Of a stretch of 47,034 nt of DNA, positions 1 to 47,034 are shown piece after piece. The position numbers were made by a program, and so were the translations under genes. How positions within the stretch are numbered: the first letter of the stretch is position 1; every line of letters begins with the position of its first letter. Source of the DNA: Spirochaetota bacterium (GTDB lineage: Bacteria; Spirochaetota; GWE2-31-10). The notes beneath the pieces are model-generated. The model had not been told where the DNA came from and ran no database searches. It worked only from the letters and a program-made list of their open reading frames with translations. The stretch spans positions 1-47,034 of the forward strand of contig JAKSBL010000019.1 in the NCBI GenBank assembly GCA_022361115.1, given 5' to 3'.

Positions 1-182
1 AATCAGGAAAAACAAAAAAAAATACTTCATTTTATTCAAAAATTTGTATATTATTGCTTAGGATTTTTCTATCTGTTTACTGATCTGTATTCATTTAACA
101 TCTCTATTTATTTTCTGTATTATACGGTTAAATTGGTACAATCTAGTCTTAAATAAAAATATAAAACATTAGGAGGAATGCA

Positions 183-452
183 ATGCTTCATGAACCTGCT
201 GCAAAAACTGAAAAAGATAAAGCATTTGCTGTCAAACAAAAACTTGGTATTGTTCTTTTTCTGGTTTATTGTGTTATTTACACTGGTTTTGTTTTAATCA
301 ATACCTTAAGTCCAGTAGTCATGGAAATTATTGTCTTTTTTGGCTTAAACCTGGCTGTAGTTTATGGATTTGGATTAATCTTATTAGCCATAATAATGGG
401 GCTAATTTATAATGCTATCTGTAATAAAGCAGAAAAAGAATTAAATAAGTAA
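183..452 (+). CDS. DUF485/YjcH-like small inner-membrane protein
   Basis: 89-aa ORF with two hydrophobic helices. AGGAGG lies 6 nt upstream of the ATG. It ends 10 nt before an SSS-family permease, which is the classic yjcH-actP pairing. Confidence 0.75.
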   Translation: MLHEPAAKTEKDKAFAVKQKLGIVLFLVYCVIYTGFVLINTLSPVVMEIIVFFGLNLAVVYGFGLILLAIIMGLIYNAICNKAEKELNK

Positions 453-462
453 GGAGTCGTTT

Positions 463-2382
463 ATGATATATAAAGCATCCTGGGTAGCAGTTGCCCTGTT
501 TACTTGCTTTGTAGGATTTGTTATTGGTCTTTCCTTTTATTTAGGAAATCGATCAAAGTCATCAAAGGGGTATTTTGCTGCTGGTGGAACTATTCACTGG
601 GCAGTGAATGGTGTTGCCTTTGCCGGAGATTATTTATCAGCTGCATCGTTCCTGGGTATATGTGGAATGATTGCTTTTTATGGTTATGATGGATTTTTGT
701 ATTCCATTGGTTATTTAGCTGGTTGGGTAGTAGCTCTATTTGTGGTTGCTGAACCTTTGAAACATTTAGGAGAATACACCTTTGCCGATGCTTTGGATTC
801 TCAATATAAATCCAAAATGATTCAAAGTATGGCTGCTATCAGTACTTTAGTTGTTTCTATGTTTTACCTGATCCCGCAAATGGTTGGAGCTGGTGTTCTA
901 GTTACTCCGTTATTAGGTTTCCCTCATTATGTCGGTGTCATTATGGTTGGTGTTATTGTTGTTATTATTGTAGCGACCGCTGGGATGACCTCTACAACCT
1001 ATGTTCAATTCTTAAAAGGTGGTTTATTAATCATTTTTTCATTAATTTTAGTAGGATCTGTATTGATCCGTGGTTTATCTAGGGATCCTTCCAATAAAGA
1101 AGCACAATATCATGACTTTAAAACAATTGATGTTAATGTTACTGGTTCTGAGGTTCAATCTTTAAAAGACTCTTCTTACCAATTAATCACTCAACACGAA
1201 TCTAAAGGTACCACTTTAGTTAAATTAGAACAAAGTGGAGTGGTTTCCTGGTGGAGTCTGGATAAAGAGGAATCAGTCTTAAGAGAAGCATTATCAAAAA
1301 TTAAAATGGCTGATGGCAAAATACTATATAATGGTTACCCAAAAGAAGAACAGAAATTTTTCTCTGTCGGTCATTTAAATGAGATTGTTTATAAAGGTAA
1401 GAAGGTAGATAAAACTGATAGGTTAGGAATTTTTTCCTTTTTTGCTACTCTCAATCAAAGTGAAATTATTCGCTTTTCAAAAAAATATGTAGATGATGGA
1501 AATGATAAAGCGGAAATTTGGGTGCAAAATCCTACCAGTGGTAAACGGATCATGCGGCCAGGTTTAAAATTTAAAATTGACCAAGGTGCCACAATCTGGG
1601 ATAAACTCAACTTTATGTCACTGATGTTAGCTCTCTTTTTTGGTACAGCTGCTCTGCCACATGTTTTAATTCGCTACTATACTGTACCAAGCGCCAGTGA
1701 TGCGCGAAAATCTACTATTGTTGCTATTGGTGCCATTGGGCTGTTTTATATCCTTACTCTGTACATGGGGTTAGGAGCAATGACTAGCGGTGTATTGGAT
1801 GTTGAAAGTAGCAATATGGCTGCTCCGTTATTGGCTAAATCTTTTGGAATTATTTTGTTTTCTATTATTTCTGCAATTGCTTTTGCTACTGTATTAGGAA
1901 CTGTATCTGGTTTGATTGTAGCTTCCTCTGGTGCTGTTGCTCATGATTTAATGCATAGTTTCTTCAAAATTAAAATGACTGATAAACAAAAGGTATTGGC
2001 TGGTAAGGTTGCTGCTATGGTTGTTGGTGCTATAGCTATTATGTTGGGTATCCTTTTTAAAGGAATGAATGTGTCCTTCTTAGTTGGCTGGGCCTTTGCT
2101 GTTGCTGCTTCTGCTAACTTACCGGCTATCTTAATGTTGCTCTTCTGGAAAAGAACTACAAGTAAAGGGATTGCTGCATCTATATTAGTGGGAATGGTAG
2201 CTGCTATTACCATCATTCTTTTATCTCCTAGTATGTTTGAGCGGTATGGATTGCCAGGCCAGGCGCCGATTCCTTTAGATAATCCGGCGATTATCTCTGT
2301 TCCTTTAAGTTTTTTCACATTAGTTGTGGTTTCATTATTAACACCTCCGGATAAACTGGAAGATCAAAAAGCTCAAGTGTAA
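463..2382 (+). CDS. actP: Cation/acetate symporter, sodium:solute symporter (SSS) family, ActP-like, with a long hydrophilic insert
   Basis: 639-aa polytopic ORF. Motifs 'YFAAGG', 'AGDYLSAASFLG' and 'LPHVLIRYYT' are typical of ActP-type SSS transporters. AAGGAG RBS and a DUF485 partner upstream. Residues ~205-385 (nt ~1075-1620) are hydrophilic. Confidence 0.75.
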   Translation: MIYKASWVAVALFTCFVGFVIGLSFYLGNRSKSSKGYFAAGGTIHWAVNGVAFAGDYLSAASFLGICGMIAFYGYDGFLYSIGYLAGWVVALFVVAEPLKHLGEYTFADALDSQYKSKMIQSMAAISTLVVSMFYLIPQMVGAGVLVTPLLGFPHYVGVIMVGVIVVIIVATAGMTSTTYVQFLKGGLLIIFSLILVGSVLIRGLSRDPSNKEAQYHDFKTIDVNVTGSEVQSLKDSSYQLITQHESKGTTLVKLEQSGVVSWWSLDKEESVLREALSKIKMADGKILYNGYPKEEQKFFSVGHLNEIVYKGKKVDKTDRLGIFSFFATLNQSEIIRFSKKYVDDGNDKAEIWVQNPTSGKRIMRPGLKFKIDQGATIWDKLNFMSLMLALFFGTAALPHVLIRYYTVPSASDARKSTIVAIGAIGLFYILTLYMGLGAMTSGVLDVESSNMAAPLLAKSFGIILFSIISAIAFATVLGTVSGLIVASSGAVAHDLMHSFFKIKMTDKQKVLAGKVAAMVVGAIAIMLGILFKGMNVSFLVGWAFAVAASANLPAILMLLFWKRTTSKGIAASILVGMVAAITIILLSPSMFERYGLPGQAPIPLDNPAIISVPLSFFTLVVVSLLTPPDKLEDQKAQV

Positions 2383-2394
2383 TAATTATATATT

Positions 2395-2424
2395 CCGGGA
2401 TATTTTATAGTATCCCGGTTTTTT
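2395..2424 (+). terminator. Rho-independent terminator after actP
   Basis: 8-bp stem ccgggata/tatcccgg (2395-2402 and 2411-2418) followed by TTTTTT (2419-2424). Confidence 0.7.
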
Positions 2425-2527
2425 AGCTAAACTTAATAACAAAAGGTTAAAACTTTGATGATTTATTTCATTAAAAAAGGCCCAGCAGGGAAATTTTATT
2501 TAACCTAATTGAAAAAAGAGCGGTATT

Positions 2528-2983
2528 ATGAAATGTTCTGAATGTTATTCTGAAAATCCCCGGATAACTCCCTTACGTGGTGCCAGGGATTGTTTGTCAA
2601 ATCATTTGCAGTATGTTTGTTCTGCCTGTGGCAGGGTAATTTGTATTGGTGCCATTGGTCAAAAAAAGGCCCGCTGCCTTATGCCTTTTGGCTCCCTGGA
2701 GCAGGCGCAATTATACTTAAAAGCAGCTGAAATCATGAATCAAGGATTGTGCGGTATTTATGAATTAATTTATAAAAGGGGAGATAAACGGTATCGAGTT
2801 TTTAAAAATAGTCATGAATTGTCTGTATTTTTAAAGAAAAATTCACAAATCAAGTGTGAAAAAAAAGAACCTGTCTATATTTCAAAGGAGTACCACCCAG
2901 TTAAGCAAGAGCAAATACATCATTTAACTCCAGATGAAGTGGAAAAATATATAGCAGAACGGAAAGAACTGGGGTTGAAATAA
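2528..2983 (+). CDS. Hypothetical Cys-rich protein (N-terminal CxxC...CxxC zinc-ribbon-like)
   Basis: 151-aa ORF with 'CSEC' at residues 3-6 and 'CSAC' about 25 residues later. I recognise no family. Confidence 0.45.
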   Translation: MKCSECYSENPRITPLRGARDCLSNHLQYVCSACGRVICIGAIGQKKARCLMPFGSLEQAQLYLKAAEIMNQGLCGIYELIYKRGDKRYRVFKNSHELSVFLKKNSQIKCEKKEPVYISKEYHPVKQEQIHHLTPDEVEKYIAERKELGLK

Positions 2984-3091
2984 CTGTTCTGAAAGTTTTG
3001 CTATTGACAGAAAATACATTTTCTCTATCATTAATAATATCCGTATAACAGACTAAGTGGTTAATGTGTTTTATTAGGAACTTGATAAATA

Positions 3092-4402
3092 ATGTTAAAG
3101 GCGACCCTTTTTTTATTGTTTTTCTTTTTTACTCTATTTAATCATGCTAATGAGTTAAATCAGTTTCAGCAAGCTGAGATCGAGAAGGCAATTAACTTGG
3201 CTCTCAATGATATTGAAACCTTTTTTTTTACAATAACAAAACGATTTGATGACCCTATTCTTATGGCAACCCACGCCGACTATGCCCATTTTAACCGGGT
3301 TGGTAAATGGCAGCATCATATGATTACATCCCTGGCAATGGTGATTCACCAGCCAATTACCAATAAAACACCGATTGATTTTTATGAAAATCAAAGAAAA
3401 GCAGCTGTCTCTCTGTTTTTTCCAACAGATCGAGAAGTCAGTTTAAATGAAAAATTACTAGTAGCTTTGGCAAATTTAAAAGGCCGTTCTCAACATCAGG
3501 ATAAATTAATTGTAATTCGACATTTTCCTGGTGGCCCGCCCGAAATTGAGGTTACAGAATTGGTTCCATATATTATTGAAACTACATATGGTGACTATGA
3601 GGAATTGATGGTTTTTCAATCTTTAATTCAATTGCCAGAGACAAAAGCTATAATGGTTTCTCATGTGAGTTATCCCTTTTTGGAAAAAGACTTAAAAGAG
3701 CAATACTATCAAAAATATGAATACATTTATTTAAATGAATTAAAGACAATAGGGATTGATGATAGAGCTTATCAAATTTGGCAAAAGAACCGCCCAGCGT
3801 CATTCTCGCCTCTATTGATTCGGGGTTTATTAAGAGATGAAATGGGATTTAGTGGTTTGGTTATAGCTGATGGATTATTAATGGGGGCTGTTGATTATAA
3901 ATTAGCAGAAATGAAAGGAGTAAAACTAAAAGGAATTCAATATGAGACAATTAAAAATGAGGTTCTATTAGGTTTAACTATTGTCTATAGTGGAATTGAT
4001 TTTAACTTAATACGATTTTCTAATACAAGTCGTCAGTATTTAGCAAATTATGCTCAAGAGAACCCTTATTTTCTTCAATGTCTTCATCAGGCCTTTCAGA
4101 GATGTCTTACAGTCTGCCAGGATTATCGTATTCCTTATAAAATATCGTCTCATCCGAATGAAAAAGAGATGATTGATTTTCTCTTTAATGGTCCTTTATT
4201 ATCTTCCTGGACAGATAGTTGGGATCGAGGTGGAGAAACTCATCAAATTTTTCGCAAAAGATTTTTATATTATTTATACGGTGATCCAAAAATACTCAAT
4301 AGCGGGAAATATTTTTATCAGCTGATGCAAAAAATTGATTGGTCAATTTTGGAAAAGGCTTATCAAAAAAATATACAATCACGTTATTTTCTTTCTCAAT
4401 AA
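3092..4402 (+). CDS. Secreted, divergent glycoside hydrolase family 3 (NagZ/BglX N-terminal domain)-like protein
   Basis: 436-aa ORF with a hydrophobic N-terminal signal-like segment. 'IRHFPGG' resembles the GH3 'KHFPGHG' motif, 'IMVSHVSYP' resembles 'VMTAHV.YP', and 'PASFSPLLIRGLLRDEMGFSGLVIADGLLMGAV' resembles the GH3 nucleophile region 'PAS.S..ll..lLR.elGF.G.viSD...M'. I did not find the 'DQEGG' motif. Confidence 0.5.
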   Translation: MLKATLFLLFFFFTLFNHANELNQFQQAEIEKAINLALNDIETFFFTITKRFDDPILMATHADYAHFNRVGKWQHHMITSLAMVIHQPITNKTPIDFYENQRKAAVSLFFPTDREVSLNEKLLVALANLKGRSQHQDKLIVIRHFPGGPPEIEVTELVPYIIETTYGDYEELMVFQSLIQLPETKAIMVSHVSYPFLEKDLKEQYYQKYEYIYLNELKTIGIDDRAYQIWQKNRPASFSPLLIRGLLRDEMGFSGLVIADGLLMGAVDYKLAEMKGVKLKGIQYETIKNEVLLGLTIVYSGIDFNLIRFSNTSRQYLANYAQENPYFLQCLHQAFQRCLTVCQDYRIPYKISSHPNEKEMIDFLFNGPLLSSWTDSWDRGGETHQIFRKRFLYYLYGDPKILNSGKYFYQLMQKIDWSILEKAYQKNIQSRYFLSQ

Positions 4403-4574
4403 ACAAAATTACTTCATATAATATTGTAATTTCAATGCTATCTCACTTTTTTGTATGAGAGATGTTTTAGCTGCTCTTTTTCTTTAAGTCTATTCGCTTT
4501 TTGAAAATCTTATCTGATTGATTCTGTCATATCTTTGGATATCTAACTTTTTTTTTAAAAAAACCAGAATTTAC

Positions 4575-4611
4575 TTGACAATTATGTATATTAATACCAT
4601 ATTAATACCAT
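4575..4611 (+). promoter_or_regulatory. Candidate promoter plus tandem 11-mer operator upstream of the NTF2-like/MocR operon
   Basis: TTGACA at 4575-4580 with AT-rich -10 candidates 17-19 nt downstream. A perfect tandem repeat attaataccat x2 (4590-4600, 4601-4611) places two ATACCA hexamers 11 bp apart. Confidence 0.35.
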
Positions 4612-4640
4612 AATAATAACTAAGGTAGGATTAGATAATC

Positions 4641-5021
4641 ATGAAAACTCAAAAAGAAAGAATAAAAAAGATAATTGAATCCGCTTATATTATAGGGATT
4701 CATGGCAGTCAAGATGAACAGTTGATTAGACAAGGTTTTCATCAGGATTTTCAAATGGTAGTTAAAAAAGGAGATACTATTGAGTCGGTTAATATTGATG
4801 AATGGTTAAAGAGGCTAGTTGTAATGAAAAAGGATAATCCACAATTGTGGAAGTCTCCGACTCAGCATACTTTTGAAAATATTGATGTTACCGGTAATAC
4901 AGCTTCTGTAAAACTTAATGTATATAAAGGCAATATTCATTTTTCCACAGATTACATGCTCTTGTATCATTTTAATCAGGGTTGGCAGATTGTAGCAAAA
5001 ATTTTTAATGTTCCTCAATAA
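4641..5021 (+). CDS. NTF2-like (SnoaL/'putative lumazine-binding' type) small protein
   Basis: 126-aa ORF. Its length and pattern ('...FHQDFQM...EWL...V.ID.TGNTASVK...F.DY..L....GWQIV.K.F') fit the NTF2-like cone fold families. Confidence 0.55.
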   Translation: MKTQKERIKKIIESAYIIGIHGSQDEQLIRQGFHQDFQMVVKKGDTIESVNIDEWLKRLVVMKKDNPQLWKSPTQHTFENIDVTGNTASVKLNVYKGNIHFSTDYMLLYHFNQGWQIVAKIFNVPQ

Positions 5022-5034
5022 TTAAGGATTTTCC

Positions 5035-6546
5035 ATGGAAATAAAAATTGAAAAAAAAAGTGATATTCCTTTGTATATGCAAATACGTGATCAAATAATG
5101 GAACTGGTGAGTCAGGAAAAATTAGTACCTGGTACAAAGCTTCCTAACATAGCAGAATTTTCCCGTCAATTGGGAGTGACTCAGGCAACCATTAATCGGG
5201 CTTTTGAAGATCTTAGTCGAGATGGATATATTGAGTCACGCGTTGGACGAGGAACATTTATTAAAAAACCAGAATCAAATATTCCCCAGACTAGAAATAA
5301 AGTTGAGGAACCAGGATTTTCAAAAGATCCCCAAATTCAGATGGCTACTCGAAGAATGCGTATGGGAATATCTAAGAGCCTAGAAGCTCTGCAAATACTA
5401 TCTCAAAAACCGGGTTTACTCCATTTTACCTCTGGTATTCCGGATTCTCAGACGATACCTGTTGATATTTTATCCAGACTGACTGAAATGACATTAAAGG
5501 AAGGGCAGGTGGATTATTTAGGTTATGGTGATCCTAGAGGCTTAAATGAATTAAAAGTCGAGGTAGTTAACAAGCTTGGCAAACAGGGGATTGAGATAAC
5601 TCCTGAAAATGTTTTGATTACATCCGGATCCCAACAGGCTATCTCTTTAATGGCCCAATATGCCTTGGAAAATCAGTATCAAATACTCTGTGAAACCCCT
5701 TGTTATACGGGTGTGGCAAATGCTTTTGGAGCAATTGGCCATTGGGTAGAATCCGTAGGAAGAGAAAATCAGGGCCCGGATATCAATCGCTTGCACAAAA
5801 TTAAGTCTCAAGCTCAACACCTTTTTTATCTCTGTCCGGTTTTACATAATCCTACTGGTTTGAATTTAGATGAAAACAAAATGGAGGAGATTAAGGATTG
5901 GGCAATAAAAGGCAATCATTTGGTATTAGCTGATGAGATTTTTATTGACCTTGTGTTTGCAGAATCAAAGAATAAAAGTATTTATCAAATAATTGGTGAA
6001 AAAAACTGTGTTTTAGTTGGTTCATTATCAAAATCTTTCATGTGTGGTTTAAGGATAGGCTGGTTAATTACTGATAGCGAACGTATTCAATCTCTTAATG
6101 GTTTAAAAAAAGCAATGGATATTATGACTCCTCCCCTTATGCAAGGTATTGCAGCACAATTATTAAAATCCGGACTTTATGAAGAGCATATTGTTAAAGC
6201 AAGAAAACACTATCAAAAAAGGAGAGATAGTGCTTTACAAGCTTTAAAAACTTATATGCCTGAAGAAGTGAGATGGACAATGCCTCAAGGGGGATTTAAT
6301 ATGTGGGTTGAGTTGCCTCCTGGTTATTCCAGTATAAAACTTTATTTGCTGGCAATTGAAAAAGGTGTTGTTATTATTCCAGGGCCGAAGATGGATATTG
6401 ATCATCGCTATGTTAATTGTTTTCGTCTTGGTTATGGTTCAGTAAAACCCGATCAAATCAATGAAGGTATTGAGTTGTTATCTCAAGCAGTGAAACGGTT
6501 ACTTGCAGAACCAACAGATAATTTAACCAGTGGAGGATTTTTATAA
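5035..6546 (+). CDS. MocR-subfamily GntR regulator (wHTH plus fold-type-I aminotransferase-like domain); PdxR-like by context
   Basis: 503-aa ORF. N-terminal GntR wHTH ('PLYMQIRDQI...LPNIAEFSRQLGVTQATINRAFEDL'). C-terminal aminotransferase-like domain with 'SLSKSF' (candidate PLP lysine). Located immediately upstream of pdxS-pdxT. Confidence 0.8.
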   Translation: MEIKIEKKSDIPLYMQIRDQIMELVSQEKLVPGTKLPNIAEFSRQLGVTQATINRAFEDLSRDGYIESRVGRGTFIKKPESNIPQTRNKVEEPGFSKDPQIQMATRRMRMGISKSLEALQILSQKPGLLHFTSGIPDSQTIPVDILSRLTEMTLKEGQVDYLGYGDPRGLNELKVEVVNKLGKQGIEITPENVLITSGSQQAISLMAQYALENQYQILCETPCYTGVANAFGAIGHWVESVGRENQGPDINRLHKIKSQAQHLFYLCPVLHNPTGLNLDENKMEEIKDWAIKGNHLVLADEIFIDLVFAESKNKSIYQIIGEKNCVLVGSLSKSFMCGLRIGWLITDSERIQSLNGLKKAMDIMTPPLMQGIAAQLLKSGLYEEHIVKARKHYQKRRDSALQALKTYMPEEVRWTMPQGGFNMWVELPPGYSSIKLYLLAIEKGVVIIPGPKMDIDHRYVNCFRLGYGSVKPDQINEGIELLSQAVKRLLAEPTDNLTSGGFL

Positions 6547-6676
6547 TTCTATCAGTAAGTTGAGCAACATGTGATGGAGTGTGATTTAAAAAATTTAGAG
6601 TCAAATTTTATATTTTTAAGTTTTAGATAGCAGAAAAACAAATGGAGAAAATAAAAGTGTAAGGAAGGAGAATAAA

Positions 6677-7570
6677 ATGGAAAATACTAAAAAAAAGTCA
6701 ACCTGGGCTACAAAGGTCGGATTAGCTGAAATGTTAAAAGGCGGGGTAATTATGGATGTTACGACTGCTGAGGAAGCTAAAATTGCTGAAGATGCCGGAG
6801 CATCTGCTGTTATGGCTTTGGAAAGAGTACCAGCCGATATTCGACGTGATGGTGGTGTGGCACGAATGAGTGATCCTGAGATGATCTTAAAAATAAAAGA
6901 ATCAGTAAGTATCCCGGTTATGGCAAAATGTCGAATTGGCCACTTGGCAGAGGCTCAAATTTTACAAGCTATTGGAGTTGATTTTATTGATGAATCTGAA
7001 GTACTTACTCCTGCAGATGATGATTATCATATTAATAAGCATGATTTTGCCGTTCCCTTTGTTTGTGGATGTCGTGACTTAGGAGAAGCCTTACGAAGAA
7101 TTGGTGAAGGGGCCGCCATGATTCGTACAAAAGGTGAAGCAGGAACTGGAAATATTGTAGAGGCAGTTCGACATATGCGAACTGTCATGGATGGTTTGCA
7201 GCGGATTCAGATTTTATCAGCTGAACAACTAATGACAGAGGCTAAAAATCTGGGAGCTCCCTATGAACTTTTAGTACAGATAAAAAAAACAGGTAAATTA
7301 CCAGTTCCAAATTTTTCTGCCGGAGGAATAGCCTCACCTGCTGATGTTAGTTTAATGCGGCAATTAGGTGCTGAAGCAGTATTTGTTGGTTCTGGTATTT
7401 TTAAATCTCAGTATCCAGTCAGACGAGCTCGAGCAATTGTTGAAGCTTGTACCTATTATGATCTACCCGATAAGTTGGCAAAAATAGCAGAAGGGTTGGG
7501 GGAAGCAATGAGGGGCCTGGAGATTAGCCAAATCAATGAGAAAGAATTGCTGGCAACCAGGGGATGGTAA
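6677..7570 (+). CDS. pdxS: Pyridoxal 5'-phosphate synthase, lyase subunit PdxS
   Basis: 297 aa with near-canonical PdxS/SNZ sequence ('GGVIMDV', '[12 protein letters not shown]', 'VMAKCRIGH', '[11 protein letters not shown]', '[11 protein letters not shown]'). Strong GGAGA RBS. Confidence 0.95.
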
Positions 7571-7577
7571 CTCTGCT

Positions 7578-8144
7578 ATGAAAACCATTGGAGTATTAGC
7601 TTTACAGGGGGCTGTGGAAAAGCATTTAGCGAAAATCAAATTTTCAGGAAACAAAGGGGTAGCTATTCGTACCAATGAGGAGCTTTCTCAAATTGATGGT
7701 TTGATTTTGCCAGGTGGTGAGAGTTCAGTCATGAAAAAGCTGTTAATACAAAATAATATTTTGAATACTCTAAAAAGTAAAATACAATCTGGATTACCTG
7801 TATTTGGTACTTGTGCTGGTTTGATTTTACTAGCTAAAAGAATTGAAAATGATCAACCAACTTTAGAAGCGTTAAACATTACAGTCCAAAGAAATGGTTA
7901 TGGAAGTCAATTGGAAAGTTTTGAAGCCCCTTTAACTTATCACTTGAAAGTTCTTTCTGAAAAGAAAGCAATCTTTATCCGTGCTCCGGTAATCAAAGCT
8001 GTCGATCCAAAAGTAGAAATCTTAGCCAAACTGGATCAAACTCCAGTTATGGTTAGGCAAAAACATTTACTAGCAGCAACTTTTCATCCGGAATTAACCG
8101 AAAATTCAGCAGTGCACCAATATTTTATTAAAGAAATTTGTTAA
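7578..8144 (+). CDS. pdxT: PLP synthase glutaminase subunit PdxT
   Basis: 'MKTIGVLALQGAV', 'GTCAGLILL' (nucleophile Cys) and 'FHPEL' (His/Glu of the triad). I chose the ATG at 7578, 8 nt after the pdxS stop, over the ORF-track start at 7536, which overlaps pdxS and adds a non-homologous 14 aa. Confidence 0.9.
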   Translation: MKTIGVLALQGAVEKHLAKIKFSGNKGVAIRTNEELSQIDGLILPGGESSVMKKLLIQNNILNTLKSKIQSGLPVFGTCAGLILLAKRIENDQPTLEALNITVQRNGYGSQLESFEAPLTYHLKVLSEKKAIFIRAPVIKAVDPKVEILAKLDQTPVMVRQKHLLAATFHPELTENSAVHQYFIKEIC

Positions 8145-8296
8145 AATTGCAAATTCCTTTTTTATCAAATCTGTATCTTTTGTGAACTTTTGTACATTAA
8201 TATTGAGTTTGTGATAGAGGATTAATGATTGCAGTTGAGTTTGAGAACCAATCCACTCATTTAATAGCACAAAAATACAAAAAAAAGGAGCCTTCC

Positions 8297-8773
8297 ATGA
8301 TTGATGTTACCATTCGCAGGGCTATGTTATCCGACATTCCTGATCTGGTTGAGCATAGATTGAAATTTCTTTTAGAGTATCAACCTGAGTCTCTGCCTGC
8401 AGAAGATTATCAGCAATATTTAATAGAGTATTATAAAGATAAATTGTCATCATCACAATTTGTTGCCTTTCTGGCGTATGCTGAGAATCAATGTGTCAGT
8501 AGTGCAGGTTTATTAGTAGAAAGTTATCCTCCTAAAATGAATCAAAAAAACCGGATTCAAGGTACTGTCTTCTGTGTTTATACTTTTCCTGAATGGAGAA
8601 GAAAAGGGATCAGTAAAAAAGTTTTGGAAAGACTAATTGATTATTCCAGAGTCATGCACATAGAAAAATTGAAATTATATGCTACCAAAATGGGAGAGCC
8701 TCTTTATCGAATGCTGGGATTTTTAGAGCCAGAAGATCTGGCAATGGAATTAAAGATTGATGGAGCTAATTAA
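8297..8773 (+). CDS. GNAT family N-acetyltransferase
   Basis: 'VYTFPEWRRKGISKKVLERLIDY' matches the acetyl-CoA binding motif A (Q/RxxGxG/A-like). I chose the ATG at 8297, preceded by AAGGAG, over the 8225 start. Confidence 0.7.
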   Translation: MIDVTIRRAMLSDIPDLVEHRLKFLLEYQPESLPAEDYQQYLIEYYKDKLSSSQFVAFLAYAENQCVSSAGLLVESYPPKMNQKNRIQGTVFCVYTFPEWRRKGISKKVLERLIDYSRVMHIEKLKLYATKMGEPLYRMLGFLEPEDLAMELKIDGAN

Positions 8774-8855
8774 TTAAAATAATTGTTGTGCATTTTCTGA
8801 TAAATTGTACAATCGGTGTTACTGAAATTGCAATTTTAATTTTTTTTAAATATTA

Positions 8856-10115
8856 ATGAATAATAGGAAATTTATGAACCCTTTTAAAGCTTATTCTGGA
8901 TTATGCCGGGATGTATATGTTCTTTTTTTTGCCCGAATTGTCAATCATATGGGAAATTTTGTTTATGTTTTTTTAACCTTGTTTCTTACCCAAAAAATGG
9001 GGTATTCTAAGGAAACTGCAGGCATTTATGTCATGCTTTGTTCTTTAATGCCATTAATAGGAACCATGGTTGGCGGGAAAATTGGTGATCATTTTGGCAG
9101 GAAAAACACCATGTTAACCTTTTTTCTCATCAGTGCCATATTAAAAGGAACCTGTGGGTTTTTAAGTATTTCCTTGTATATACCTGTATTGGTTGTCATC
9201 TCCAGTTTTTTTATGGGCGGCATAGGCCCTTTAAACCGTGCTATTGTTATGGATCTGACCAGCGGTGAGAGTCGCAAAAAAGCGATCTCCCTGATGTATT
9301 TAGGATTAAATTTTGGTGCAGCCATTGGGCCGTTATTAGCTGGATTTTTATTTGAAAAATATACCAGCTGGATATTCTGGGGAGATTGTCTGACAAGTTT
9401 TGTCGCTATTTTAATGATTTTCTTTTATGTAAATGAGAGTTTACCAACTGAAGAGCAGATTAATGATGAAGAGAGTATACCTTATGCTGAACGGGCAGAA
9501 AAAGGAACTGTGATCGATGCCTTACTGAAAAGACCTGTCTTAATTATTTTTGGTTTATTAGGTTTACTGGTTAACTCGATTTATGCTCAGCACTCTTTTG
9601 CTATCCCTCTTCAATTAGATGAGATTTTTGTTGGTAAAGGTGCACAGGTATTCGGTTATATGATGTCCTTTAATGCCTTTATCGTCATCATCTTTACTAC
9701 TTTTCTTTTAGAATTAACTAAAAAAAATCAAGCCATTAATAATGTTGTTATGGGAGCAGTATTTTATGGTATTGGCTTTGGAATGCTCTGTTTTGTGAAT
9801 TCAATATTTTTGTTAATGATTTCTGTTTTTATCTGGACAATTGGTGAAATTCTATTTGCCACTAATTATTTCCTCTATACCTCCAATCATTCGCCTATTA
9901 CTCATCGAGGCAGGTTTAATGCTATATTTATGTCAACCTGGCGTGGTGGTTATGCCCTGGGACCTTTGTTGTCTGGTTTTTTTATCAGCAGGTATAATAT
10001 TCGTTTACTCTGGATAATTTGTTTGATCACAGCCGGAATATTAGCAGTAGCTTATTATTTTCTTGGATTATTAGAAAAAAAACAGATTAAAAAAGTATCT
10101 TTTGAAGAAAACTAA
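8856..10115 (+). CDS. MFS transporter
   Basis: 419 aa with about 12 hydrophobic segments. The 'GGKIGDHFGRKNTM' loop between TM2 and TM3 is the MFS signature (GxxxDRxGRR-like). Confidence 0.75.
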   Translation: MNNRKFMNPFKAYSGLCRDVYVLFFARIVNHMGNFVYVFLTLFLTQKMGYSKETAGIYVMLCSLMPLIGTMVGGKIGDHFGRKNTMLTFFLISAILKGTCGFLSISLYIPVLVVISSFFMGGIGPLNRAIVMDLTSGESRKKAISLMYLGLNFGAAIGPLLAGFLFEKYTSWIFWGDCLTSFVAILMIFFYVNESLPTEEQINDEESIPYAERAEKGTVIDALLKRPVLIIFGLLGLLVNSIYAQHSFAIPLQLDEIFVGKGAQVFGYMMSFNAFIVIIFTTFLLELTKKNQAINNVVMGAVFYGIGFGMLCFVNSIFLLMISVFIWTIGEILFATNYFLYTSNHSPITHRGRFNAIFMSTWRGGYALGPLLSGFFISRYNIRLLWIICLITAGILAVAYYFLGLLEKKQIKKVSFEEN

Positions 10116-10206
10116 TTTTGCATTTAGGTCATGCTGTAAATTTATGGATGATGAAGAAGATGCAGGAGCATGGACATGAAATATATAGGCATGAATTAAT
10201 CTATCC

Positions 10207-10307
10207 TGTTTTACAAGGGTATGATTCAGTCAAATGAGAATCAGACTGAACCATTGTTGGTACGGATCAATGGTTTAAAGTATCTGTTAACAGTCATTTG
10301 TAAAACA
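10207..10307 (+). ncRNA. Candidate structured RNA or 5' leader upstream of recQ (unclassified)
   Basis: Nested complementary segments. tgttttacaa (10207-10216) pairs with ttgtaaaaca (10298-10307). tgattc (10222-10227) pairs with gaatca (10238-10243). gactg (10244-10248) pairs with cagtc (10291-10295). aaccattg (10249-10256) pairs with caatggtt (10268-10275). I recognise no riboswitch consensus. Confidence 0.25.
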
Positions 10308-10397
10308 TATGTAAAACTTACTGGTCCGTGTCATAAAAACACCCCTTTTTTTCTTTATTAATATTAGAAAGAATTAAGAAATCCGCAAAGGTTTATT

Positions 10398-12617
10398 ATG
10401 AATACTACAGGTTCATTTACTATATCAGAGAGCAAACAATTATTGAAAAACATCTTTGGGTTTGAAGATTTTCGTTATTTGCAGGAAAAAGTCATTGCTA
10501 ATGTTTTAAAAAAAGAAGACACTTTGACTGTGATGCCTACTGGAAGCGGTAAGTCTCTTTGTTATCAAATTCCAGCTTTACAATTTTCTGGTTTAACAAT
10601 TGTTGTGTCTCCATTAATTGCTTTGATGAAAGATCAGGTAGAGCAGTTAGTACATGTAGGGATTCATGCCGCTTTTTTAAATAGTTCTCTCACTTTAGAT
10701 CAATATGAAATGGTGGTCCAACAGATAGTAACTAATGAATTGAAAATTCTCTTTGTGGCACCTGAGACTTTATTAAAACCTCGTGTCTTAAATTTACTAA
10801 GACAAAAAGATGTATCATTAATAGCTATTGATGAGGCTCACTGTATTTCTGCCTGGGGGCATGATTTTCGGCCAGAATATCGGCAGCTGATTGAAGTCAG
10901 GAAAGAAATACCTCAGGCAACTTGTTTGGCTTTAACAGCAACAGCAACACCTAGAGTGCGGGATGACATACAAAAATGTTTAGGCTTTACTAAAGAAAAT
11001 GTTTTTATCTCAAGTTTTGATCGACCGAATCTGCATCTGCAGGTGATAGCAAAGAAAAATCCAATCCCGCAAGTTGCGCTTTTTTTAGAACAACATGAAG
11101 ATCAGTCAGGAATTATTTACTGTTTGACGAGAAAGAGTGTAGATCAGTTAGCCAGTGTTTTACAAGAATCAGGTCATAGTGTATTACCATATCATGCTGG
11201 TATGACAGATAAAGAACGGATAGACAATCAGGAAGCTTTTATCAAAGATGATGTTAAGATTATGGTGGCTACTATTGCCTTTGGCATGGGAATAAATAAA
11301 CCTGATGTTCGTTTCGTTATTCATTATGATCTTCCCAAAAACCTGGAAGGGTATTATCAGGAGATTGGCCGTGCAGGCAGGGATGGTTTGCCTGCATCTT
11401 GCTTGCTCCTCTTTAGTTATCAGGATGTGATCAAAATAAAATATTTTATAGATCAGAAATCAGCAGAGGAACAATTAGTAGCACGTCACCAACTTGATGA
11501 GATGATCTCTTATGCTGAGAACCATATTTGCCGTAGAATTCCATTACTCCATTATTTTGGTGAGAAATATGAAAAAGAGCAGTGTGACCTTTGTGATAAT
11601 TGTCAGACTGATGACCGGGAAAAAACTGAAGTAACAGTTGGAACCCAAAAACTGCTCTCTTGTATCTATCGTACCGGACAAATATATGGTGCTGCTTATA
11701 TTAGTGATGTCTTACGAGGTTCCCAATCTCAAAAAGTTTTATCCAATAATCATGATCAGCTAACTACTTATGGAATAGGCAAAGAATATAGCCGACAGCA
11801 ATGGATGAATTTAACTCGTCAATTGGTACAGCAGAATTTTATCGAAAAGGATAAGCAATTTGGCAGTTTGCGATTAACCAGTAAAGCTTTGAGTTTTTTT
11901 AAACAATCCTACCCGATTTTTGCCTTTATGGAAGATGAAAAGATCCAAAAAGAAGATATTCCATTAGAAGCAGAGACACTTAATGGTGATGTAAAATTAT
12001 TAAAATTATTAAAAAACTTAAGAAAAGAAATAGCCGATTCTGAAGCTGTTCCTCCATATGTTATTTTCCATGACAAAACTCTTATCGATATGGCAACCTA
12101 TTATCCCTTAGATAAAAAAGCTATGTTAAGTATCCATGGAATCGGCCAGGCCAAATGGGAAAAATATGGACAACAGTTTATTGATTTCATTCAGGATTAC
12201 TGTAATACTGAGCAAATTGATCTTTTGAAAGTTCCTAAAAAACAACACAATCAGATTATCCAGATAACAAAAGAAGAGAAAGAAAAAACTAGAAAATTTA
12301 TGCAGGTCAGCCAGGCTTTTGTTAACAATCCAGATATTCATCAATTGCTTCAAAATTATCACATTAAATTAAAAACTGTGTTAAAGCATTTTTATACTTA
12401 TCTGCTTGAAGGATATTCTCTGCCGGCAGAACCTGTTTTAAAAGTATCGCAATTATCAGAACAGCAGATCGAGCAAATTATTAAACAATTTCAGCTACAG
12501 GGAACGAAATTTTTAAGACCTGTTTATGATTTTTTTAAAGGAACAATAAGTTTTGATGAGCTGGACATAAACCGTATTTATGTCATGGCTAAGGATAACA
12601 AAAATATATCTGAATAA
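10398..12617 (+). CDS. recQ: ATP-dependent DNA helicase RecQ (helicase core, RQC, HRDC and a C-terminal HTH-like extension)
   Basis: 'FGFEDFRYLQ', 'MPTGSGKSLCYQ', 'DEAHCISAWGHDFRPEY', 'ATIAFGMGINKPDVRFVIH' and 'QEIGRAGRDG'. Zn-binding Cys cluster 'CRR...CDLCDNC'. HRDC at about residues 533-602, then about 135 further residues. Confidence 0.92.
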   Translation: MNTTGSFTISESKQLLKNIFGFEDFRYLQEKVIANVLKKEDTLTVMPTGSGKSLCYQIPALQFSGLTIVVSPLIALMKDQVEQLVHVGIHAAFLNSSLTLDQYEMVVQQIVTNELKILFVAPETLLKPRVLNLLRQKDVSLIAIDEAHCISAWGHDFRPEYRQLIEVRKEIPQATCLALTATATPRVRDDIQKCLGFTKENVFISSFDRPNLHLQVIAKKNPIPQVALFLEQHEDQSGIIYCLTRKSVDQLASVLQESGHSVLPYHAGMTDKERIDNQEAFIKDDVKIMVATIAFGMGINKPDVRFVIHYDLPKNLEGYYQEIGRAGRDGLPASCLLLFSYQDVIKIKYFIDQKSAEEQLVARHQLDEMISYAENHICRRIPLLHYFGEKYEKEQCDLCDNCQTDDREKTEVTVGTQKLLSCIYRTGQIYGAAYISDVLRGSQSQKVLSNNHDQLTTYGIGKEYSRQQWMNLTRQLVQQNFIEKDKQFGSLRLTSKALSFFKQSYPIFAFMEDEKIQKEDIPLEAETLNGDVKLLKLLKNLRKEIADSEAVPPYVIFHDKTLIDMATYYPLDKKAMLSIHGIGQAKWEKYGQQFIDFIQDYCNTEQIDLLKVPKKQHNQIIQITKEEKEKTRKFMQVSQAFVNNPDIHQLLQNYHIKLKTVLKHFYTYLLEGYSLPAEPVLKVSQLSEQQIEQIIKQFQLQGTKFLRPVYDFFKGTISFDELDINRIYVMAKDNKNISE

Positions 12618-12890
12618 TAAGCAGGCTGCCTGTAATAGCATATTGGTTATAATGATATTTCCTGTCACTTCGATCAGAGATAAAATATATCTTTGTTTTT
12701 GGTGATTTTTGGATAAAAATCACACAGCAAAATTCACACCACTTTATCTTAATAAATTACATTTTCAAAATTCTGGAATCATTAAACACTTTTTTACTTT
12801 CCCTTTATTTTATCATGTTGAGGTAAATAATGTACCAGAAAGTTAGCAGATATTATGTTAGGTTTAATATAGAAACATGAGGAGTTGACT

Positions 12891-13160
12891 ATGTCAAAAC
12901 AATTAGATGAATTTCTTAAAAACTCAAAAGTTGCTGAAAAAATAAAGACTACCCCACAAGTGGTTTTGCAAACCTTGGAAACTTCCTCTGCAATGTTGGA
13001 AAAATATCGCCAGGAAGGAAAAATTATTTTACCCAATCATAGTAATAAATACCATTTAATGATTGATAATCAGCTGATCGCAGAAGGAGTGATGATTCAA
13101 AAACAAGGGCAGTCATATTTTAAAATTACCAAAATGTTAGAGCAAAAGGAGAGAGTATGA
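12891..13160 (+). CDS. Divergent SpoA (FliN/SctQ C-terminal type) domain protein
   Basis: 89 aa from the ATG at 12891 (GAGGAG 6 nt upstream); the ORF-track start at 12885 is a TTG. The C-terminal half 'KIILPNHSNKYHLMIDNQLIAEGVMIQKQGQSYFKITKMLEQKER' lines up by eye with FliN '[48 protein letters not shown]'. The stop overlaps the next start (ATGA). Confidence 0.5.
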   Translation: MSKQLDEFLKNSKVAEKIKTTPQVVLQTLETSSAMLEKYRQEGKIILPNHSNKYHLMIDNQLIAEGVMIQKQGQSYFKITKMLEQKERV

Positions 13161-13402
13161 AACTGGAAAGCATTGCAAAAATTGGTATTCCTGTAGAAGT
13201 TGTTTTAGGAGACTCCTGTTTATCAGTGGATCAAATAGCAAAAATCGGAGAAGGTTCCATTATTCGACTGGATAGTATTGCCGGAGAACCAGTAGAATTT
13301 CGAGCAGCAGGAGAAAAGATTGCTTTAGGTGAAGTGATTATTATTGAAGATAATTTTGGTATTCGTATCACTAGAATCTTAACAGGAGAAGAGGATGAAT
13401 AA
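13157..13402 (+). CDS. fliN: FliN-family (SpoA domain only) protein
   Basis: 81 aa. 'IPVEVVLGDSCLSVDQIAKIGEGSIIRLDSIAGEPVEFRAAGEKIALGEVIIIEDNFGIRITRIL' is a canonical FliN/SpoA domain. GGAGAG RBS. It overlaps both neighbouring genes. Confidence 0.85.
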   Translation: MKLESIAKIGIPVEVVLGDSCLSVDQIAKIGEGSIIRLDSIAGEPVEFRAAGEKIALGEVIIIEDNFGIRITRILTGEEDE

Positions 13403-15188
13403 CAAGTATGTTAAGGAAAATTTTATTAATATCAATTGTCATGATGATCAAATTCCCAGAATTAAAATTTACAATTTTAGACGGCCTGATAAGTTTTCTC
13501 GTGATCAAATTCGGACAATTAGTATTATTTATGAAACCTTTGCACATCAGGCAAGTTTTACACTTTCATCCAGCCTTAGAACAGAAGTAATTTTACATGT
13601 TAAATCAGTAGATCAATGTACCTATGAAGAATTTGTTTTATCCAGTTCCAATCCGAGTGTATTTGGAGTATTTCAATCTTCACCTCTCTATGGTAAATTT
13701 ATTATTGCATTAGAAAATGAAATTTTGTTTGCTATGTTAGATCGTGCTTTTGGTGGATCCGGAGAGTTAAGAAAGCTCAAAATCAATCGTGAAATAACCC
13801 GGTTTGAGGCAGCTTTTATAGAAAAAATCTTGGTCGATAGATTGTTTAAGGATCTGGAGAATGGCTGGTCAAGAATTATAAAAGTTCGGAATCAGCTGGA
13901 GCGATTAGAGGTAAATCCCCAATTTGTTCAAATAATTCCTCCATCCGATATGGTTGTTGTGGTGATGTTAAAAATAAATATTGGTGATCAAGAAAGGCGA
14001 ATTTTTTTTTGTTTACCCTATATTACTTTAGAACCAATAGTCCATCGCTTAAGTGGGCAAAATTGGTATGCAATGCAGAAGAAAAGAGCTCCTAGTGAAT
14101 CCTTTCTAACCAAATTAGCTGATTTAAAATCTGATTCAGTGATTTATACTCCAGTTGAAAAATTGTCATTAAGTAAATTATCAAATTTAAAAAAAGGAGA
14201 TTGTCTTCGTCTTTCCGAATTTCATGAACATACTGCTTACTTAAGGGTTCAGAATAAAAATATTTTTCAATTAAAAAAAGTAAAAGAACAAAAAAAAGAT
14301 TTCAATGAATTTACTATTTTGAATAAAGGAGATAGTTTTCCAAATTCTACAATAATCCCTCTAAAGAAAAATGATAGGGATAATGAAATTTATCTTCCTG
14401 AATGGGTAAGTCAAATTCAAAAAATGATAGCTTCTTTTAATGATCAACTTCTGGACATCCAAAACAAACAGGATGAATTGACCGATCAAATCTCTTTTAG
14501 TCATTCTCAAGGTAGAAAAGAGGAACTAGAAGAAAAACCATTTCATTTTATACATCAATTAGATCCTGTTCAGTTTTTTACAATGATTCAATATGAGCAT
14601 CCACAACTGTTAGCTTTTTTATTTTCCTATTTAGAAGCCGCTTATGCTGCACAAGTCATTGATATGTATTCTGAAGAAATGCAAGCTGAAATATTACACA
14701 GGATTAAAAATCTACAGTCAGTTACTCCACAATTAATAAAAGATTCAGAATCATTGCTAAAAACCAAGATGAGTATTATTGAAAATGAACGATTTTGCTC
14801 TTCAGGTGGAATGGAACAAGTAGAAGAGATTATCCAGTTTTTTGATAAAGAAAGTGAAAAGCGTTTAGTTTCTCGTTTAGATGATACCGAAGCTGATATT
14901 CAAGTAGGTAGTTCAAAAAAAATATCTCGGATGAATTTATCTCAATTGAATTCACAACAAATGAAATTAATTCTAGAAAAGTTAGATGATAAAGATCGTT
15001 TAATACTTTTACATTATTTTAATGGATTAAATGTGACAGATTACTTAAACAGCCTGGATGATGAGGCAAGAACCCATTTACAAAATAATATTTACCAAAT
15101 ATCTAATGCTAAACCTATTGAAATTAGTGATTCTGTGACCAGAGTTTATCAAATTATTGAGGAGTTAAAGGAAGAAGGGATATTTTAA
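13395..15188 (+). CDS. fliM: FliM (N/middle plus SpoA C-domain) fused to FliG middle and C-terminal domains, in one 597-aa polypeptide
   Basis: Residues ~24-215 read as FliM ('YNFRRPDKFSRDQIRTISIIYETFA', 'LDRAFGGSGE' GGxG motif, 'CLPYITLEPI'). Residues ~235-310 read as the FliM SpoA domain ('LSKLSNLKKGDCLRL...AYLRVQNKNIF'). Residues ~385-597 read as FliG_M/FliG_C ('YEHPQLLAFLFSYLEAAYAAQV...EMQAEILHRI', 'SSGGMEQVEEII', 'LILEKLDDKDRLILL', 'IIEELKEEGIF'). The frame is continuous with no internal stop. Confidence 0.75.
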   Translation: MNNKYVKENFININCHDDQIPRIKIYNFRRPDKFSRDQIRTISIIYETFAHQASFTLSSSLRTEVILHVKSVDQCTYEEFVLSSSNPSVFGVFQSSPLYGKFIIALENEILFAMLDRAFGGSGELRKLKINREITRFEAAFIEKILVDRLFKDLENGWSRIIKVRNQLERLEVNPQFVQIIPPSDMVVVVMLKINIGDQERRIFFCLPYITLEPIVHRLSGQNWYAMQKKRAPSESFLTKLADLKSDSVIYTPVEKLSLSKLSNLKKGDCLRLSEFHEHTAYLRVQNKNIFQLKKVKEQKKDFNEFTILNKGDSFPNSTIIPLKKNDRDNEIYLPEWVSQIQKMIASFNDQLLDIQNKQDELTDQISFSHSQGRKEELEEKPFHFIHQLDPVQFFTMIQYEHPQLLAFLFSYLEAAYAAQVIDMYSEEMQAEILHRIKNLQSVTPQLIKDSESLLKTKMSIIENERFCSSGGMEQVEEIIQFFDKESEKRLVSRLDDTEADIQVGSSKKISRMNLSQLNSQQMKLILEKLDDKDRLILLHYFNGLNVTDYLNSLDDEARTHLQNNIYQISNAKPIEISDSVTRVYQIIEELKEEGIF

Positions 15189-15267
15189 CCTTTATAATTT
15201 TTCATTTATTCCCATTGATTTTTTGATATGATAGAGAAGTGTTGATAAAAAATGAGTAGAAAGTAAA

Positions 15268-16062
15268 ATGAGTAATAGATTGCATTCTCTTTTTCCATTT
15301 GCAGTAAATAGCTTCTTAAGTAAATATACACTAAAAGAACTAGATAAACGATATTATCATATTATCTATTACCAGGATGCAAAGGTTACTATAAATGGAC
15401 AGCAGTATAATGGATCGTTTATTTTTGGTGAAGCTAAGGATAACCAGTTAACAGCCAAAATCCAACAATTAAAAATAGCAAAAATTATCAACTTTGATCC
15501 AATTTTGTTTTCCAGTTATTCTTTAAATGAATTTGAAAAAAGTATTATAGATGACTTTTTTGGGGATTTTTCTATTATTCCATTGGTAAACAAAGACTCT
15601 CATCACATCAAATTAATAATCAATGTGTTGGAAGAGGAATTTAAAAAAAAAGCTAAAGGGTATCATACGATTATCCGGTCTCGATTGTTAGAGTTATTCG
15701 TTTATATATTTCGAGCTAAAGAAAATAATCAAAAACAGAATAATGCTGAACCTCCTATATTAAAACTTACAAATTATATTAAGAACCATTTTGAAAAAGA
15801 TATTCAGTTATTAGAGTTGGCAGATTTACTAGGATGGAATCCCAGTTATCTGTCCAGAGTATTTAAGGAAAAAAATGGTGTGAATATTTTTTATTATATT
15901 AGTCAATTAAGGATTAGGGAGGCCTGTCGGTTGCTAAAAACTACAAATTTTTCGATTATTGAGATTTCTGAACAGGTCGGATTTAATAACCTTACTTCTT
16001 TTAATCGAACTTTTAAGAAGATAACAAATCGCTCTCCAAGAGATTATCGAGGTAATAAATAA
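15268..16062 (+). CDS. AraC/XylS family transcriptional regulator
   Basis: The C-terminal 100 aa carry the double HTH ('LADLLGWNPSYLSRVFKEK...', 'ISEQVGFNNLTSFNRTFKKITNRSPRDYR'). Confidence 0.85.
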   Translation: MSNRLHSLFPFAVNSFLSKYTLKELDKRYYHIIYYQDAKVTINGQQYNGSFIFGEAKDNQLTAKIQQLKIAKIINFDPILFSSYSLNEFEKSIIDDFFGDFSIIPLVNKDSHHIKLIINVLEEEFKKKAKGYHTIIRSRLLELFVYIFRAKENNQKQNNAEPPILKLTNYIKNHFEKDIQLLELADLLGWNPSYLSRVFKEKNGVNIFYYISQLRIREACRLLKTTNFSIIEISEQVGFNNLTSFNRTFKKITNRSPRDYRGNK

Positions 16063-16073
16063 GATTTTTATAT

Positions 16074-16892
16074 TTATTTTTTATCACCTTTAAGAAATGG
16101 AGTTTCCAACATTTTTATAAAGTTTTGCCAGGAATCAGTCAGATATTTTTTTACTCCCAATTTTATAATTTGAGGCTGATCAGATTGAACAAGTGTTCCT
16201 AGCATCCGATCCCAGATAGAAAGGGTAGTTGAGTAATTAGAGTCACTTTCTGCAACAATAACTGAATGATGGACTCGGTGCATATTAGGTGTGACAATGA
16301 TCCATCTTAAAATTCGATCCAACTTTTCCGGTAATCCCCAATTGGAATGGTGAAAGAGAGTAGATATATTCAAAACGATTTCATAAATCAACAACATTTC
16401 TCTATCTAGGCCAATAATCAAATAAATCGGAATTCTTGCCAAAGTTGAAAGAGTGATTTCAATTGGATGAAAGCGCACTGCAGAGGTTGAATTCATATAA
16501 ATATCCGTATGATGAACCAGATGAAAAATCCAGAGCAGTCGAAAGCGGTGATTAAGCCGGTGCCAGGTATACATCCAGAAATCAAATAACAGATAACCAA
16601 TCATAAATCTCACAGCCCATGGTTGATTGGCAATAAAAGGAAAGTTGATGATTCCAATATTTTTTTCTTTCATAAATTGAAATAGCCAGATTAACAGAGC
16701 TCCAAATATTAAGGTAATTAATATCGTGTTAACTGCGGCTAAAAAAAGGTTCGTTGCCGAATGAATCACCATTTTCTGGAATTTCCTGGATTTAAAATGG
16801 GGGAAGAAGGTCTCCAGCAGGAAGAAGATAAATAAACAACTGATTAAAATGATAACCTTAATATGATCAGAAGTATAATTAGCTATGGTCAT
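16074..16892 (-). CDS. Fatty acid hydroxylase / sterol desaturase superfamily membrane protein
   Basis: 272 aa with several TM segments and three His boxes ('HRLNHR', 'HLVHH', 'HRVHH'). Confidence 0.75.
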   Translation of the reverse strand: MTIANYTSDHIKVIILISCLFIFFLLETFFPHFKSRKFQKMVIHSATNLFLAAVNTILITLIFGALLIWLFQFMKEKNIGIINFPFIANQPWAVRFMIGYLLFDFWMYTWHRLNHRFRLLWIFHLVHHTDIYMNSTSAVRFHPIEITLSTLARIPIYLIIGLDREMLLIYEIVLNISTLFHHSNWGLPEKLDRILRWIIVTPNMHRVHHSVIVAESDSNYSTTLSIWDRMLGTLVQSDQPQIIKLGVKKYLTDSWQNFIKMLETPFLKGDKK

Positions 16893-16896
16893 AGAT

Positions 16897-18171
16897 TTAT
16901 CCTATTAATTCAATATTGCCCTGGCATTGTTTGATCAATTTATGAAAGTTCGGGAAGGTGACACCAGCAGCTTCAGCTGTCTCAATTGTGGTTTCGCCAG
17001 GAAGCATTAATCCAGCTAGAGATAATGCCATCACTACCCGATGATCATGGTGTCCATTAACATGACTTGCTTTTAGCGGAGCTGGTTTGATCAGCATACT
17101 ATCTTCAAATTCTTCAATATTTGCTCCCATTTTGGTAAGTTCTTGAGTCATGACTGCAATCCGATCGGTTTCTTTAACCCTGGCTTGAGGAACATTGTAA
17201 AGTTTGGTTTCGGTTTCGGCAAAACAAGCCGCCACTGCTAAAGCAGGTAAGGAATCAGGTATGGCATTTAAATCAAATGCTCCTCCCTGCAAGGTATTGC
17301 CGGTAATGGTAATTTCTCCATTATCTAAAATATCAATCTTTGTTCCCATTTTAGTTAATATATTAAGGACTTCTTTGTCTCCTTGAGGATCACTGATATC
17401 CAGGTTTTTTAAAGTTATACATCCTTTACTAATTGCTGCTAAAACAGCAAAAAAGGTTGCACTGGAAAAATCGCCAGGGATAATCTGGTCAAATGCAGTA
17501 TAGGATTGCCCGCCTGGGATTACAAATTTTTTATAATCTTTGTTTTCATATTTTATTCCTAATTTATCCAGCCACCAGAGAGTAATATCAACATAGGGAA
17601 TTTCATTAAGCCGAGTTAGGCTGATAACCGTGTCTTGTTCAAACAAAGGAGCATTGATTAATAAAGAAGAAAGAAATTGTGAGCTTAATCCATCCAGTTG
17701 AGTCTCTCCTCCTTTGGCTCTGCCTTTTATGATAACAGGGACGGAGCCATTATTTCTTGTTGAGACTGTTTCTGCTCCTAGATTATTCAGCGCTTCCAAA
17801 ATTGGTCCTACAGGACGCTTGCGAATTTGCTGATCACCAGTAAAGATGGTATAACCATCAACTAGGGCTGCAGTGGAAAGGGCAATCCGTAGAGTTGTGC
17901 CAGAATTACCTACATCAATTACATTTTCTGGAACAGTAATTTTTCCGCCAGTCCCTCGTATTTCATAACCATCAGCCATTGTTTTGATTTGAGCTCCCAG
18001 CAAAGAACAAGCCTGAAGTGCAGATCTTCCATCCTGAGAATCTAAGGGATTTTTTATGATGCTTTTACCTTTTGCTAATGTGGCAAAAAAACAGGCCCGA
18101 ATGGTATGAGATTTTGAGCCTGGTATACTGACTGTACCAGAAATATTGGATTGACTGATTTTAAACTGCAT
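16897..18171 (-). CDS. aroA: 3-phosphoshikimate 1-carboxyvinyltransferase (EPSP synthase)
   Basis: 'GTVSIPGSKSHTIRA', 'GNSGTTLR', 'RKRPVGPILEAL' and 'VKETDRI'. I chose the ATG at 18171 ('MQFKISQ', AGGA 7 nt upstream, aligns with the AroA N-terminus) over the 18189 start. It ends 4 nt before the hydroxylase gene. Confidence 0.9.
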   Translation of the reverse strand: MQFKISQSNISGTVSIPGSKSHTIRACFFATLAKGKSIIKNPLDSQDGRSALQACSLLGAQIKTMADGYEIRGTGGKITVPENVIDVGNSGTTLRIALSTAALVDGYTIFTGDQQIRKRPVGPILEALNNLGAETVSTRNNGSVPVIIKGRAKGGETQLDGLSSQFLSSLLINAPLFEQDTVISLTRLNEIPYVDITLWWLDKLGIKYENKDYKKFVIPGGQSYTAFDQIIPGDFSSATFFAVLAAISKGCITLKNLDISDPQGDKEVLNILTKMGTKIDILDNGEITITGNTLQGGAFDLNAIPDSLPALAVAACFAETETKLYNVPQARVKETDRIAVMTQELTKMGANIEEFEDSMLIKPAPLKASHVNGHHDHRVVMALSLAGLMLPGETTIETAEAAGVTFPNFHKLIKQCQGNIELIG

Positions 18172-18201
18172 TTGACATCCTGTATTCATTAAATTGAAAA
18201 A

Positions 18202-18230
18202 AGTTTATCAGGAAGGATCATTTCTGTCAA
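18202..18230 (-). promoter_or_regulatory. Candidate sigma-70-type promoter for aroA
   Basis: On the - strand, TTGACA (18230-18225), a 17-nt spacer, then TAAACT (18207-18202). Confidence 0.4.
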
Positions 18231-18365
18231 TAGAACAATGATAATAATTTGAATGAAATAAAATCAAGAGGTGACCAGTTTCATTATTTTTCACCTGGAA
18301 TATGAGCGTGAATATAATCGACAGTTTGCTGTGCATTTTTACCTTTAATTGTCATTAAAGCAAGC

Positions 18366-18514
18366 GATCACGGATAACACAAGAAGACACAAAAGAACAG
18401 ATAAGAGAAAAAGGGTATAAAAAATCATCAGCCTGCAATACAACGTGGAAAACTCATTTTTCTTAAATTTTCTTTTCTGTGATCATATGTGTTCTTTTTG
18501 TGTTATCTGTGATC
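18366..18514. repeat. Imperfect inverted repeat pair in the aroA/ackA divergent intergenic region
   Basis: gatcacggataacacaagaaga (18366-18387) matches the reverse complement of 18493-18514 (gatcacagataacacaaaaaga) at 20 of 22 positions. The arms are 105 nt apart. Confidence 0.6.
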
Positions 18515-18604
18515 TATTTTTTTCAATATCGTTAATACAAAAAAATAAAGACACTAATTATAGTATTATTACCAAGAAAATTCAGAAATTCTTACTTTAC
18601 AAGA

Positions 18605-18633
18605 TTGACAGATTTAATGTATCGTATTATAAC
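18605..18633 (+). promoter_or_regulatory. Candidate sigma-70-type promoter for ackA
   Basis: TTGACA (18605-18610), a 17-nt spacer, then TATAAC (18628-18633), about 55 nt upstream of the ackA ATG. Confidence 0.45.
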
Positions 18634-18689
18634 GTAGGTATTATTTTGAGTGTAAAATTTATAATTTTTAAAATAAAGGAAGGCTTATT

Positions 18690-19886
18690 ATGTACGTACT
18701 TGTTTTTAACTGTGGTTCTTCTTCCATCAAATATCAACTGATTGATATTAATACTAAGGAAGCAAAATGTCGTGGATTATTAGAAAGAATTGGATTAACT
18801 GGTTCAAAGTTAACTCATCGTCTTGGTGAAGATAAACATATCATTGAAAAAGATATTGATAATCATGATATGGGAGCAAAAGTAATTTTTGATACAGTAA
18901 CTGATGCTAAAATGGGAGCCATTTCTGATTTAGGTGAAATCAGAGTGGTAGGTCACCGAGTTGTTCATGGTGGTGAAAACTATTCTCAAGCTGTTTTGAT
19001 AAACGGTGATGTTGAAAAAACAATTGAAGACTGTTTTGATTTAGCCCCTCTGCATAATCCAGCTAATCTCATGGGAATTCAAGCTTGTAAGAAGTTATTA
19101 GGAGATATTCCCCAGGTTGCCGTTTTTGATACTGCCTTTCATCAAACCATGCCTAAACATGCATATCTCTATGCTATTCCTTATGATTATTATACGAAAC
19201 ATAAAATTCGCCGTTATGGATTTCATGGTACCAGTCATAAGTATGTTTCTGAACGTGCAGCAGAAATCTTAGGTAAAAAATATGATGATTTAAAGATCAT
19301 TACCTGTCATTTAGGAAATGGTGCTTCAATTGCAGCAATCAAACATGGGAGATCAGTGGATACTTCAATGGGATTTACTCCATTAGCTGGTTTAATCATG
19401 GGAACCCGTTCTGGTGATATTGACCCTTCTATTGTTCCATTTTTGATGAAAGCGGAAGAGTTGAATGAAAAAGATGTTGACACCATTATGAACAAACATT
19501 CAGGTGTTCTGGGTATATCTGGTATTTCTTCTGATATGAGAGATATTGAAAACAAAGCCTGGAATGAAAAAAATGAACGGGCTCAATTAGCTTTAGATAT
19601 GTACCACTACCGTATTACTCAATATATTGGTGCTTATGCTGCAGCTATGAATGGGGTAGATGTGATTATTTTTACTGGTGGCGTTGGTGAGAAAGGCTCA
19701 GAAACAAGAGAAGAAATACTGAAAAACCTTTCCTATCTGGGAGTTAATCTAGATAAAGAGAAAAATAAACCACGTGGTGAAGAAATCATTGTAACAACAG
19801 CAGATTCTAAAACTATTGCTATGGTTGTACCAACCAATGAGGAATTAGAAATCGCCATGGAATCTTTAAAGATTGTAAATAAATAA
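18690..19886 (+). CDS. ackA: Acetate kinase
   Basis: 398 aa with 'VLVFNCGSSSIKYQL', 'GHRVVHGG', 'APLHNPANL', 'FDTAFHQTMP', 'YGFHGTSH', 'CHLGNGASI' and 'GGVGE'. Confidence 0.93.
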   Translation: MYVLVFNCGSSSIKYQLIDINTKEAKCRGLLERIGLTGSKLTHRLGEDKHIIEKDIDNHDMGAKVIFDTVTDAKMGAISDLGEIRVVGHRVVHGGENYSQAVLINGDVEKTIEDCFDLAPLHNPANLMGIQACKKLLGDIPQVAVFDTAFHQTMPKHAYLYAIPYDYYTKHKIRRYGFHGTSHKYVSERAAEILGKKYDDLKIITCHLGNGASIAAIKHGRSVDTSMGFTPLAGLIMGTRSGDIDPSIVPFLMKAEELNEKDVDTIMNKHSGVLGISGISSDMRDIENKAWNEKNERAQLALDMYHYRITQYIGAYAAAMNGVDVIIFTGGVGEKGSETREEILKNLSYLGVNLDKEKNKPRGEEIIVTTADSKTIAMVVPTNEELEIAMESLKIVNK

Positions 19887-19907
19887 CTTATTATTTATAC
19901 AGAATAA

Positions 19908-19938
19908 GGGGAAATAGCGATTTATTTCCCTTTTTTTT
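19908..19938 (+). terminator. Rho-independent terminator after ackA
   Basis: Stem gggaaat/atttccc within 19908-19930, followed by an 8-T run (19931-19938). Confidence 0.7.
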
Positions 19939-20227
19939 GCTTCATTGACTTTCTATTGCCTTTTATCGAAATAAATTGATCTTCTAATCATTACTTTTTT
20001 AATTAAATATATCGAGCTTATAAACTTTGAAACTCATTTTTTTAATTTTTTCCAGGATAAATTTTGTTTTTACAATTTTTGTAATATAATTATATGCATA
20101 AAATATCTATTTTTTTAGTGTTTTAAAAGAAATTAAGGAGTGTAATTACTAAAACACCAAAGCGGATTGAGATAAATCAAGCGAAATTATTAAAAATTTA
20201 CTGTTTTGATTTCAAATGGAGGAGAGA

Positions 20228-21088
20228 ATGAAAAAAAATCTGATTTTTATGTTGTTAATTTTTGCTGGATTGTCTCTGTTTTCAAAAGGAAACATTACCT
20301 GGAAAGCTGGTGCCCCACAATTTGTTCCTTACATGACTACTACAGGAAAGACCGGTTTTATTACTACTCCCAGTGCCTATTGTTCACCAATGGGAACATT
20401 AATATTTGGCCATGAATTAACTATTTCTTCCCGTTCACCAGTTGGGGTATTAGCTGTGATCAATAAAGTAACTTTTACTCCTCACTGGATTTTTGAGTTT
20501 GGATTCTCAAAGGAGTTGGCTTTTCTGGATAGTCCTTCTCCTCATTTTTACTTTGATAGTACTCCGTTTTTTATGCATTATAAGGTAAGGTTTTTAAATT
20601 GGAATCATGGAGCTTTAGCATTTGGACAGGATTTTGATCTGGTTCCGGATAACTCAGGAAACCCTTCCCGCGGATTAATGTCAACAACCATTTATGTGAT
20701 GTTTACTGGAGTAACAGATTTTATAGGTTCTTTTAATTTTGGTTTTGGTAAAACTTTCTATTTTACTGATGTGCCGGATCTCTTATTTAATTTTTATATT
20801 TCTTGGGTTTACTCCTTTGCAAAGCTGGATCATCGCTTACAGCTGGTTCTTGATTTTTCTAATGCAGATTATCGGGCTGGAGAAGACCTATTCAAAGTTG
20901 CTCATGAAGATCGGGCTTATTTAAATTTTCAGGTCAGAGGAGTACCAGTTAAAACCAAACAATTTCAATGGACCCTCATGATGACATTTTATGATCTTTT
21001 GGATATGGGCGGTACTGCTGTTCCTGGCGCTGTTTATGTAAATTTTAACATGAGTATCGGAACTACTTTTAATATTGATTTGTATTAA
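20228..21088 (+). CDS. Hypothetical secreted protein, possibly an outer-membrane beta-barrel
   Basis: Signal peptide 'MKKNLIFMLLIFAGLSLFS'. Aromatic-rich alternating pattern and a C-terminal '...TTFNIDLY' ending in an aromatic residue. I recognise no family. The start at the second ATG (20228) gives a canonical signal peptide. Confidence 0.4.
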   Translation: MKKNLIFMLLIFAGLSLFSKGNITWKAGAPQFVPYMTTTGKTGFITTPSAYCSPMGTLIFGHELTISSRSPVGVLAVINKVTFTPHWIFEFGFSKELAFLDSPSPHFYFDSTPFFMHYKVRFLNWNHGALAFGQDFDLVPDNSGNPSRGLMSTTIYVMFTGVTDFIGSFNFGFGKTFYFTDVPDLLFNFYISWVYSFAKLDHRLQLVLDFSNADYRAGEDLFKVAHEDRAYLNFQVRGVPVKTKQFQWTLMMTFYDLLDMGGTAVPGAVYVNFNMSIGTTFNIDLY

Positions 21089-21242
21089 TGCAATTCATAT
21101 TTATCAATATGAGATAATTATTGTCTCAGTATTTATTTTAAGCACTAAAAAACTGAGGTAAGTCAAGATTTTTTAAACCAAAGTTTTAGATTGTATTCTC
21201 TTTTTTATTTTTTTAACTATAATTAATAAAAAAGAGTATGAC

Positions 21243-22472
21243 ATGAAAAGAAAATTCTTTAAACATAAAATGAGCAAGTCACTAAGATTAAAATTTGTTT
21301 TTTTAATCTTAGTGGTAATTTTTTTGTCTTCCTGTCAATCCAGATTAAATCAGGATTATCTGACTACTGAAGAAAAAGAGTGGCTTAAGACTAATGGGAA
21401 TCAATTAAAGTTAGCAATAGAATGTAATTACCCCCCTTTTATTTTTCAGAATCAAAATGGTCAATCTGATGGAATCTCTATTGATTATATAAAATACATC
21501 GAACAACAACTAGGTATCCAATTTGAAAGAACTCATTGTTCAAACCTTGCAGATGTTTTTGAAAAAGTGAAAAAAAAAGAATTGGATATTGTGACCTCTG
21601 TAAAAAAGAATCCTGAACGATCAAAATTTCTCCTTTTTACCCAACCATATATTAAAATTCCCACAGTTATTGTAGTTAATAGTCAAGTGAATGACAATTT
21701 AACTGTTGATCAACTGAATCATAAAAAGATAGCAGTTGGTAATCAATATGGGGTTCATAATTTCTTGATGAAACATTATAGTCACTATAATATTGTACCA
21801 GTTACTGATGATTATGTTGGGTTACAAAGGTTAGTCTTTAATGAAGTAGATGTTTTAATCGCAGATACTGGTACGATTTCTTATATAATTGATCAAACTG
21901 GAATCAGTAACATGCGGATTGCAGGGCAAGTAGATTATCAGTATGATTTAAGTCTGGCTGTTCGTAAGGATTTGGTTTTACTCCAATCTATTTTGAACAA
22001 AACCATCAACCAGATGCCGGATAAAACCAGAAGATCCATTAAAGAGAAGTGGATTACTTTGGAGATAACTCCTTTTTTTCTGACGAGAGAATTTTTTATC
22101 TTTATCTTTTCACTTCTGGGAGCTATTCTTTTTATCGTAATCTGGAATTATACTCTTCACATAAAGGTTAAGCAAAGAACAAAAGAATTAGCAGATTATA
22201 AAAATCATCTTGAAGAGCTAGTAGAAGCACGTACCTTAGATCTTACCAATGCAAATGAACAACTGACTGAAGCATTGGCCAATGTAAATACCTTAAGTGG
22301 TTTACTTCCTATTTGTTCCAATTGTAAAAAGGTCAGAAATGATGATGGCTATTGGGGAAGTATTGAAAATTATATTCAGCAACATTCAGATGCAGATTTT
22401 AGTCACAGTCTTTGTCCGGATTGTGCAAATAAATTATATGGTGATTTAGCTAACGAAAAGAAAGATAAATAA
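21243..22472 (+). CDS. Membrane receptor with a periplasmic family-3 solute-binding domain, one TM segment, a coiled coil and a C-terminal 4-Cys module
   Basis: 409 aa. N-terminal signal/lipobox-like 'FLSSC'. SBP_bac_3-like region ('YPPFIFQNQNGQSDGISIDYIKYIE...'). TM segment 'FFIFIFSLLGAILFIVIWNYTL'. Heptad-like 'ELADYKNHLEELVEARTLDLTNANEQLTEAL'. Then 'LLPICSNCKKVRNDDGYWGSIENYIQQHSDADFSHSLCPDCANKLYG'. Confidence 0.7.
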   Translation: MKRKFFKHKMSKSLRLKFVFLILVVIFLSSCQSRLNQDYLTTEEKEWLKTNGNQLKLAIECNYPPFIFQNQNGQSDGISIDYIKYIEQQLGIQFERTHCSNLADVFEKVKKKELDIVTSVKKNPERSKFLLFTQPYIKIPTVIVVNSQVNDNLTVDQLNHKKIAVGNQYGVHNFLMKHYSHYNIVPVTDDYVGLQRLVFNEVDVLIADTGTISYIIDQTGISNMRIAGQVDYQYDLSLAVRKDLVLLQSILNKTINQMPDKTRRSIKEKWITLEITPFFLTREFFIFIFSLLGAILFIVIWNYTLHIKVKQRTKELADYKNHLEELVEARTLDLTNANEQLTEALANVNTLSGLLPICSNCKKVRNDDGYWGSIENYIQQHSDADFSHSLCPDCANKLYGDLANEKKDK

Positions 22473-22511
22473 AATTGATAAGAGAAAAAACAAGAAGATA
22501 AAAGTTGTTTT

Positions 22512-22952
22512 ATGAATGATCAAGTAGTTATTAAATCAGATATTATTCAGTTTAAAGATATGCAAGTAGCAGCAATTTTTACTGATTATCCGGAAGAAAT
22601 CAGAAGTCGATTATTATTCTTACGAAACCTGATATTTGAGGTGGCTGCTGCCACACCTGGTGTTGGAGAATTAGAGGAAACACTGAAATGGGGTGAACCG
22701 AGTTACCTTACTTCCAAATCAAAATCTGGAACTACAATTCGCATTAATCAACGAAATTCAGATACTGAAAAATATGCTTTTTATGTGAATTGTAAAACTA
22801 ATCTTATTGAAAGGTATAAAGATATTTTTCCGGGACTATTTCAATATGATGGAACCAGGGGAATCATATTTGATGTTCATCAGAAGATCCCTGTTGAGGA
22901 AGTTAAGCAGTGTATTTCAATGGCTTTAACTTATCATAAAAATAAGAGATAA
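22512..22952 (+). CDS. DUF1801 (YdhG-like) domain protein
   Basis: 146 aa. The pattern '...LRNLIFEVA......E.LKWGEPSY......' resembles DUF1801 family members. Weak, by-eye call. Confidence 0.45.
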   Translation: MNDQVVIKSDIIQFKDMQVAAIFTDYPEEIRSRLLFLRNLIFEVAAATPGVGELEETLKWGEPSYLTSKSKSGTTIRINQRNSDTEKYAFYVNCKTNLIERYKDIFPGLFQYDGTRGIIFDVHQKIPVEEVKQCISMALTYHKNKR

Positions 22953-22996
22953 TCCGGTTAGCATATACTTTTTTGACCGTATAAATAGATTCTTAA

Positions 22997-23291
22997 GGAA
23001 TAATAGATAATCTGCCCCAGCTCAAAGATAAGAGTTATGATGTAGTATATTTTGATCCTATGTTTGAAACAACTGATTACCTCAGCTTCCTCTATTCTTC
23101 CTCTGAAAACATTAGCAAATGGTGAAGTTCCTGACAAAAATGCTATCTCCCAAGCATGCAGAATTGCCAGGAGAAGAGTGGTGATGAAAGGGTATAAAAA
23201 TGACAATCTTTTGGCTGATTTAGGATTTACTAGGCTGGGAACCAAGCAAAAAATTATTTATGGGTATATTGATGTAGGTGAGAAAGGCTAA
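22997..23291 (+). pseudogene. 5'-truncated, frameshifted remnant of an RsmJ-like SAM-dependent methyltransferase
   Basis: One frame (open from 22997) reads 'GIIDNLPQLKDKSYDVVYFDPMFETT...' then stops. The ORF-track frame 23052-23291, a different frame, continues 'SSILPLKTLANGEVPDKNAISQACRIARRRVVMKG...IIYGYIDV'. Together these parallel E. coli RsmJ '...[50 protein letters not shown]...HRFDIY'. No N-terminal SAM-binding half is present. Confidence 0.5.
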
Positions 23292-23300
23292 TTAAAACTT

Positions 23301-23316
23301 TGGCATAGTTTTTGCT
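23301..23316 (+). promoter_or_regulatory. Sigma-54 (-24/-12) promoter upstream of the binding-protein gene
   Basis: TGGCAT-agttt-TTGCT (GG at 23302-23303, GC at 23314-23315). About 37 nt upstream of the ATG at 23353, with AGGAG in between. Confidence 0.6.
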
Positions 23317-23352
23317 AATTTTTGGAAAATATTTTTAGGAGTAACAAAAACT

Positions 23353-24096
23353 ATGAAACACTTTTTATTAATTTTACTGGCATTAATGATAGCTCCATTA
23401 GGTTATGGACAATCGGTTAATGATTTGACTTTTTATACTGAAGTTTACCCCCCTTTTAATTTTGAAAAAAATGGGAAAGCCGTTGGTATTTCAGTAGATT
23501 TATTAGTTGAGATGTTAAATATAGTAAATGTGAGTAAAAACATTGATGATATTCGCATTGTTCCATGGGCACGGGGATATAATGAAATTCAGAAAAAAGA
23601 TAATATTTGCTTATTTTCCATGACCAGAACAAAACAAAGAGAAAACCTTTTTAAATGGGTTGGTCCAATTGCTCCTACTAATACTTCATTATTGGCTTTG
23701 AAATCAAGAAATATACAAATTACAAAGGATGAGGATATTAAAAAATTTGTAGTTGGGGTGATCAATCAGGATATTGGAGAACAAAAATTATTAGAAAGAG
23801 GAATTCCAGTAGCTAATTTACAACCTACTTCAAGTCCTCGATCCATTATACAAAAACTAGAAGCAAAAAGAATTGATTTGTGGTGTTATGATAGTATTAC
23901 TGCTTTTTATTTGATCAAGAGTAATCAGTTTAATGTCTCTGATTATGAAGTGATTTATACTCTTGCGCAAAATGAATTATTTTTTGCTTTTAGTAAAAAT
24001 GTTTCAGACAAAATCATAAAATCATTACAGGATGCACTGGAGCAACTGGTAAAATCAGGTAAATATGACAAAATATTAGCTAAATATGCAAAATAA
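23353..24096 (+). CDS. Periplasmic family-3 (amino-acid type) solute-binding protein, with no adjacent ABC permease or ATPase
   Basis: 247 aa. Signal peptide 'MKHFLLILLALMIAPLGYG'. 'YTEVYPPFNFEKNGKAVGISVDLLVEM' is typical of SBP_bac_3. Confidence 0.8.
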   Translation: MKHFLLILLALMIAPLGYGQSVNDLTFYTEVYPPFNFEKNGKAVGISVDLLVEMLNIVNVSKNIDDIRIVPWARGYNEIQKKDNICLFSMTRTKQRENLFKWVGPIAPTNTSLLALKSRNIQITKDEDIKKFVVGVINQDIGEQKLLERGIPVANLQPTSSPRSIIQKLEAKRIDLWCYDSITAFYLIKSNQFNVSDYEVIYTLAQNELFFAFSKNVSDKIIKSLQDALEQLVKSGKYDKILAKYAK

Positions 24097-24101
24097 ATAC
24101 T

Positions 24102-24136
24102 AAAGGGCATCTTAAGATTACCTGGAGATGCCCTTT
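24102..24136 (+). terminator. Hairpin, probable terminator after the binding-protein gene
   Basis: 10-bp stem aaagggcatc/gatgcccttt (24102-24111 and 24127-24136). The T-run comes only after a further 14 nt, so this is weaker than a textbook terminator. Confidence 0.45.
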
Positions 24137-24328
24137 AGTATTAGTACTGATTTTTTCATGTTGACAGAAGGAATTATTTTTTTTATTATGTTATTGACAA
24201 TCCAAATGGTGCTGGTAATTCTTTTCATTCATACATTAACAATATATTTTCTATAAGAAAATATTCCAATTCTTATGAAGCACTATTGATTTACTATCCC
24301 AATCTCAAATTCCCAATTATCGATAAAG

Positions 24329-24344
24329 AGGCATCCTTTTTGCT
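24329..24344 (+). promoter_or_regulatory. Sigma-54-like promoter upstream of the enhancer-binding-protein gene
   Basis: AGGCAT-ccttt-TTGCT followed by AATT. It has the same extended motif as the other two sites and the same spacing to RBS and start (GTG at 24376). The first base deviates from consensus (A instead of T). Confidence 0.4.
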
Positions 24345-24375
24345 AATTCAGTATTAATTATAGAGGAGGCTTATT

Positions 24376-25965
24376 GTGAAAGTTCGATTACAGTTGTTTT
24401 TTAAAGATCGAATTGGAATTGTGGCTGAGATAACTGCCTTATTGGTAGATTATGATGTGAATATTACTGCTATGGAAGTCAATCGTAATTCAAATCATGC
24501 AGAAGTCTATCTGGAAGTTGAGGTAGGAAAGCAAAACCTTAATCGAGATGCTTATTATCATATGCTGAGTAAAATTTCAGATTTAAAAGAGATCAACTTT
24601 ATTGAAACACTCCCTTTTGAAGAAAAGGAAAACCGGTCTCAGGTTATCTTAAATAATATCAATGAGGGGGTTCTTTCTATTGATAATCAGGGTAAAATTA
24701 CCATGATCAATCAGTTTGCCCAAAAGATCCTGAATTGTAAACAGGATGAAGTGATCGGACAAGGCATTCAAAGTCTGAATTTGCCTGATTACTCCATTCT
24801 GGATTGCTTAAAAGGGAGAACTTTTGATAATCTGAAACAGGATCTGATTACTACCAATAAACGAATTCAGTTTTTTGCCTCAGGAAAACCAATCTATGAC
24901 TCCAATCATCAAATTATTGGTGCTGTCGAGATAATGAAAGATATGAAGGATATTAAAGATCTGGCAAAAACCTTATCTCAACCCCAGCAAATCAATTTTA
25001 GTGATTATATTGGAAAACACACAGCTGTTTGGGAAGCCATTTCCTTTGCTCAAAAAATAGCTCAAACTGATTCTATTATTTCTTTACGTGGTGAAAGTGG
25101 GACCGGGAAAGAGCTATTTGCCAGGGCAATTCATACTGAAAGTTGTCGAACTGGTTCTTTTGTTGCAATTAATTGTGCTGCTTTGCCGGAAGCATTACTG
25201 GAAAGTGAACTTTTTGGTTATGTTGGAGGTGCATTTACTGGAGCAAAAAAAGAAGGAAAACCTGGTTTGTTTGAGATTGCTAATAATGGTACAGTTTTTT
25301 TAGATGAAATTGGAGAAATGCCTATAAATCTCCAGGCAAAAATGTTGCGATTAATTCAAGAACAAAGGATTCGTAGAATAGGGGGAGCCAAAGAAATTGC
25401 TATAAATACCCGGATTATTACTGCTACTAATAAAGAATTGGAAAAAATGGTTAAAGAAAAAACATTTCGAGAAGATTTTTATTATCGAATTAATGTATTG
25501 CCTGTTTATCTTCCTCCCTTGAGGGAGCGTAAAGAAGATATTCCCATTTTAGTCGAGCATTTTTTATTTCAACTCTCTTCCAAATTGGATCAACCCAATA
25601 AAGTGATGACAGAACAGGCTCTGGAAAAACTAATGTGTCACAACTGGCCAGGTAATATTCGGGAGCTTCGTAATGTAATTGAACGAGCAGCTATTCTTTC
25701 AGATGAAACAAATATTGATGAAAGTAGAATTGTTTTTAGTCATGAGATTACAGAAAACAGAAAAGGACTAAAAAAAATCATACTAACAAACAAAATCAAA
25801 AATCATTCTCTATCTGCTATGCTGGATCGTCATGAAAATAAAATTTTATCTGAAGTTTTGCAAACTTCTAAAAGTATCCGTCAAGCTGCAAAATCTTTAG
25901 GAATTTCCCATAGCACTCTTATCAATAAGATTAAAAAATACAAACTGGCAGTGGTTACAAAATAA
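24376..25965 (+). CDS. Sigma-54-dependent transcriptional activator, TyrR-like architecture (ACT, PAS, AAA+, Fis-type HTH)
   Basis: 529 aa with a GTG start after AGAGGAGG. N-terminal ACT-like 'FKDRIGIVAEITALL'. PAS ('NINEGVLSIDNQGKITMINQFAQKIL'). Walker A 'GESGTGKE'. Intact 'GAFTGA'. 'WPGNIRELRNVIERA'. C-terminal HTH 'SIRQAAKSLGISHSTLINKIKKY'. Confidence 0.9.
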   Translation: MKVRLQLFFKDRIGIVAEITALLVDYDVNITAMEVNRNSNHAEVYLEVEVGKQNLNRDAYYHMLSKISDLKEINFIETLPFEEKENRSQVILNNINEGVLSIDNQGKITMINQFAQKILNCKQDEVIGQGIQSLNLPDYSILDCLKGRTFDNLKQDLITTNKRIQFFASGKPIYDSNHQIIGAVEIMKDMKDIKDLAKTLSQPQQINFSDYIGKHTAVWEAISFAQKIAQTDSIISLRGESGTGKELFARAIHTESCRTGSFVAINCAALPEALLESELFGYVGGAFTGAKKEGKPGLFEIANNGTVFLDEIGEMPINLQAKMLRLIQEQRIRRIGGAKEIAINTRIITATNKELEKMVKEKTFREDFYYRINVLPVYLPPLRERKEDIPILVEHFLFQLSSKLDQPNKVMTEQALEKLMCHNWPGNIRELRNVIERAAILSDETNIDESRIVFSHEITENRKGLKKIILTNKIKNHSLSAMLDRHENKILSEVLQTSKSIRQAAKSLGISHSTLINKIKKYKLAVVTK

Positions 25966-26021
25966 ACCACTGGTCAAAAATCTAACCACTGAATGGTTAT
26001 TATTGGTTACAAAATAAACCA
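25952..26021. promoter_or_regulatory. Candidate upstream activator sites (repeated palindromes) for the ald sigma-54 promoter
   Basis: Perfect 18-bp direct repeat tggttacaaaataaacca at 25952-25969 and 26004-26021, each roughly TGGTT-N8-AACCA. Between them lies the palindrome taacca-ctgaa-tggtta (25983-25999). The sites are 170-240 bp upstream of the -24/-12 element. Confidence 0.45.
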
Positions 26022-26191
26022 TTACTATTAAAGTTATAATCAAATTGTAATCTTATAAAAAAAAATTTACTTTATAACCTTTATAAAAATTTTTCAAAAA
26101 CTCAAAATTTGCAAAAATATCATCTTTTATCTCTCATATTAGGTTAAAACAATCATATAAACCCAAATTAAATTTCCGATCATGATTTCAT

Positions 26192-26207
26192 TGGCATGCT
26201 GATTGCT
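26192..26207 (+). promoter_or_regulatory. Sigma-54 (-24/-12) promoter of ald
   Basis: TGGCAT-gctga-TTGCT (GG at 26193-26194, GC at 26205-26206). About 37 nt upstream of the ald ATG, with AGGAGG in between. Confidence 0.65.
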
Positions 26208-26243
26208 AATTTAGTGTTCAAAGTACAAATTTAGGAGGATTCA

Positions 26244-27380
26244 ATGATCGTTGGAATCTTGAAGGAGATCAAAACTGCAGAAAACCGAGTCTGCATGACT
26301 CCTGCAGGTGTCGAAATGATGACCCAATTTGGGCACCGGGTCTTAGTAGAAAAAGAAAGTGGTGTTAGAAGCGGATTTTCTGATCAGGAGTATATTGATC
26401 ATGGTGCTGAAATTATCTATACACCAAAAGAGATTTTTGACCAGGCAGAAATGATTATGCATGTAAAAGAGCCTTTGCCATCAGAGTATGAGTTTATCCG
26501 TAAAGATCAAATTATCTTTACTTATCTTCATTTGGCTGCAAAAAAATCATTAACTCAAGCATTAATCAAAAGTAAATCAATTTGCATTGCTTATGAAACC
26601 ATTCAAAAAGCTGACCAATCGTTGCCCTTGTTAACGCCTATGAGTGAAGTTGCTGGACGTATGGCTACTCAGCAGGGAGCAAAATATTTGGAAATGACGC
26701 AAGGTGGGCTTGGTGAATTATTAGGTGGTGTTCCCGGTGTAAATCCCGGTACAGTTGTTGTCATTGGAGGCGGAGTGGTTGGTGTCAATGCTGCTAAAAT
26801 GGCTTGCGGTTTGGGGGCAAGAGTTTATTTGCTTGACCTGGATTTAGATCGATTACGCTATCTTTCTGATGTTATGCCAAGTAACTGTATTCCATTAATG
26901 TCCAATCCTGTAACTGTCCGGCAACTAATTAAAGATGCAGATCTGGTCATTGGCGCAGTTTTAATACCTGGAGCCAAAGCACCAAAACTCATATCTAAAG
27001 ATATGCTTAAAACCATGAAAAAAGGTGCCATATTGGTTGATGTTGCTATTGATCAAGGTGGTTGTTTTGAAACTTCAAAACCTACTAATCATACCCAACC
27101 CACTTATATTATTGATGGTGTCATTCATTATTGTGTGACAAATATGCCTGGTGCCGTACCCAAAACATCTACCATTGCTTTGACAAATGCTACATTACCT
27201 TATGCATTAGAAATTGCTAATAAAGGTTGGAGAAAGGCCATGTTAGAAAATGATGAAATAAAATATGGAGCTAACATCATCAAAGGCAAAGTCACTTATC
27301 AAGCTGTTGCTGCTGCTTTTGAGATGAAGTATACACCAATTGAAGAACTTTTAAATGAGAAGGCTCTTGCAAGTGTTTAG
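26244..27380 (+). CDS. ald: Alanine dehydrogenase
   Basis: 378 aa with 'MIVGILKEIKTAENRVCMTPAGV', 'GGGVVGVNAAKMACGLGA' (NAD fold), 'DVAIDQGG' and 'HYCVTNMPGAVP'. Confidence 0.93.
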   Translation: MIVGILKEIKTAENRVCMTPAGVEMMTQFGHRVLVEKESGVRSGFSDQEYIDHGAEIIYTPKEIFDQAEMIMHVKEPLPSEYEFIRKDQIIFTYLHLAAKKSLTQALIKSKSICIAYETIQKADQSLPLLTPMSEVAGRMATQQGAKYLEMTQGGLGELLGGVPGVNPGTVVVIGGGVVGVNAAKMACGLGARVYLLDLDLDRLRYLSDVMPSNCIPLMSNPVTVRQLIKDADLVIGAVLIPGAKAPKLISKDMLKTMKKGAILVDVAIDQGGCFETSKPTNHTQPTYIIDGVIHYCVTNMPGAVPKTSTIALTNATLPYALEIANKGWRKAMLENDEIKYGANIIKGKVTYQAVAAAFEMKYTPIEELLNEKALASV

Positions 27381-27514
27381 TAGTAAGAGCTCTCAATCAA
27401 AAATGATTAAAAATACAAACAAGACATTTTATGTCTATTGATATTGAAAGATAAACTATCTTTTTTATACAAATGAATCAAGAACGGTATTTAAGGTGAG
27501 AAAGGAAGTAAATT

Positions 27515-28897
27515 ATGGAAAATATTATGCAAACAATTGAAATGGTTATTGGTAAAGTCGGAGCCTTTGCCTGGGGACCTCCAATGCTGATTTTATTGGT
27601 TGGAACAGGTTTTTGGTTAACTTTTGCTTTGAGAGGAATTCAATTCAGAAAGTTATGGGGATCATTGTATTTAGGACTCATTAAACGAAAGGATTCTGAT
27701 CATGGTGAAGGGGACATCAGTCATTTTCAAGCATTAATGACCGCTTTATCAGCTACAGTTGGGACTGGAAATATAGCTGGTGTAGCCACAGCAGTTGCAG
27801 CTGGTGGTCCTGGTGCTTTGTTCTGGATGTGGATAACTGGCTTAGTTGGGATGGCTACGAAATATTCAGAAGCATTATTAGCTGTAAAATATCGAGAAAA
27901 AGATGAAGCTGGTAATATGAGCGGAGGGCCAATGTACTATATTTCCAAAGGTTTAGGTTGGAAATGGTTGGGAATGCTGTTTGCCATATTTGCTGCTGTT
28001 GCTGCTTTTGGAATAGGTGATATGGTCCAATCAAATTCTATTGCTGCAGCTGTCAACGCAACTTTTAATATCCCTCCATTAGTAACTGGAATGATTCTGA
28101 TGGTTTTTACTGCACTGGTTGTTTTAGGAGGTATTAAAAGTATTGGTATGGTAACTGGCGTTTTAGTACCTATTATGATTGTCTTTTATATGGGGGGAGC
28201 TTTAGTAATCATTTTATTAAATATTTCTGGTGTTCCTGCTGCAATTGCTTTAATAGTAAAGCATGCCTTTACTCCTACAGCTGCAGCTGGTGGATTTGCT
28301 GGTTCTGCTGTAATGCTGGCAATGAGAATGGGGGTATCTCGAGGTGTATTTTCTAATGAATCTGGTTTAGGCAGCTCTCCTATAGCTGCTGCAGCTGCCC
28401 AGACAAAACATCCTGTCACCCAGGCTCTGGTTTCAATGTCCCAAACCTTTATTGATACTATCGTAGTTTGTACTATGACCGGTTTAGTGTTAGTTCTGAC
28501 AGGTGCCTGGACAAGTGGTAAAACCGGAGCAGAATTAACAGTAATGGCTTTTCAAAAAGGTATTTGGGGAGGAAATTACATTGTTACTATTGGTTTAATT
28601 TTATTTGCATACTCCACTATTTTAGGGTGGTGCTACTATGGAGAAAAATCAGTAGAATATATTTTTGGTATTAAATCAGTCATGCCTTATCGTATCTTGT
28701 TTATTATCTTTGTTGGAGTTGGTTCAGTTGCACAATTAAATCTGGTCTGGTCTTTATCTGATACTTTCAATGGCTTAATGGCAATACCAAACTTAATTGG
28801 TTTGTTGTTATTAACACCAGTCATTGTTAAGGAAACGAATAAACATTTTCAATTAAAGAAGGAGGAACAAATAACTGGCAACAATTTAAAGAACTAA
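27515..28897 (+). CDS. Sodium:alanine (alanine/glycine:cation) symporter, AGCS family
   Basis: 460 aa, polytopic, with '[30 protein letters not shown]' and '[17 protein letters not shown]', both AGCS hallmarks. Confidence 0.9.
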
Positions 28898-29052
28898 AAT
28901 CCTTAGTTCATGTGTTATCAGGTTTTGATTTTCAAAAGACCATCATAAACATGGTAACCCTTTATTAAGGTATAGTCAGGGAGATAAATGAACTGGCTAT
29001 CATTTAAGACAGAAGTCTTAAACACAGTGAGTTGGAGAAAGAATGATTTAAA

Positions 29053-29078
29053 AGCCCAGCGATCTGCCGGGCTTTTTT
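29053..29078 (+). terminator. Probable rho-independent terminator about 155 nt after the symporter stop
   Basis: agcccagc/gccgggct stem (one mismatch) followed by TTTTTT (29073-29078). Confidence 0.5.
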
Positions 29079-29120
29079 GTAAAATATCATTGTCAGGATG
29101 TATTGTAAGGGAGTTGTTTT

Positions 29121-30374
29121 GTGAAGAACACTAAAATATTGGTTATTAATTGCGGATCCTCATCATTGAAATATCAATTGATTAGTATGCCACAGGGTAC
29201 TATGTTAGCCAAAGGCAATGTAGAACGGATTGGAGATATTAAAAAAGCTTTCATTTATCAAAAGACCAGTGATGGTAGAGAGCTCATCAAGAAATCTGGA
29301 GAAATGAAAAATAATTTACTACTTGCTGATCATAAGGCTGCTTTTCAGTATGTTATTGAAGCTTTAATTGAAAAAAAATTTGGAATTTTAAATGGTTTGA
29401 AGGACATAGATATCGTTGCTCATCGTGTTGTTCATGGTGGAGAACATTATCGCGATTCAGTAATGGTAACTAAGGAGGTTTTAAAGGTTATTGAGGATCT
29501 GTCTGATCTAGCTCCCTTACACAATCCGGCAAATGTACAGGGAATTCGTTCTGCTCTGGAAGTTTTACCTGGTGTTCCTCAAACAGCTACCTTTGATACA
29601 GCATTTCATCAAACGATACCAGAACATGCTTATCGATATGCTCTGCCAACTGAATTGTATGAGAAGTATAAAATTCGTAAATATGGTTTTCATGGAACTT
29701 CTCACCGTTATGTTGCCAATCAGGCTGTTCAAATGCTGAATCGATCGATTGAAAATACCAATCTCATTAGCTGTCACTTAGGAAATGGCTGTTCCATAAC
29801 AGCAATTGCAGGTGGAAAATCTGTTGATACTTCCATGGGTTTTACCCCTTTGGAAGGATTAATGATGGGAACTCGATGCGGAGATATAGATCCAGCTATT
29901 ATTCCTTATCTGGTTATGGATAAAGGGTACAATATTGAGGAAGTGAATACAATTCTCAATAAATGTAGTGGAGCATTAGGATTATTTGAGAAAACCAACG
30001 ATATGCGGGATATTGTAGAAGCTGCTAAAGGTGGAGATAAAAAGGCTCAATTAACCCTGGATATCTATACCTATCGGATTAAAAAATACATTGGAGCCTA
30101 TTGTGCTCTGTTGATTAAAGTGGATGCCTTGATTTTTACAGGTGGAGTAGGGCAAAATAGCTGGTTTTTAAGAGAGATGATCTGTAAGTATTTGCAGAAT
30201 ATTGGAATTCATCTGGATAAAGAACAGAATAAAATCACAGGTTGTAAGACTGGCCAGATTTCTTTTGATTATTCTCCCATCACAATCTTAGTTGTTCCAA
30301 CAAATGAAGAACAGCAAATGGCAATGGATGCTTACCAGTTGGTTGGCACAAAAAAATTAAAGAAAGTGGTTTAA
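29121..30374 (+). CDS. ackA: Second acetate/propionate kinase family paralog
   Basis: 417 aa with a GTG start after AAGGGAG. 'ILVINCGSSSLKYQL', 'AHRVVHGG', 'APLHNPAN', 'FDTAFHQTIP', 'YGFHGTSH', 'CHLGNGCSI' and 'GGVGQ'. Confidence 0.85.
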   Translation: MKNTKILVINCGSSSLKYQLISMPQGTMLAKGNVERIGDIKKAFIYQKTSDGRELIKKSGEMKNNLLLADHKAAFQYVIEALIEKKFGILNGLKDIDIVAHRVVHGGEHYRDSVMVTKEVLKVIEDLSDLAPLHNPANVQGIRSALEVLPGVPQTATFDTAFHQTIPEHAYRYALPTELYEKYKIRKYGFHGTSHRYVANQAVQMLNRSIENTNLISCHLGNGCSITAIAGGKSVDTSMGFTPLEGLMMGTRCGDIDPAIIPYLVMDKGYNIEEVNTILNKCSGALGLFEKTNDMRDIVEAAKGGDKKAQLTLDIYTYRIKKYIGAYCALLIKVDALIFTGGVGQNSWFLREMICKYLQNIGIHLDKEQNKITGCKTGQISFDYSPITILVVPTNEEQQMAMDAYQLVGTKKLKKVV

Positions 30375-30406
30375 ATTAGTAATCATTTTGAAAGTAAGGA
30401 AGGTAG

Positions 30407-30642
30407 TCACTAATAGCTGCAGAAAGACACTTAAATTATCGGGATTAGGATTTTGTTGGGTAATCCATATTTATTGTTCAGCCGTTGATTATTACAAAGT
30501 AGTCCAATAAAAAAAAATACACTCCTTTTGTATTTTATGTATTGATAAACAATCACTAATTGAAAGGTTTATCAAGTAAGATAAACCACACCCCTCCTAT
30601 GAGAATCCACGACTTTCTGTGTCTTTCTGTAACTATTAGTGA
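30407..30642. repeat. About 236-bp element bounded by 24-nt inverted repeats in the convergent ack/mtnP intergenic region
   Basis: tcactaatagctgcagaaagacac (30407-30430) matches the reverse complement of 30619-30642 (tcactaatagttacagaaagacac) at 22 of 24 positions. The interior holds further local hairpins (ggatta...taatcc, gataaac...gtttatc). Confidence 0.55.
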
Positions 30643-30684
30643 ATGAAAAGAAGAGATAAGATGAAGGTTTATTTAAGGATCAGA

Positions 30685-31542
30685 TTATAAAAACCTTTTA
30701 ATAATAACTTCTAACTTTTTTTTAGTTTTATCAGGCCAGTGCTCTTTTCCAGTCATGATAGCACCTTCTAATGCGTGATGACAGGAACAATCCTGCTCAT
30801 TTATTTTTGGAATGATCTTACCTAATAATTTATGGGTAGCAGAAACATTTTTTTTAATATTCCCAATAACCATTTCAACTGTTACAGCTTCTTCTGATTC
30901 ATGCCAGCAATCATAATCTGTAGAGAGAGCGATCGTTCCATAGCAAATTTCTGCTTCCCGAGCTAACTTTGCTTCTGGAATAGCAGTCATACCAATGAGG
31001 TCGCCACCAATTTGCCGATGCAAGTGACTTTCTGCTTTTGTAGAAAAAGCAGGGCCTTCCATACAGACATAAGTTTTATTTTTATGAAAGGTAATTCCTA
31101 ATTCTTTTGCACAAGAAGAAAAGAGTTCAATCATATTTTTACAGAAGGGTTCAGCAAAGGCTATGTGCCCAACGATTCCTTCGCCAAAAAAAGTGGATTT
31201 TCTTCCTTTGGTTCGATCAATAATTTGATTCGGAAAAACCAGATGTGTTGGCAAAATTTCTTCTTGTAAACTTCCAACAGCACTTACTGCAATTAAACTG
31301 GTGACTCCAAGCTTTTTAAATCCATAAATATTAGCCTGGTGATTGAGTTCTGAAGGGAGAATAGAATGATTTCTGCCATGACGGGCTAAGAAAGCTATTT
31401 TTTTACCTTCTAGTTCTCCGATTAAATAGGAATCAGAGGGATCTCCAAATGGAGTTGTTATTTTTTCTTCTTTTATAATTTTTAAATTTTCAATTTGATA
31501 TAAACCACTTCCTCCAATAATACCAATACTCACTTTTTCCAT
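30685..31542 (-). CDS. mtnP: S-methyl-5'-thioadenosine phosphorylase
   Basis: 285 aa with 'IGIIGGSGLY', 'FLARHGRNH', 'NHQANIYGFKKLGV', 'VCMEGPAFSTKAES', 'GMTAIPEAKLAREAEICY' and 'STDYDCW'. Confidence 0.88.
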   Translation of the reverse strand: MEKVSIGIIGGSGLYQIENLKIIKEEKITTPFGDPSDSYLIGELEGKKIAFLARHGRNHSILPSELNHQANIYGFKKLGVTSLIAVSAVGSLQEEILPTHLVFPNQIIDRTKGRKSTFFGEGIVGHIAFAEPFCKNMIELFSSCAKELGITFHKNKTYVCMEGPAFSTKAESHLHRQIGGDLIGMTAIPEAKLAREAEICYGTIALSTDYDCWHESEEAVTVEMVIGNIKKNVSATHKLLGKIIPKINEQDCSCHHALEGAIMTGKEHWPDKTKKKLEVIIKRFL

Positions 31543-31569
31543 TATTATCCTCCAATATATTTTTTTAGT

Positions 31570-32547
31570 TTACCACTCAACAATCATACCACCCCAGCTT
31601 AAACCACCGCCAAAACCCAGAAACATCACTTTATCCCCCTGTTTTATCTTGTTTTGTTTGACCGCACTATCTAAAGCCATAGGAATAGATGCAGAAGAGG
31701 TGTTGCCTAAGAATTCAATATTATTTATAAATTTGTTTAAATCAATTGCCAGGATTTTTGAAATGGATTCGATAATCCTTTTATTGGCCTGGTGTAAAAT
31801 GATCCAATCTATTTGCTCTTTATTTAATCCAGCATCTTGGATCATTTTTTTAGCTACCTTAGGAATGACACTGATGGTAAATTCATAGACTTTTTTACCA
31901 GTCATTTGAAAATAAAGATCATTTTCCCGATTTTTTATTGCCTTTGAAACAGGATTGACAGACCCGCCTGCTTGCTGGGTGATGAGATGAGAGCCATTCC
32001 CATCAGCTCCATAATTCAGGCTTAAAACACCTTTAGCATGCTCATCTCGTTGCAAGACGACTGCCCCGGCACCGTCACCAAATATCACACAGGTATTCCG
32101 ATCCTGCCAGTTTAAAATTCTTGAATAGCAGTCCGCTCCAATTACTAAACAGTTTTGATAAATTCCACTTTTTATTGAACTATAACCATTTAATAAAGCG
32201 TACATAAAGCTGGAACAAACAGAATTGATATCATATGCAGGTATTTGGGAGCAACCTAGTTTTTTTTGAATAATAGGAGCAGTTGCTGGAATGGGAAAAT
32301 CAGGAGTTGAGGTCCCCAAAACAATCAATTCCACTTCTTGTGGAGTTATTTGAGCTTTTTTTAAAGCCAGGCTGGCAGCTTCTGTCGCAATATCACTGGT
32401 TGATTGATTTTCTGCAACTACACGTCTTTCTTTAATACCGGTACGCTGAGTAATCCACTCATTAGTAGTATCTACCATTTGTTCTAAATCTTTATTTGAG
32501 ATGACTTTATCTGGTAAATAACTGCCAGTACCTGTGATTCTTACCAT
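31570..32547 (-). CDS. fabH: 3-oxoacyl-ACP synthase III (KAS III)
   Basis: 'ITGTGSYLPDKVISN', 'NSVCSSFMYAL' (Cys), 'ILHQANKRI' (His) and 'GNTSSASIP' (Asn). I chose the ATG at 32547 ('MVRITG', GGGAG upstream) over the longer 32580 start. Confidence 0.85.
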   Translation of the reverse strand: MVRITGTGSYLPDKVISNKDLEQMVDTTNEWITQRTGIKERRVVAENQSTSDIATEAASLALKKAQITPQEVELIVLGTSTPDFPIPATAPIIQKKLGCSQIPAYDINSVCSSFMYALLNGYSSIKSGIYQNCLVIGADCYSRILNWQDRNTCVIFGDGAGAVVLQRDEHAKGVLSLNYGADGNGSHLITQQAGGSVNPVSKAIKNRENDLYFQMTGKKVYEFTISVIPKVAKKMIQDAGLNKEQIDWIILHQANKRIIESISKILAIDLNKFINNIEFLGNTSSASIPMALDSAVKQNKIKQGDKVMFLGFGGGLSWGGMIVEW

Positions 32548-32677
32548 TAAAAACTCCCTGATACATCGTAGATAAGTCAATTTCGAAATAGATTATAACA
32601 CAATAAAAGGCAATGGAAATTTTTTTTAACTTTTTTTAAGTATGGTTCCATCTTTAAAATATAAAGAAGAATTGCTT

Positions 32678-33541
32678 TTAATTACTCCATTTTTTCTTAT
32701 ATTGATCCAGGAAATTGCTGATTAACTTTGCAACATCCTCTGGTCTTGAAGCAAATGTAATGTGGCCAAATTTTTGTTCGATGTGTACTTCACACTGAGG
32801 TGTTTTTTGGGCCATTTTATGAATAGTTCCGGGAAGAACTAAAATATCTTTTTTACTCCCTAATAAATAGACCGGACACTCTATTTCATTCAACCGGGAG
32901 TCCAGGTTTTTTCGGATAGTGATATGAAACTGATTTAGTACACTTTGTGGATCATTATACAGGGAGACTTCTCTGGATGTATTCATTAATTCTTCATTAA
33001 AATACCGATCAGTTAATAAGGGAATAGCTAGATAGGGAATTACAAAATTGAAGTTTAATGAAATAAAAAACTCAAAGCAGGTATAAAAAAATTTCTGAAA
33101 CCAATTATAACGAAAATTGACAGAAGAATTGAAAAAAACAAAACTTTTAATTTTAGATTTATTTCTTAAATAAAATTCCAAAGCCATGATACCGCCAAAA
33201 CTATAGCCAATTAGGTGATAGGTTTGAATACCCAATTTCTCAATTATTCCTTCCAATGCTTTTTGGTATTCTTTGAGCTGTTTTTCTGGTGAAAGGTGAC
33301 TAATGGGAGAATAGCAGTGTCCAGGGTAATCTGCAAGTAAAATGTTATAATTGCTAATATGAGGGAGTAATATCTCCATCTGACATATACTGCCGTCAAA
33401 TCCATAAAAAAAGATAATTGTTTCATAGGCAGGATCATTGACAATATACTGATAAGCGATGGTAATTTGATCGGTATGAAAAAGTTTAATATCCTCAGGT
33501 CGTTCAGGAGGGTATTGATTGGTAATTTTATTTTTGTTCAT
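32678..33541 (-). CDS. Alpha/beta hydrolase
   Basis: 287 aa with the nucleophile elbow 'GYSFGG' and a late 'GH' ('KFGHITF'). Confidence 0.75.
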   Translation of the reverse strand: MNKNKITNQYPPERPEDIKLFHTDQITIAYQYIVNDPAYETIIFFYGFDGSICQMEILLPHISNYNILLADYPGHCYSPISHLSPEKQLKEYQKALEGIIEKLGIQTYHLIGYSFGGIMALEFYLRNKSKIKSFVFFNSSVNFRYNWFQKFFYTCFEFFISLNFNFVIPYLAIPLLTDRYFNEELMNTSREVSLYNDPQSVLNQFHITIRKNLDSRLNEIECPVYLLGSKKDILVLPGTIHKMAQKTPQCEVHIEQKFGHITFASRPEDVAKLISNFLDQYKKKWSN

Positions 33542-34158
33542 GGATTATCCAGGTATTTAATTAAATCTTTTAAAGTATTGATGGTTTCCTGTTGGGCGAT
33601 TTTATCTACAATACGTGGGGCAACATCAATATGCCAGTCATTATCAAATTCTAAAGCTAAAAAAAGTTTGTCCAACCCTTTTTTTTGGATTGTCCATCTA
33701 CCAAATATCTTGGTAACATGATGAAATTGACTATTTTTCAGTTTTTGATCTCTAACTATCTCTAACGGGGGATACCACTCAATATAATAAGTATCTCCTT
33801 TTTGATAAGTTGTCAGCTCAATATAATAGTCTCTATTTTTAAAAGGAAAAAAGTTGATTACAACATAGATAATATCATTGCCAGTTGAGGATTGTGCAAC
33901 AGGCTGAAAAACAGTTGTCTTAGGAAAAACCTTCTGATATTTCTGATAATCCAGAATAAGATCGATGATTTGTTCTGGTGTGATATCTGATACAATGGTT
34001 TCTGCCCGATAGTAATGATTACCTGCTACCAGGAGACGAATATTACTTTTCTCTTTTTCTAATCGCCAGTTAATCTGGTCAAAATGGGAAGAAAAACCTG
34101 ATATTCCGATTATCAAGAGAAATAAAATTGTTAGTATATATTTGGGCCGCTTATTCAT
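33538..34158 (-). CDS. Secreted START/Bet v1-like (SRPBCC) lipid-binding domain protein
   Basis: 206 aa. N-terminal signal/TM segment 'ILTILFLLIIGISGF'. The pattern 'W.L.K....I......YRAE..V...PEQIIDLILDYQKYQKVFP' plus 'PFKNRDYYIE' resembles START domains. It overlaps the hydrolase gene by 4 nt. Confidence 0.5.
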   Translation of the reverse strand: MNKRPKYILTILFLLIIGISGFSSHFDQINWRLEKEKSNIRLLVAGNHYYRAETIVSDITPEQIIDLILDYQKYQKVFPKTTVFQPVAQSSTGNDIIYVVINFFPFKNRDYYIELTTYQKGDTYYIEWYPPLEIVRDQKLKNSQFHHVTKIFGRWTIQKKGLDKLFLALEFDNDWHIDVAPRIVDKIAQQETINTLKDLIKYLDNP

Positions 34159-34322
34159 TATTATTTAACTATACAATTGATAAAGTATGTGTTCTGTTGG
34201 CTGAATAGTAGTATTTTAAATAAAATCTGTCAATTGAATGATTCAAGAAAATAGGTTATATTAGGGGGATGCGAAATTAACTCTATCTACAATAAATCCT
34301 GGATGAAAATGTCATAAGTACA

Positions 34323-35039
34323 ATGAAAAAAATGAAAGAAACAGAACTTTTTTTGCCCATAAAATCCTACTTGGAAGCCCAGGGATATCAGGTAAATTGT
34401 GAAGTCAATAATTGTGATATCGTGGCTACTAAAAAAACAAATATGATTATTGTCGAGTTGAAAAAACAGTTTTCTGTTCAGTTGTTGATTCAGGCAATAA
34501 AACGACAGGAAATTTGTGATTCAGTATATGTAGCAATTGCTGTTGCACCAGGAAAAAGGCAGCCTCCAAATTTAGGAGGAATATTAAAAATTTTGCGTCG
34601 TTTAGAACTTGGTTTGATACTGGTTTATTTTATGAAAACCAAAAAAAAATTAGAAGTTCTCCTTCATCCTGGTGAATATATCCGCTTTAAAAAGCACAAA
34701 AAAAAACGGGCAATTATAACAGAAATCAATGGCCGGTTTAAAGAATATAATTTGGCAGGGATGACTGTTAGAGAAGAACGAATTACAGCATATAAACAAC
34801 AAGCAATACAGATTGCTTCCATTTTATTAGAATTAAAAACAGCAACACCAAAAGAATTGGTGAGTTGTGGGACAAGTAAAAAAACTCAACAAATACTATC
34901 ACAAAATTATTATGGCTGGTTTAATAAAGTAAAAAGGGGAACCTACCGGCTTCACGAAGACGGGAAAAAAATATTGCAACAATATGAGGATTTAGTTGTT
35001 CATTTTAAAGAAGAATATGATAAAATAAGAAAAAAATAA
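34323..35039 (+). CDS. PD-(D/E)XK nuclease-fold-like protein (DUF2161-like) with a C-terminal wHTH-like region
   Basis: 238 aa. 'ETELFLPIKSYLEAQGYQVNCEVNNCDIVATKKTNMIIVELKKQFSVQLLIQAIKR' carries E...D...ExK spacing typical of restriction-endonuclease-like folds and resembles DUF2161 proteins as I remember them. Confidence 0.45.
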   Translation: MKKMKETELFLPIKSYLEAQGYQVNCEVNNCDIVATKKTNMIIVELKKQFSVQLLIQAIKRQEICDSVYVAIAVAPGKRQPPNLGGILKILRRLELGLILVYFMKTKKKLEVLLHPGEYIRFKKHKKKRAIITEINGRFKEYNLAGMTVREERITAYKQQAIQIASILLELKTATPKELVSCGTSKKTQQILSQNYYGWFNKVKRGTYRLHEDGKKILQQYEDLVVHFKEEYDKIRKK

Positions 35040-35212
35040 AGCTTGAGAAATCTAAATCAGATTTGTTGATAGCAGAAAACATGGGAGTGTAGGCTGTACA
35101 CCACTAATAGAAAGTGTCTTTAAAGCATTTTATTGGATTTAAATTAATCTAAGCTTATTTGTTTTTTTTAACGATATTAAAATACTTGGTTTTATAAATA
35201 AAGGAGAATAAA

Positions 35213-35932
35213 TTGAAACTTTTAGGTGTTAATATTGATCATATTGCAACTTTGAGAAATGCTAGAGGAGAATTTTTCCCCCCCCTTTCTCATGCTGCCT
35301 CCATTGTAGAACAAGCTGGTGGAGATTTTATTACCATCCATCTAAGAGAAGATCGACGTCATATAAATGATGATGATTTAGCCCATCTTTCTCAAACAGT
35401 CACTACCTATTTAAATCTGGAAATGGCCTGTAATGAAGACGTGTTAAAACGGGCAATCGAGCACAAGCCTTTTAAAGCTACTTTGGTTCCAGAACGACGA
35501 GAAGAAGTGACGACCGAAGGGGGGCTGGATGTAGTGAATCACTTTGACAAGATCAAAGAATATGTCACTGCTTTAAAAGAAAATAATATTTTCGTTAGCC
35601 TTTTTATTGAACCAGATATCAAAGGGATTGATAAGTTCATGGAAACAGGGGCCGATGATATTGAAATTCATACTGGTGGCTATTCTCTGGCAACACCTCA
35701 GCAAAAGCCAGTTGTTTTAAAAAGGATATCTGAGTTTGCTCAAAATGCTCAAAAAAAGGGATTGAAAATTTGTGCAGGCCATGGTTTAACCTATCATAAC
35801 ATTAGCCCGATCTGTCAGATCAAAGAAATTGAAGAATTTAATATTGGTTATTCCATTATTGTCCGTTCAATTTTTTCAGGATTAAAAAACGCTGTAAGTG
35901 ATATGAAACGCTTGATCAAAGAAGCAAACTAA
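35213..35932 (+). CDS. pdxJ: Pyridoxine 5'-phosphate synthase (DXP-dependent route)
   Basis: 239 aa with a TTG start after AAAGGAG. 'LGVNIDHIATLRNARG', 'ITIHLREDRRHI', 'LVPERREEVTTEGGLDV', 'IEIHTG' and 'AGHGLTYHN' are near-identical to E. coli PdxJ motifs. Confidence 0.93.
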   Translation: MKLLGVNIDHIATLRNARGEFFPPLSHAASIVEQAGGDFITIHLREDRRHINDDDLAHLSQTVTTYLNLEMACNEDVLKRAIEHKPFKATLVPERREEVTTEGGLDVVNHFDKIKEYVTALKENNIFVSLFIEPDIKGIDKFMETGADDIEIHTGGYSLATPQQKPVVLKRISEFAQNAQKKGLKICAGHGLTYHNISPICQIKEIEEFNIGYSIIVRSIFSGLKNAVSDMKRLIKEAN

Positions 35933-35935
35933 ACA

Positions 35936-36322
35936 ATGATTTTAGGAATTGGAATTGATATTTGTGAAGTAGATCGCTTTAAACGATTAGTAAATGAAGA
36001 AGCTTTTTTGCAGAAGGTTTTTACACCATCTGAGATTAGCTATGGAAAGAAGTATAAACATCCTGCTCCTGTATTTGCGGTACGTTTTGCAGCTAAAGAA
36101 GCTTTTGTTAAAGCAATTGGAACAGGTATTCGGGATGGTGTTTCTCTAAAAGAAATTGAAGTAATAAAAGATAAATTTGGAAAACCCGATTTACAGCTGC
36201 ATGGTAAAACAAAAGAAGTGTTTTCCGGTTTAGGCGGTGGTGAGATTTGTATTTCACTCAGTCACGAAAAACATTCAGCCGTGGCTGTAGTCATCATCGA
36301 GAAAGAGATAAAATATGAGTGA
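35936..36322 (+). CDS. acpS: Holo-ACP synthase (4'-phosphopantetheinyl transferase)
   Basis: 128 aa with 'ILGIGIDICEVDRF', 'FAAKEAFVKA' and 'ISLSHE'. It shows the conserved pdxJ-acpS adjacency. Confidence 0.9.
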   Translation: MILGIGIDICEVDRFKRLVNEEAFLQKVFTPSEISYGKKYKHPAPVFAVRFAAKEAFVKAIGTGIRDGVSLKEIEVIKDKFGKPDLQLHGKTKEVFSGLGGGEICISLSHEKHSAVAVVIIEKEIKYE

Positions 36323-37181
36323 TGTGCAAAAATTTATTCCAAAATTGACTTTTTTATCTAAAAAACCTATTATTTGTCCAGTTTGCCAGCAAGAATTTTA
36401 TCATGAAAACATGATGTCTGGTGGAGGAAGATTAATTGCTGAAGATATATCGGACAAATTACATCGGAATTATAAACCAAGTCAGAAATTTGGCAAGGTA
36501 TACCCATTGATTTACCCGGTTGTGGTCTGTCCTGATTGTTTCTATGCATCCCTGCCAGGTGATTTTGATAAAATTGAAGAAGATATGGCTGCTACACTTA
36601 AAATGAAAACACAGGAACGAATTGATTTTGCCAATCGCCTTATCGGAGGAGTGATTGATTTTTCCCGTTATCGAACATTAGAATCCGGAGCAGTGAGCTA
36701 TGTTTTAGCTGCTGAATGTTATGACTCATTTAATCCAAAAATGCTGCCAGTTATTAAACAGGCAATTTGTTCTATCCGGGGTGCTTATCTTTTTGAGGAT
36801 TTAAACAAAGAAAAACCAAATCATTATTTTGATTATTTGACAGAAATGTTCTATAAAAAAGCTCTTTTCTTTTATCAGCATGCAGTTGATTTAAACCAAA
36901 ATAAACAACAGATTATGGAGAACATGAAGACTTTTGGTCCAGATCTGGATAAAAATTATGGTTATGATGGCATTACTTATTTAATTGCAGTCTTAACATA
37001 TCAATATAAACCAAAAGAAGATCCTGAAATACGGAGAGCTGATTTAGAGGAGTCAAAATTGCTCTTTGGGAAATTATTTGGTATGGGAAAATCCAATGTG
37101 GACAAACCAAAAGAAATATTGGATAAATCCCGTGATTTTTATGAAATGATTAACCAGGAATTAAAGGCGCAAAATGCCTAA
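36315..37181 (+). CDS. DUF2225-like protein (zinc ribbon plus helical domain)
   Basis: 288 aa. 'CPVCQQEF...GGGRLIAEDISD...YPVVVCPDCFYASLPGDFDKI' matches the DUF2225 N-terminal pattern as I remember it. Confidence 0.55.
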   Translation: MSDVQKFIPKLTFLSKKPIICPVCQQEFYHENMMSGGGRLIAEDISDKLHRNYKPSQKFGKVYPLIYPVVVCPDCFYASLPGDFDKIEEDMAATLKMKTQERIDFANRLIGGVIDFSRYRTLESGAVSYVLAAECYDSFNPKMLPVIKQAICSIRGAYLFEDLNKEKPNHYFDYLTEMFYKKALFFYQHAVDLNQNKQQIMENMKTFGPDLDKNYGYDGITYLIAVLTYQYKPKEDPEIRRADLEESKLLFGKLFGMGKSNVDKPKEILDKSRDFYEMINQELKAQNA

Positions 37182-37917
37182 CATAAAATTAATCCTATCC
37201 TATGATGGTACTGATTTTGCAGGTTTTCAATCCCAGGTGGATCAAAGAACTATAGAGGATGAACTGAAACTAGCTATCAGAAAAATTGAAAAAAAGGATA
37301 AGGTAACCATTTATTGTGCAGGCCGTACAGATACAGGTGTTCATGCAGAAGAGCAGGTTATAAATTTTTACACTGAACAACAAAACATGGAGCCCTTTAA
37401 TTGGATTATGGCTATGAATTCATTATTACCCCATGATATCCGAGTGATTCAATGTGAGTTAGTTGCCAATGAGTTTAATGCTCGTCGTAGTGCAATTAAA
37501 AGGGAGTATTGGTATCATCTTTATAATGGTCCTTTTATCTCGGCACTTCAATATCGTTATGCTGCTCACTATCCAAAAATATTATCTTTAGACAAGTTAC
37601 AGCAGTATATTCCTTACTTTATTGGGGAACATGATTTTACTTCTTTTTGTGCATCCACTGATAGCTCTTTTTCAAAAGTGAGAAGGATTGAATCCTTTTT
37701 TATTGAAAAAAAGAATGATCAGTTTATATTTAAAATAACCGGCAATGCTTTTCTTCACCATATGATCAGAACAATTATTGGAACCATATTAAACATGGTG
37801 AAAAATGATGAAGATCCAGCAAAAATTGAGAAGCTTATAAAAGTAAAAGATCGAAACCAGGCAGGACCAACCTATTATGCCTGCGGATTGGTATTAAAAC
37901 GTGTGTACTATTCATGA
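37174..37917 (+). CDS. truA: tRNA pseudouridine(38-40) synthase
   Basis: 247 aa with 'YDGTDFAGFQSQ', 'AGRTDTGVHA' (catalytic Asp), 'GEHDFTSF' and 'AFLHHMIR'. Confidence 0.9.
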   Translation: MPNIKLILSYDGTDFAGFQSQVDQRTIEDELKLAIRKIEKKDKVTIYCAGRTDTGVHAEEQVINFYTEQQNMEPFNWIMAMNSLLPHDIRVIQCELVANEFNARRSAIKREYWYHLYNGPFISALQYRYAAHYPKILSLDKLQQYIPYFIGEHDFTSFCASTDSSFSKVRRIESFFIEKKNDQFIFKITGNAFLHHMIRTIIGTILNMVKNDEDPAKIEKLIKVKDRNQAGPTYYACGLVLKRVYYS

Positions 37918-38567
37918 CAACAGCTAATAAAGAAATTTTAAAGCAGTATTTAGCAGATATTCCTCAGGTAGCTGACAAAATCAATCAGATAGGACAGCTT
38001 TTGAATTTTTTACTAACAGAAAATCAGAATCTTAATTTAATCTCTAGAAAGCTGGTTTTTGCAGATATTGTTAAGGATCATGTTTATGACTGCCTATCTG
38101 CAGTTTCCTATTTTACTTCCTATTCTGCAATCACAGACTTAGGCAGTGGTGGAGGGTTTCCAGCACTTTTGTTAGCCATTGTATTTCCCGATAAAAAAGT
38201 AAATTTAGTAGAAAAGAGTGTAAAAAAAAGTCAATTTTTAAACAAAGCAATTCAACATTTAGAATTGAGAAATGCACAGGTATACGAAAAAACTTTGATG
38301 CAAACTTCCGAGGACCTTGATATTCCATGTGATGTCATCACTTGCCGGGCATTTAAATCAATTGTGGAAATACTGAACTTTACCAGGAAATTTTTTCATC
38401 ATAATGTCAGTTATCTATTGTATAAAGCAAGAATGGAAACAATTGAGAGTGAGTTAATTCTGGCTGCAAAGAAGTTTTCTATTCAATATGAAATTCATAG
38501 GGTGGCAGCTTTATTAGAAAAAGAACGACATATGGTTATCTTAAGGAAAAGCAGTGACAAAATATAG
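37914..38567 (+). CDS. rsmG: 16S rRNA (guanine527-N7)-methyltransferase
   Basis: 217 aa with 'NLISRK......KDHVYDC' and 'DLGSGGGFPALLLAI'. It overlaps truA by 4 nt. Confidence 0.85.
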   Translation: MTTANKEILKQYLADIPQVADKINQIGQLLNFLLTENQNLNLISRKLVFADIVKDHVYDCLSAVSYFTSYSAITDLGSGGGFPALLLAIVFPDKKVNLVEKSVKKSQFLNKAIQHLELRNAQVYEKTLMQTSEDLDIPCDVITCRAFKSIVEILNFTRKFFHHNVSYLLYKARMETIESELILAAKKFSIQYEIHRVAALLEKERHMVILRKSSDKI

Positions 38568-39723
38568 AATATCTTTTTTATTCATTTTTTTATTGTTAGC
38601 CCTTCTTGGCTGTCAGAAAAAACAAGAAGTCTATTTCTTTCATAATAGCCCCGGTTATGCCCACTTTATTTATGAGCAGCAAAAAGAAATTTTTGAAGAA
38701 AACCATCCTGATATAACTTTGAGAATCATACAAGCTGATGAGGAGCAATTAAAATCAGCATTAGCAGCCAATGAGGTTGATGTACTCCATTATTCAGCAG
38801 AGATTTTAACAAATCCGGATTTAGCTAGTTATTTGTTAAATATTGAATTGTTTTTTTCAGCTGATGAAATAAAAGCTCATCATCAACAGGCTTTACAAAG
38901 TTTGACAGTGAATGACCGCCTAATAGCTCTGCCAGATCAATTTTATGATCATGTGATTCTCTATTATAACCAAAATTTAGGAGTAACCCTTCCGCATAGC
39001 AGTAAAAAATTTAAAAACCTTCACAGACAGTTAGTTCAACAAGATATACCGTATCTACTCACTTACAATCAATTGGATCCTTACTTGTTATATCCATTTA
39101 TTAGCGGAGCTGGAAAAAAAATAGAAGATCGATCAGATTTAAAGAAATTTTTTGATAAAAAAACTTATAGTGCTTTACAATTTCTTAATCTATTGATATT
39201 TAATAAATGGATCCCTAATCAGTGTGATGGCCAGCAAGCACGAGATTTTTTTCTGAACAGCAAAAGTTTCATGTTAATAGATTACGCTCATTTTTACCCT
39301 TTTTTAGCAGAAAAACTTGGCGGGCAATTGGGAGTGGCTGATTTTCTTCCCTGGATAAATTCAGAAATATCTCCAAAATCCTGGGCTAAAGCTAATGGTT
39401 ATGGAGTTCCAAAGAAAATTAGTGAAGGGAAATCTGTTTTAGTGAAAGATTGGATTCAGCAAATGACCAGTCCAGCTGCTTTAGCAGAGTGGGCAAAACT
39501 GGGAAGGTTTTCTTCCCTTGCATCTGAGTTAAATAATAGCCAATCAGTTATATATCAGCTATTAAATCAAGCTCATATCAAGCCAAAACAGGAAATATAC
39601 CATATTTATTTTAAAGCAGTGCTGGATGAAATAAATGGTTTATATGAACAACATTATTCATATCCAAAAGTTTTAGAAAAAATACAAAACAGTATCAATA
39701 TTTTATTGGAGCAACAAAAATGA
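38554..39723 (+). CDS. Lipoprotein, family-1 extracellular solute-binding protein-like
   Basis: 389 aa with a GTG start and the lipobox 'LLALLGC'. Overall length and pattern fit sugar-type SBPs. No permease is adjacent. Confidence 0.55.
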   Translation: MTKYRISFLFIFLLLALLGCQKKQEVYFFHNSPGYAHFIYEQQKEIFEENHPDITLRIIQADEEQLKSALAANEVDVLHYSAEILTNPDLASYLLNIELFFSADEIKAHHQQALQSLTVNDRLIALPDQFYDHVILYYNQNLGVTLPHSSKKFKNLHRQLVQQDIPYLLTYNQLDPYLLYPFISGAGKKIEDRSDLKKFFDKKTYSALQFLNLLIFNKWIPNQCDGQQARDFFLNSKSFMLIDYAHFYPFLAEKLGGQLGVADFLPWINSEISPKSWAKANGYGVPKKISEGKSVLVKDWIQQMTSPAALAEWAKLGRFSSLASELNNSQSVIYQLLNQAHIKPKQEIYHIYFKAVLDEINGLYEQHYSYPKVLEKIQNSINILLEQQK

Positions 39724-40058
39724 ACTCTCCTTTTACTCAAAGAATAATAGCTATAATAAAGGCCATTCCCAAAGGGAAAATTGCAACCTATGGAATGATA
39801 GCTGCTTTAGCTGGCAATCCCAGAGGGGCCAGACAGGTGGTTCGGATATTGCATACCTTTAGCAGTAAAGAACAATTACCCTGGCAAAGGGTGATCAATA
39901 GTAAGGGTAAAATTTCTCTCCCCAATCCTGATGACTATTTGAGACAAAGAGAATTATTAGAGGCTGAAGGGATAGAATTTGAAGAAGATGACCGGATAGA
40001 TTTGGATCAATTTCTCTGGCACCCGATTATCAATGAGAATGATGAAAGCTGGCTTTAA
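39720..40058 (+). CDS. Alkyltransferase-like (ATL/YbaZ-type) MGMT-family DNA-binding protein lacking the acceptor Cys
   Basis: 112 aa. 'IPKGKIATYGMIAALAGNPRGARQVV' is the MGMT HTH. 'LPWQRVINSKGKIS' sits where MGMT has 'PCHRV', with Trp replacing Cys. Confidence 0.75.
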   Translation: MNSPFTQRIIAIIKAIPKGKIATYGMIAALAGNPRGARQVVRILHTFSSKEQLPWQRVINSKGKISLPNPDDYLRQRELLEAEGIEFEEDDRIDLDQFLWHPIINENDESWL

Positions 40059-40861
40059 TGATTAAAAGAATTTTCCTTACTTTAAGCTTCTTAATCCTTT
40101 TGAGCAATATAACTTTCCTCTTTTCTGCAGATCTAAAAAAGTGGAGCCATTATTATCATCAAAAACAACCAGTTTTTCTTCATCCAGACAGCTATTTATT
40201 ACTATTGCTCCTGCAAAAAATCGATTCTGAATTTTATGCTGCAAATATTCTTTCACCAAGAACAGATCTATTAACCATTAGTCCCTTTCGGCGTATCTAC
40301 AATCGAGAAGATTATGCAAAAGATCTGGTTATGAAACCTCTGCCACAACCACCTGTCGGGGAATATTTTAATTCTTCTTATTCAGTTAATCCTAAGTATC
40401 AAAAATACTTAGAAGAACCCTGGGATGATTTAATATTGAAAGCTTTATACTCTGATCTTTTAGGATTTACTGATCGTGATTTTTATTTGATCTATAGTTT
40501 GAGAAGCAATACAGGTGATTATACAGATACTCATGTGCTCTTAGCACTATTATTAGTTAAGGAAAATCAGGGTTATAAAAAACAGCGATTAGAAACAGGA
40601 ATTACAAAAATCGTGAAAACACTTTTAAAGAAACAAAAAAATCAACCTGATAATATTGATTTATTTGCCGAAAGAATAGTTTTTCTTTACTGGGCAGGTT
40701 ATGGTCACAAAATTAAACCAGAATGGATTGACAGGATAAAAAAGATGCAAAATCCTGATCAAGGTTGGGGAGATGATGGCTCTGATGCCCATGCGACAGG
40801 TTTAGCCCTTCTTTCAATAGCTTATTTTGAGGAAGGTAAACGGAAACAATTTTTTTATTAG
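40058..40861 (+). CDS. Hypothetical secreted protein with one prenyltransferase/squalene-cyclase-like repeat
   Basis: 267 aa. Signal-like 'IFLTLSFLILLSNITFLFSA'. C-terminal 'QNPDQGWGDDGSDAHATGLALLSI' resembles the QxxDGGWG alpha-alpha toroid repeat. Confidence 0.35.
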   Translation: MIKRIFLTLSFLILLSNITFLFSADLKKWSHYYHQKQPVFLHPDSYLLLLLLQKIDSEFYAANILSPRTDLLTISPFRRIYNREDYAKDLVMKPLPQPPVGEYFNSSYSVNPKYQKYLEEPWDDLILKALYSDLLGFTDRDFYLIYSLRSNTGDYTDTHVLLALLLVKENQGYKKQRLETGITKIVKTLLKKQKNQPDNIDLFAERIVFLYWAGYGHKIKPEWIDRIKKMQNPDQGWGDDGSDAHATGLALLSIAYFEEGKRKQFFY

Positions 40862-40881
40862 GTATAAAACAGGAGAATATT

Positions 40882-41526
40882 TTGAAAGATTACCAATGTT
40901 ATTTGTTTGATGCTGACGGTACATTAATGGATACTATGGATTTGATTTATCAATGTTTTAAAAATACCACCCAGCATTATGTCAATAAAGTTTTTGATAG
41001 AGCAACTGTTCTTTCTTATGTTGGCTTACCTTTTTTGGAACAGCTGGAAAAACTGATTGGAAAACAAAGTGATCAAAAAGCAGAAGAAATATTAAAATTT
41101 CATAAAGAGTATCAACTCAGTATTTATCAAAATTATTTAAAACTCTATCCTTATGTCAAAGATACTCTAATTGAGTTGAAAAATAAAAATAAAAAGCTTG
41201 GAGTGATTTCATCTCGAGAACACAGAACATTGGATTTGTTTTTAAAGCAGTTTGATATCTTTCATTTATTTGATATAGTACTCAGTCCTTCTGATTGTGC
41301 CAGACCAAAACCTCATCCTGACCCGGTGCTCCTTGCTTTGCAAAAACTATCTATCTATCCCACTGAAGCTCTTTTTGTTGGAGATGCAGTTTTTGATCTG
41401 GATTGTGGCAAAGCAGCAGGTGTGGATACTGCTCTGGTTAGCTGGAGTCACCTAATTTTGGATGAATTGAACAATCCGCCTACATGGTTATTAAAAAATT
41501 TTCATCAACTTATTACTTTAGAATAA
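40882..41526 (+). CDS. HAD-superfamily phosphatase (PGP/PpaX-like)
   Basis: 214 aa with a TTG start after AGGAGA. Motif I 'YLFDADGTLMDT', motif II 'ISSRE', and 'KPHPDP...VGDAVFDLDCGKAAG'. Confidence 0.8.
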   Translation: MKDYQCYLFDADGTLMDTMDLIYQCFKNTTQHYVNKVFDRATVLSYVGLPFLEQLEKLIGKQSDQKAEEILKFHKEYQLSIYQNYLKLYPYVKDTLIELKNKNKKLGVISSREHRTLDLFLKQFDIFHLFDIVLSPSDCARPKPHPDPVLLALQKLSIYPTEALFVGDAVFDLDCGKAAGVDTALVSWSHLILDELNNPPTWLLKNFHQLITLE

Positions 41527-41727
41527 TGAAGTGTTTGTAAAAATAGCCACATTTATAGTAAATTTTGGTTGAAAACTTTTTAATCGACATTTTTTTGCAA
41601 ACACCAAAAAATATTTATTTTAAAAGAGACTTTAGTATTAGTCATTTATTTTAGTTGAGTTATAAAAAAAAAGTAATATAATTAAAGTTATTCTACAACT
41701 TCTTCTGTAAGGGGTAAGGAGAATAAT

Positions 41728-42645
41728 ATGATGAAACACAACCTCCAGATTCTACTAATCGAAGATAATCCTGATGATATTCATTATATGCTGGAGTTGT
41801 TTTCCATCTTAAATAATGAGGCGCTTAATGAGTATCAGTTCAAAGTTATTACAAAAGGGACTATAAGCGATTCTCTTGATTATTTAGTTGAAAATCATGT
41901 GGATGTTATCCTTTTAGATCTTGCCCTGCCAGATAACCGGGGAATAGAATGCCTGGAAAAATTTGAAGAAATTATTTTTGAGATCCCTATTATTGTTTTA
42001 ACAGGCTTAAATGATCAAGCTTTAGCGAAAAAAATGGTTCGTTCCGGTGTAGAAGATTTTTTGATTAAAGATACAATCAGTAAAGAATTATTACTAAGAA
42101 CCATACGATTTTCAATTGAACGACATAAAATGTTGTTTATGTTAAAGCAATTAGCTGTTATGGATGACTTAACAGGTTTGTACAATCGAAGAGGGTTCTA
42201 TACCCTGGCACACCATCATTGTAAACTGGCCAAAAGAAGAGAGGCTAATGTTTTAATTTTTTATATTGATATTGATAAAATGAAACAAATTAATGATAAT
42301 CATGGACATAAAGAAGGTGATATTGCCATAGTTGATACAGCAAATATCTTAAAGGAAAGCTTTAGAGATACAGATATTATTGCCCGTATTGGGGGAGATG
42401 AATTTGTGGTTTTAGCTATAGAAGCTCATGCTAATCACAGAAATATGCTATTAACCCGCTTAGAAGATACACTGCTGCAATATCAAAAAAATAATAATCG
42501 TCTGTTTCAGTTATCTCTCAGTTATGGGGTGGAACATTATATCAACGTAACCCATACCCAAATTGATGAAATCTTAGAAAATGCAGATAATAAAATGTAT
42601 GAACATAAGCGGAAGAAGAAGATGGCTGAAGAGAGAAAACCTTAG
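41728..42645 (+). CDS. Response regulator receiver plus GGDEF diguanylate cyclase
   Basis: 305 aa. REC ('ILLIEDNPDD', 'DVILLDLALPD'). GGDEF domain with 'LTGLYNRRGF', an intact 'GGDEF' and an RxxD I-site ('RDTD') five residues upstream. Confidence 0.9.
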   Translation: MMKHNLQILLIEDNPDDIHYMLELFSILNNEALNEYQFKVITKGTISDSLDYLVENHVDVILLDLALPDNRGIECLEKFEEIIFEIPIIVLTGLNDQALAKKMVRSGVEDFLIKDTISKELLLRTIRFSIERHKMLFMLKQLAVMDDLTGLYNRRGFYTLAHHHCKLAKRREANVLIFYIDIDKMKQINDNHGHKEGDIAIVDTANILKESFRDTDIIARIGGDEFVVLAIEAHANHRNMLLTRLEDTLLQYQKNNNRLFQLSLSYGVEHYINVTHTQIDEILENADNKMYEHKRKKKMAEERKP

Positions 42646-43100
42646 TACTGCTGGGGGAGTTTTTTCTTAAAACTTAAAAGGACTTGTCGTTGATTTGTTT
42701 TTATCTCAAATTGATAACTGAGTTCTTTCTTTTTTTTCACTTGATAAATCAGACTGATGATAAAAAGCGGTAGCCCGACACAGAACAGTATTGATCCAAG
42801 AACTGTTAAAGATAGCCCTAAAAATCGGCAAATCAAAGTTGGAATAGTTGCATTTGTCGAGAAACTCACTACTAAATTGGTTATACCAGCTATTGTTATT
42901 ACATCACCACTAATAAATAATAAGAGACCAGGATAAAAGAGTTTATTATTTTTAAATGGTTTTTGTATATCTTTATCTGTTTGAGTTTGTTGAGTTGAAT
43001 CATTGCTGAAGGAGAGAATGATTTTAGTATCAGGATTGCCGAGTTTCAAGTTTGCAAAACCTGAAAAAGAGAGGCATAATAAAAAAGATATGAATAGCAA
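42642..43100 (-). CDS. Hypothetical membrane protein
   Basis: 152 aa with a signal-like N-terminus and two or three hydrophobic helices. I recognise no family. It converges on and overlaps the GGDEF gene stop by 4 nt. Confidence 0.4.
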   Translation of the reverse strand: MLFISFLLCLSFSGFANLKLGNPDTKIILSFSNDSTQQTQTDKDIQKPFKNNKLFYPGLLLFISGDVITIAGITNLVVSFSTNATIPTLICRFLGLSLTVLGSILFCVGLPLFIISLIYQVKKKKELSYQFEIKTNQRQVLLSFKKKLPQQY

Positions 43101-43210
43101 CTGTTTGATGAATTTTATGTTTGAATCCTCAAAATTTAAATATTTCAGATAAAATATATCATAAAAGTCTGCTATTGACTATAAATAAAAAGTAAAAGTA
43201 TATTATTCTT

Positions 43211-44140
43211 ATGCGTATTGATCGAATGTTATCCATTATCATTATTCTTCTTAATCGGAACCAGGTAACTGCCAGAGAATTAGCAAAAGAATTTGAAGTT
43301 TCTATTAGAACTATTTATCGAGATATTGATGCAATCAATCTGGCTGGTATCCCTATTGTACCGCAAGCTGGAAATAGGGGTGGATATTCCATTTTAGATA
43401 ATTATAAAATTGACCACCGTTTATTATCATTAAATGATCTGACTGCTATTTTATCTTCATTAAAGGGTTTAAATATTACTCTGCAAAATAAAGACTTTTC
43501 TCAAACCATTGAAAAGATCGAAAGCTTGGTGCCAGGAGAGAAGCAAGCAGAATTAAAGGATTCATTAAATAAATATGTCATTGATATAGTTCCTTGGGGA
43601 TATTCTGAAAAACAGCGACAGATTATAAAAGTGGTTTATCAGGCTATTAATGATTGTCAGGTTTTAAAATTTTGGTATGTAAATGCTAAAGGGGAAAAAA
43701 CCAATCGTTCTGTTGAGCCAATCACACTGATCTTAAAAGGAAATCTCTGGTATTTATTTGCTTATTGCAGGCTTAAAAGTGATTTTCGTTTTTTTCGTTT
43801 ATTTCGAATGAAAAATTTAGAAATTCTAAATAAACATTTTGAGTGGAAAAATATTTCTTATTTAAACTATTTTAATAAAATCAATGTTCAAGAAGAAGAA
43901 ATTAATATTTGTCTGAAATTTAAACCTCAGGCCATACAAATTGTTGAAGAGTTTTATAATGATGATCAAATAAGCCTACTCGATAATGGATATCTGCAGG
44001 TAGATGTCACCTGGCCGGAAAGCGAATGGGTGTATCAAACGATTCTTTCTTACGGTGACCTTGTTGAGGTGCTGAAACCGGAAAAAGTTCGACATAAATT
44101 AAAAGAAAAATTAATGAATATGATGAGCTATTATCAATAA
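43211..44140 (+). CDS. YafY-type HTH plus WYL domain transcriptional regulator
   Basis: 309 aa with 'RIDRMLSIIIILLNRNQVTARELAKEFEVSIRTIYRDIDAINLAGIPI' and the WYL core 'NLWYLFAYC'. Confidence 0.8.
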   Translation: MRIDRMLSIIIILLNRNQVTARELAKEFEVSIRTIYRDIDAINLAGIPIVPQAGNRGGYSILDNYKIDHRLLSLNDLTAILSSLKGLNITLQNKDFSQTIEKIESLVPGEKQAELKDSLNKYVIDIVPWGYSEKQRQIIKVVYQAINDCQVLKFWYVNAKGEKTNRSVEPITLILKGNLWYLFAYCRLKSDFRFFRLFRMKNLEILNKHFEWKNISYLNYFNKINVQEEEINICLKFKPQAIQIVEEFYNDDQISLLDNGYLQVDVTWPESEWVYQTILSYGDLVEVLKPEKVRHKLKEKLMNMMSYYQ

Positions 44141-44166
44141 TAGTAAAGTGATTATGGAGAAATACA

Positions 44167-44652
44167 GTGGTAGTGATTATTCATGGTGATATCAATCAGG
44201 GAAAAACCTCAACTCTTCTATCGTTATATTATAAAAACAGGGATGGTGATGGATTTGTGCTTTTAAAGAAAATGATTGAGAACCAGCATAATGGTTATCA
44301 AATTATGCACCTCTCTACAGGACGAGTTATCCCCTTTGCTGTTCCCAGTAAGAGTAAACCGGATCACTGGAATGAGGTTTGTCAGCTAGGGAAGTATAGT
44401 TTTCATTCAAAAGGTTTTCTTTATGGTCAATATATTGTCGAAAAAATGTTGGAAACCGGAGTCTCTCCTTTTTATATTGATGAAGCAGGGCAACTGGAAA
44501 TAAGTGGAAAAGGGTTTCATTATGTTATCCAGCGGTTAATGTCTTTAAATAAACCACTATATCTTTCGGTTCGGAATAAATTTGTAGGCGATGTAATCAA
44601 ATGTTTTAATATTAAAAATTATCAACTAATAGAGGCCAGTGTTCAATCCTGA
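44167..44652 (+). CDS. P-loop NTPase, THEP1/DUF2478-like
   Basis: 161 aa with a GTG start. Walker A 'GDINQGKTS' and Walker B 'FYIDEAGQLE'. The pattern 'GF...K......GY.I..L.TG...PFA' resembles THEP1-type nucleoside triphosphatases. Confidence 0.55.
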   Translation: MVVIIHGDINQGKTSTLLSLYYKNRDGDGFVLLKKMIENQHNGYQIMHLSTGRVIPFAVPSKSKPDHWNEVCQLGKYSFHSKGFLYGQYIVEKMLETGVSPFYIDEAGQLEISGKGFHYVIQRLMSLNKPLYLSVRNKFVGDVIKCFNIKNYQLIEASVQS

Positions 44653-44712
44653 GAACCTGACAGGTTTATAATATATCTTGCTTTTTTTTGGATTCTGTGA
44701 CAAAATTGGCTC

Positions 44713-45960
44713 ATGAAACGAATATCTGCAGTTTTTTTTGTCTTCTGGTTTTATAATCTCGTTTTTACTCATGAATTATCTTTTTTATACATGGCACAAG
44801 CTGGATATCAACCTGCTGCAATCTTAAATCGAGTAGAGTCCTATTCTTCAAAATATGGAAATAAAGTCAAGGTTCATTTTGTTGAATATAAAGATCTATA
44901 TAATAAAATCATCACCTCAGCTCAGTCAAAGAAAGCCTTGTATGATGTAATCTTAGTTGATCTGATCTGGACAGGAGATTTTGTTAAAAATCATATTATT
45001 ATTCCTTTGAACTCCCAGCAAACAGATATTGTAAAAAAAGGAATAATACCTGAAATCTGGCGGCCTTTTGAACAACAAAAGAAGATTTGGGCCGTTCCTT
45101 TTTTAGCAAATTTTCAGCTTTTTTATACAAATATGTCTTTATTAAATCAGGCTGGATTTCGTCATCCTCCAGCAACCTTAACACAGTGGGTGGAGATGGC
45201 TAGAAGAGCCAAAGAATTAGATATTGTAAAATATCCGATATTTGATTCCTGGAATAAGCAGGAGGTTTTAGTTTGTGAATATGTCTGGTTATTAGGTGCT
45301 TTTGGTGGTTCACTAATGGATCAACAGGGAAACATCAACTTATTAACTAAGGAAAATTATCAAACTCTGCAATTTATGGTAGATTTATTGGAAGAGGGAT
45401 TAATGAATCCCTATGCCTTGCAATCTGATGAACTCTTTGCTGCTGATGTTTTTGCTTTACAGGATTGTGTGTTTACTACAAATTGGACTTTTTTGACCGG
45501 AGTTTTACAAGAGAGTTCCTTTGAACAAAGGTTCTACTGGCAACTCAGTTTAATCCCAGCTTCAAAAGAAATAGTTGAGGCGGCCTCCAAAATTGCTCAA
45601 AAGACTTCTACTATCAGCGGGTTTCAAGGATTGGCTGTTACTGAAAATTCAGATAAAAAAGAATTAGCCTGGCACTTTATTGAGTATTTAACTTCGCCAG
45701 ATTTTCAAAGAAAGTATTTAAATGAAATGTCTGTTTGGAAAGAGGTCTGGGAAGAAGAAGGAACCATTACCATTGATCCCCATATAAAAGTAAAGAAGAA
45801 TCAAATTTTAGGAGTTCAGCATCGGCCGATTCATCCTCGTTATATGGAGATTAGTACTATTTTACAAAAATGGGTTACTTCAGCCCTGCTTCAGGAGTTG
45901 TCAGTAAAAAAAGCTCTACAAAATGCCCAGGCTCAGATTAATCAATTATTAAAAAAGTAG
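44713..45960 (+). CDS. Family-1 extracellular solute-binding protein (sugar-type)
   Basis: 415 aa with a signal-like N-terminus. 'YDVILVDLIWTGDFVKN', 'AVPFLANFQLFYTN' and 'GFQGLAVTENSDKKELAWHFIEYLTSPDFQ' are typical of SBP_bac_1. Confidence 0.7.
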   Translation: MKRISAVFFVFWFYNLVFTHELSFLYMAQAGYQPAAILNRVESYSSKYGNKVKVHFVEYKDLYNKIITSAQSKKALYDVILVDLIWTGDFVKNHIIIPLNSQQTDIVKKGIIPEIWRPFEQQKKIWAVPFLANFQLFYTNMSLLNQAGFRHPPATLTQWVEMARRAKELDIVKYPIFDSWNKQEVLVCEYVWLLGAFGGSLMDQQGNINLLTKENYQTLQFMVDLLEEGLMNPYALQSDELFAADVFALQDCVFTTNWTFLTGVLQESSFEQRFYWQLSLIPASKEIVEAASKIAQKTSTISGFQGLAVTENSDKKELAWHFIEYLTSPDFQRKYLNEMSVWKEVWEEEGTITIDPHIKVKKNQILGVQHRPIHPRYMEISTILQKWVTSALLQELSVKKALQNAQAQINQLLKK

Positions 45961-45966
45961 TGATCT

Positions 45967-47034
45967 ATGAAAAAAATAATCAAGCGAAATCAATTAAAAA
46001 TATCTGCTAAATTGATCCTTTTTTTCATTGTTTTTATTTTGTTACAGGGAATTCTTTCTTTAGGTTTGGTCACCATATTATTTTCCCGTTCTAACAGAGA
46101 TAGTTTTCAAGCTCAAATGGACCGTAGTTTAGTTGGGATTGAGCAGTATTTAGAACAAACCATCACAGACTTGAACATTAAGGCAGAGTTGTTTTCTGGC
46201 CAGGAAAAAGTAATAGATTATACAGAATATGGTTTAACTAATCTTTTAAAAAGGGAATTGCAGATTTTAAAAGGATCATTAGCTATTCATGGGATTGGAA
46301 TTTTTTTAGAATCAGGGAAAATTCTCACTCATACAGGTAATCTTCCTCAAATATCAACTCGTGTTGATTCTTATTTAAAGAAAGATTCTGATACCAAAAG
46401 TTATTTTTTTGTTGCTGATACAGAAGATGAAATATTTCTCGTTGTTCTTTCTTCTATATTTCGGGGTGATAATCAAATGATTGGAGTAATTAGTTTATAT
46501 CAAAAAATTGATGAACAATTCTTAAAAAGAGTAGAAAAAATTACCAATTCACAGGTGGTCATATCTTATCATCAAAAAATTATCTATAATACTAATGATC
46601 CAGTCGATTATTCTGCTATTTTTAAGGATAATAATTTTTTTCTGGAAAAAAGTAGAAAGACTCAACAAATAGGACAATCCATTGTAAGTTATATCCCAAC
46701 TTCTGTTTTAGGAGAACCAGAAGGCAAGATTATTTGTTTTATTGATACAGGCGAAGCAATACAGCTTATTAAACGGTACAATCAAATATCTGTTTTAGTG
46801 ACCTTGATCATTTTAAGCCTGGCACTGTTTATTGGCTTGCTTTTTTATCGGGCAACCTTTCATCGTCCTTTTCAGAATTTGTTAACTGGGATTAAAAATA
46901 TTTCCAGTGGTATGTTAAAACAAAAAATTCCAGAAAGCGGTAATGATGAATTTAGTGATCTAGCCAGAGCTTTTAATCAAATGCGACTTAATTTGATCAA
47001 TCGGGAAGAGGAAATTTCTCAACTCTCAAACTAC
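45967..47034 (+). CDS. Membrane sensor (TM, about 250-aa extracytoplasmic domain, TM, HAMP), 3'-truncated by the window end
   Basis: Not in the ORF track. My own translation from the ATG at 45967 is open for 356 codons to the window edge. TM1 'LILFFIVFILLQGILSLGLVTILF', TM2 'ISVLVTLIILSLALFIGLLFY', and HAMP-like 'PFQNLLTGIKNISSGMLKQKIPESGNDEFSDLARAFNQM'. The output domain is beyond the window. Confidence 0.7.
   Translation, partial: MKKIIKRNQLKISAKLILFFIVFILLQGILSLGLVTILFSRSNRDSFQAQMDRSLVGIEQYLEQTITDLNIKAELFSGQEKVIDYTEYGLTNLLKRELQILKGSLAIHGIGIFLESGKILTHTGNLPQISTRVDSYLKKDSDTKSYFFVADTEDEIFLVVLSSIFRGDNQMIGVISLYQKIDEQFLKRVEKITNSQVVISYHQKIIYNTNDPVDYSAIFKDNNFFLEKSRKTQQIGQSIVSYIPTSVLGEPEGKIICFIDTGEAIQLIKRYNQISVLVTLIILSLALFIGLLFYRATFHRPFQNLLTGIKNISSGMLKQKIPESGNDEFSDLARAFNQMRLNLINREEEISQLSNY

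Follow-up and report, generated by a model that had tools for sequence, protein, structure and literature searches.

A recurrent spirochete gene cassette with a natural FliM-FliG fusion, two FliN-type proteins and an AraC-family regulator

Three overlapping genes for C-ring-type proteins, followed by a gene for an AraC/XylS-family regulator, lie in the window analyzed here, an entire metagenomic contig of 47,034 bp (Table 1). ORF1 starts at TTG 12885 in the program-made list of open reading frames and at ATG 12891 in the public gene call (P0192, 89 aa); a GAGGAG ribosome-binding site at about 12878-12883 lies 7 nt before the latter. ORF1 and ORF2 share the ATGA at 13157-13160, ORF2 and ORF3 overlap by 8 nt (13395-13402), and both downstream genes have their own Shine-Dalgarno sequence before the start, as expected of the translationally coupled trio described in the original prediction. 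Scans for promoters and terminators around the cassette gave no signal over shuffled background. RecQ is encoded upstream of the trio. When all ORFs of 100 aa or more were scanned with Pfam, no fliF, flhA/B, fliPQR, fliHIJ, mot or che gene turned up in the 47 kb, in agreement with the original prediction; since the window is the whole contig, the absence holds for the contig alone and not for the rest of the genome.

Table 1. Features of the cassette and domains of the ORF3 product (positions in the window)
Feature	Position	Strand	Description and basis
Presumed promoter/operator	12618..12890	+	intergenic, 5' of the cassette; putative regulatory role, from reading of the sequence
ORF1	12891..13160	+	89-aa divergent SpoA (FliN-like) protein
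ORF2	13157..13402	+	81-aa FliN, SpoA domain alone
ORF3	13395..15188	+	597-aa FliM::FliG(M+C) fusion
FliM middle (CheC-like) domain	13470..14051	+	aa 26-219; Pfam FliM 1e-53
FliM C-terminal SpoA domain	14112..14324	+	about aa 240-310
Disordered stretch, then family-specific linker helix	14394..14498 (helix)	+	aa 312-333, then aa 334-368; AF2 secondary structure
FliG middle domain (ARM-M)	14544..14798	+	aa 384-468; Pfam FliG_M 4.5e-16, aa 392-463
Degenerate FliG C-terminal region (ARM-C and six-helix domain)	14811..15179	+	aa 473-595
AraC/XylS-family regulator	15268..16062	+	fourth conserved gene of the cassette; Pfam HTH_18 5.6e-21

The ORF1 product matches Pfam FliMN_C weakly (E = 0.073), and its assignment comes from a profile-profile comparison of its family with the cassette FliN family (hhalign 94.5%, E = 7e-8). 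An AF2 model computed with database homologues is of low confidence (pLDDT 65); its top 29 Foldseek matches in the PDB are all SpoA domains, the best being those of SpaO, Spa33 and HrcQb. The family comprises 164 proteins, nearly all of 72-104 aa and annotated as 'hypothetical', with the motif C-E-L-E-x-G-G-Q-x-x-A-R-G-R-I-V-R-R-R-G-x-x-F-F-K-V, and one of its members is the first gene of the trio at every locus examined. ORF2 matches Pfam FliMN_C (4e-18) and TIGR02480 fliN (9e-20; 70.4 bits, under the trusted cut-off of 84.05 bits), and conforms to the single-SpoA pattern of FliN (GEVVV-x-D-x-x-F-G-V/I-R-I), its own core reading GEVIIIEDNFGIRIT. The cassette FliNs have the conserved core GEV(V/I)(V/I)I-(D/E)-(E/D)-N-F-G-I-R-I-T; ORF2 is mostly 46-56% identical to those at other loci, and 33% identical to the most divergent one, at L053.

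The AF2 model of ORF3 has a mean pLDDT of 80, with moderate confidence in the arrangement of its domains (pTM 0.56), and aligns with full-length FliM of the Salmonella C ring (8wiw_7) over 295 Foldseek columns (E = 3.5e-19). The FliM middle domain is modeled at pLDDT >90, with TM-scores of 0.94-0.96 to 4fhr_A and 4fq0_A, and retains the GGxG motif through which FliM contacts FliG_M (GGSG, aa 120-123; G120 and G121 are invariant or nearly so across the fusion family). The following SpoA domain is a weak Pfam FliMN_C match (E = 0.029, aa 256-292), while the FliM_C region of the family matches the cassette FliN with an hhalign value of 91.7%. Against TIGR01397 FliM, ORF3 scores 209.6 bits, just under the NCBIfam equivalog cut-off of 219.6 bits, and the CheY-P-binding peptide (LSQxEIDxLL) is missing from its N-terminus.

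FliM_C gives way to FliG_M at an RPF motif that opens the latter. Two residues of the preceding linker helix, Q359 and D364, are nearly invariant in the fusion family; the linker was considered as a FliG_N remnant, which was rejected (hhalign 3%). FliG_M is again confidently modeled (pLDDT >90; TM-score 0.94 to 4fq0_C) and keeps the EHPQ(R) motif as EHPQ at aa 401-404, with no variation at E401 or Q404 across 65 fusions. The match to TIGR00207 fliG (6e-27, aa 378-595) spans model positions 106-324 only, so that the FliF-binding FliG_N is absent while the middle and C-terminal domains are present, as had been predicted. FliG_C alone is a weak Pfam match (E = 0.026), and aa 380-595 match 1lkv with a phmmer E-value of 1.4e-24. 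At the equivalents of E. coli K264, R281, D288, D289 and R297, ORF3 of the window has H, E, N, N and K, respectively; its hinge reads ISRM-NLSQL, the MFVFEDI sequence between ARM-C and the six-helix domain having been lost.

The fusion is not peculiar to this contig. A first search found at least 65 family members, and a profile of the family recovered over 100 clusters, formed at 50% identity, among 1.84 billion representatives, with ORF3 of the window as the 44th match (618 bits). Among the matches listed, all full-length fusions in named genomes are from Spirochaetota metagenome-assembled genomes (MAGs); used as a single query, the window fusion recovered no close relatives in named genomes. 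So far, the cassette has been seen only in spirochete-type bacteria. The complete four-gene set (AraC, SpoA, FliN and FliM::FliG) is present in the window and at loci L001-L011, L026, L053 and L167-L170, with otherwise unrelated neighbors. No flagellar Pfam match lies within 10 kb on either side of the cassette at L001-L006 and L167-L170; L007-L011, L026 and L053 were inspected by ORF listing rather than Pfam annotation. The AraC gene adjoins the trio at nearly all loci with available flank (at L007 it is likely, from an unscanned ORF; at L008, about 165 nt of contig precede the trio). It is upstream in most cases; in the window, L009 and L170 it is downstream. The regulators align over their full length, are 19-32% identical to the window copy, and have in common a central motif outside the HTH, G-Y-x-x-M-x-R-L-K-L-x-E-L.

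The original prediction had placed recQ and the AraC gene correctly but had treated the latter as a mere neighbor, whereas it is a conserved part of the cassette. Its domain assignments are borne out by the HMMs (and by hhalign for ORF1), and the isolated trio recurs with its AraC gene in every independent context examined, never within an ordinary flagellar operon from which it might have been locally rearranged, so that the earlier reading of an accessory C-ring variant or co-opted module stands. The trio is isolated and recurrent, but it is unlikely to be self-contained as a motor, lacking FliG_N and the stator-contacting charges. Literature searches found neither a natural FliM-FliG fusion nor a description of the cassette, consistent with the claim that the system is uncharacterized.

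In neighbor-joining (NJ) trees, the FliM parts of 66 fusions, the window copy included, were monophyletic in 30/30 bootstraps and the FliG parts in 22/30; in 21 of these 22, the sister group of the FliG parts consisted purely of canonical Spirochaetota FliGs. These are simple NJ trees in which the fusions, including the window copy, sit on long branches. By phylogeny, the FliN and FliM proteins of the cassette are flagellar and spirochetal, and FliG_MC of one fusion (P0007) is 55-61% identical to canonical spirochete FliG. The fusions are 45% identical to each other, as against 80% among spirochete FliGs. These comparisons indicate that the fusions are a single fast-evolving clade derived from spirochete FliM and FliG, and the cassette probably arose within the Spirochaetota by duplication of host switch-complex genes. 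The window copy is the most degenerate and diverged member seen: its FliG_MC shares about 22% identity with every other one compared, and the whole fusion no more than about 33% with any other. As it also lacks the MFVF hinge and K264, this copy may work unlike typical members, or may be decaying.

Alignment of the family reveals which contacts of the C ring have been kept and which have been lost. The GXXG/EHPQR interface and the MFXF hinge have been described for the switch complex (PMC7355467); the few invariant or nearly invariant columns of the fusions include GGxG and EHPQ, and the ARM-C and hinge motifs AGG, EILN and KKRMFVFEDI are conserved, F511, V512 and F513 of the hinge that the window copy lacks being found in at least 90% of the rest of the family. 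By contrast, FliG_N, the anchor to FliF (FliG_D1 binds FliF; PMC11087270), is missing from all fusions. The torque helix, the site at which MotA/B binds (PMC11087270), has also changed. In 77 canonical FliGs (31 of them from Spirochaetota), position 281 is R in 77/77, position 288 is D or E in 77/77, and position 289 is D or E in 76/77. None of 61 fusions has R at position 281 (E in 20, A in 12, and S, G, D and T in five each). Position 288 is usually A, K or S, and 28 fusions have R at position 289, so that acidic residues are mostly lost from both; K264 and R297 are retained in the family. Likewise, the CheY-P docking peptide is found in 51 of 54 canonical FliMs versus approximately 5-10 of 66 fusions (about 85% lack it).

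The flagellar C ring of Salmonella, Thermotoga, Helicobacter and Borrelia has in common with the cassette FliM_M with GGxG, the SpoA domains of FliM_C and FliN, FliG_M with EHPQ, ARM-C and the C-terminal domain. The cassette differs in that FliM and FliG are joined as one polypeptide without FliG_N, the family as a whole has lost the torque charges R281, D288 and D289 and, for the most part, the CheY-P peptide, and a highly diverged SpoA protein is added. Its gene order, SpoA-fliN-fliM::fliG, places a fliN-like gene before fliM as predicted, in contrast to the canonical fliF-fliG... and motAB-fliL-fliM-fliN, and, unlike canonical switch genes, it lies outside flagellar operons with a dedicated AraC regulator. 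FliG1/FliG2 of Borrelia burgdorferi likewise provide an extra Spirochaetota rotor paralogue away from the main flagellar operon; one of the two Borrelia paralogues is dispensable for flagellar synthesis and is asymmetrically localized (review PMC7225975). FliG1 is a stand-alone, full-length FliG that is not known to be fused to FliM or accompanied by FliN paralogues or an AraC gene. In the trees, the FliG portion of the cassette fusions falls next to canonical motor FliG.

Joined rotor proteins have also been made in the laboratory, from otherwise complete proteins in the normal operon: Kihara and colleagues reportedly engineered FliM-FliN fusions in Salmonella in 1996. Engineered Salmonella FliF-FliG fusions are functional, and covalent linkage in the rotor is thus compatible with C-ring assembly (PMC7355467). 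The cassette fusion is, by contrast, natural, has FliG_N deleted, and uses a novel helix of about 35 residues to join FliM_C with FliG_M. Two relatives, P0286 and P0333, combine FliM and FliG_M/C with two additional SpoA domains in a single chain (a Rosetta stone), and P0264 and P0328 are natural fusions of different architecture in which the torque residues are kept.

With the anchor, the torque contact and usually the chemotaxis input lost, the cassette probably encodes a motor-modulating accessory and not an ordinary motor part. We hypothesize that it supplies a conditionally expressed C-ring protomer, unanchored and blind to the stator, that modulates the normal motor, although we put this at somewhat short of an even chance. 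The base of the C ring is built of FliN homodimers and FliM_C:FliN heterodimers (PMC11087270), and FliM and FliN exchange in the ring (PMC7355467). The three structural proteins could make up every piece of one protomer: FliM_M would bind FliG_M via GGxG/EHPQ, FliM_C and the two FliN-type proteins would form the SpoA base, and FliG ARM-C with the C-terminal domain would complete it, while three external links, namely FliG_N to FliF and the MS ring, the charges gripped by MotA and, in most members, the CheY-P peptide, are missing. The AraC partner would sense a signal and switch the cassette on; blank protomers may then co-assemble with the normal C ring, or compete for its components, such that torque and switching would be damped or re-tuned and no rotation generated. 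Two considerations count against the blank protomer: without FliG_N, a means of holding it in the ring is not evident, and FliG_M, if bound in cis to FliM_M, would block that site for the resident FliG. Instead of binding nothing, the re-surfaced torque helix could also have another partner.

The outcome so proposed, a conditional drop or arrest of flagellar output, is also that of known motor brakes and clutches. YcgR/PilZ, EpsE, MotI and Actinoplanes FtgA are reported to act in this manner at the FliG-MotA interface or at the C ring (PMC12713396, PMC11522434). The analogy is functional alone: brakes and clutches are small rotor or stator binders without sequence or fold kinship to the cassette, in which the proposed effector would itself be a defective rotor protomer.

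The lack of linkage to flagellar genes, the cassette's own regulator, and the loss of the MS-ring, stator and CheY connections while all contacts within the protomer are kept would also suit an autonomous non-flagellar assembly, that is, a free-standing scaffold resembling a C ring or sorting platform and co-opted, with the re-surfaced helix of FliG_C and ORF1's basic RRRG patch binding new partners. The fast evolution of the fusions (see above) points the same way, yet there is no conserved candidate for a new partner beside the cassette, such as a membrane protein, an ATPase or a secretion gate, and the cassette is confined to a phylum whose bacteria are flagellated. The canonical CheY-P peptide in several members and the closeness of a typical FliG_MC (that of P0007) to motor FliG further suggest a continued dialogue with motility, and we regard such an assembly as unlikely. 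An injectisome sorting platform (SctQ/SpaO/YscQ) in particular was rejected: it has in common with ORF1 and ORF2 the SpoA fold, but injectisomes have no FliG or FliM_M homologue arranged as in the cassette, and no sct genes (SctK, SctL, SctN or a tandem-SpoA SctQ) were found near the cassette in the window. A related and distinctly unlikely idea is a C-ring-like assembly independent of MS ring and stator with a function of its own, either as a regulated cytoplasmic scaffold outside motility or as the long-sought determinant that differentiates the motors at the two spirochete poles; if true, either would amount to a functionally new class of machinery derived from flagella and more than a further paralogue, and as a polar determinant it would convert a subset of rotors to a distinct state.

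The proteins might instead stay outside the ring as a soluble look-alike complex that titrates C-ring-docking factors such as FliH-FliI, brakes of the PilZ/YcgR type, CheY-P, or factors of the CheX/CheC type. Docking surfaces are conserved on FliN (the GEVVVI hydrophobic-patch region), FliM_M and FliG_M/ARM-C, some members have the CheY-P peptide, the motor anchor is absent, and a dedicated transcription factor suits a titration device. This decoy is nonetheless rather improbable, as the CheY peptide is gone from most members and to keep a whole protomer, including three SpoA domains and the ARM elements that form rings, seems excessive for a sponge.

Some spirochetes have scattered flagellar genes, and the fusions P0264 and P0328, with their torque residues kept, as well as the functional FliF-FliG constructs, would fit ordinary working fliN, fliM and fliG genes that have been scattered and fused. 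This is very improbable for the cassette given the loss of FliG_N, R281, D288, D289 and the CheY peptide, a separate fast-evolving clade beside canonical spirochete FliM and FliG, and NCBIfam scores under the equivalog cut-offs. A decaying remnant or an artefact (a frameshift or chimeric contig) is suggested by the strongly degenerate FliG_C region of the window copy but is scarcely credible in view of a 597-codon open frame in a genome of 33% GC, tightly coupled translation from good ribosome-binding sites, an architecture that is found again in over 100 diverged clusters, and an AF2 model that is well folded (mean pLDDT as above).

The C ring is among the best-studied of molecular machines, and the cassette is a natural domain dissection of it across more than 100 diverged lineages, in which ring-internal contacts are kept, the anchor and three stator charges are removed, the CheY input is usually dropped, and the product is placed beside a dedicated AraC-type regulator. 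If the proteins enter or compete with a working rotor, as in the motor-modulating role that we favor, the cassette would be a new genetically encoded throttle or reprogramming of the flagellar motor, a 'defective gear tooth' on demand that bears on motor control in spirochetes; if they never touch the motor, it would be an example of the exaptation of rotor parts. In either case, the fixed 1:1 ratio of FliM to FliG and the single-chain Rosetta-stone relatives offer natural constructs for structures of the C-ring protomer.

An anti-phage defense system was also considered and rejected, the PADLOC models giving no matches for any of the four cassette proteins. As for the other genes of the window, RecQ is taxonomically uninformative (at most 54% identity, with matches across many phyla), and synteny with the window was found neither around its best relative, on a 966-kb contig, nor in the flanks of the best AckA match. 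AckA (73% identity) and AroA (64-65%) of the window are both closest to Spirochaetota MAGs.

Judged by its sequence, the cassette comprising an AraC-family regulator, a small SpoA protein, FliN, and a fusion of FliM to the middle and C-terminal domains of FliG appears to be an uncharacterised Spirochaetota element encoding an anchor-less, stator-blind C-ring protomer together with its own regulator; this supports and sharpens the original prediction of an accessory C-ring variant or co-opted module. The three structural genes lie where that prediction placed them, and their overlaps and ribosome-binding sites can be read in the sequence: GAGGAG stands at the correct spacing upstream of the ORF1 ATG (the mechanical ORF list begins instead at TTG 12885), and ORF2 and ORF3 each have a Shine-Dalgarno sequence of their own.

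Genes, predicted segments of the fusion and other features (nucleotides of the window unless a locus or aa is given)
Feature	Position	Details
ORF1	12891-13160	89 aa; ATG 12891 is the start in public gene call P0192
ORF2	13157-13402	81 aa; ATGA common to ORF1 end and ORF2 start
ORF3 (fusion)	13395-15188	597 aa; 8-nt overlap with ORF2
FliM_M (AF2)	aa 30-230	pLDDT >90
SpoA-type beta unit (AF2)	aa 248-308	
Disordered stretch (AF2)	aa 312-333	
Single long helix (AF2)	aa 334-368	
FliG_M (AF2)	aa 384-468	pLDDT >90
Helical FliG_C region (AF2)	aa 473-593	pLDDT 65-88
PdxS/PdxT and upstream regulator	5035-8144	GntR-aminotransferase (PdxR/MocR-type) regulator
RecQ	10398-12617	739 aa
Acetate kinase (AckA)	18690-19886	
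Sigma-54 activator, alanine dehydrogenase, symporter	24376-28897	
Second acetate kinase	29121-30374	
PdxJ	35213-35932	adjoins AcpS
Diguanylate cyclase	41728-42645	response regulator (REC + GGDEF)
Tandem SpoA-like genes	L005:8955-9350 and L005:9496-9753	first copy 132 aa
ATPase and 873-aa protein	L168:7436-10883	right after the fusion

Profile searches identify ORF2 as FliN (Pfam FliMN_C, 4e-18; TIGR02480, 9e-20) and find in ORF3 a FliM domain at residues 26-219 (1e-53) and FliG_M at residues 392-463 (4.5e-16), bearing out the earlier assignments of a FliN and a FliM::FliG(M+C) protein. FliG_N is missing from ORF3, because the match to the FliG model TIGR00207 (residues 378-595) covers model positions 106-324 only. 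Against PDB sequences, ORF3 matches FliM_M crystal structures (3e-29) and Thermotoga FliG_MC (1lkv, 5e-24). ORF1 had been called a cryptic SpoA protein: its Pfam match is marginal (E = 0.073), but the call is borne out by the alignment of its family profile (built from 13 loci) to that of the cassette FliNs (hhalign 94.5%, E = 7e-8), by its closest PDB sequence matches, which are the SpoA domains of SpaO and Thermotoga FliN, and by the best 29 Foldseek matches to its low-confidence AF2 model, all of them SpoA domains.

The AF2 model of the fusion, built on 65 aligned fusions (mean pLDDT 80, pTM 0.56), is segmented as listed in the table. By Foldseek its first 295 columns align to full-length Salmonella FliM from the cryo-EM C ring (8wiw_7), and its matches to crystal structures of FliM_M and FliG_M have TM 0.94-0.96. 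The FliM_C region of the family aligns to the cassette FliN profile (hhalign 91.7%), and the fusion junction falls exactly at the RPF-x-F motif opening FliG_M; the linker was ruled out as a remnant of FliG_N (hhalign 3%).

Across 5.8 billion protein clusters, about 65 proteins of 596-640 aa have the FliM + FliG_M + FliG_C architecture, with only 26-33% identity to the window's protein; the next-ranked matches are canonical FliMs, 38-45% identical over the first half only. A fusion profile, searched against 50%-identity cluster representatives of some 15 billion proteins, retrieved far more than 100 full-length fusions, the window's ranking 44th at 618 bits. We inspected the genomic context of eight of these fusions and of seven further fusion loci in named genomes, and nearly every one contains an AraC-family gene (188-284 aa in the gene calls of annotated loci), a small protein without Pfam match (80-99 aa) homologous to ORF1, a FliN-only protein (78-83 aa, 46-56% identical to ORF2 except at locus L053, 33%) and the fusion; for the AraC gene, L008 is an exception, its contig stopping about 165 nt before the trio, and L007 has a likely AraC ORF. 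The three structural genes are tightly packed, the genes flanking the cassette vary between loci, and the ten Pfam-annotated loci are free of flagellar genes for 10 kb on either side. In the window, a Pfam scan covering all ORFs from 100 aa upwards confirmed RecQ upstream and AraC downstream of the trio, and no further flagellar, motor or chemotaxis gene in the 47,034 bp; since the window is the whole contig, this absence holds for the contig only and not for the genome. The recurrence of the isolated four-gene set speaks against a local rearrangement inside an ordinary flagellar operon. The AraC gene precedes the trio in most loci but comes immediately downstream of it in the window, L009 and L170. 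The cassette AraC proteins can be aligned from end to end and have in common, outside their DNA-binding domain, a central GY..M.RLKL.EL motif.

The small-protein profile retrieves 164 hypothetical proteins, mostly of 72-104 aa. One family member (P0208), on a 2.4-kb contig labelled as a Desulfobacterales MAG, could represent mis-binning or an occurrence outside Spirochaetota. On the 202-kb contig carrying P0007, a typical fusion, the small SpoA-like gene occurs in two tandem copies, the first with a C-terminal extension. In the Spirochaetales MAG JAFGQL01, a CbbQ/MoxR-type AAA_5 ATPase (279 aa) beginning 2 nt past the fusion, and an 873-aa protein without Pfam match, may be a lineage-specific cassette add-on.

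A search of 185,579 species representatives gave seven full-length fusion matches, every one in a Spirochaetota MAG; carriers of the fusion include JAFGRV01, JAFGQL01 (GCA_016935695.1), CAZVHJ01 and JAHIWG01, and the fusion P0050 lies on a 228-kb contig. For the window's AckA the best match, at 73% identity, is in a Spirochaetota MAG (next match 62%), and AroA is 64-65% identical to Spirochaetes MAGs; the window therefore most likely comes from a deep-branching, low-GC spirochaete. RecQ is uninformative on taxonomy, and its identity of at most 54% to any homologue underlines the isolation of this lineage. In neighbour-joining trees (simple distance trees with long branches), the FliM parts of 66 fusions (the window's among them) group apart from 54 canonical FliMs as a single clade in 30/30 bootstraps. 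Monophyly of the FliG_MC parts is recovered in 22/30, with a sister group composed solely of canonical Spirochaetota FliGs in 21 of these. These trees and the shared gene order argue for a single event of duplication and fusion inside Spirochaetota. The FliG_MC of P0007 is 55-61% identical to canonical spirochaete FliG; the fusions are evolving faster by far than their canonical counterparts, with a mean identity of 45% among fusions versus 80% among spirochaete FliGs. The window's FliG_MC has only about 22% identity to any other compared.

Among the few columns that are invariant or nearly so in the 65 fusions are those of the FliM segment YDF-RPDKFS, the glycines of GGxG, and the E, H, P and Q of EHPQ; the interface between FliM_M and FliG_M is formed by GGxG on one side and EHPQ on the other (PMC7355467). 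ARM-C (AGG...EILN..R..EK) and KKRMFVFEDI (the MFXF hinge) are conserved across the family, as is the FliN core across cassette FliNs. Lost from the fusions is FliG_N, which binds FliF and transmits torque to the MS ring, and the torque helix, which is the MotA/B binding site (both PMC11087270), is altered. In an alignment of 77 canonical FliGs (31 Spirochaetota, 46 others), 61 fusions and Thermotoga FliG, the canonical proteins conserve K264, R281, D288 and R297 in 77/77 and D289 in 76/77 (E. coli numbering). The fusions keep K264 (K54/R7) and R297 (R57); arginine is found in none of them at position 281 (E20, A12, S5, G5, D5, T5), A, K or S predominate at position 288, and 28 of them have arginine at position 289. 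R281, D288 and D289 are reportedly important for contact with MotA, in work by Lloyd and Blair from 1997 and by Zhou, Lloyd and Blair from 1998. That stator-contact residues should be so precisely erased family-wide, in an otherwise well-conserved FliG_MC, will surprise a motor specialist.

Of 54 canonical FliMs, 51 have the CheY-P docking peptide LSQxEIDxLL, against roughly 5-10 of 66 fusions; the window's fusion lacks it. The peptide is recognisable at the N-termini of a minority of fusions (P0005, P0006, P0008, P0010, P0023, P0037 and P0065), with the canonical form in P0065, MAEVLSQDQIDQLL; these fusions look ancestral, and retention of the peptide in a minority hints that the family shed its chemotaxis input step by step. 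The window's fusion has H, E, N, N and K at torque positions 264, 281, 288, 289 and 297, ISRM-NLSQL replaces its MFVFEDI hinge, and it is a degenerate outlier.

Two other proteins retrieved with the fusion profile, P0286 and P0333, join FliM and FliG_M/C with two additional SpoA domains on one polypeptide and have lost the torque charges; this architecture supplies a Rosetta-stone argument that the three cassette products may act as one complex. Further natural C-ring fusions among the public-data matches to the fusion profile include P0336; P0313 (1123 aa; FliM, two SpoA, FliG_N, M and C); P0264 and P0328 (FliM, DUF4116 repeats, FliG_M and C), which keep K/R/E/D torque residues, P0264 keeping the CheY peptide as well; P0356 (FliM, DUF4116 repeats and FliG_M, no FliG_C match); and P0373 (FliM with full-length FliG).

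The cassette derives from the flagellar switch complex and probably works like it. The fusion differs from FliG in lacking the N domain and torque charges (in the window also the hinge), and from FliM in lacking the CheY peptide; the FliN and FliM scores of ORF2 and ORF3 are below the NCBIfam equivalog cut-offs. The genes are therefore not assigned as the organism's own fliG, fliM and fliN, an identity set aside on these domain, residue and cut-off tests. The injectisome sorting platform was rejected as an identity, and the cassette matches none of the PADLOC defence models. We found neither a natural FliM-FliG fusion nor such a cassette described in the literature, in keeping with the earlier remark that no characterised natural system with this composition was known to its author. 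The closest biological precedents are Borrelia's second FliG paralogue (PMC7225975) and engineered FliF-FliG fusions (PMC7355467).

All parts of one C-ring protomer are encoded in the cassette—FliG_MC, FliM and SpoA partners—with intra-protomer contacts and ring-forming ARM elements preserved and all outside connections (MS ring, stator, mostly CheY) shed. The C-ring base of Salmonella consists of FliM_C:FliN heterodimers and FliN homodimers (PMC11087270). The dedicated AraC-type regulator implies that expression is conditional. We tentatively favour a role in which blank C-ring protomers modulate the normal motor, by a mechanism that we infer as follows: on induction, the cell would make blank rotor protomers, these would enter the C ring or compete for its components, and by either route torque and switching would be lowered or re-tuned. 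FliM and FliN of the C ring exchange dynamically (PMC7355467). The likeness to motor brakes and clutches is functional only. Considerably less probable than such modulation is an autonomous, co-opted scaffold, and a soluble decoy for C-ring-binding factors is a slightly weaker candidate again. That these are ordinary motor genes, oddly arranged, is very improbable, an idea contradicted by the absent FliG_N, the absent torque charges and the clade of their own that the fusions form. An assembly artefact or a pseudogene is scarcely credible against the open frame, translational coupling and family-wide conservation.

The remaining window genes are metabolic or regulatory: PdxST, PdxJ, two acetate kinases, EPSP synthase, alanine dehydrogenase, a sigma-54 activator and a GGDEF response regulator. 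PdxS/PdxT and PdxJ lie on one contig, and parts of both PLP biosynthesis routes therefore occur in one organism. The acetate kinase paralogues, about 10 kb apart, are about 55% identical (tblastx), and RecQ has a C-terminal HTH_40 extension, an architecture widespread across many phyla. GGDEF, SpoIIE and HAMP signalling genes are numerous near the cassettes of L001, L004, L005 and L167, consistent linkage not being established. A TyrR-like sigma-54 activator (ACT + PAS + AAA + HTH) directly 5' of alanine dehydrogenase and a Na+/alanine symporter probably forms with them an alanine-responsive regulon.

What the first reader, a model, noticed from the sequence alone, without database searches (positions are those of the whole stretch)
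13395..15188. Natural FliM-FliG(MC) fusion that keeps the FliM-FliG interface motifs but lacks input, anchoring and torque motifs
In the 597-aa translation, the FliM GGxG motif ('LDRAFGGSG') and the FliG EHPQ(R) motif ('YEHPQ...ILHRI') are both present. These normally contact each other. Three canonical functional elements look absent. (1) The N-terminus ('MNNKYVKENFININCHDDQIPR') has no LSQxEIDALL-type CheY-P docking peptide. (2) There is no about-100-aa FliG N-domain, which binds FliF; FliM sequence occupies that position. (3) In my hand alignment to Thermotoga/E. coli FliG, 'NMSKRAAALLKDELEY' aligns to 'SLDDEARTHLQNNIYQ'. That alignment replaces the conserved Arg and the acidic pair of the torque helix (Glu; Asn-Asn), and the MFxF hinge reads 'ISRM'. 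A covalently tethered, stator-blind and CheY-blind switch unit would be mechanistically unusual.
Basis: partly seen in the sequence, partly recalled or inferred. Interest (0 to 1): 0.8.

Follow-up and report, generated by a model that had tools for sequence, protein, structure and literature searches.

The report
Natural FliM–FliG fusion switch cassette
This gene really does fuse two flagellar rotor proteins, FliM and most of FliG, into one chain, and it belongs to a conserved, uncharacterised four-gene cassette of uncultivated spirochaetes that keeps the contact between the two proteins but has lost the parts that link a rotor to chemotaxis signals, to its membrane anchor and to the motor's power units.

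Summary
ORF 13395-15188 (597 aa) contains a FliM middle domain, a divergent FliM C-terminal (SpoA) domain, a linker of about 70 residues with a 35-residue helix, then FliG_M and FliG_C. GGSG and EHPQ are present. The CheY-P docking peptide, FliG_N, the torque-helix charges and the MFxF hinge are absent.

It is not a frameshift artefact. At least 140 full-length homologues (50%-identity representatives) share the architecture. Every member that carries an organism name is from Spirochaetota.

In 12 of 12 independent loci the fusion is the last gene of a translationally coupled trio: a degenerate FliN-like protein (X, about 85 aa), FliN (about 80 aa), then the fusion. A cupin-type AraC regulator sits next to it, and the flanks are never flagellar.

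Across the family GGxG, EHPQ, Gly-Gly and MFVF are conserved. The equivalents of E. coli R281, D288 and D289 are not, and only 10 of 140 members keep the CheY peptide. The window copy is unusually degenerate: it has also lost MFVF and the K264 equivalent.

Best reading (inferred): a self-contained paralogous C-ring unit, cut off from motor input and output and expressed under AraC control. Its function is unknown, and I found no paper describing it. I rate it a new variant of a known kind.

The parts
12891..13160 (+). Gene X: 89-aa degenerate FliN-like (SpoA) protein. The mechanical ORF starts at TTG 12885; the likely start is ATG 12891, 7 nt after GAGGAG.
   Evidence: hhalign of the X alignment (A2) against the cassette FliN alignment (A3): 93% probability, E 3.4e-7. 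Weak PF01052 match. Present upstream of FliN in 12/12 loci. 166 homologous clusters, nearly all annotated 'hypothetical'. Sequence read.
13157..13402 (+). Dedicated FliN (81 aa, SpoA domain only). Its ATG overlaps the stop of X (ATGA).
   Evidence: PF01052 E 4.1e-18; TIGR02480 fliN E 9.1e-20, 70.4 bits, below the 84.05 cut-off. 45-53% identical to the cassette FliN of five other loci. Overlap read.
13395..15188 (+). FliM::FliG_MC fusion gene (597 aa). Its start overlaps the end of FliN by 8 nt and is preceded by AGGAGAAGAGG.
13461..14057 (+). FliM middle domain (aa 23-221), including GGSG at aa 120-123 (nt 13752-13763).
   Evidence: PF02154 E 1.2e-53. AF2 pLDDT 93-97 across most of the domain, with one lower block. 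Foldseek TM 0.94-0.96 and rmsd 1.2-1.5 A to FliM_M of T. maritima and H. pylori. G120 invariant and G121 at least 90% in A1.
14127..14324 (+). Divergent FliM C-terminal SpoA-like domain (aa 245-310).
   Evidence: TIGR01397 alignment runs to model position 303 of 320. Weak PF01052. Beta-rich with pLDDT about 63-85, mostly 71-85, in the AF2 model. hhalign against cassette FliN gives 86% probability, over its first 32 columns only.
14325..14531 (+). Linker (aa 311-379): a disordered stretch, then a 35-residue helix (aa 334-368, nt 14394-14498) ending in the family motif RQxELxDQLxF (here NKQDELTDQISF, aa 357-368).
   Evidence: AF2: pLDDT below 50 for aa 312-333, helix H334-368 at pLDDT about 85. 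The motif is visible in the alignment. No stop in this frame, against 9 and 12 stops in the other two frames across the linker. No convincing internal SD plus start codon.
14532..14804 (+). FliG middle domain (aa 380-470), with EHPQ at aa 401-404 (nt 14595-14606) and Gly-Gly at aa 471-472.
   Evidence: PF14841 E 4.5e-16. pLDDT 93-97. Foldseek TM 0.94 to 4fq0_C. E401 and Q404 invariant in A1.
14805..15185 (+). Degenerate FliG C-terminal domain (aa 471-597). ISRM replaces MFxF (aa 510-513). The torque-helix equivalent is SLDDEARTHLQNNIYQ (aa 553-568).
   Evidence: phmmer alignment to 1lkv, 4fhr_B and 3usy over aa 380-596. PF01706 only E 0.026. pLDDT 53-89. Column statistics.
15268..16062 (+). 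AraC-family regulator (264 aa), a conserved neighbour of the cassette.
   Evidence: HTH_18 E 5.6e-21. An AraC gene is adjacent and co-directional in 12/12 loci: upstream in 10 of the 11 other loci, downstream in the window and L089. Cupin_6 or AraC_binding N-domains are detectable in several orthologues.

Best explanation
The gene is the large subunit of a conserved cassette found in uncultivated Spirochaetota: FliN-like X, FliN, FliM::FliG_MC, plus an adjacent AraC regulator.

Shown:
- The cassette encodes every layer of a flagellar C-ring protomer except the FliF-binding FliG_N. These layers are FliG_M and FliG_C on top, FliM_M in the middle, and FliM_C plus two small SpoA proteins at the base.
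- The three genes overlap or abut, which suggests translational coupling.
- The FliM GGxG and FliG EHPQ contact motifs are under strong conservation.
- The CheY-P docking peptide, FliG_N and the core torque-helix charges are not conserved across the family.

Inferred:
- The three proteins assemble into a self-contained, paralogous C-ring-like unit. In it FliG_M docks on the FliM_M of the same chain.
- The linker of about 70 residues, with its 35-residue helix, is long enough to run from the SpoA base up past FliM_M.
- Covalent tethering and a private FliN pair keep this unit from mixing with the canonical FliG/FliM/FliN of the same cell.
- The unit can neither receive CheY-P, nor bind the MS ring by itself, nor be driven by MotA. 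It is therefore not a torque-generating rotor.
- It is made when the AraC regulator is active. It then acts outside the torque path, most likely as a conditional modulator or scaffold that competes for or recruits shared flagellar partners.

The window's own copy is an unusually degenerate member: MFVF is lost, the K264 equivalent is H, and the R297 equivalent is K.
For: - Architecture and folds.
- Family size and continuity of the fusion: (at least 140 full-length representatives at 50% identity).
- Cassette in 12/12 independent loci, with unrelated and never flagellar flanks.
- X is FliN-like.
- Gene overlaps and Shine-Dalgarno sites.
- Motif statistics, n=140: EHPQ is E 133, H 94, P 115, Q 132. 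Gly-Gly is 114 and 134. MFVF is 122, 136, 123, 136. At the R281 position the seven commonest residues (E 38, A 22, D 19 lead) do not include Arg. D288 is A 38, E 21, K 17. D289 is R 35, A 26, E 15, D 15.
- The torque helix is the least conserved segment of FliG_MC: 2.88 against 2.15 bits of entropy.
- CheY peptide in 10/140 fusions against 51/64 canonical-length FliM.
- Fast divergence of the fusion's FliM_M: fusion-fusion identity 46%, against 71% within the canonical-length FliM set (which includes about ten ambiguous hits, possibly truncated fusions). This fits a protein that need only co-evolve with its cassette partners.
- Roles of FliG_D1 (binds FliF_C), the torque helix on FliG_D5 (binds MotA/B) and three FliN_C per protomer: PMC11087270.
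Against: - No experiment, no expression data and no localisation exist for any member.
- The cis FliM_M/FliG_M contact could not be verified. The tools return no coordinates or PAE. pTM was 0.56 for the full chain and 0.54 for a truncated construct.
- I could not check whether the same genomes also carry canonical fliG, fliM, fliN or motA.
- The family keeps the Gly-Gly linker, ARM_C and the MFVF hinge, and 7% of members keep the CheY peptide. These features serve directional switching inside a real motor, and they would be unnecessary in a static scaffold.
- The cassette FliN is very canonical in sequence, so it could well mix with native partners.
Confidence: 0.45

Rival explanations
1. Subunit substitution in the real motor. 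Fusion units, with their FliN and X, insert into the canonical C-ring in place of a FliG plus FliM pair. Neighbouring native FliG holds them through ARM_M/ARM_C stacking, and FliM-FliM and FliN contacts add further support. This creates rotor positions that bind neither CheY-P nor the stator. The result would be an AraC-inducible brake, clutch or bias-setter, or a pole-specific motor variant comparable in spirit to Borrelia FliG1.
For: - The family keeps the elements needed for ring polymerisation and conformational switching: ARM_C, Gly-Gly and MFVF.
- It also keeps canonical-looking FliN.
- All named members are Spirochaetota, a phylum that is nearly always flagellated.
- Some members keep the CheY peptide.
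- Asymmetric FliG1 in B. burgdorferi shows that spirochaetes do use FliG paralogues to differentiate motors (PMC7225975).
Against: - A private FliN pair and a covalent tether are unnecessary for insertion into an existing ring.
- The fusion's FliM_M evolves much faster than canonical FliM (46% against 71% mean identity). That is unexpected if it must stay compatible with slowly evolving native neighbours.
- Every known connection to the rest of the motor is lost.
Confidence: 0.27
2. Still a working rotor with changed partners. The linker helix, or another cassette part, replaces FliG_N in docking to FliF or to native FliG. The altered torque helix matches a divergent stator encoded elsewhere in the genome.
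For: - The conserved linker motif RQxELxDQLxF suggests a specific binding function.
- The K264 and R297 equivalents are conserved in the family: K/R in 132 of 140 and R/K in 127 of 140.
- The FliG_C core is conserved.
Against: - The torque-helix positions are variable rather than coherently swapped, as shown by their high entropy. That argues for a lost interface, not a new one.
- No stator or FliF gene lies in any of the 12 loci.
- The window copy also lacks the hinge.
Confidence: 0.1
3. The window's copy is a decaying paralogue, non-functional or nearly so. Selection on its FliG_C is relaxed even though the family as a whole is functional.
For: - It is an outlier for features the family conserves. 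MFVF reads ISRM, and only 1 to 2 of 140 members share each of these substitutions at the two Phe positions. The K264 equivalent is H. 'PxLAEEIKK' is lost.
- It has the lowest domain HMM scores among the loci compared: FliG_MC 196 against 238-323.
- pLDDT is 53-70 for aa 470-520.
Against: - The ORF is an intact 597 codons in DNA of 30% G+C, where stops are frequent (P 1.7e-23).
- Its partners X, FliN and AraC are all intact, with good Shine-Dalgarno sites and coupled starts.
- GGSG, EHPQ and Gly-Gly are retained.
Confidence: 0.1
4. Artefact: a sequencing frameshift or misassembly has joined separate fliM-like and fliG-like genes.
For: None, beyond the fact that the window is a metagenomic contig for which no reads are available.
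Against: - At least 140 diverged homologues from JGI, ENA, NCBI and Logan assemblies have the same single ORF, with a conserved linker motif.
- Across the linker the reading frame has no stop, while the other two frames have 9 and 12.
Confidence: 0.01

Closest known systems
Canonical flagellar switch complex FliG / FliM / FliN (C-ring), e.g. Salmonella cryo-EM 8umd/8wiw and T. maritima FliM-FliG complex 4fhr
   Same: - The domain folds match: FliM_M TM 0.94-0.96, FliG_M TM 0.94.
- The GGxG-EHPQ contact motifs, the Gly-Gly linker and a SpoA base with several FliN-type domains per protomer are all present.
- The FliM domain is 42-51% identical to canonical FliM hits, and the named genome loci among them are spirochaetal.
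   Different: - One polypeptide instead of two.
- FliG_D1 and D2, which bind FliF, are absent.
- There is no CheY-P docking peptide.
- The torque-helix charges are not conserved.
- It is encoded away from flagellar operons, next to an AraC regulator, with its own FliN and a degenerate FliN-like protein.
- It scores below the NCBIfam cut-offs for both fliM (209.6 against 219.6) and fliG (94.8 against 226.7).
Laboratory fusions of switch proteins in Salmonella: FliF-FliG and FliM-FliN fusion mutants, and the FliM_C-FliN_C crystallisation fusion (PDB 4yxb/4yxc)
   Same: Neighbouring C-ring components are covalently linked, and this is compatible with folding. The crystallised fusions are mentioned in PMC5990795 and PMC11087270. 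That the motile fusion mutants exist rests on my own knowledge.
   Different: Those fusions are man-made or spontaneous laboratory mutants that join different pairs of proteins and retain motor function. This one is a natural, conserved FliM-to-FliG_MC fusion with its input and output motifs lost.
Borrelia burgdorferi FliG1 (second FliG paralogue)
   Same: It is a spirochaetal paralogue of a rotor protein that is not required for building flagella and that differentiates motors through asymmetric localisation (PMC7225975).
   Different: FliG1 is a stand-alone FliG, not fused to FliM, and has no FliN, X or AraC cassette. That it is full length is my own recollection; one search does not state it.
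FliY (CheC-like domain fused to FliN) and injectisome SctQ (FliM/FliN-like)
   Same: Both are natural multi-domain variants of C-ring components built from CheC/FliM-like and SpoA domains. The FliM_M of the fusion also matches FliY and CheC folds.
   Different: Neither contains FliG domains. SctQ works in a non-rotating sorting platform together with other T3SS genes, and none of those genes is near the cassette.

Membership tests
FliM (TIGR01397 / PF02154) | Middle CheC-like domain with the GGxG motif that contacts FliG_M | tested here: met
   PF02154 E 1.2e-53, aa 26-219. GGSG at aa 120-123. Foldseek TM 0.94-0.96.
FliM (TIGR01397 / PF02154) | N-terminal CheY-P docking peptide (LSQxEIDxLL) | tested here: not met
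   There is no match in the first 45 residues. The same regular expression finds it in 51/64 canonical-length FliM and 10/140 fusions.
FliM (TIGR01397 / PF02154) | C-terminal FliN-like SpoA domain | tested here: inconclusive
   The TIGR01397 alignment reaches model position 303 of 320. PF01052 gives only E 0.029. The AF2 model is beta-rich over aa 245-308. hhalign against FliN gives 86% probability, over 32 columns only.
FliM (TIGR01397 / PF02154) | Whole-protein score above the NCBIfam equivalog cut-off | tested here: not met
   209.6 bits against a cut-off of 219.6.
FliG (TIGR00207; PF14842 + PF14841 + PF01706) | N-terminal domain (FliG_D1/D2) that binds FliF_C | tested here: not met
   The TIGR00207 alignment starts at model position 106. 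The alignment to 3hjl starts at residue 107/108. The weak PF14842 hit lies over FliG_M (aa 402-498), so it is an ARM-repeat cross-match.
FliG (TIGR00207; PF14842 + PF14841 + PF01706) | Middle domain with the EHPQ(R) motif | tested here: met
   PF14841 E 4.5e-16. EHPQ at aa 401-404. TM 0.94 to 4fq0_C.
FliG (TIGR00207; PF14842 + PF14841 + PF01706) | Gly-Gly linker and MFxF hinge | tested here: not met
   Gly-Gly is present (aa 471-472), but MFVF aligns to I-S-R-M. In the family MFVF is kept at M 122, F 136, V 123, F 136 of 140.
FliG (TIGR00207; PF14842 + PF14841 + PF01706) | Charged torque-helix residues that contact MotA (E. coli K264, R281, D288, D289, R297; numbering from established literature) | tested here: not met
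   The window has H, E, N, N, K at these positions. In the family R281, D288 and D289 are not conserved, while K264 and R297 are.
FliG (TIGR00207; PF14842 + PF14841 + PF01706) | Whole-protein score above the NCBIfam equivalog cut-off | tested here: not met
   94.8 bits against a cut-off of 226.7.
Unnamed FliM::FliG_MC fusion cassette of Spirochaetota (defined here) | Single chain in the order FliM_M, FliM_C, helical linker with the RQxELxDQLxF motif, FliG_M, FliG_C | tested here: met
   Full-length alignment with 64 homologues (A1). The profile search gives 617.7 bits. The window was itself one of the sequences the profile was built from, so this score is inflated. The linker motif reads NKQDELTDQISF.
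Unnamed FliM::FliG_MC fusion cassette of Spirochaetota (defined here) | Preceded by overlapping genes for a FliN-like X protein and a FliN, with an adjacent co-directional AraC regulator | tested here: met
   In the window: X 12891-13160, FliN 13157-13402, AraC 15268-16062. The same set occurs in all 11 other independent loci, and L089 has the same gene order.
Known anti-phage defence systems (PADLOC) | Any cassette protein matching a defence-system model | tested here: not met
   No hit at E <= 0.01 for any of the four proteins.

The most novel reading that the evidence does not exclude
The cassette could be a C-ring-derived cooperative switch that has left the flagellum altogether. In this reading it is a free, self-assembling FliG_MC-FliM-FliN-X array. 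It keeps the bistable hinge machinery (Gly-Gly, ARM_C, MFVF) but no longer touches FliF, MotA or, in most lineages, CheY. Its conformational or assembly state would be read out by another partner, for example by controlling the adjacent AraC regulator through protein-protein contact. That would resemble the partner-switching control of the AraC-family regulator ExsA in type III secretion, a comparison I recall from memory and did not look up. It would be the first case of flagellar rotor proteins being reused as a non-motility signalling device.
Probability: 0.12. Interest if true: 0.9.

Novelty: new variant of a known kind. Interest (0 to 1): 0.62.

Why it matters
FliG, FliM and FliN are among the most studied proteins in bacterial motility. 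A natural, conserved chain that hard-wires FliM to FliG_MC while dropping the CheY input, the FliF anchor and the MotA contact would matter for four reasons.

1. It is a ready-made natural experiment on which C-ring interfaces can stand alone. It also gives an independent evolutionary confirmation of the 1:1 FliM_M-FliG_M contact.
2. It points to an unrecognised accessory module in spirochaetes. Their two polar motor sets must behave asymmetrically, and that control is still poorly understood.
3. Automatic annotation currently labels these genes simply 'FliM'. This inflates apparent fliM copy numbers and hides the family.
4. The fusion and its small partners may be a convenient, self-contained object for structural work on switch-complex assembly.

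Tried and rejected
- **Frameshift or misassembly.** Rejected, because of family-wide continuity of the ORF and the distribution of stops across frames.
- **Internal translation start for a separate FliG_MC product.** I found no ATG or GTG with a Shine-Dalgarno site in aa 295-392. The only candidate is a TTG at codon 362 with a weak AGGA. This is not supported, but it is not excluded.
- **Anti-phage defence system.** No PADLOC hits.
- **Coherent charge swap on the torque helix, implying a new stator.** Rejected. The columns are variable, not swapped.
- **FliM_M neighbour-joining tree to test a single origin of the fusions.** Uninformative. Canonical FliMs are a slow-evolving cluster nested among long fusion branches, and neither group is a clean clade. 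The case for a single origin rests on the shared linker motif and the shared cassette.
- **Cis FliM_M/FliG_M docking by AF2.** The full chain gave pTM 0.56. A truncated aa 23-470 construct with a 9-sequence alignment gave pLDDT 67 and pTM 0.54. No coordinates or PAE are returned, so the result is inconclusive.
- **Canonical FliG in the flanks of the 80 GTDB loci, for a spirochaetal side-by-side comparison.** None was present. T. maritima and H. pylori FliG were used instead.
- **Literature.** Four searches found no description of a natural FliM-FliG fusion.
- **Exact look-up of the window protein in the assembly index.** Not on record.
Full report
**1. What is in the sequence**

The ORF 13395-15188 (+) exists as described: 597 aa with an ATG start.
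- Pfam finds FliM (aa 26-219, E 1.2e-53) and FliG_M (aa 392-463, E 4.5e-16). It also gives sub-threshold hits to FliG_C (aa 514-595) and to the FliN-type SpoA domain (aa 256-292).
- The NCBIfam fliM model aligns to aa 21-294 (model positions 31-303 of 320). The fliG model aligns to aa 378-595 but starts only at model position 106. Both scores fall below the equivalog cut-offs: 209.6 against 219.6, and 94.8 against 226.7.
- PDB sequence searches give the same split. FliM_M chains (4gc8, 3soh, 4fhr_A, 2hp7) cover aa 23-224. FliG_MC chains (1lkv, 4fhr_B, 3usy) cover aa 380-596. Full-length FliG (3hjl) aligns only from its residue 107/108.

'NMSKRAAALLKDELEY' pairs with 'SLDDEARTHLQNNIYQ', and 'MFVF' pairs with 'I-SRM'. 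In E. coli numbering, which I take from the established literature on FliG-MotA charge interactions, the window has H at K264, E at R281, N at D288, N at D289 and K at R297.

The ORF is not accidental. The gene is 30% G+C, so the chance of 597 codons without a stop is 1.7e-23. The other two forward frames carry 59 and 68 stops.

**2. Structure**

An AlphaFold2 model built on a 65-sequence alignment has mean pLDDT 80.

| Segment | Residues | pLDDT |
|---|---|---|
| FliM_M | 30-220 | 93-97, with one lower block |
| Beta-rich SpoA-like FliM_C | 245-310 | about 63-85, mostly 71-85 |
| Disordered stretch | 312-333 | below 50 |
| Single long helix | 334-368 | about 85 |
| FliG_M | 380-470 | 93-97 |
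| FliG_C | 470-597 | 53-89 |

Foldseek against the PDB matches FliM_M at TM 0.94-0.96 (rmsd 1.2-1.5 A) and FliG_M at TM 0.94. It aligns aa 1-300 to whole Salmonella FliM from the C-ring cryo-EM structures.

I could not answer that. The tool returns no coordinates or PAE. pTM was 0.56 for the full chain. A truncated construct (aa 23-470, 9 sequences) was worse, at pLDDT 67 and pTM 0.54.

Geometry allows the contact. The linker has about 25 disordered residues, a 35-residue helix of about 5 nm, and about 12 more residues. By my estimate that can span the distance from the SpoA base to the top of FliM_M.

**3. It is a family, not a one-off**

The word-indexed search returned about 65 clusters of 596-640 aa with the same FliM + FliG_M + FliG_C architecture. 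All are only about 30% identical to the window protein.

A profile search of 1.84 billion 50%-identity representatives returned 150 top hits. Together with the first set, 145 proteins carry both a near-complete FliM_M and a near-complete FliG_MC, with a median length of 613 aa.

These sequences come from JGI, ENA, NCBI and Logan assemblies, so the fusion cannot be a local frameshift.

Every member that carries an organism name is spirochaetal:
- 'Spirochaetales bacterium' MBN1409420.1 and MBN2509439.1.
- GTDB MAGs of Spirochaetaceae and 'Spirochaetes' (L004 and L008).

The window itself also looks spirochaetal. Its FliM domain is 42-46% identical to canonical FliM of the named spirochaetal genome loci and up to 51% to the best canonical hits over the middle domain. 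Its acetate kinase is closest, among named hits, to a Spirochaetota MAG at 70%.

In the scan of GTDB species representatives, only 2 of the best 80 loci were fusions. None of the cultured species listed there (Brachyspira, Leptospira, Treponema bryantii, Brucepastera) showed one.

**4.

The 81-aa ORF just upstream (13157-13402) is a FliN: PF01052 E 4e-18, and TIGR02480 E 9e-20 (70.4 bits, below the 84.05 cut-off).

The ORF before it (X, 12891-13160) is a degenerate FliN-like SpoA protein. hhalign of the X alignment against the FliN alignment gives 93% probability, E 3.4e-7.

The three genes are tightly packed:
- The FliN ATG overlaps the stop of X (ATGA).
- The start of the fusion overlaps the end of FliN by 8 nt.
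- Each start has a good Shine-Dalgarno sequence.

An AraC-family regulator follows 80 nt downstream (15268-16062).

The same four genes occur in all 11 other independent loci I could inspect: L001/L002, L003, L004, L008, L084-L090.
- In ten of them the order is AraC-X-FliN-fusion.
- In the window and in L089 the order is X-FliN-fusion-AraC.
- The AraC proteins are orthologous-looking beyond the HTH domain. Several have detectable cupin or AraC_binding N-domains.
- The flanking genes differ in every locus and are never flagellar. In the window they are RecQ, a fatty-acid hydroxylase, AroA and other housekeeping genes.

X homologues form 166 clusters of proteins about 80-90 aa long, almost all annotated 'hypothetical'.

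**5. What is conserved and what is lost across the family** (n=140)

Conserved:
- FliM GGxG: G120 is invariant in A1.
- FliG EHPQ: E 133, H 94, P 115, Q 132.
- Gly-Gly: 114 and 134.
- The ARM_C segment.
- The MFVF hinge: 122, 136, 123, 136.
- The equivalents of K264 (K/R in 132) and R297 (R/K in 127).
- The helix after the torque helix (VRLxDVExAQQRIV).

Not conserved:
- The R281 equivalent: E 38, A 22 and D 19 lead, and Arg is not among the seven commonest residues.
- The D288 equivalent: A 38, E 21, K 17.
- The D289 equivalent: R 35, A 26, E 15, D 15.
- The torque-helix columns are the most variable part of FliG_MC: 2.88 against 2.15 bits of entropy.

Because these residues are variable rather than coherently swapped, the simplest reading is a lost interface, not a new one.

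Only 10 of 140 fusions have an N-terminal LSQxEIDxLL-like peptide, against 51 of 64 canonical-length FliMs. The few that keep it (for example P0065, P0006, P0023, P0037) show that the ancestor was an ordinary CheY-binding FliM.

No member has a FliG_N.

The window copy is an outlier. It has lost MFVF, the K264 equivalent and much of the C-terminal half of ARM_C. It also has the lowest FliG_MC profile score among the loci compared: 196 against 238-323.

**6. How it most likely works**

According to the Salmonella C-ring structures (PMC11087270):
- FliG_D1 binds FliF_C.
- The torque helix on FliG_D5 binds MotA/B.
- FliM_mid sits under FliG_D3.
- Each protomer has FliM_C plus three FliN_C at the base.

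The cassette therefore encodes a complete protomer minus the FliF anchor. Its FliM-FliG contact is preserved, but every link to the rest of the motor is gone: the CheY-P input, the MS-ring anchor and the stator contact.

The fusion's FliM_M evolves much faster than canonical FliM. Mean identity is 46% between fusions and 71% within the canonical-length FliM set, which includes about ten ambiguous hits that may be truncated fusions. This is the pattern expected if the domain only has to stay compatible with its own cassette partners.

The private FliN pair and the covalent tether are what one would expect if selection favoured keeping the unit apart from the canonical switch proteins in the same cell.

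My best explanation (confidence 0.45) is a self-contained, AraC-controlled, C-ring-like unit that generates no torque and acts as a conditional modulator or scaffold.

The main rival (0.27) is that the unit substitutes into the real C-ring as a 'dead' or bias-setting subunit. The retained Gly-Gly, ARM_C and MFVF switching elements, the very canonical FliN, and the residual CheY peptides in some lineages all favour this rival.

Less likely alternatives:
- A still-working rotor with changed partners (0.10).
- A decaying copy in this particular lineage (0.10).
- An artefact (0.01).

**7. Comparison with what is known**

The parts are unmistakably FliM, FliG and FliN homologues. However, the protein fails the membership tests for both FliM and FliG:
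- It has no CheY peptide and no FliG_N.
- It has no torque charges and no hinge.
- It scores below both NCBIfam equivalog cut-offs.

It is best described as a new, unnamed variant family.

Man-made or spontaneous FliF-FliG and FliM-FliN fusions are known, and FliM_C-FliN_C fusions have been crystallised. Spirochaetes are known to use a second FliG, Borrelia FliG1, which localises asymmetrically (PMC7225975).

Four full-text searches found no description of a natural FliM-FliG fusion. Source annotations call these proteins 'FliM' or 'FliM/FliG'.

**8. Limits**
- I could not test whether the same genomes also carry canonical flagellar genes.
- I had no read-level support for the frame in this contig.
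- I had no expression data.
- I could not test the cis interface.

The functional statements are inferences from conserved and lost motifs and from gene context.

Noticed in passing
P0199 (locus L092:228-1607), P0220; P0166 (L093:153-2519), P0213, P0193, P0216; P0144: Other natural architectures turned up among the profile hits. P0199 (459 aa, a complete ORF) and P0220 have the reverse order: FliG_M, then FliM_M, then a FliN-like C-terminus. Four proteins of 788-1123 aa have FliM_M, two tandem SpoA domains and then FliG_MC. One has FliM_M, FliG_MC and an extra FliG_C. Covalent FliG-FliM linkage therefore seems to have arisen in more than one form.
   Followed up: partly
L091 (GCA_964429895.1, CAYSEC010000117.1) compared with L090: This looks like the same species as the 3.2-Mb contig L090. 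Here, however, the cassette is broken after FliN. A 91-aa reverse ORF intervenes, and only a 287-aa FliG_MC ORF follows. This could be an assembly error or a disrupted copy.
   Followed up: no
L003:8955-9353: This locus has an extra X-like gene (132 aa, X-profile score 78) between AraC and the regular X, so X appears to be duplicated.
   Followed up: no
window 6677-8144 and 35213-35932: Genes of both pyridoxal-phosphate routes are on the same 47-kb contig. PdxS/PdxT (SOR_SNZ and SNO) belong to the DXP-independent route, and PdxJ belongs to the DXP-dependent route. That the two routes usually exclude each other is my recollection, not something tested here.
   Followed up: no
window 18690-19886 and 29121-30374: There are two acetate kinase paralogues about 10 kb apart (PF00871, E 1.5e-157 and 6.5e-143). 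The first is 70-73% identical to its best hits, and the best named hit is a Spirochaetota MAG.
   Followed up: partly
window 24376-28897: A sigma-54 activator with ACT and PAS sensor domains lies directly upstream of alanine dehydrogenase and a Na+:alanine symporter. This is probably an amino-acid-responsive regulon.
   Followed up: no
window 41728-42645: A response regulator with a GGDEF output domain (a diguanylate cyclase). It is the only gene on the contig, apart from the cassette, that is plausibly related to motility signalling.
   Followed up: no
P0490 (X homologue): One X-family protein is labelled 'Desulfobacterales bacterium' and sits on a 2.4-kb MAG contig. It is the only name outside Spirochaetota. 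This could be mis-binning or a sign of wider distribution.
   Followed up: no
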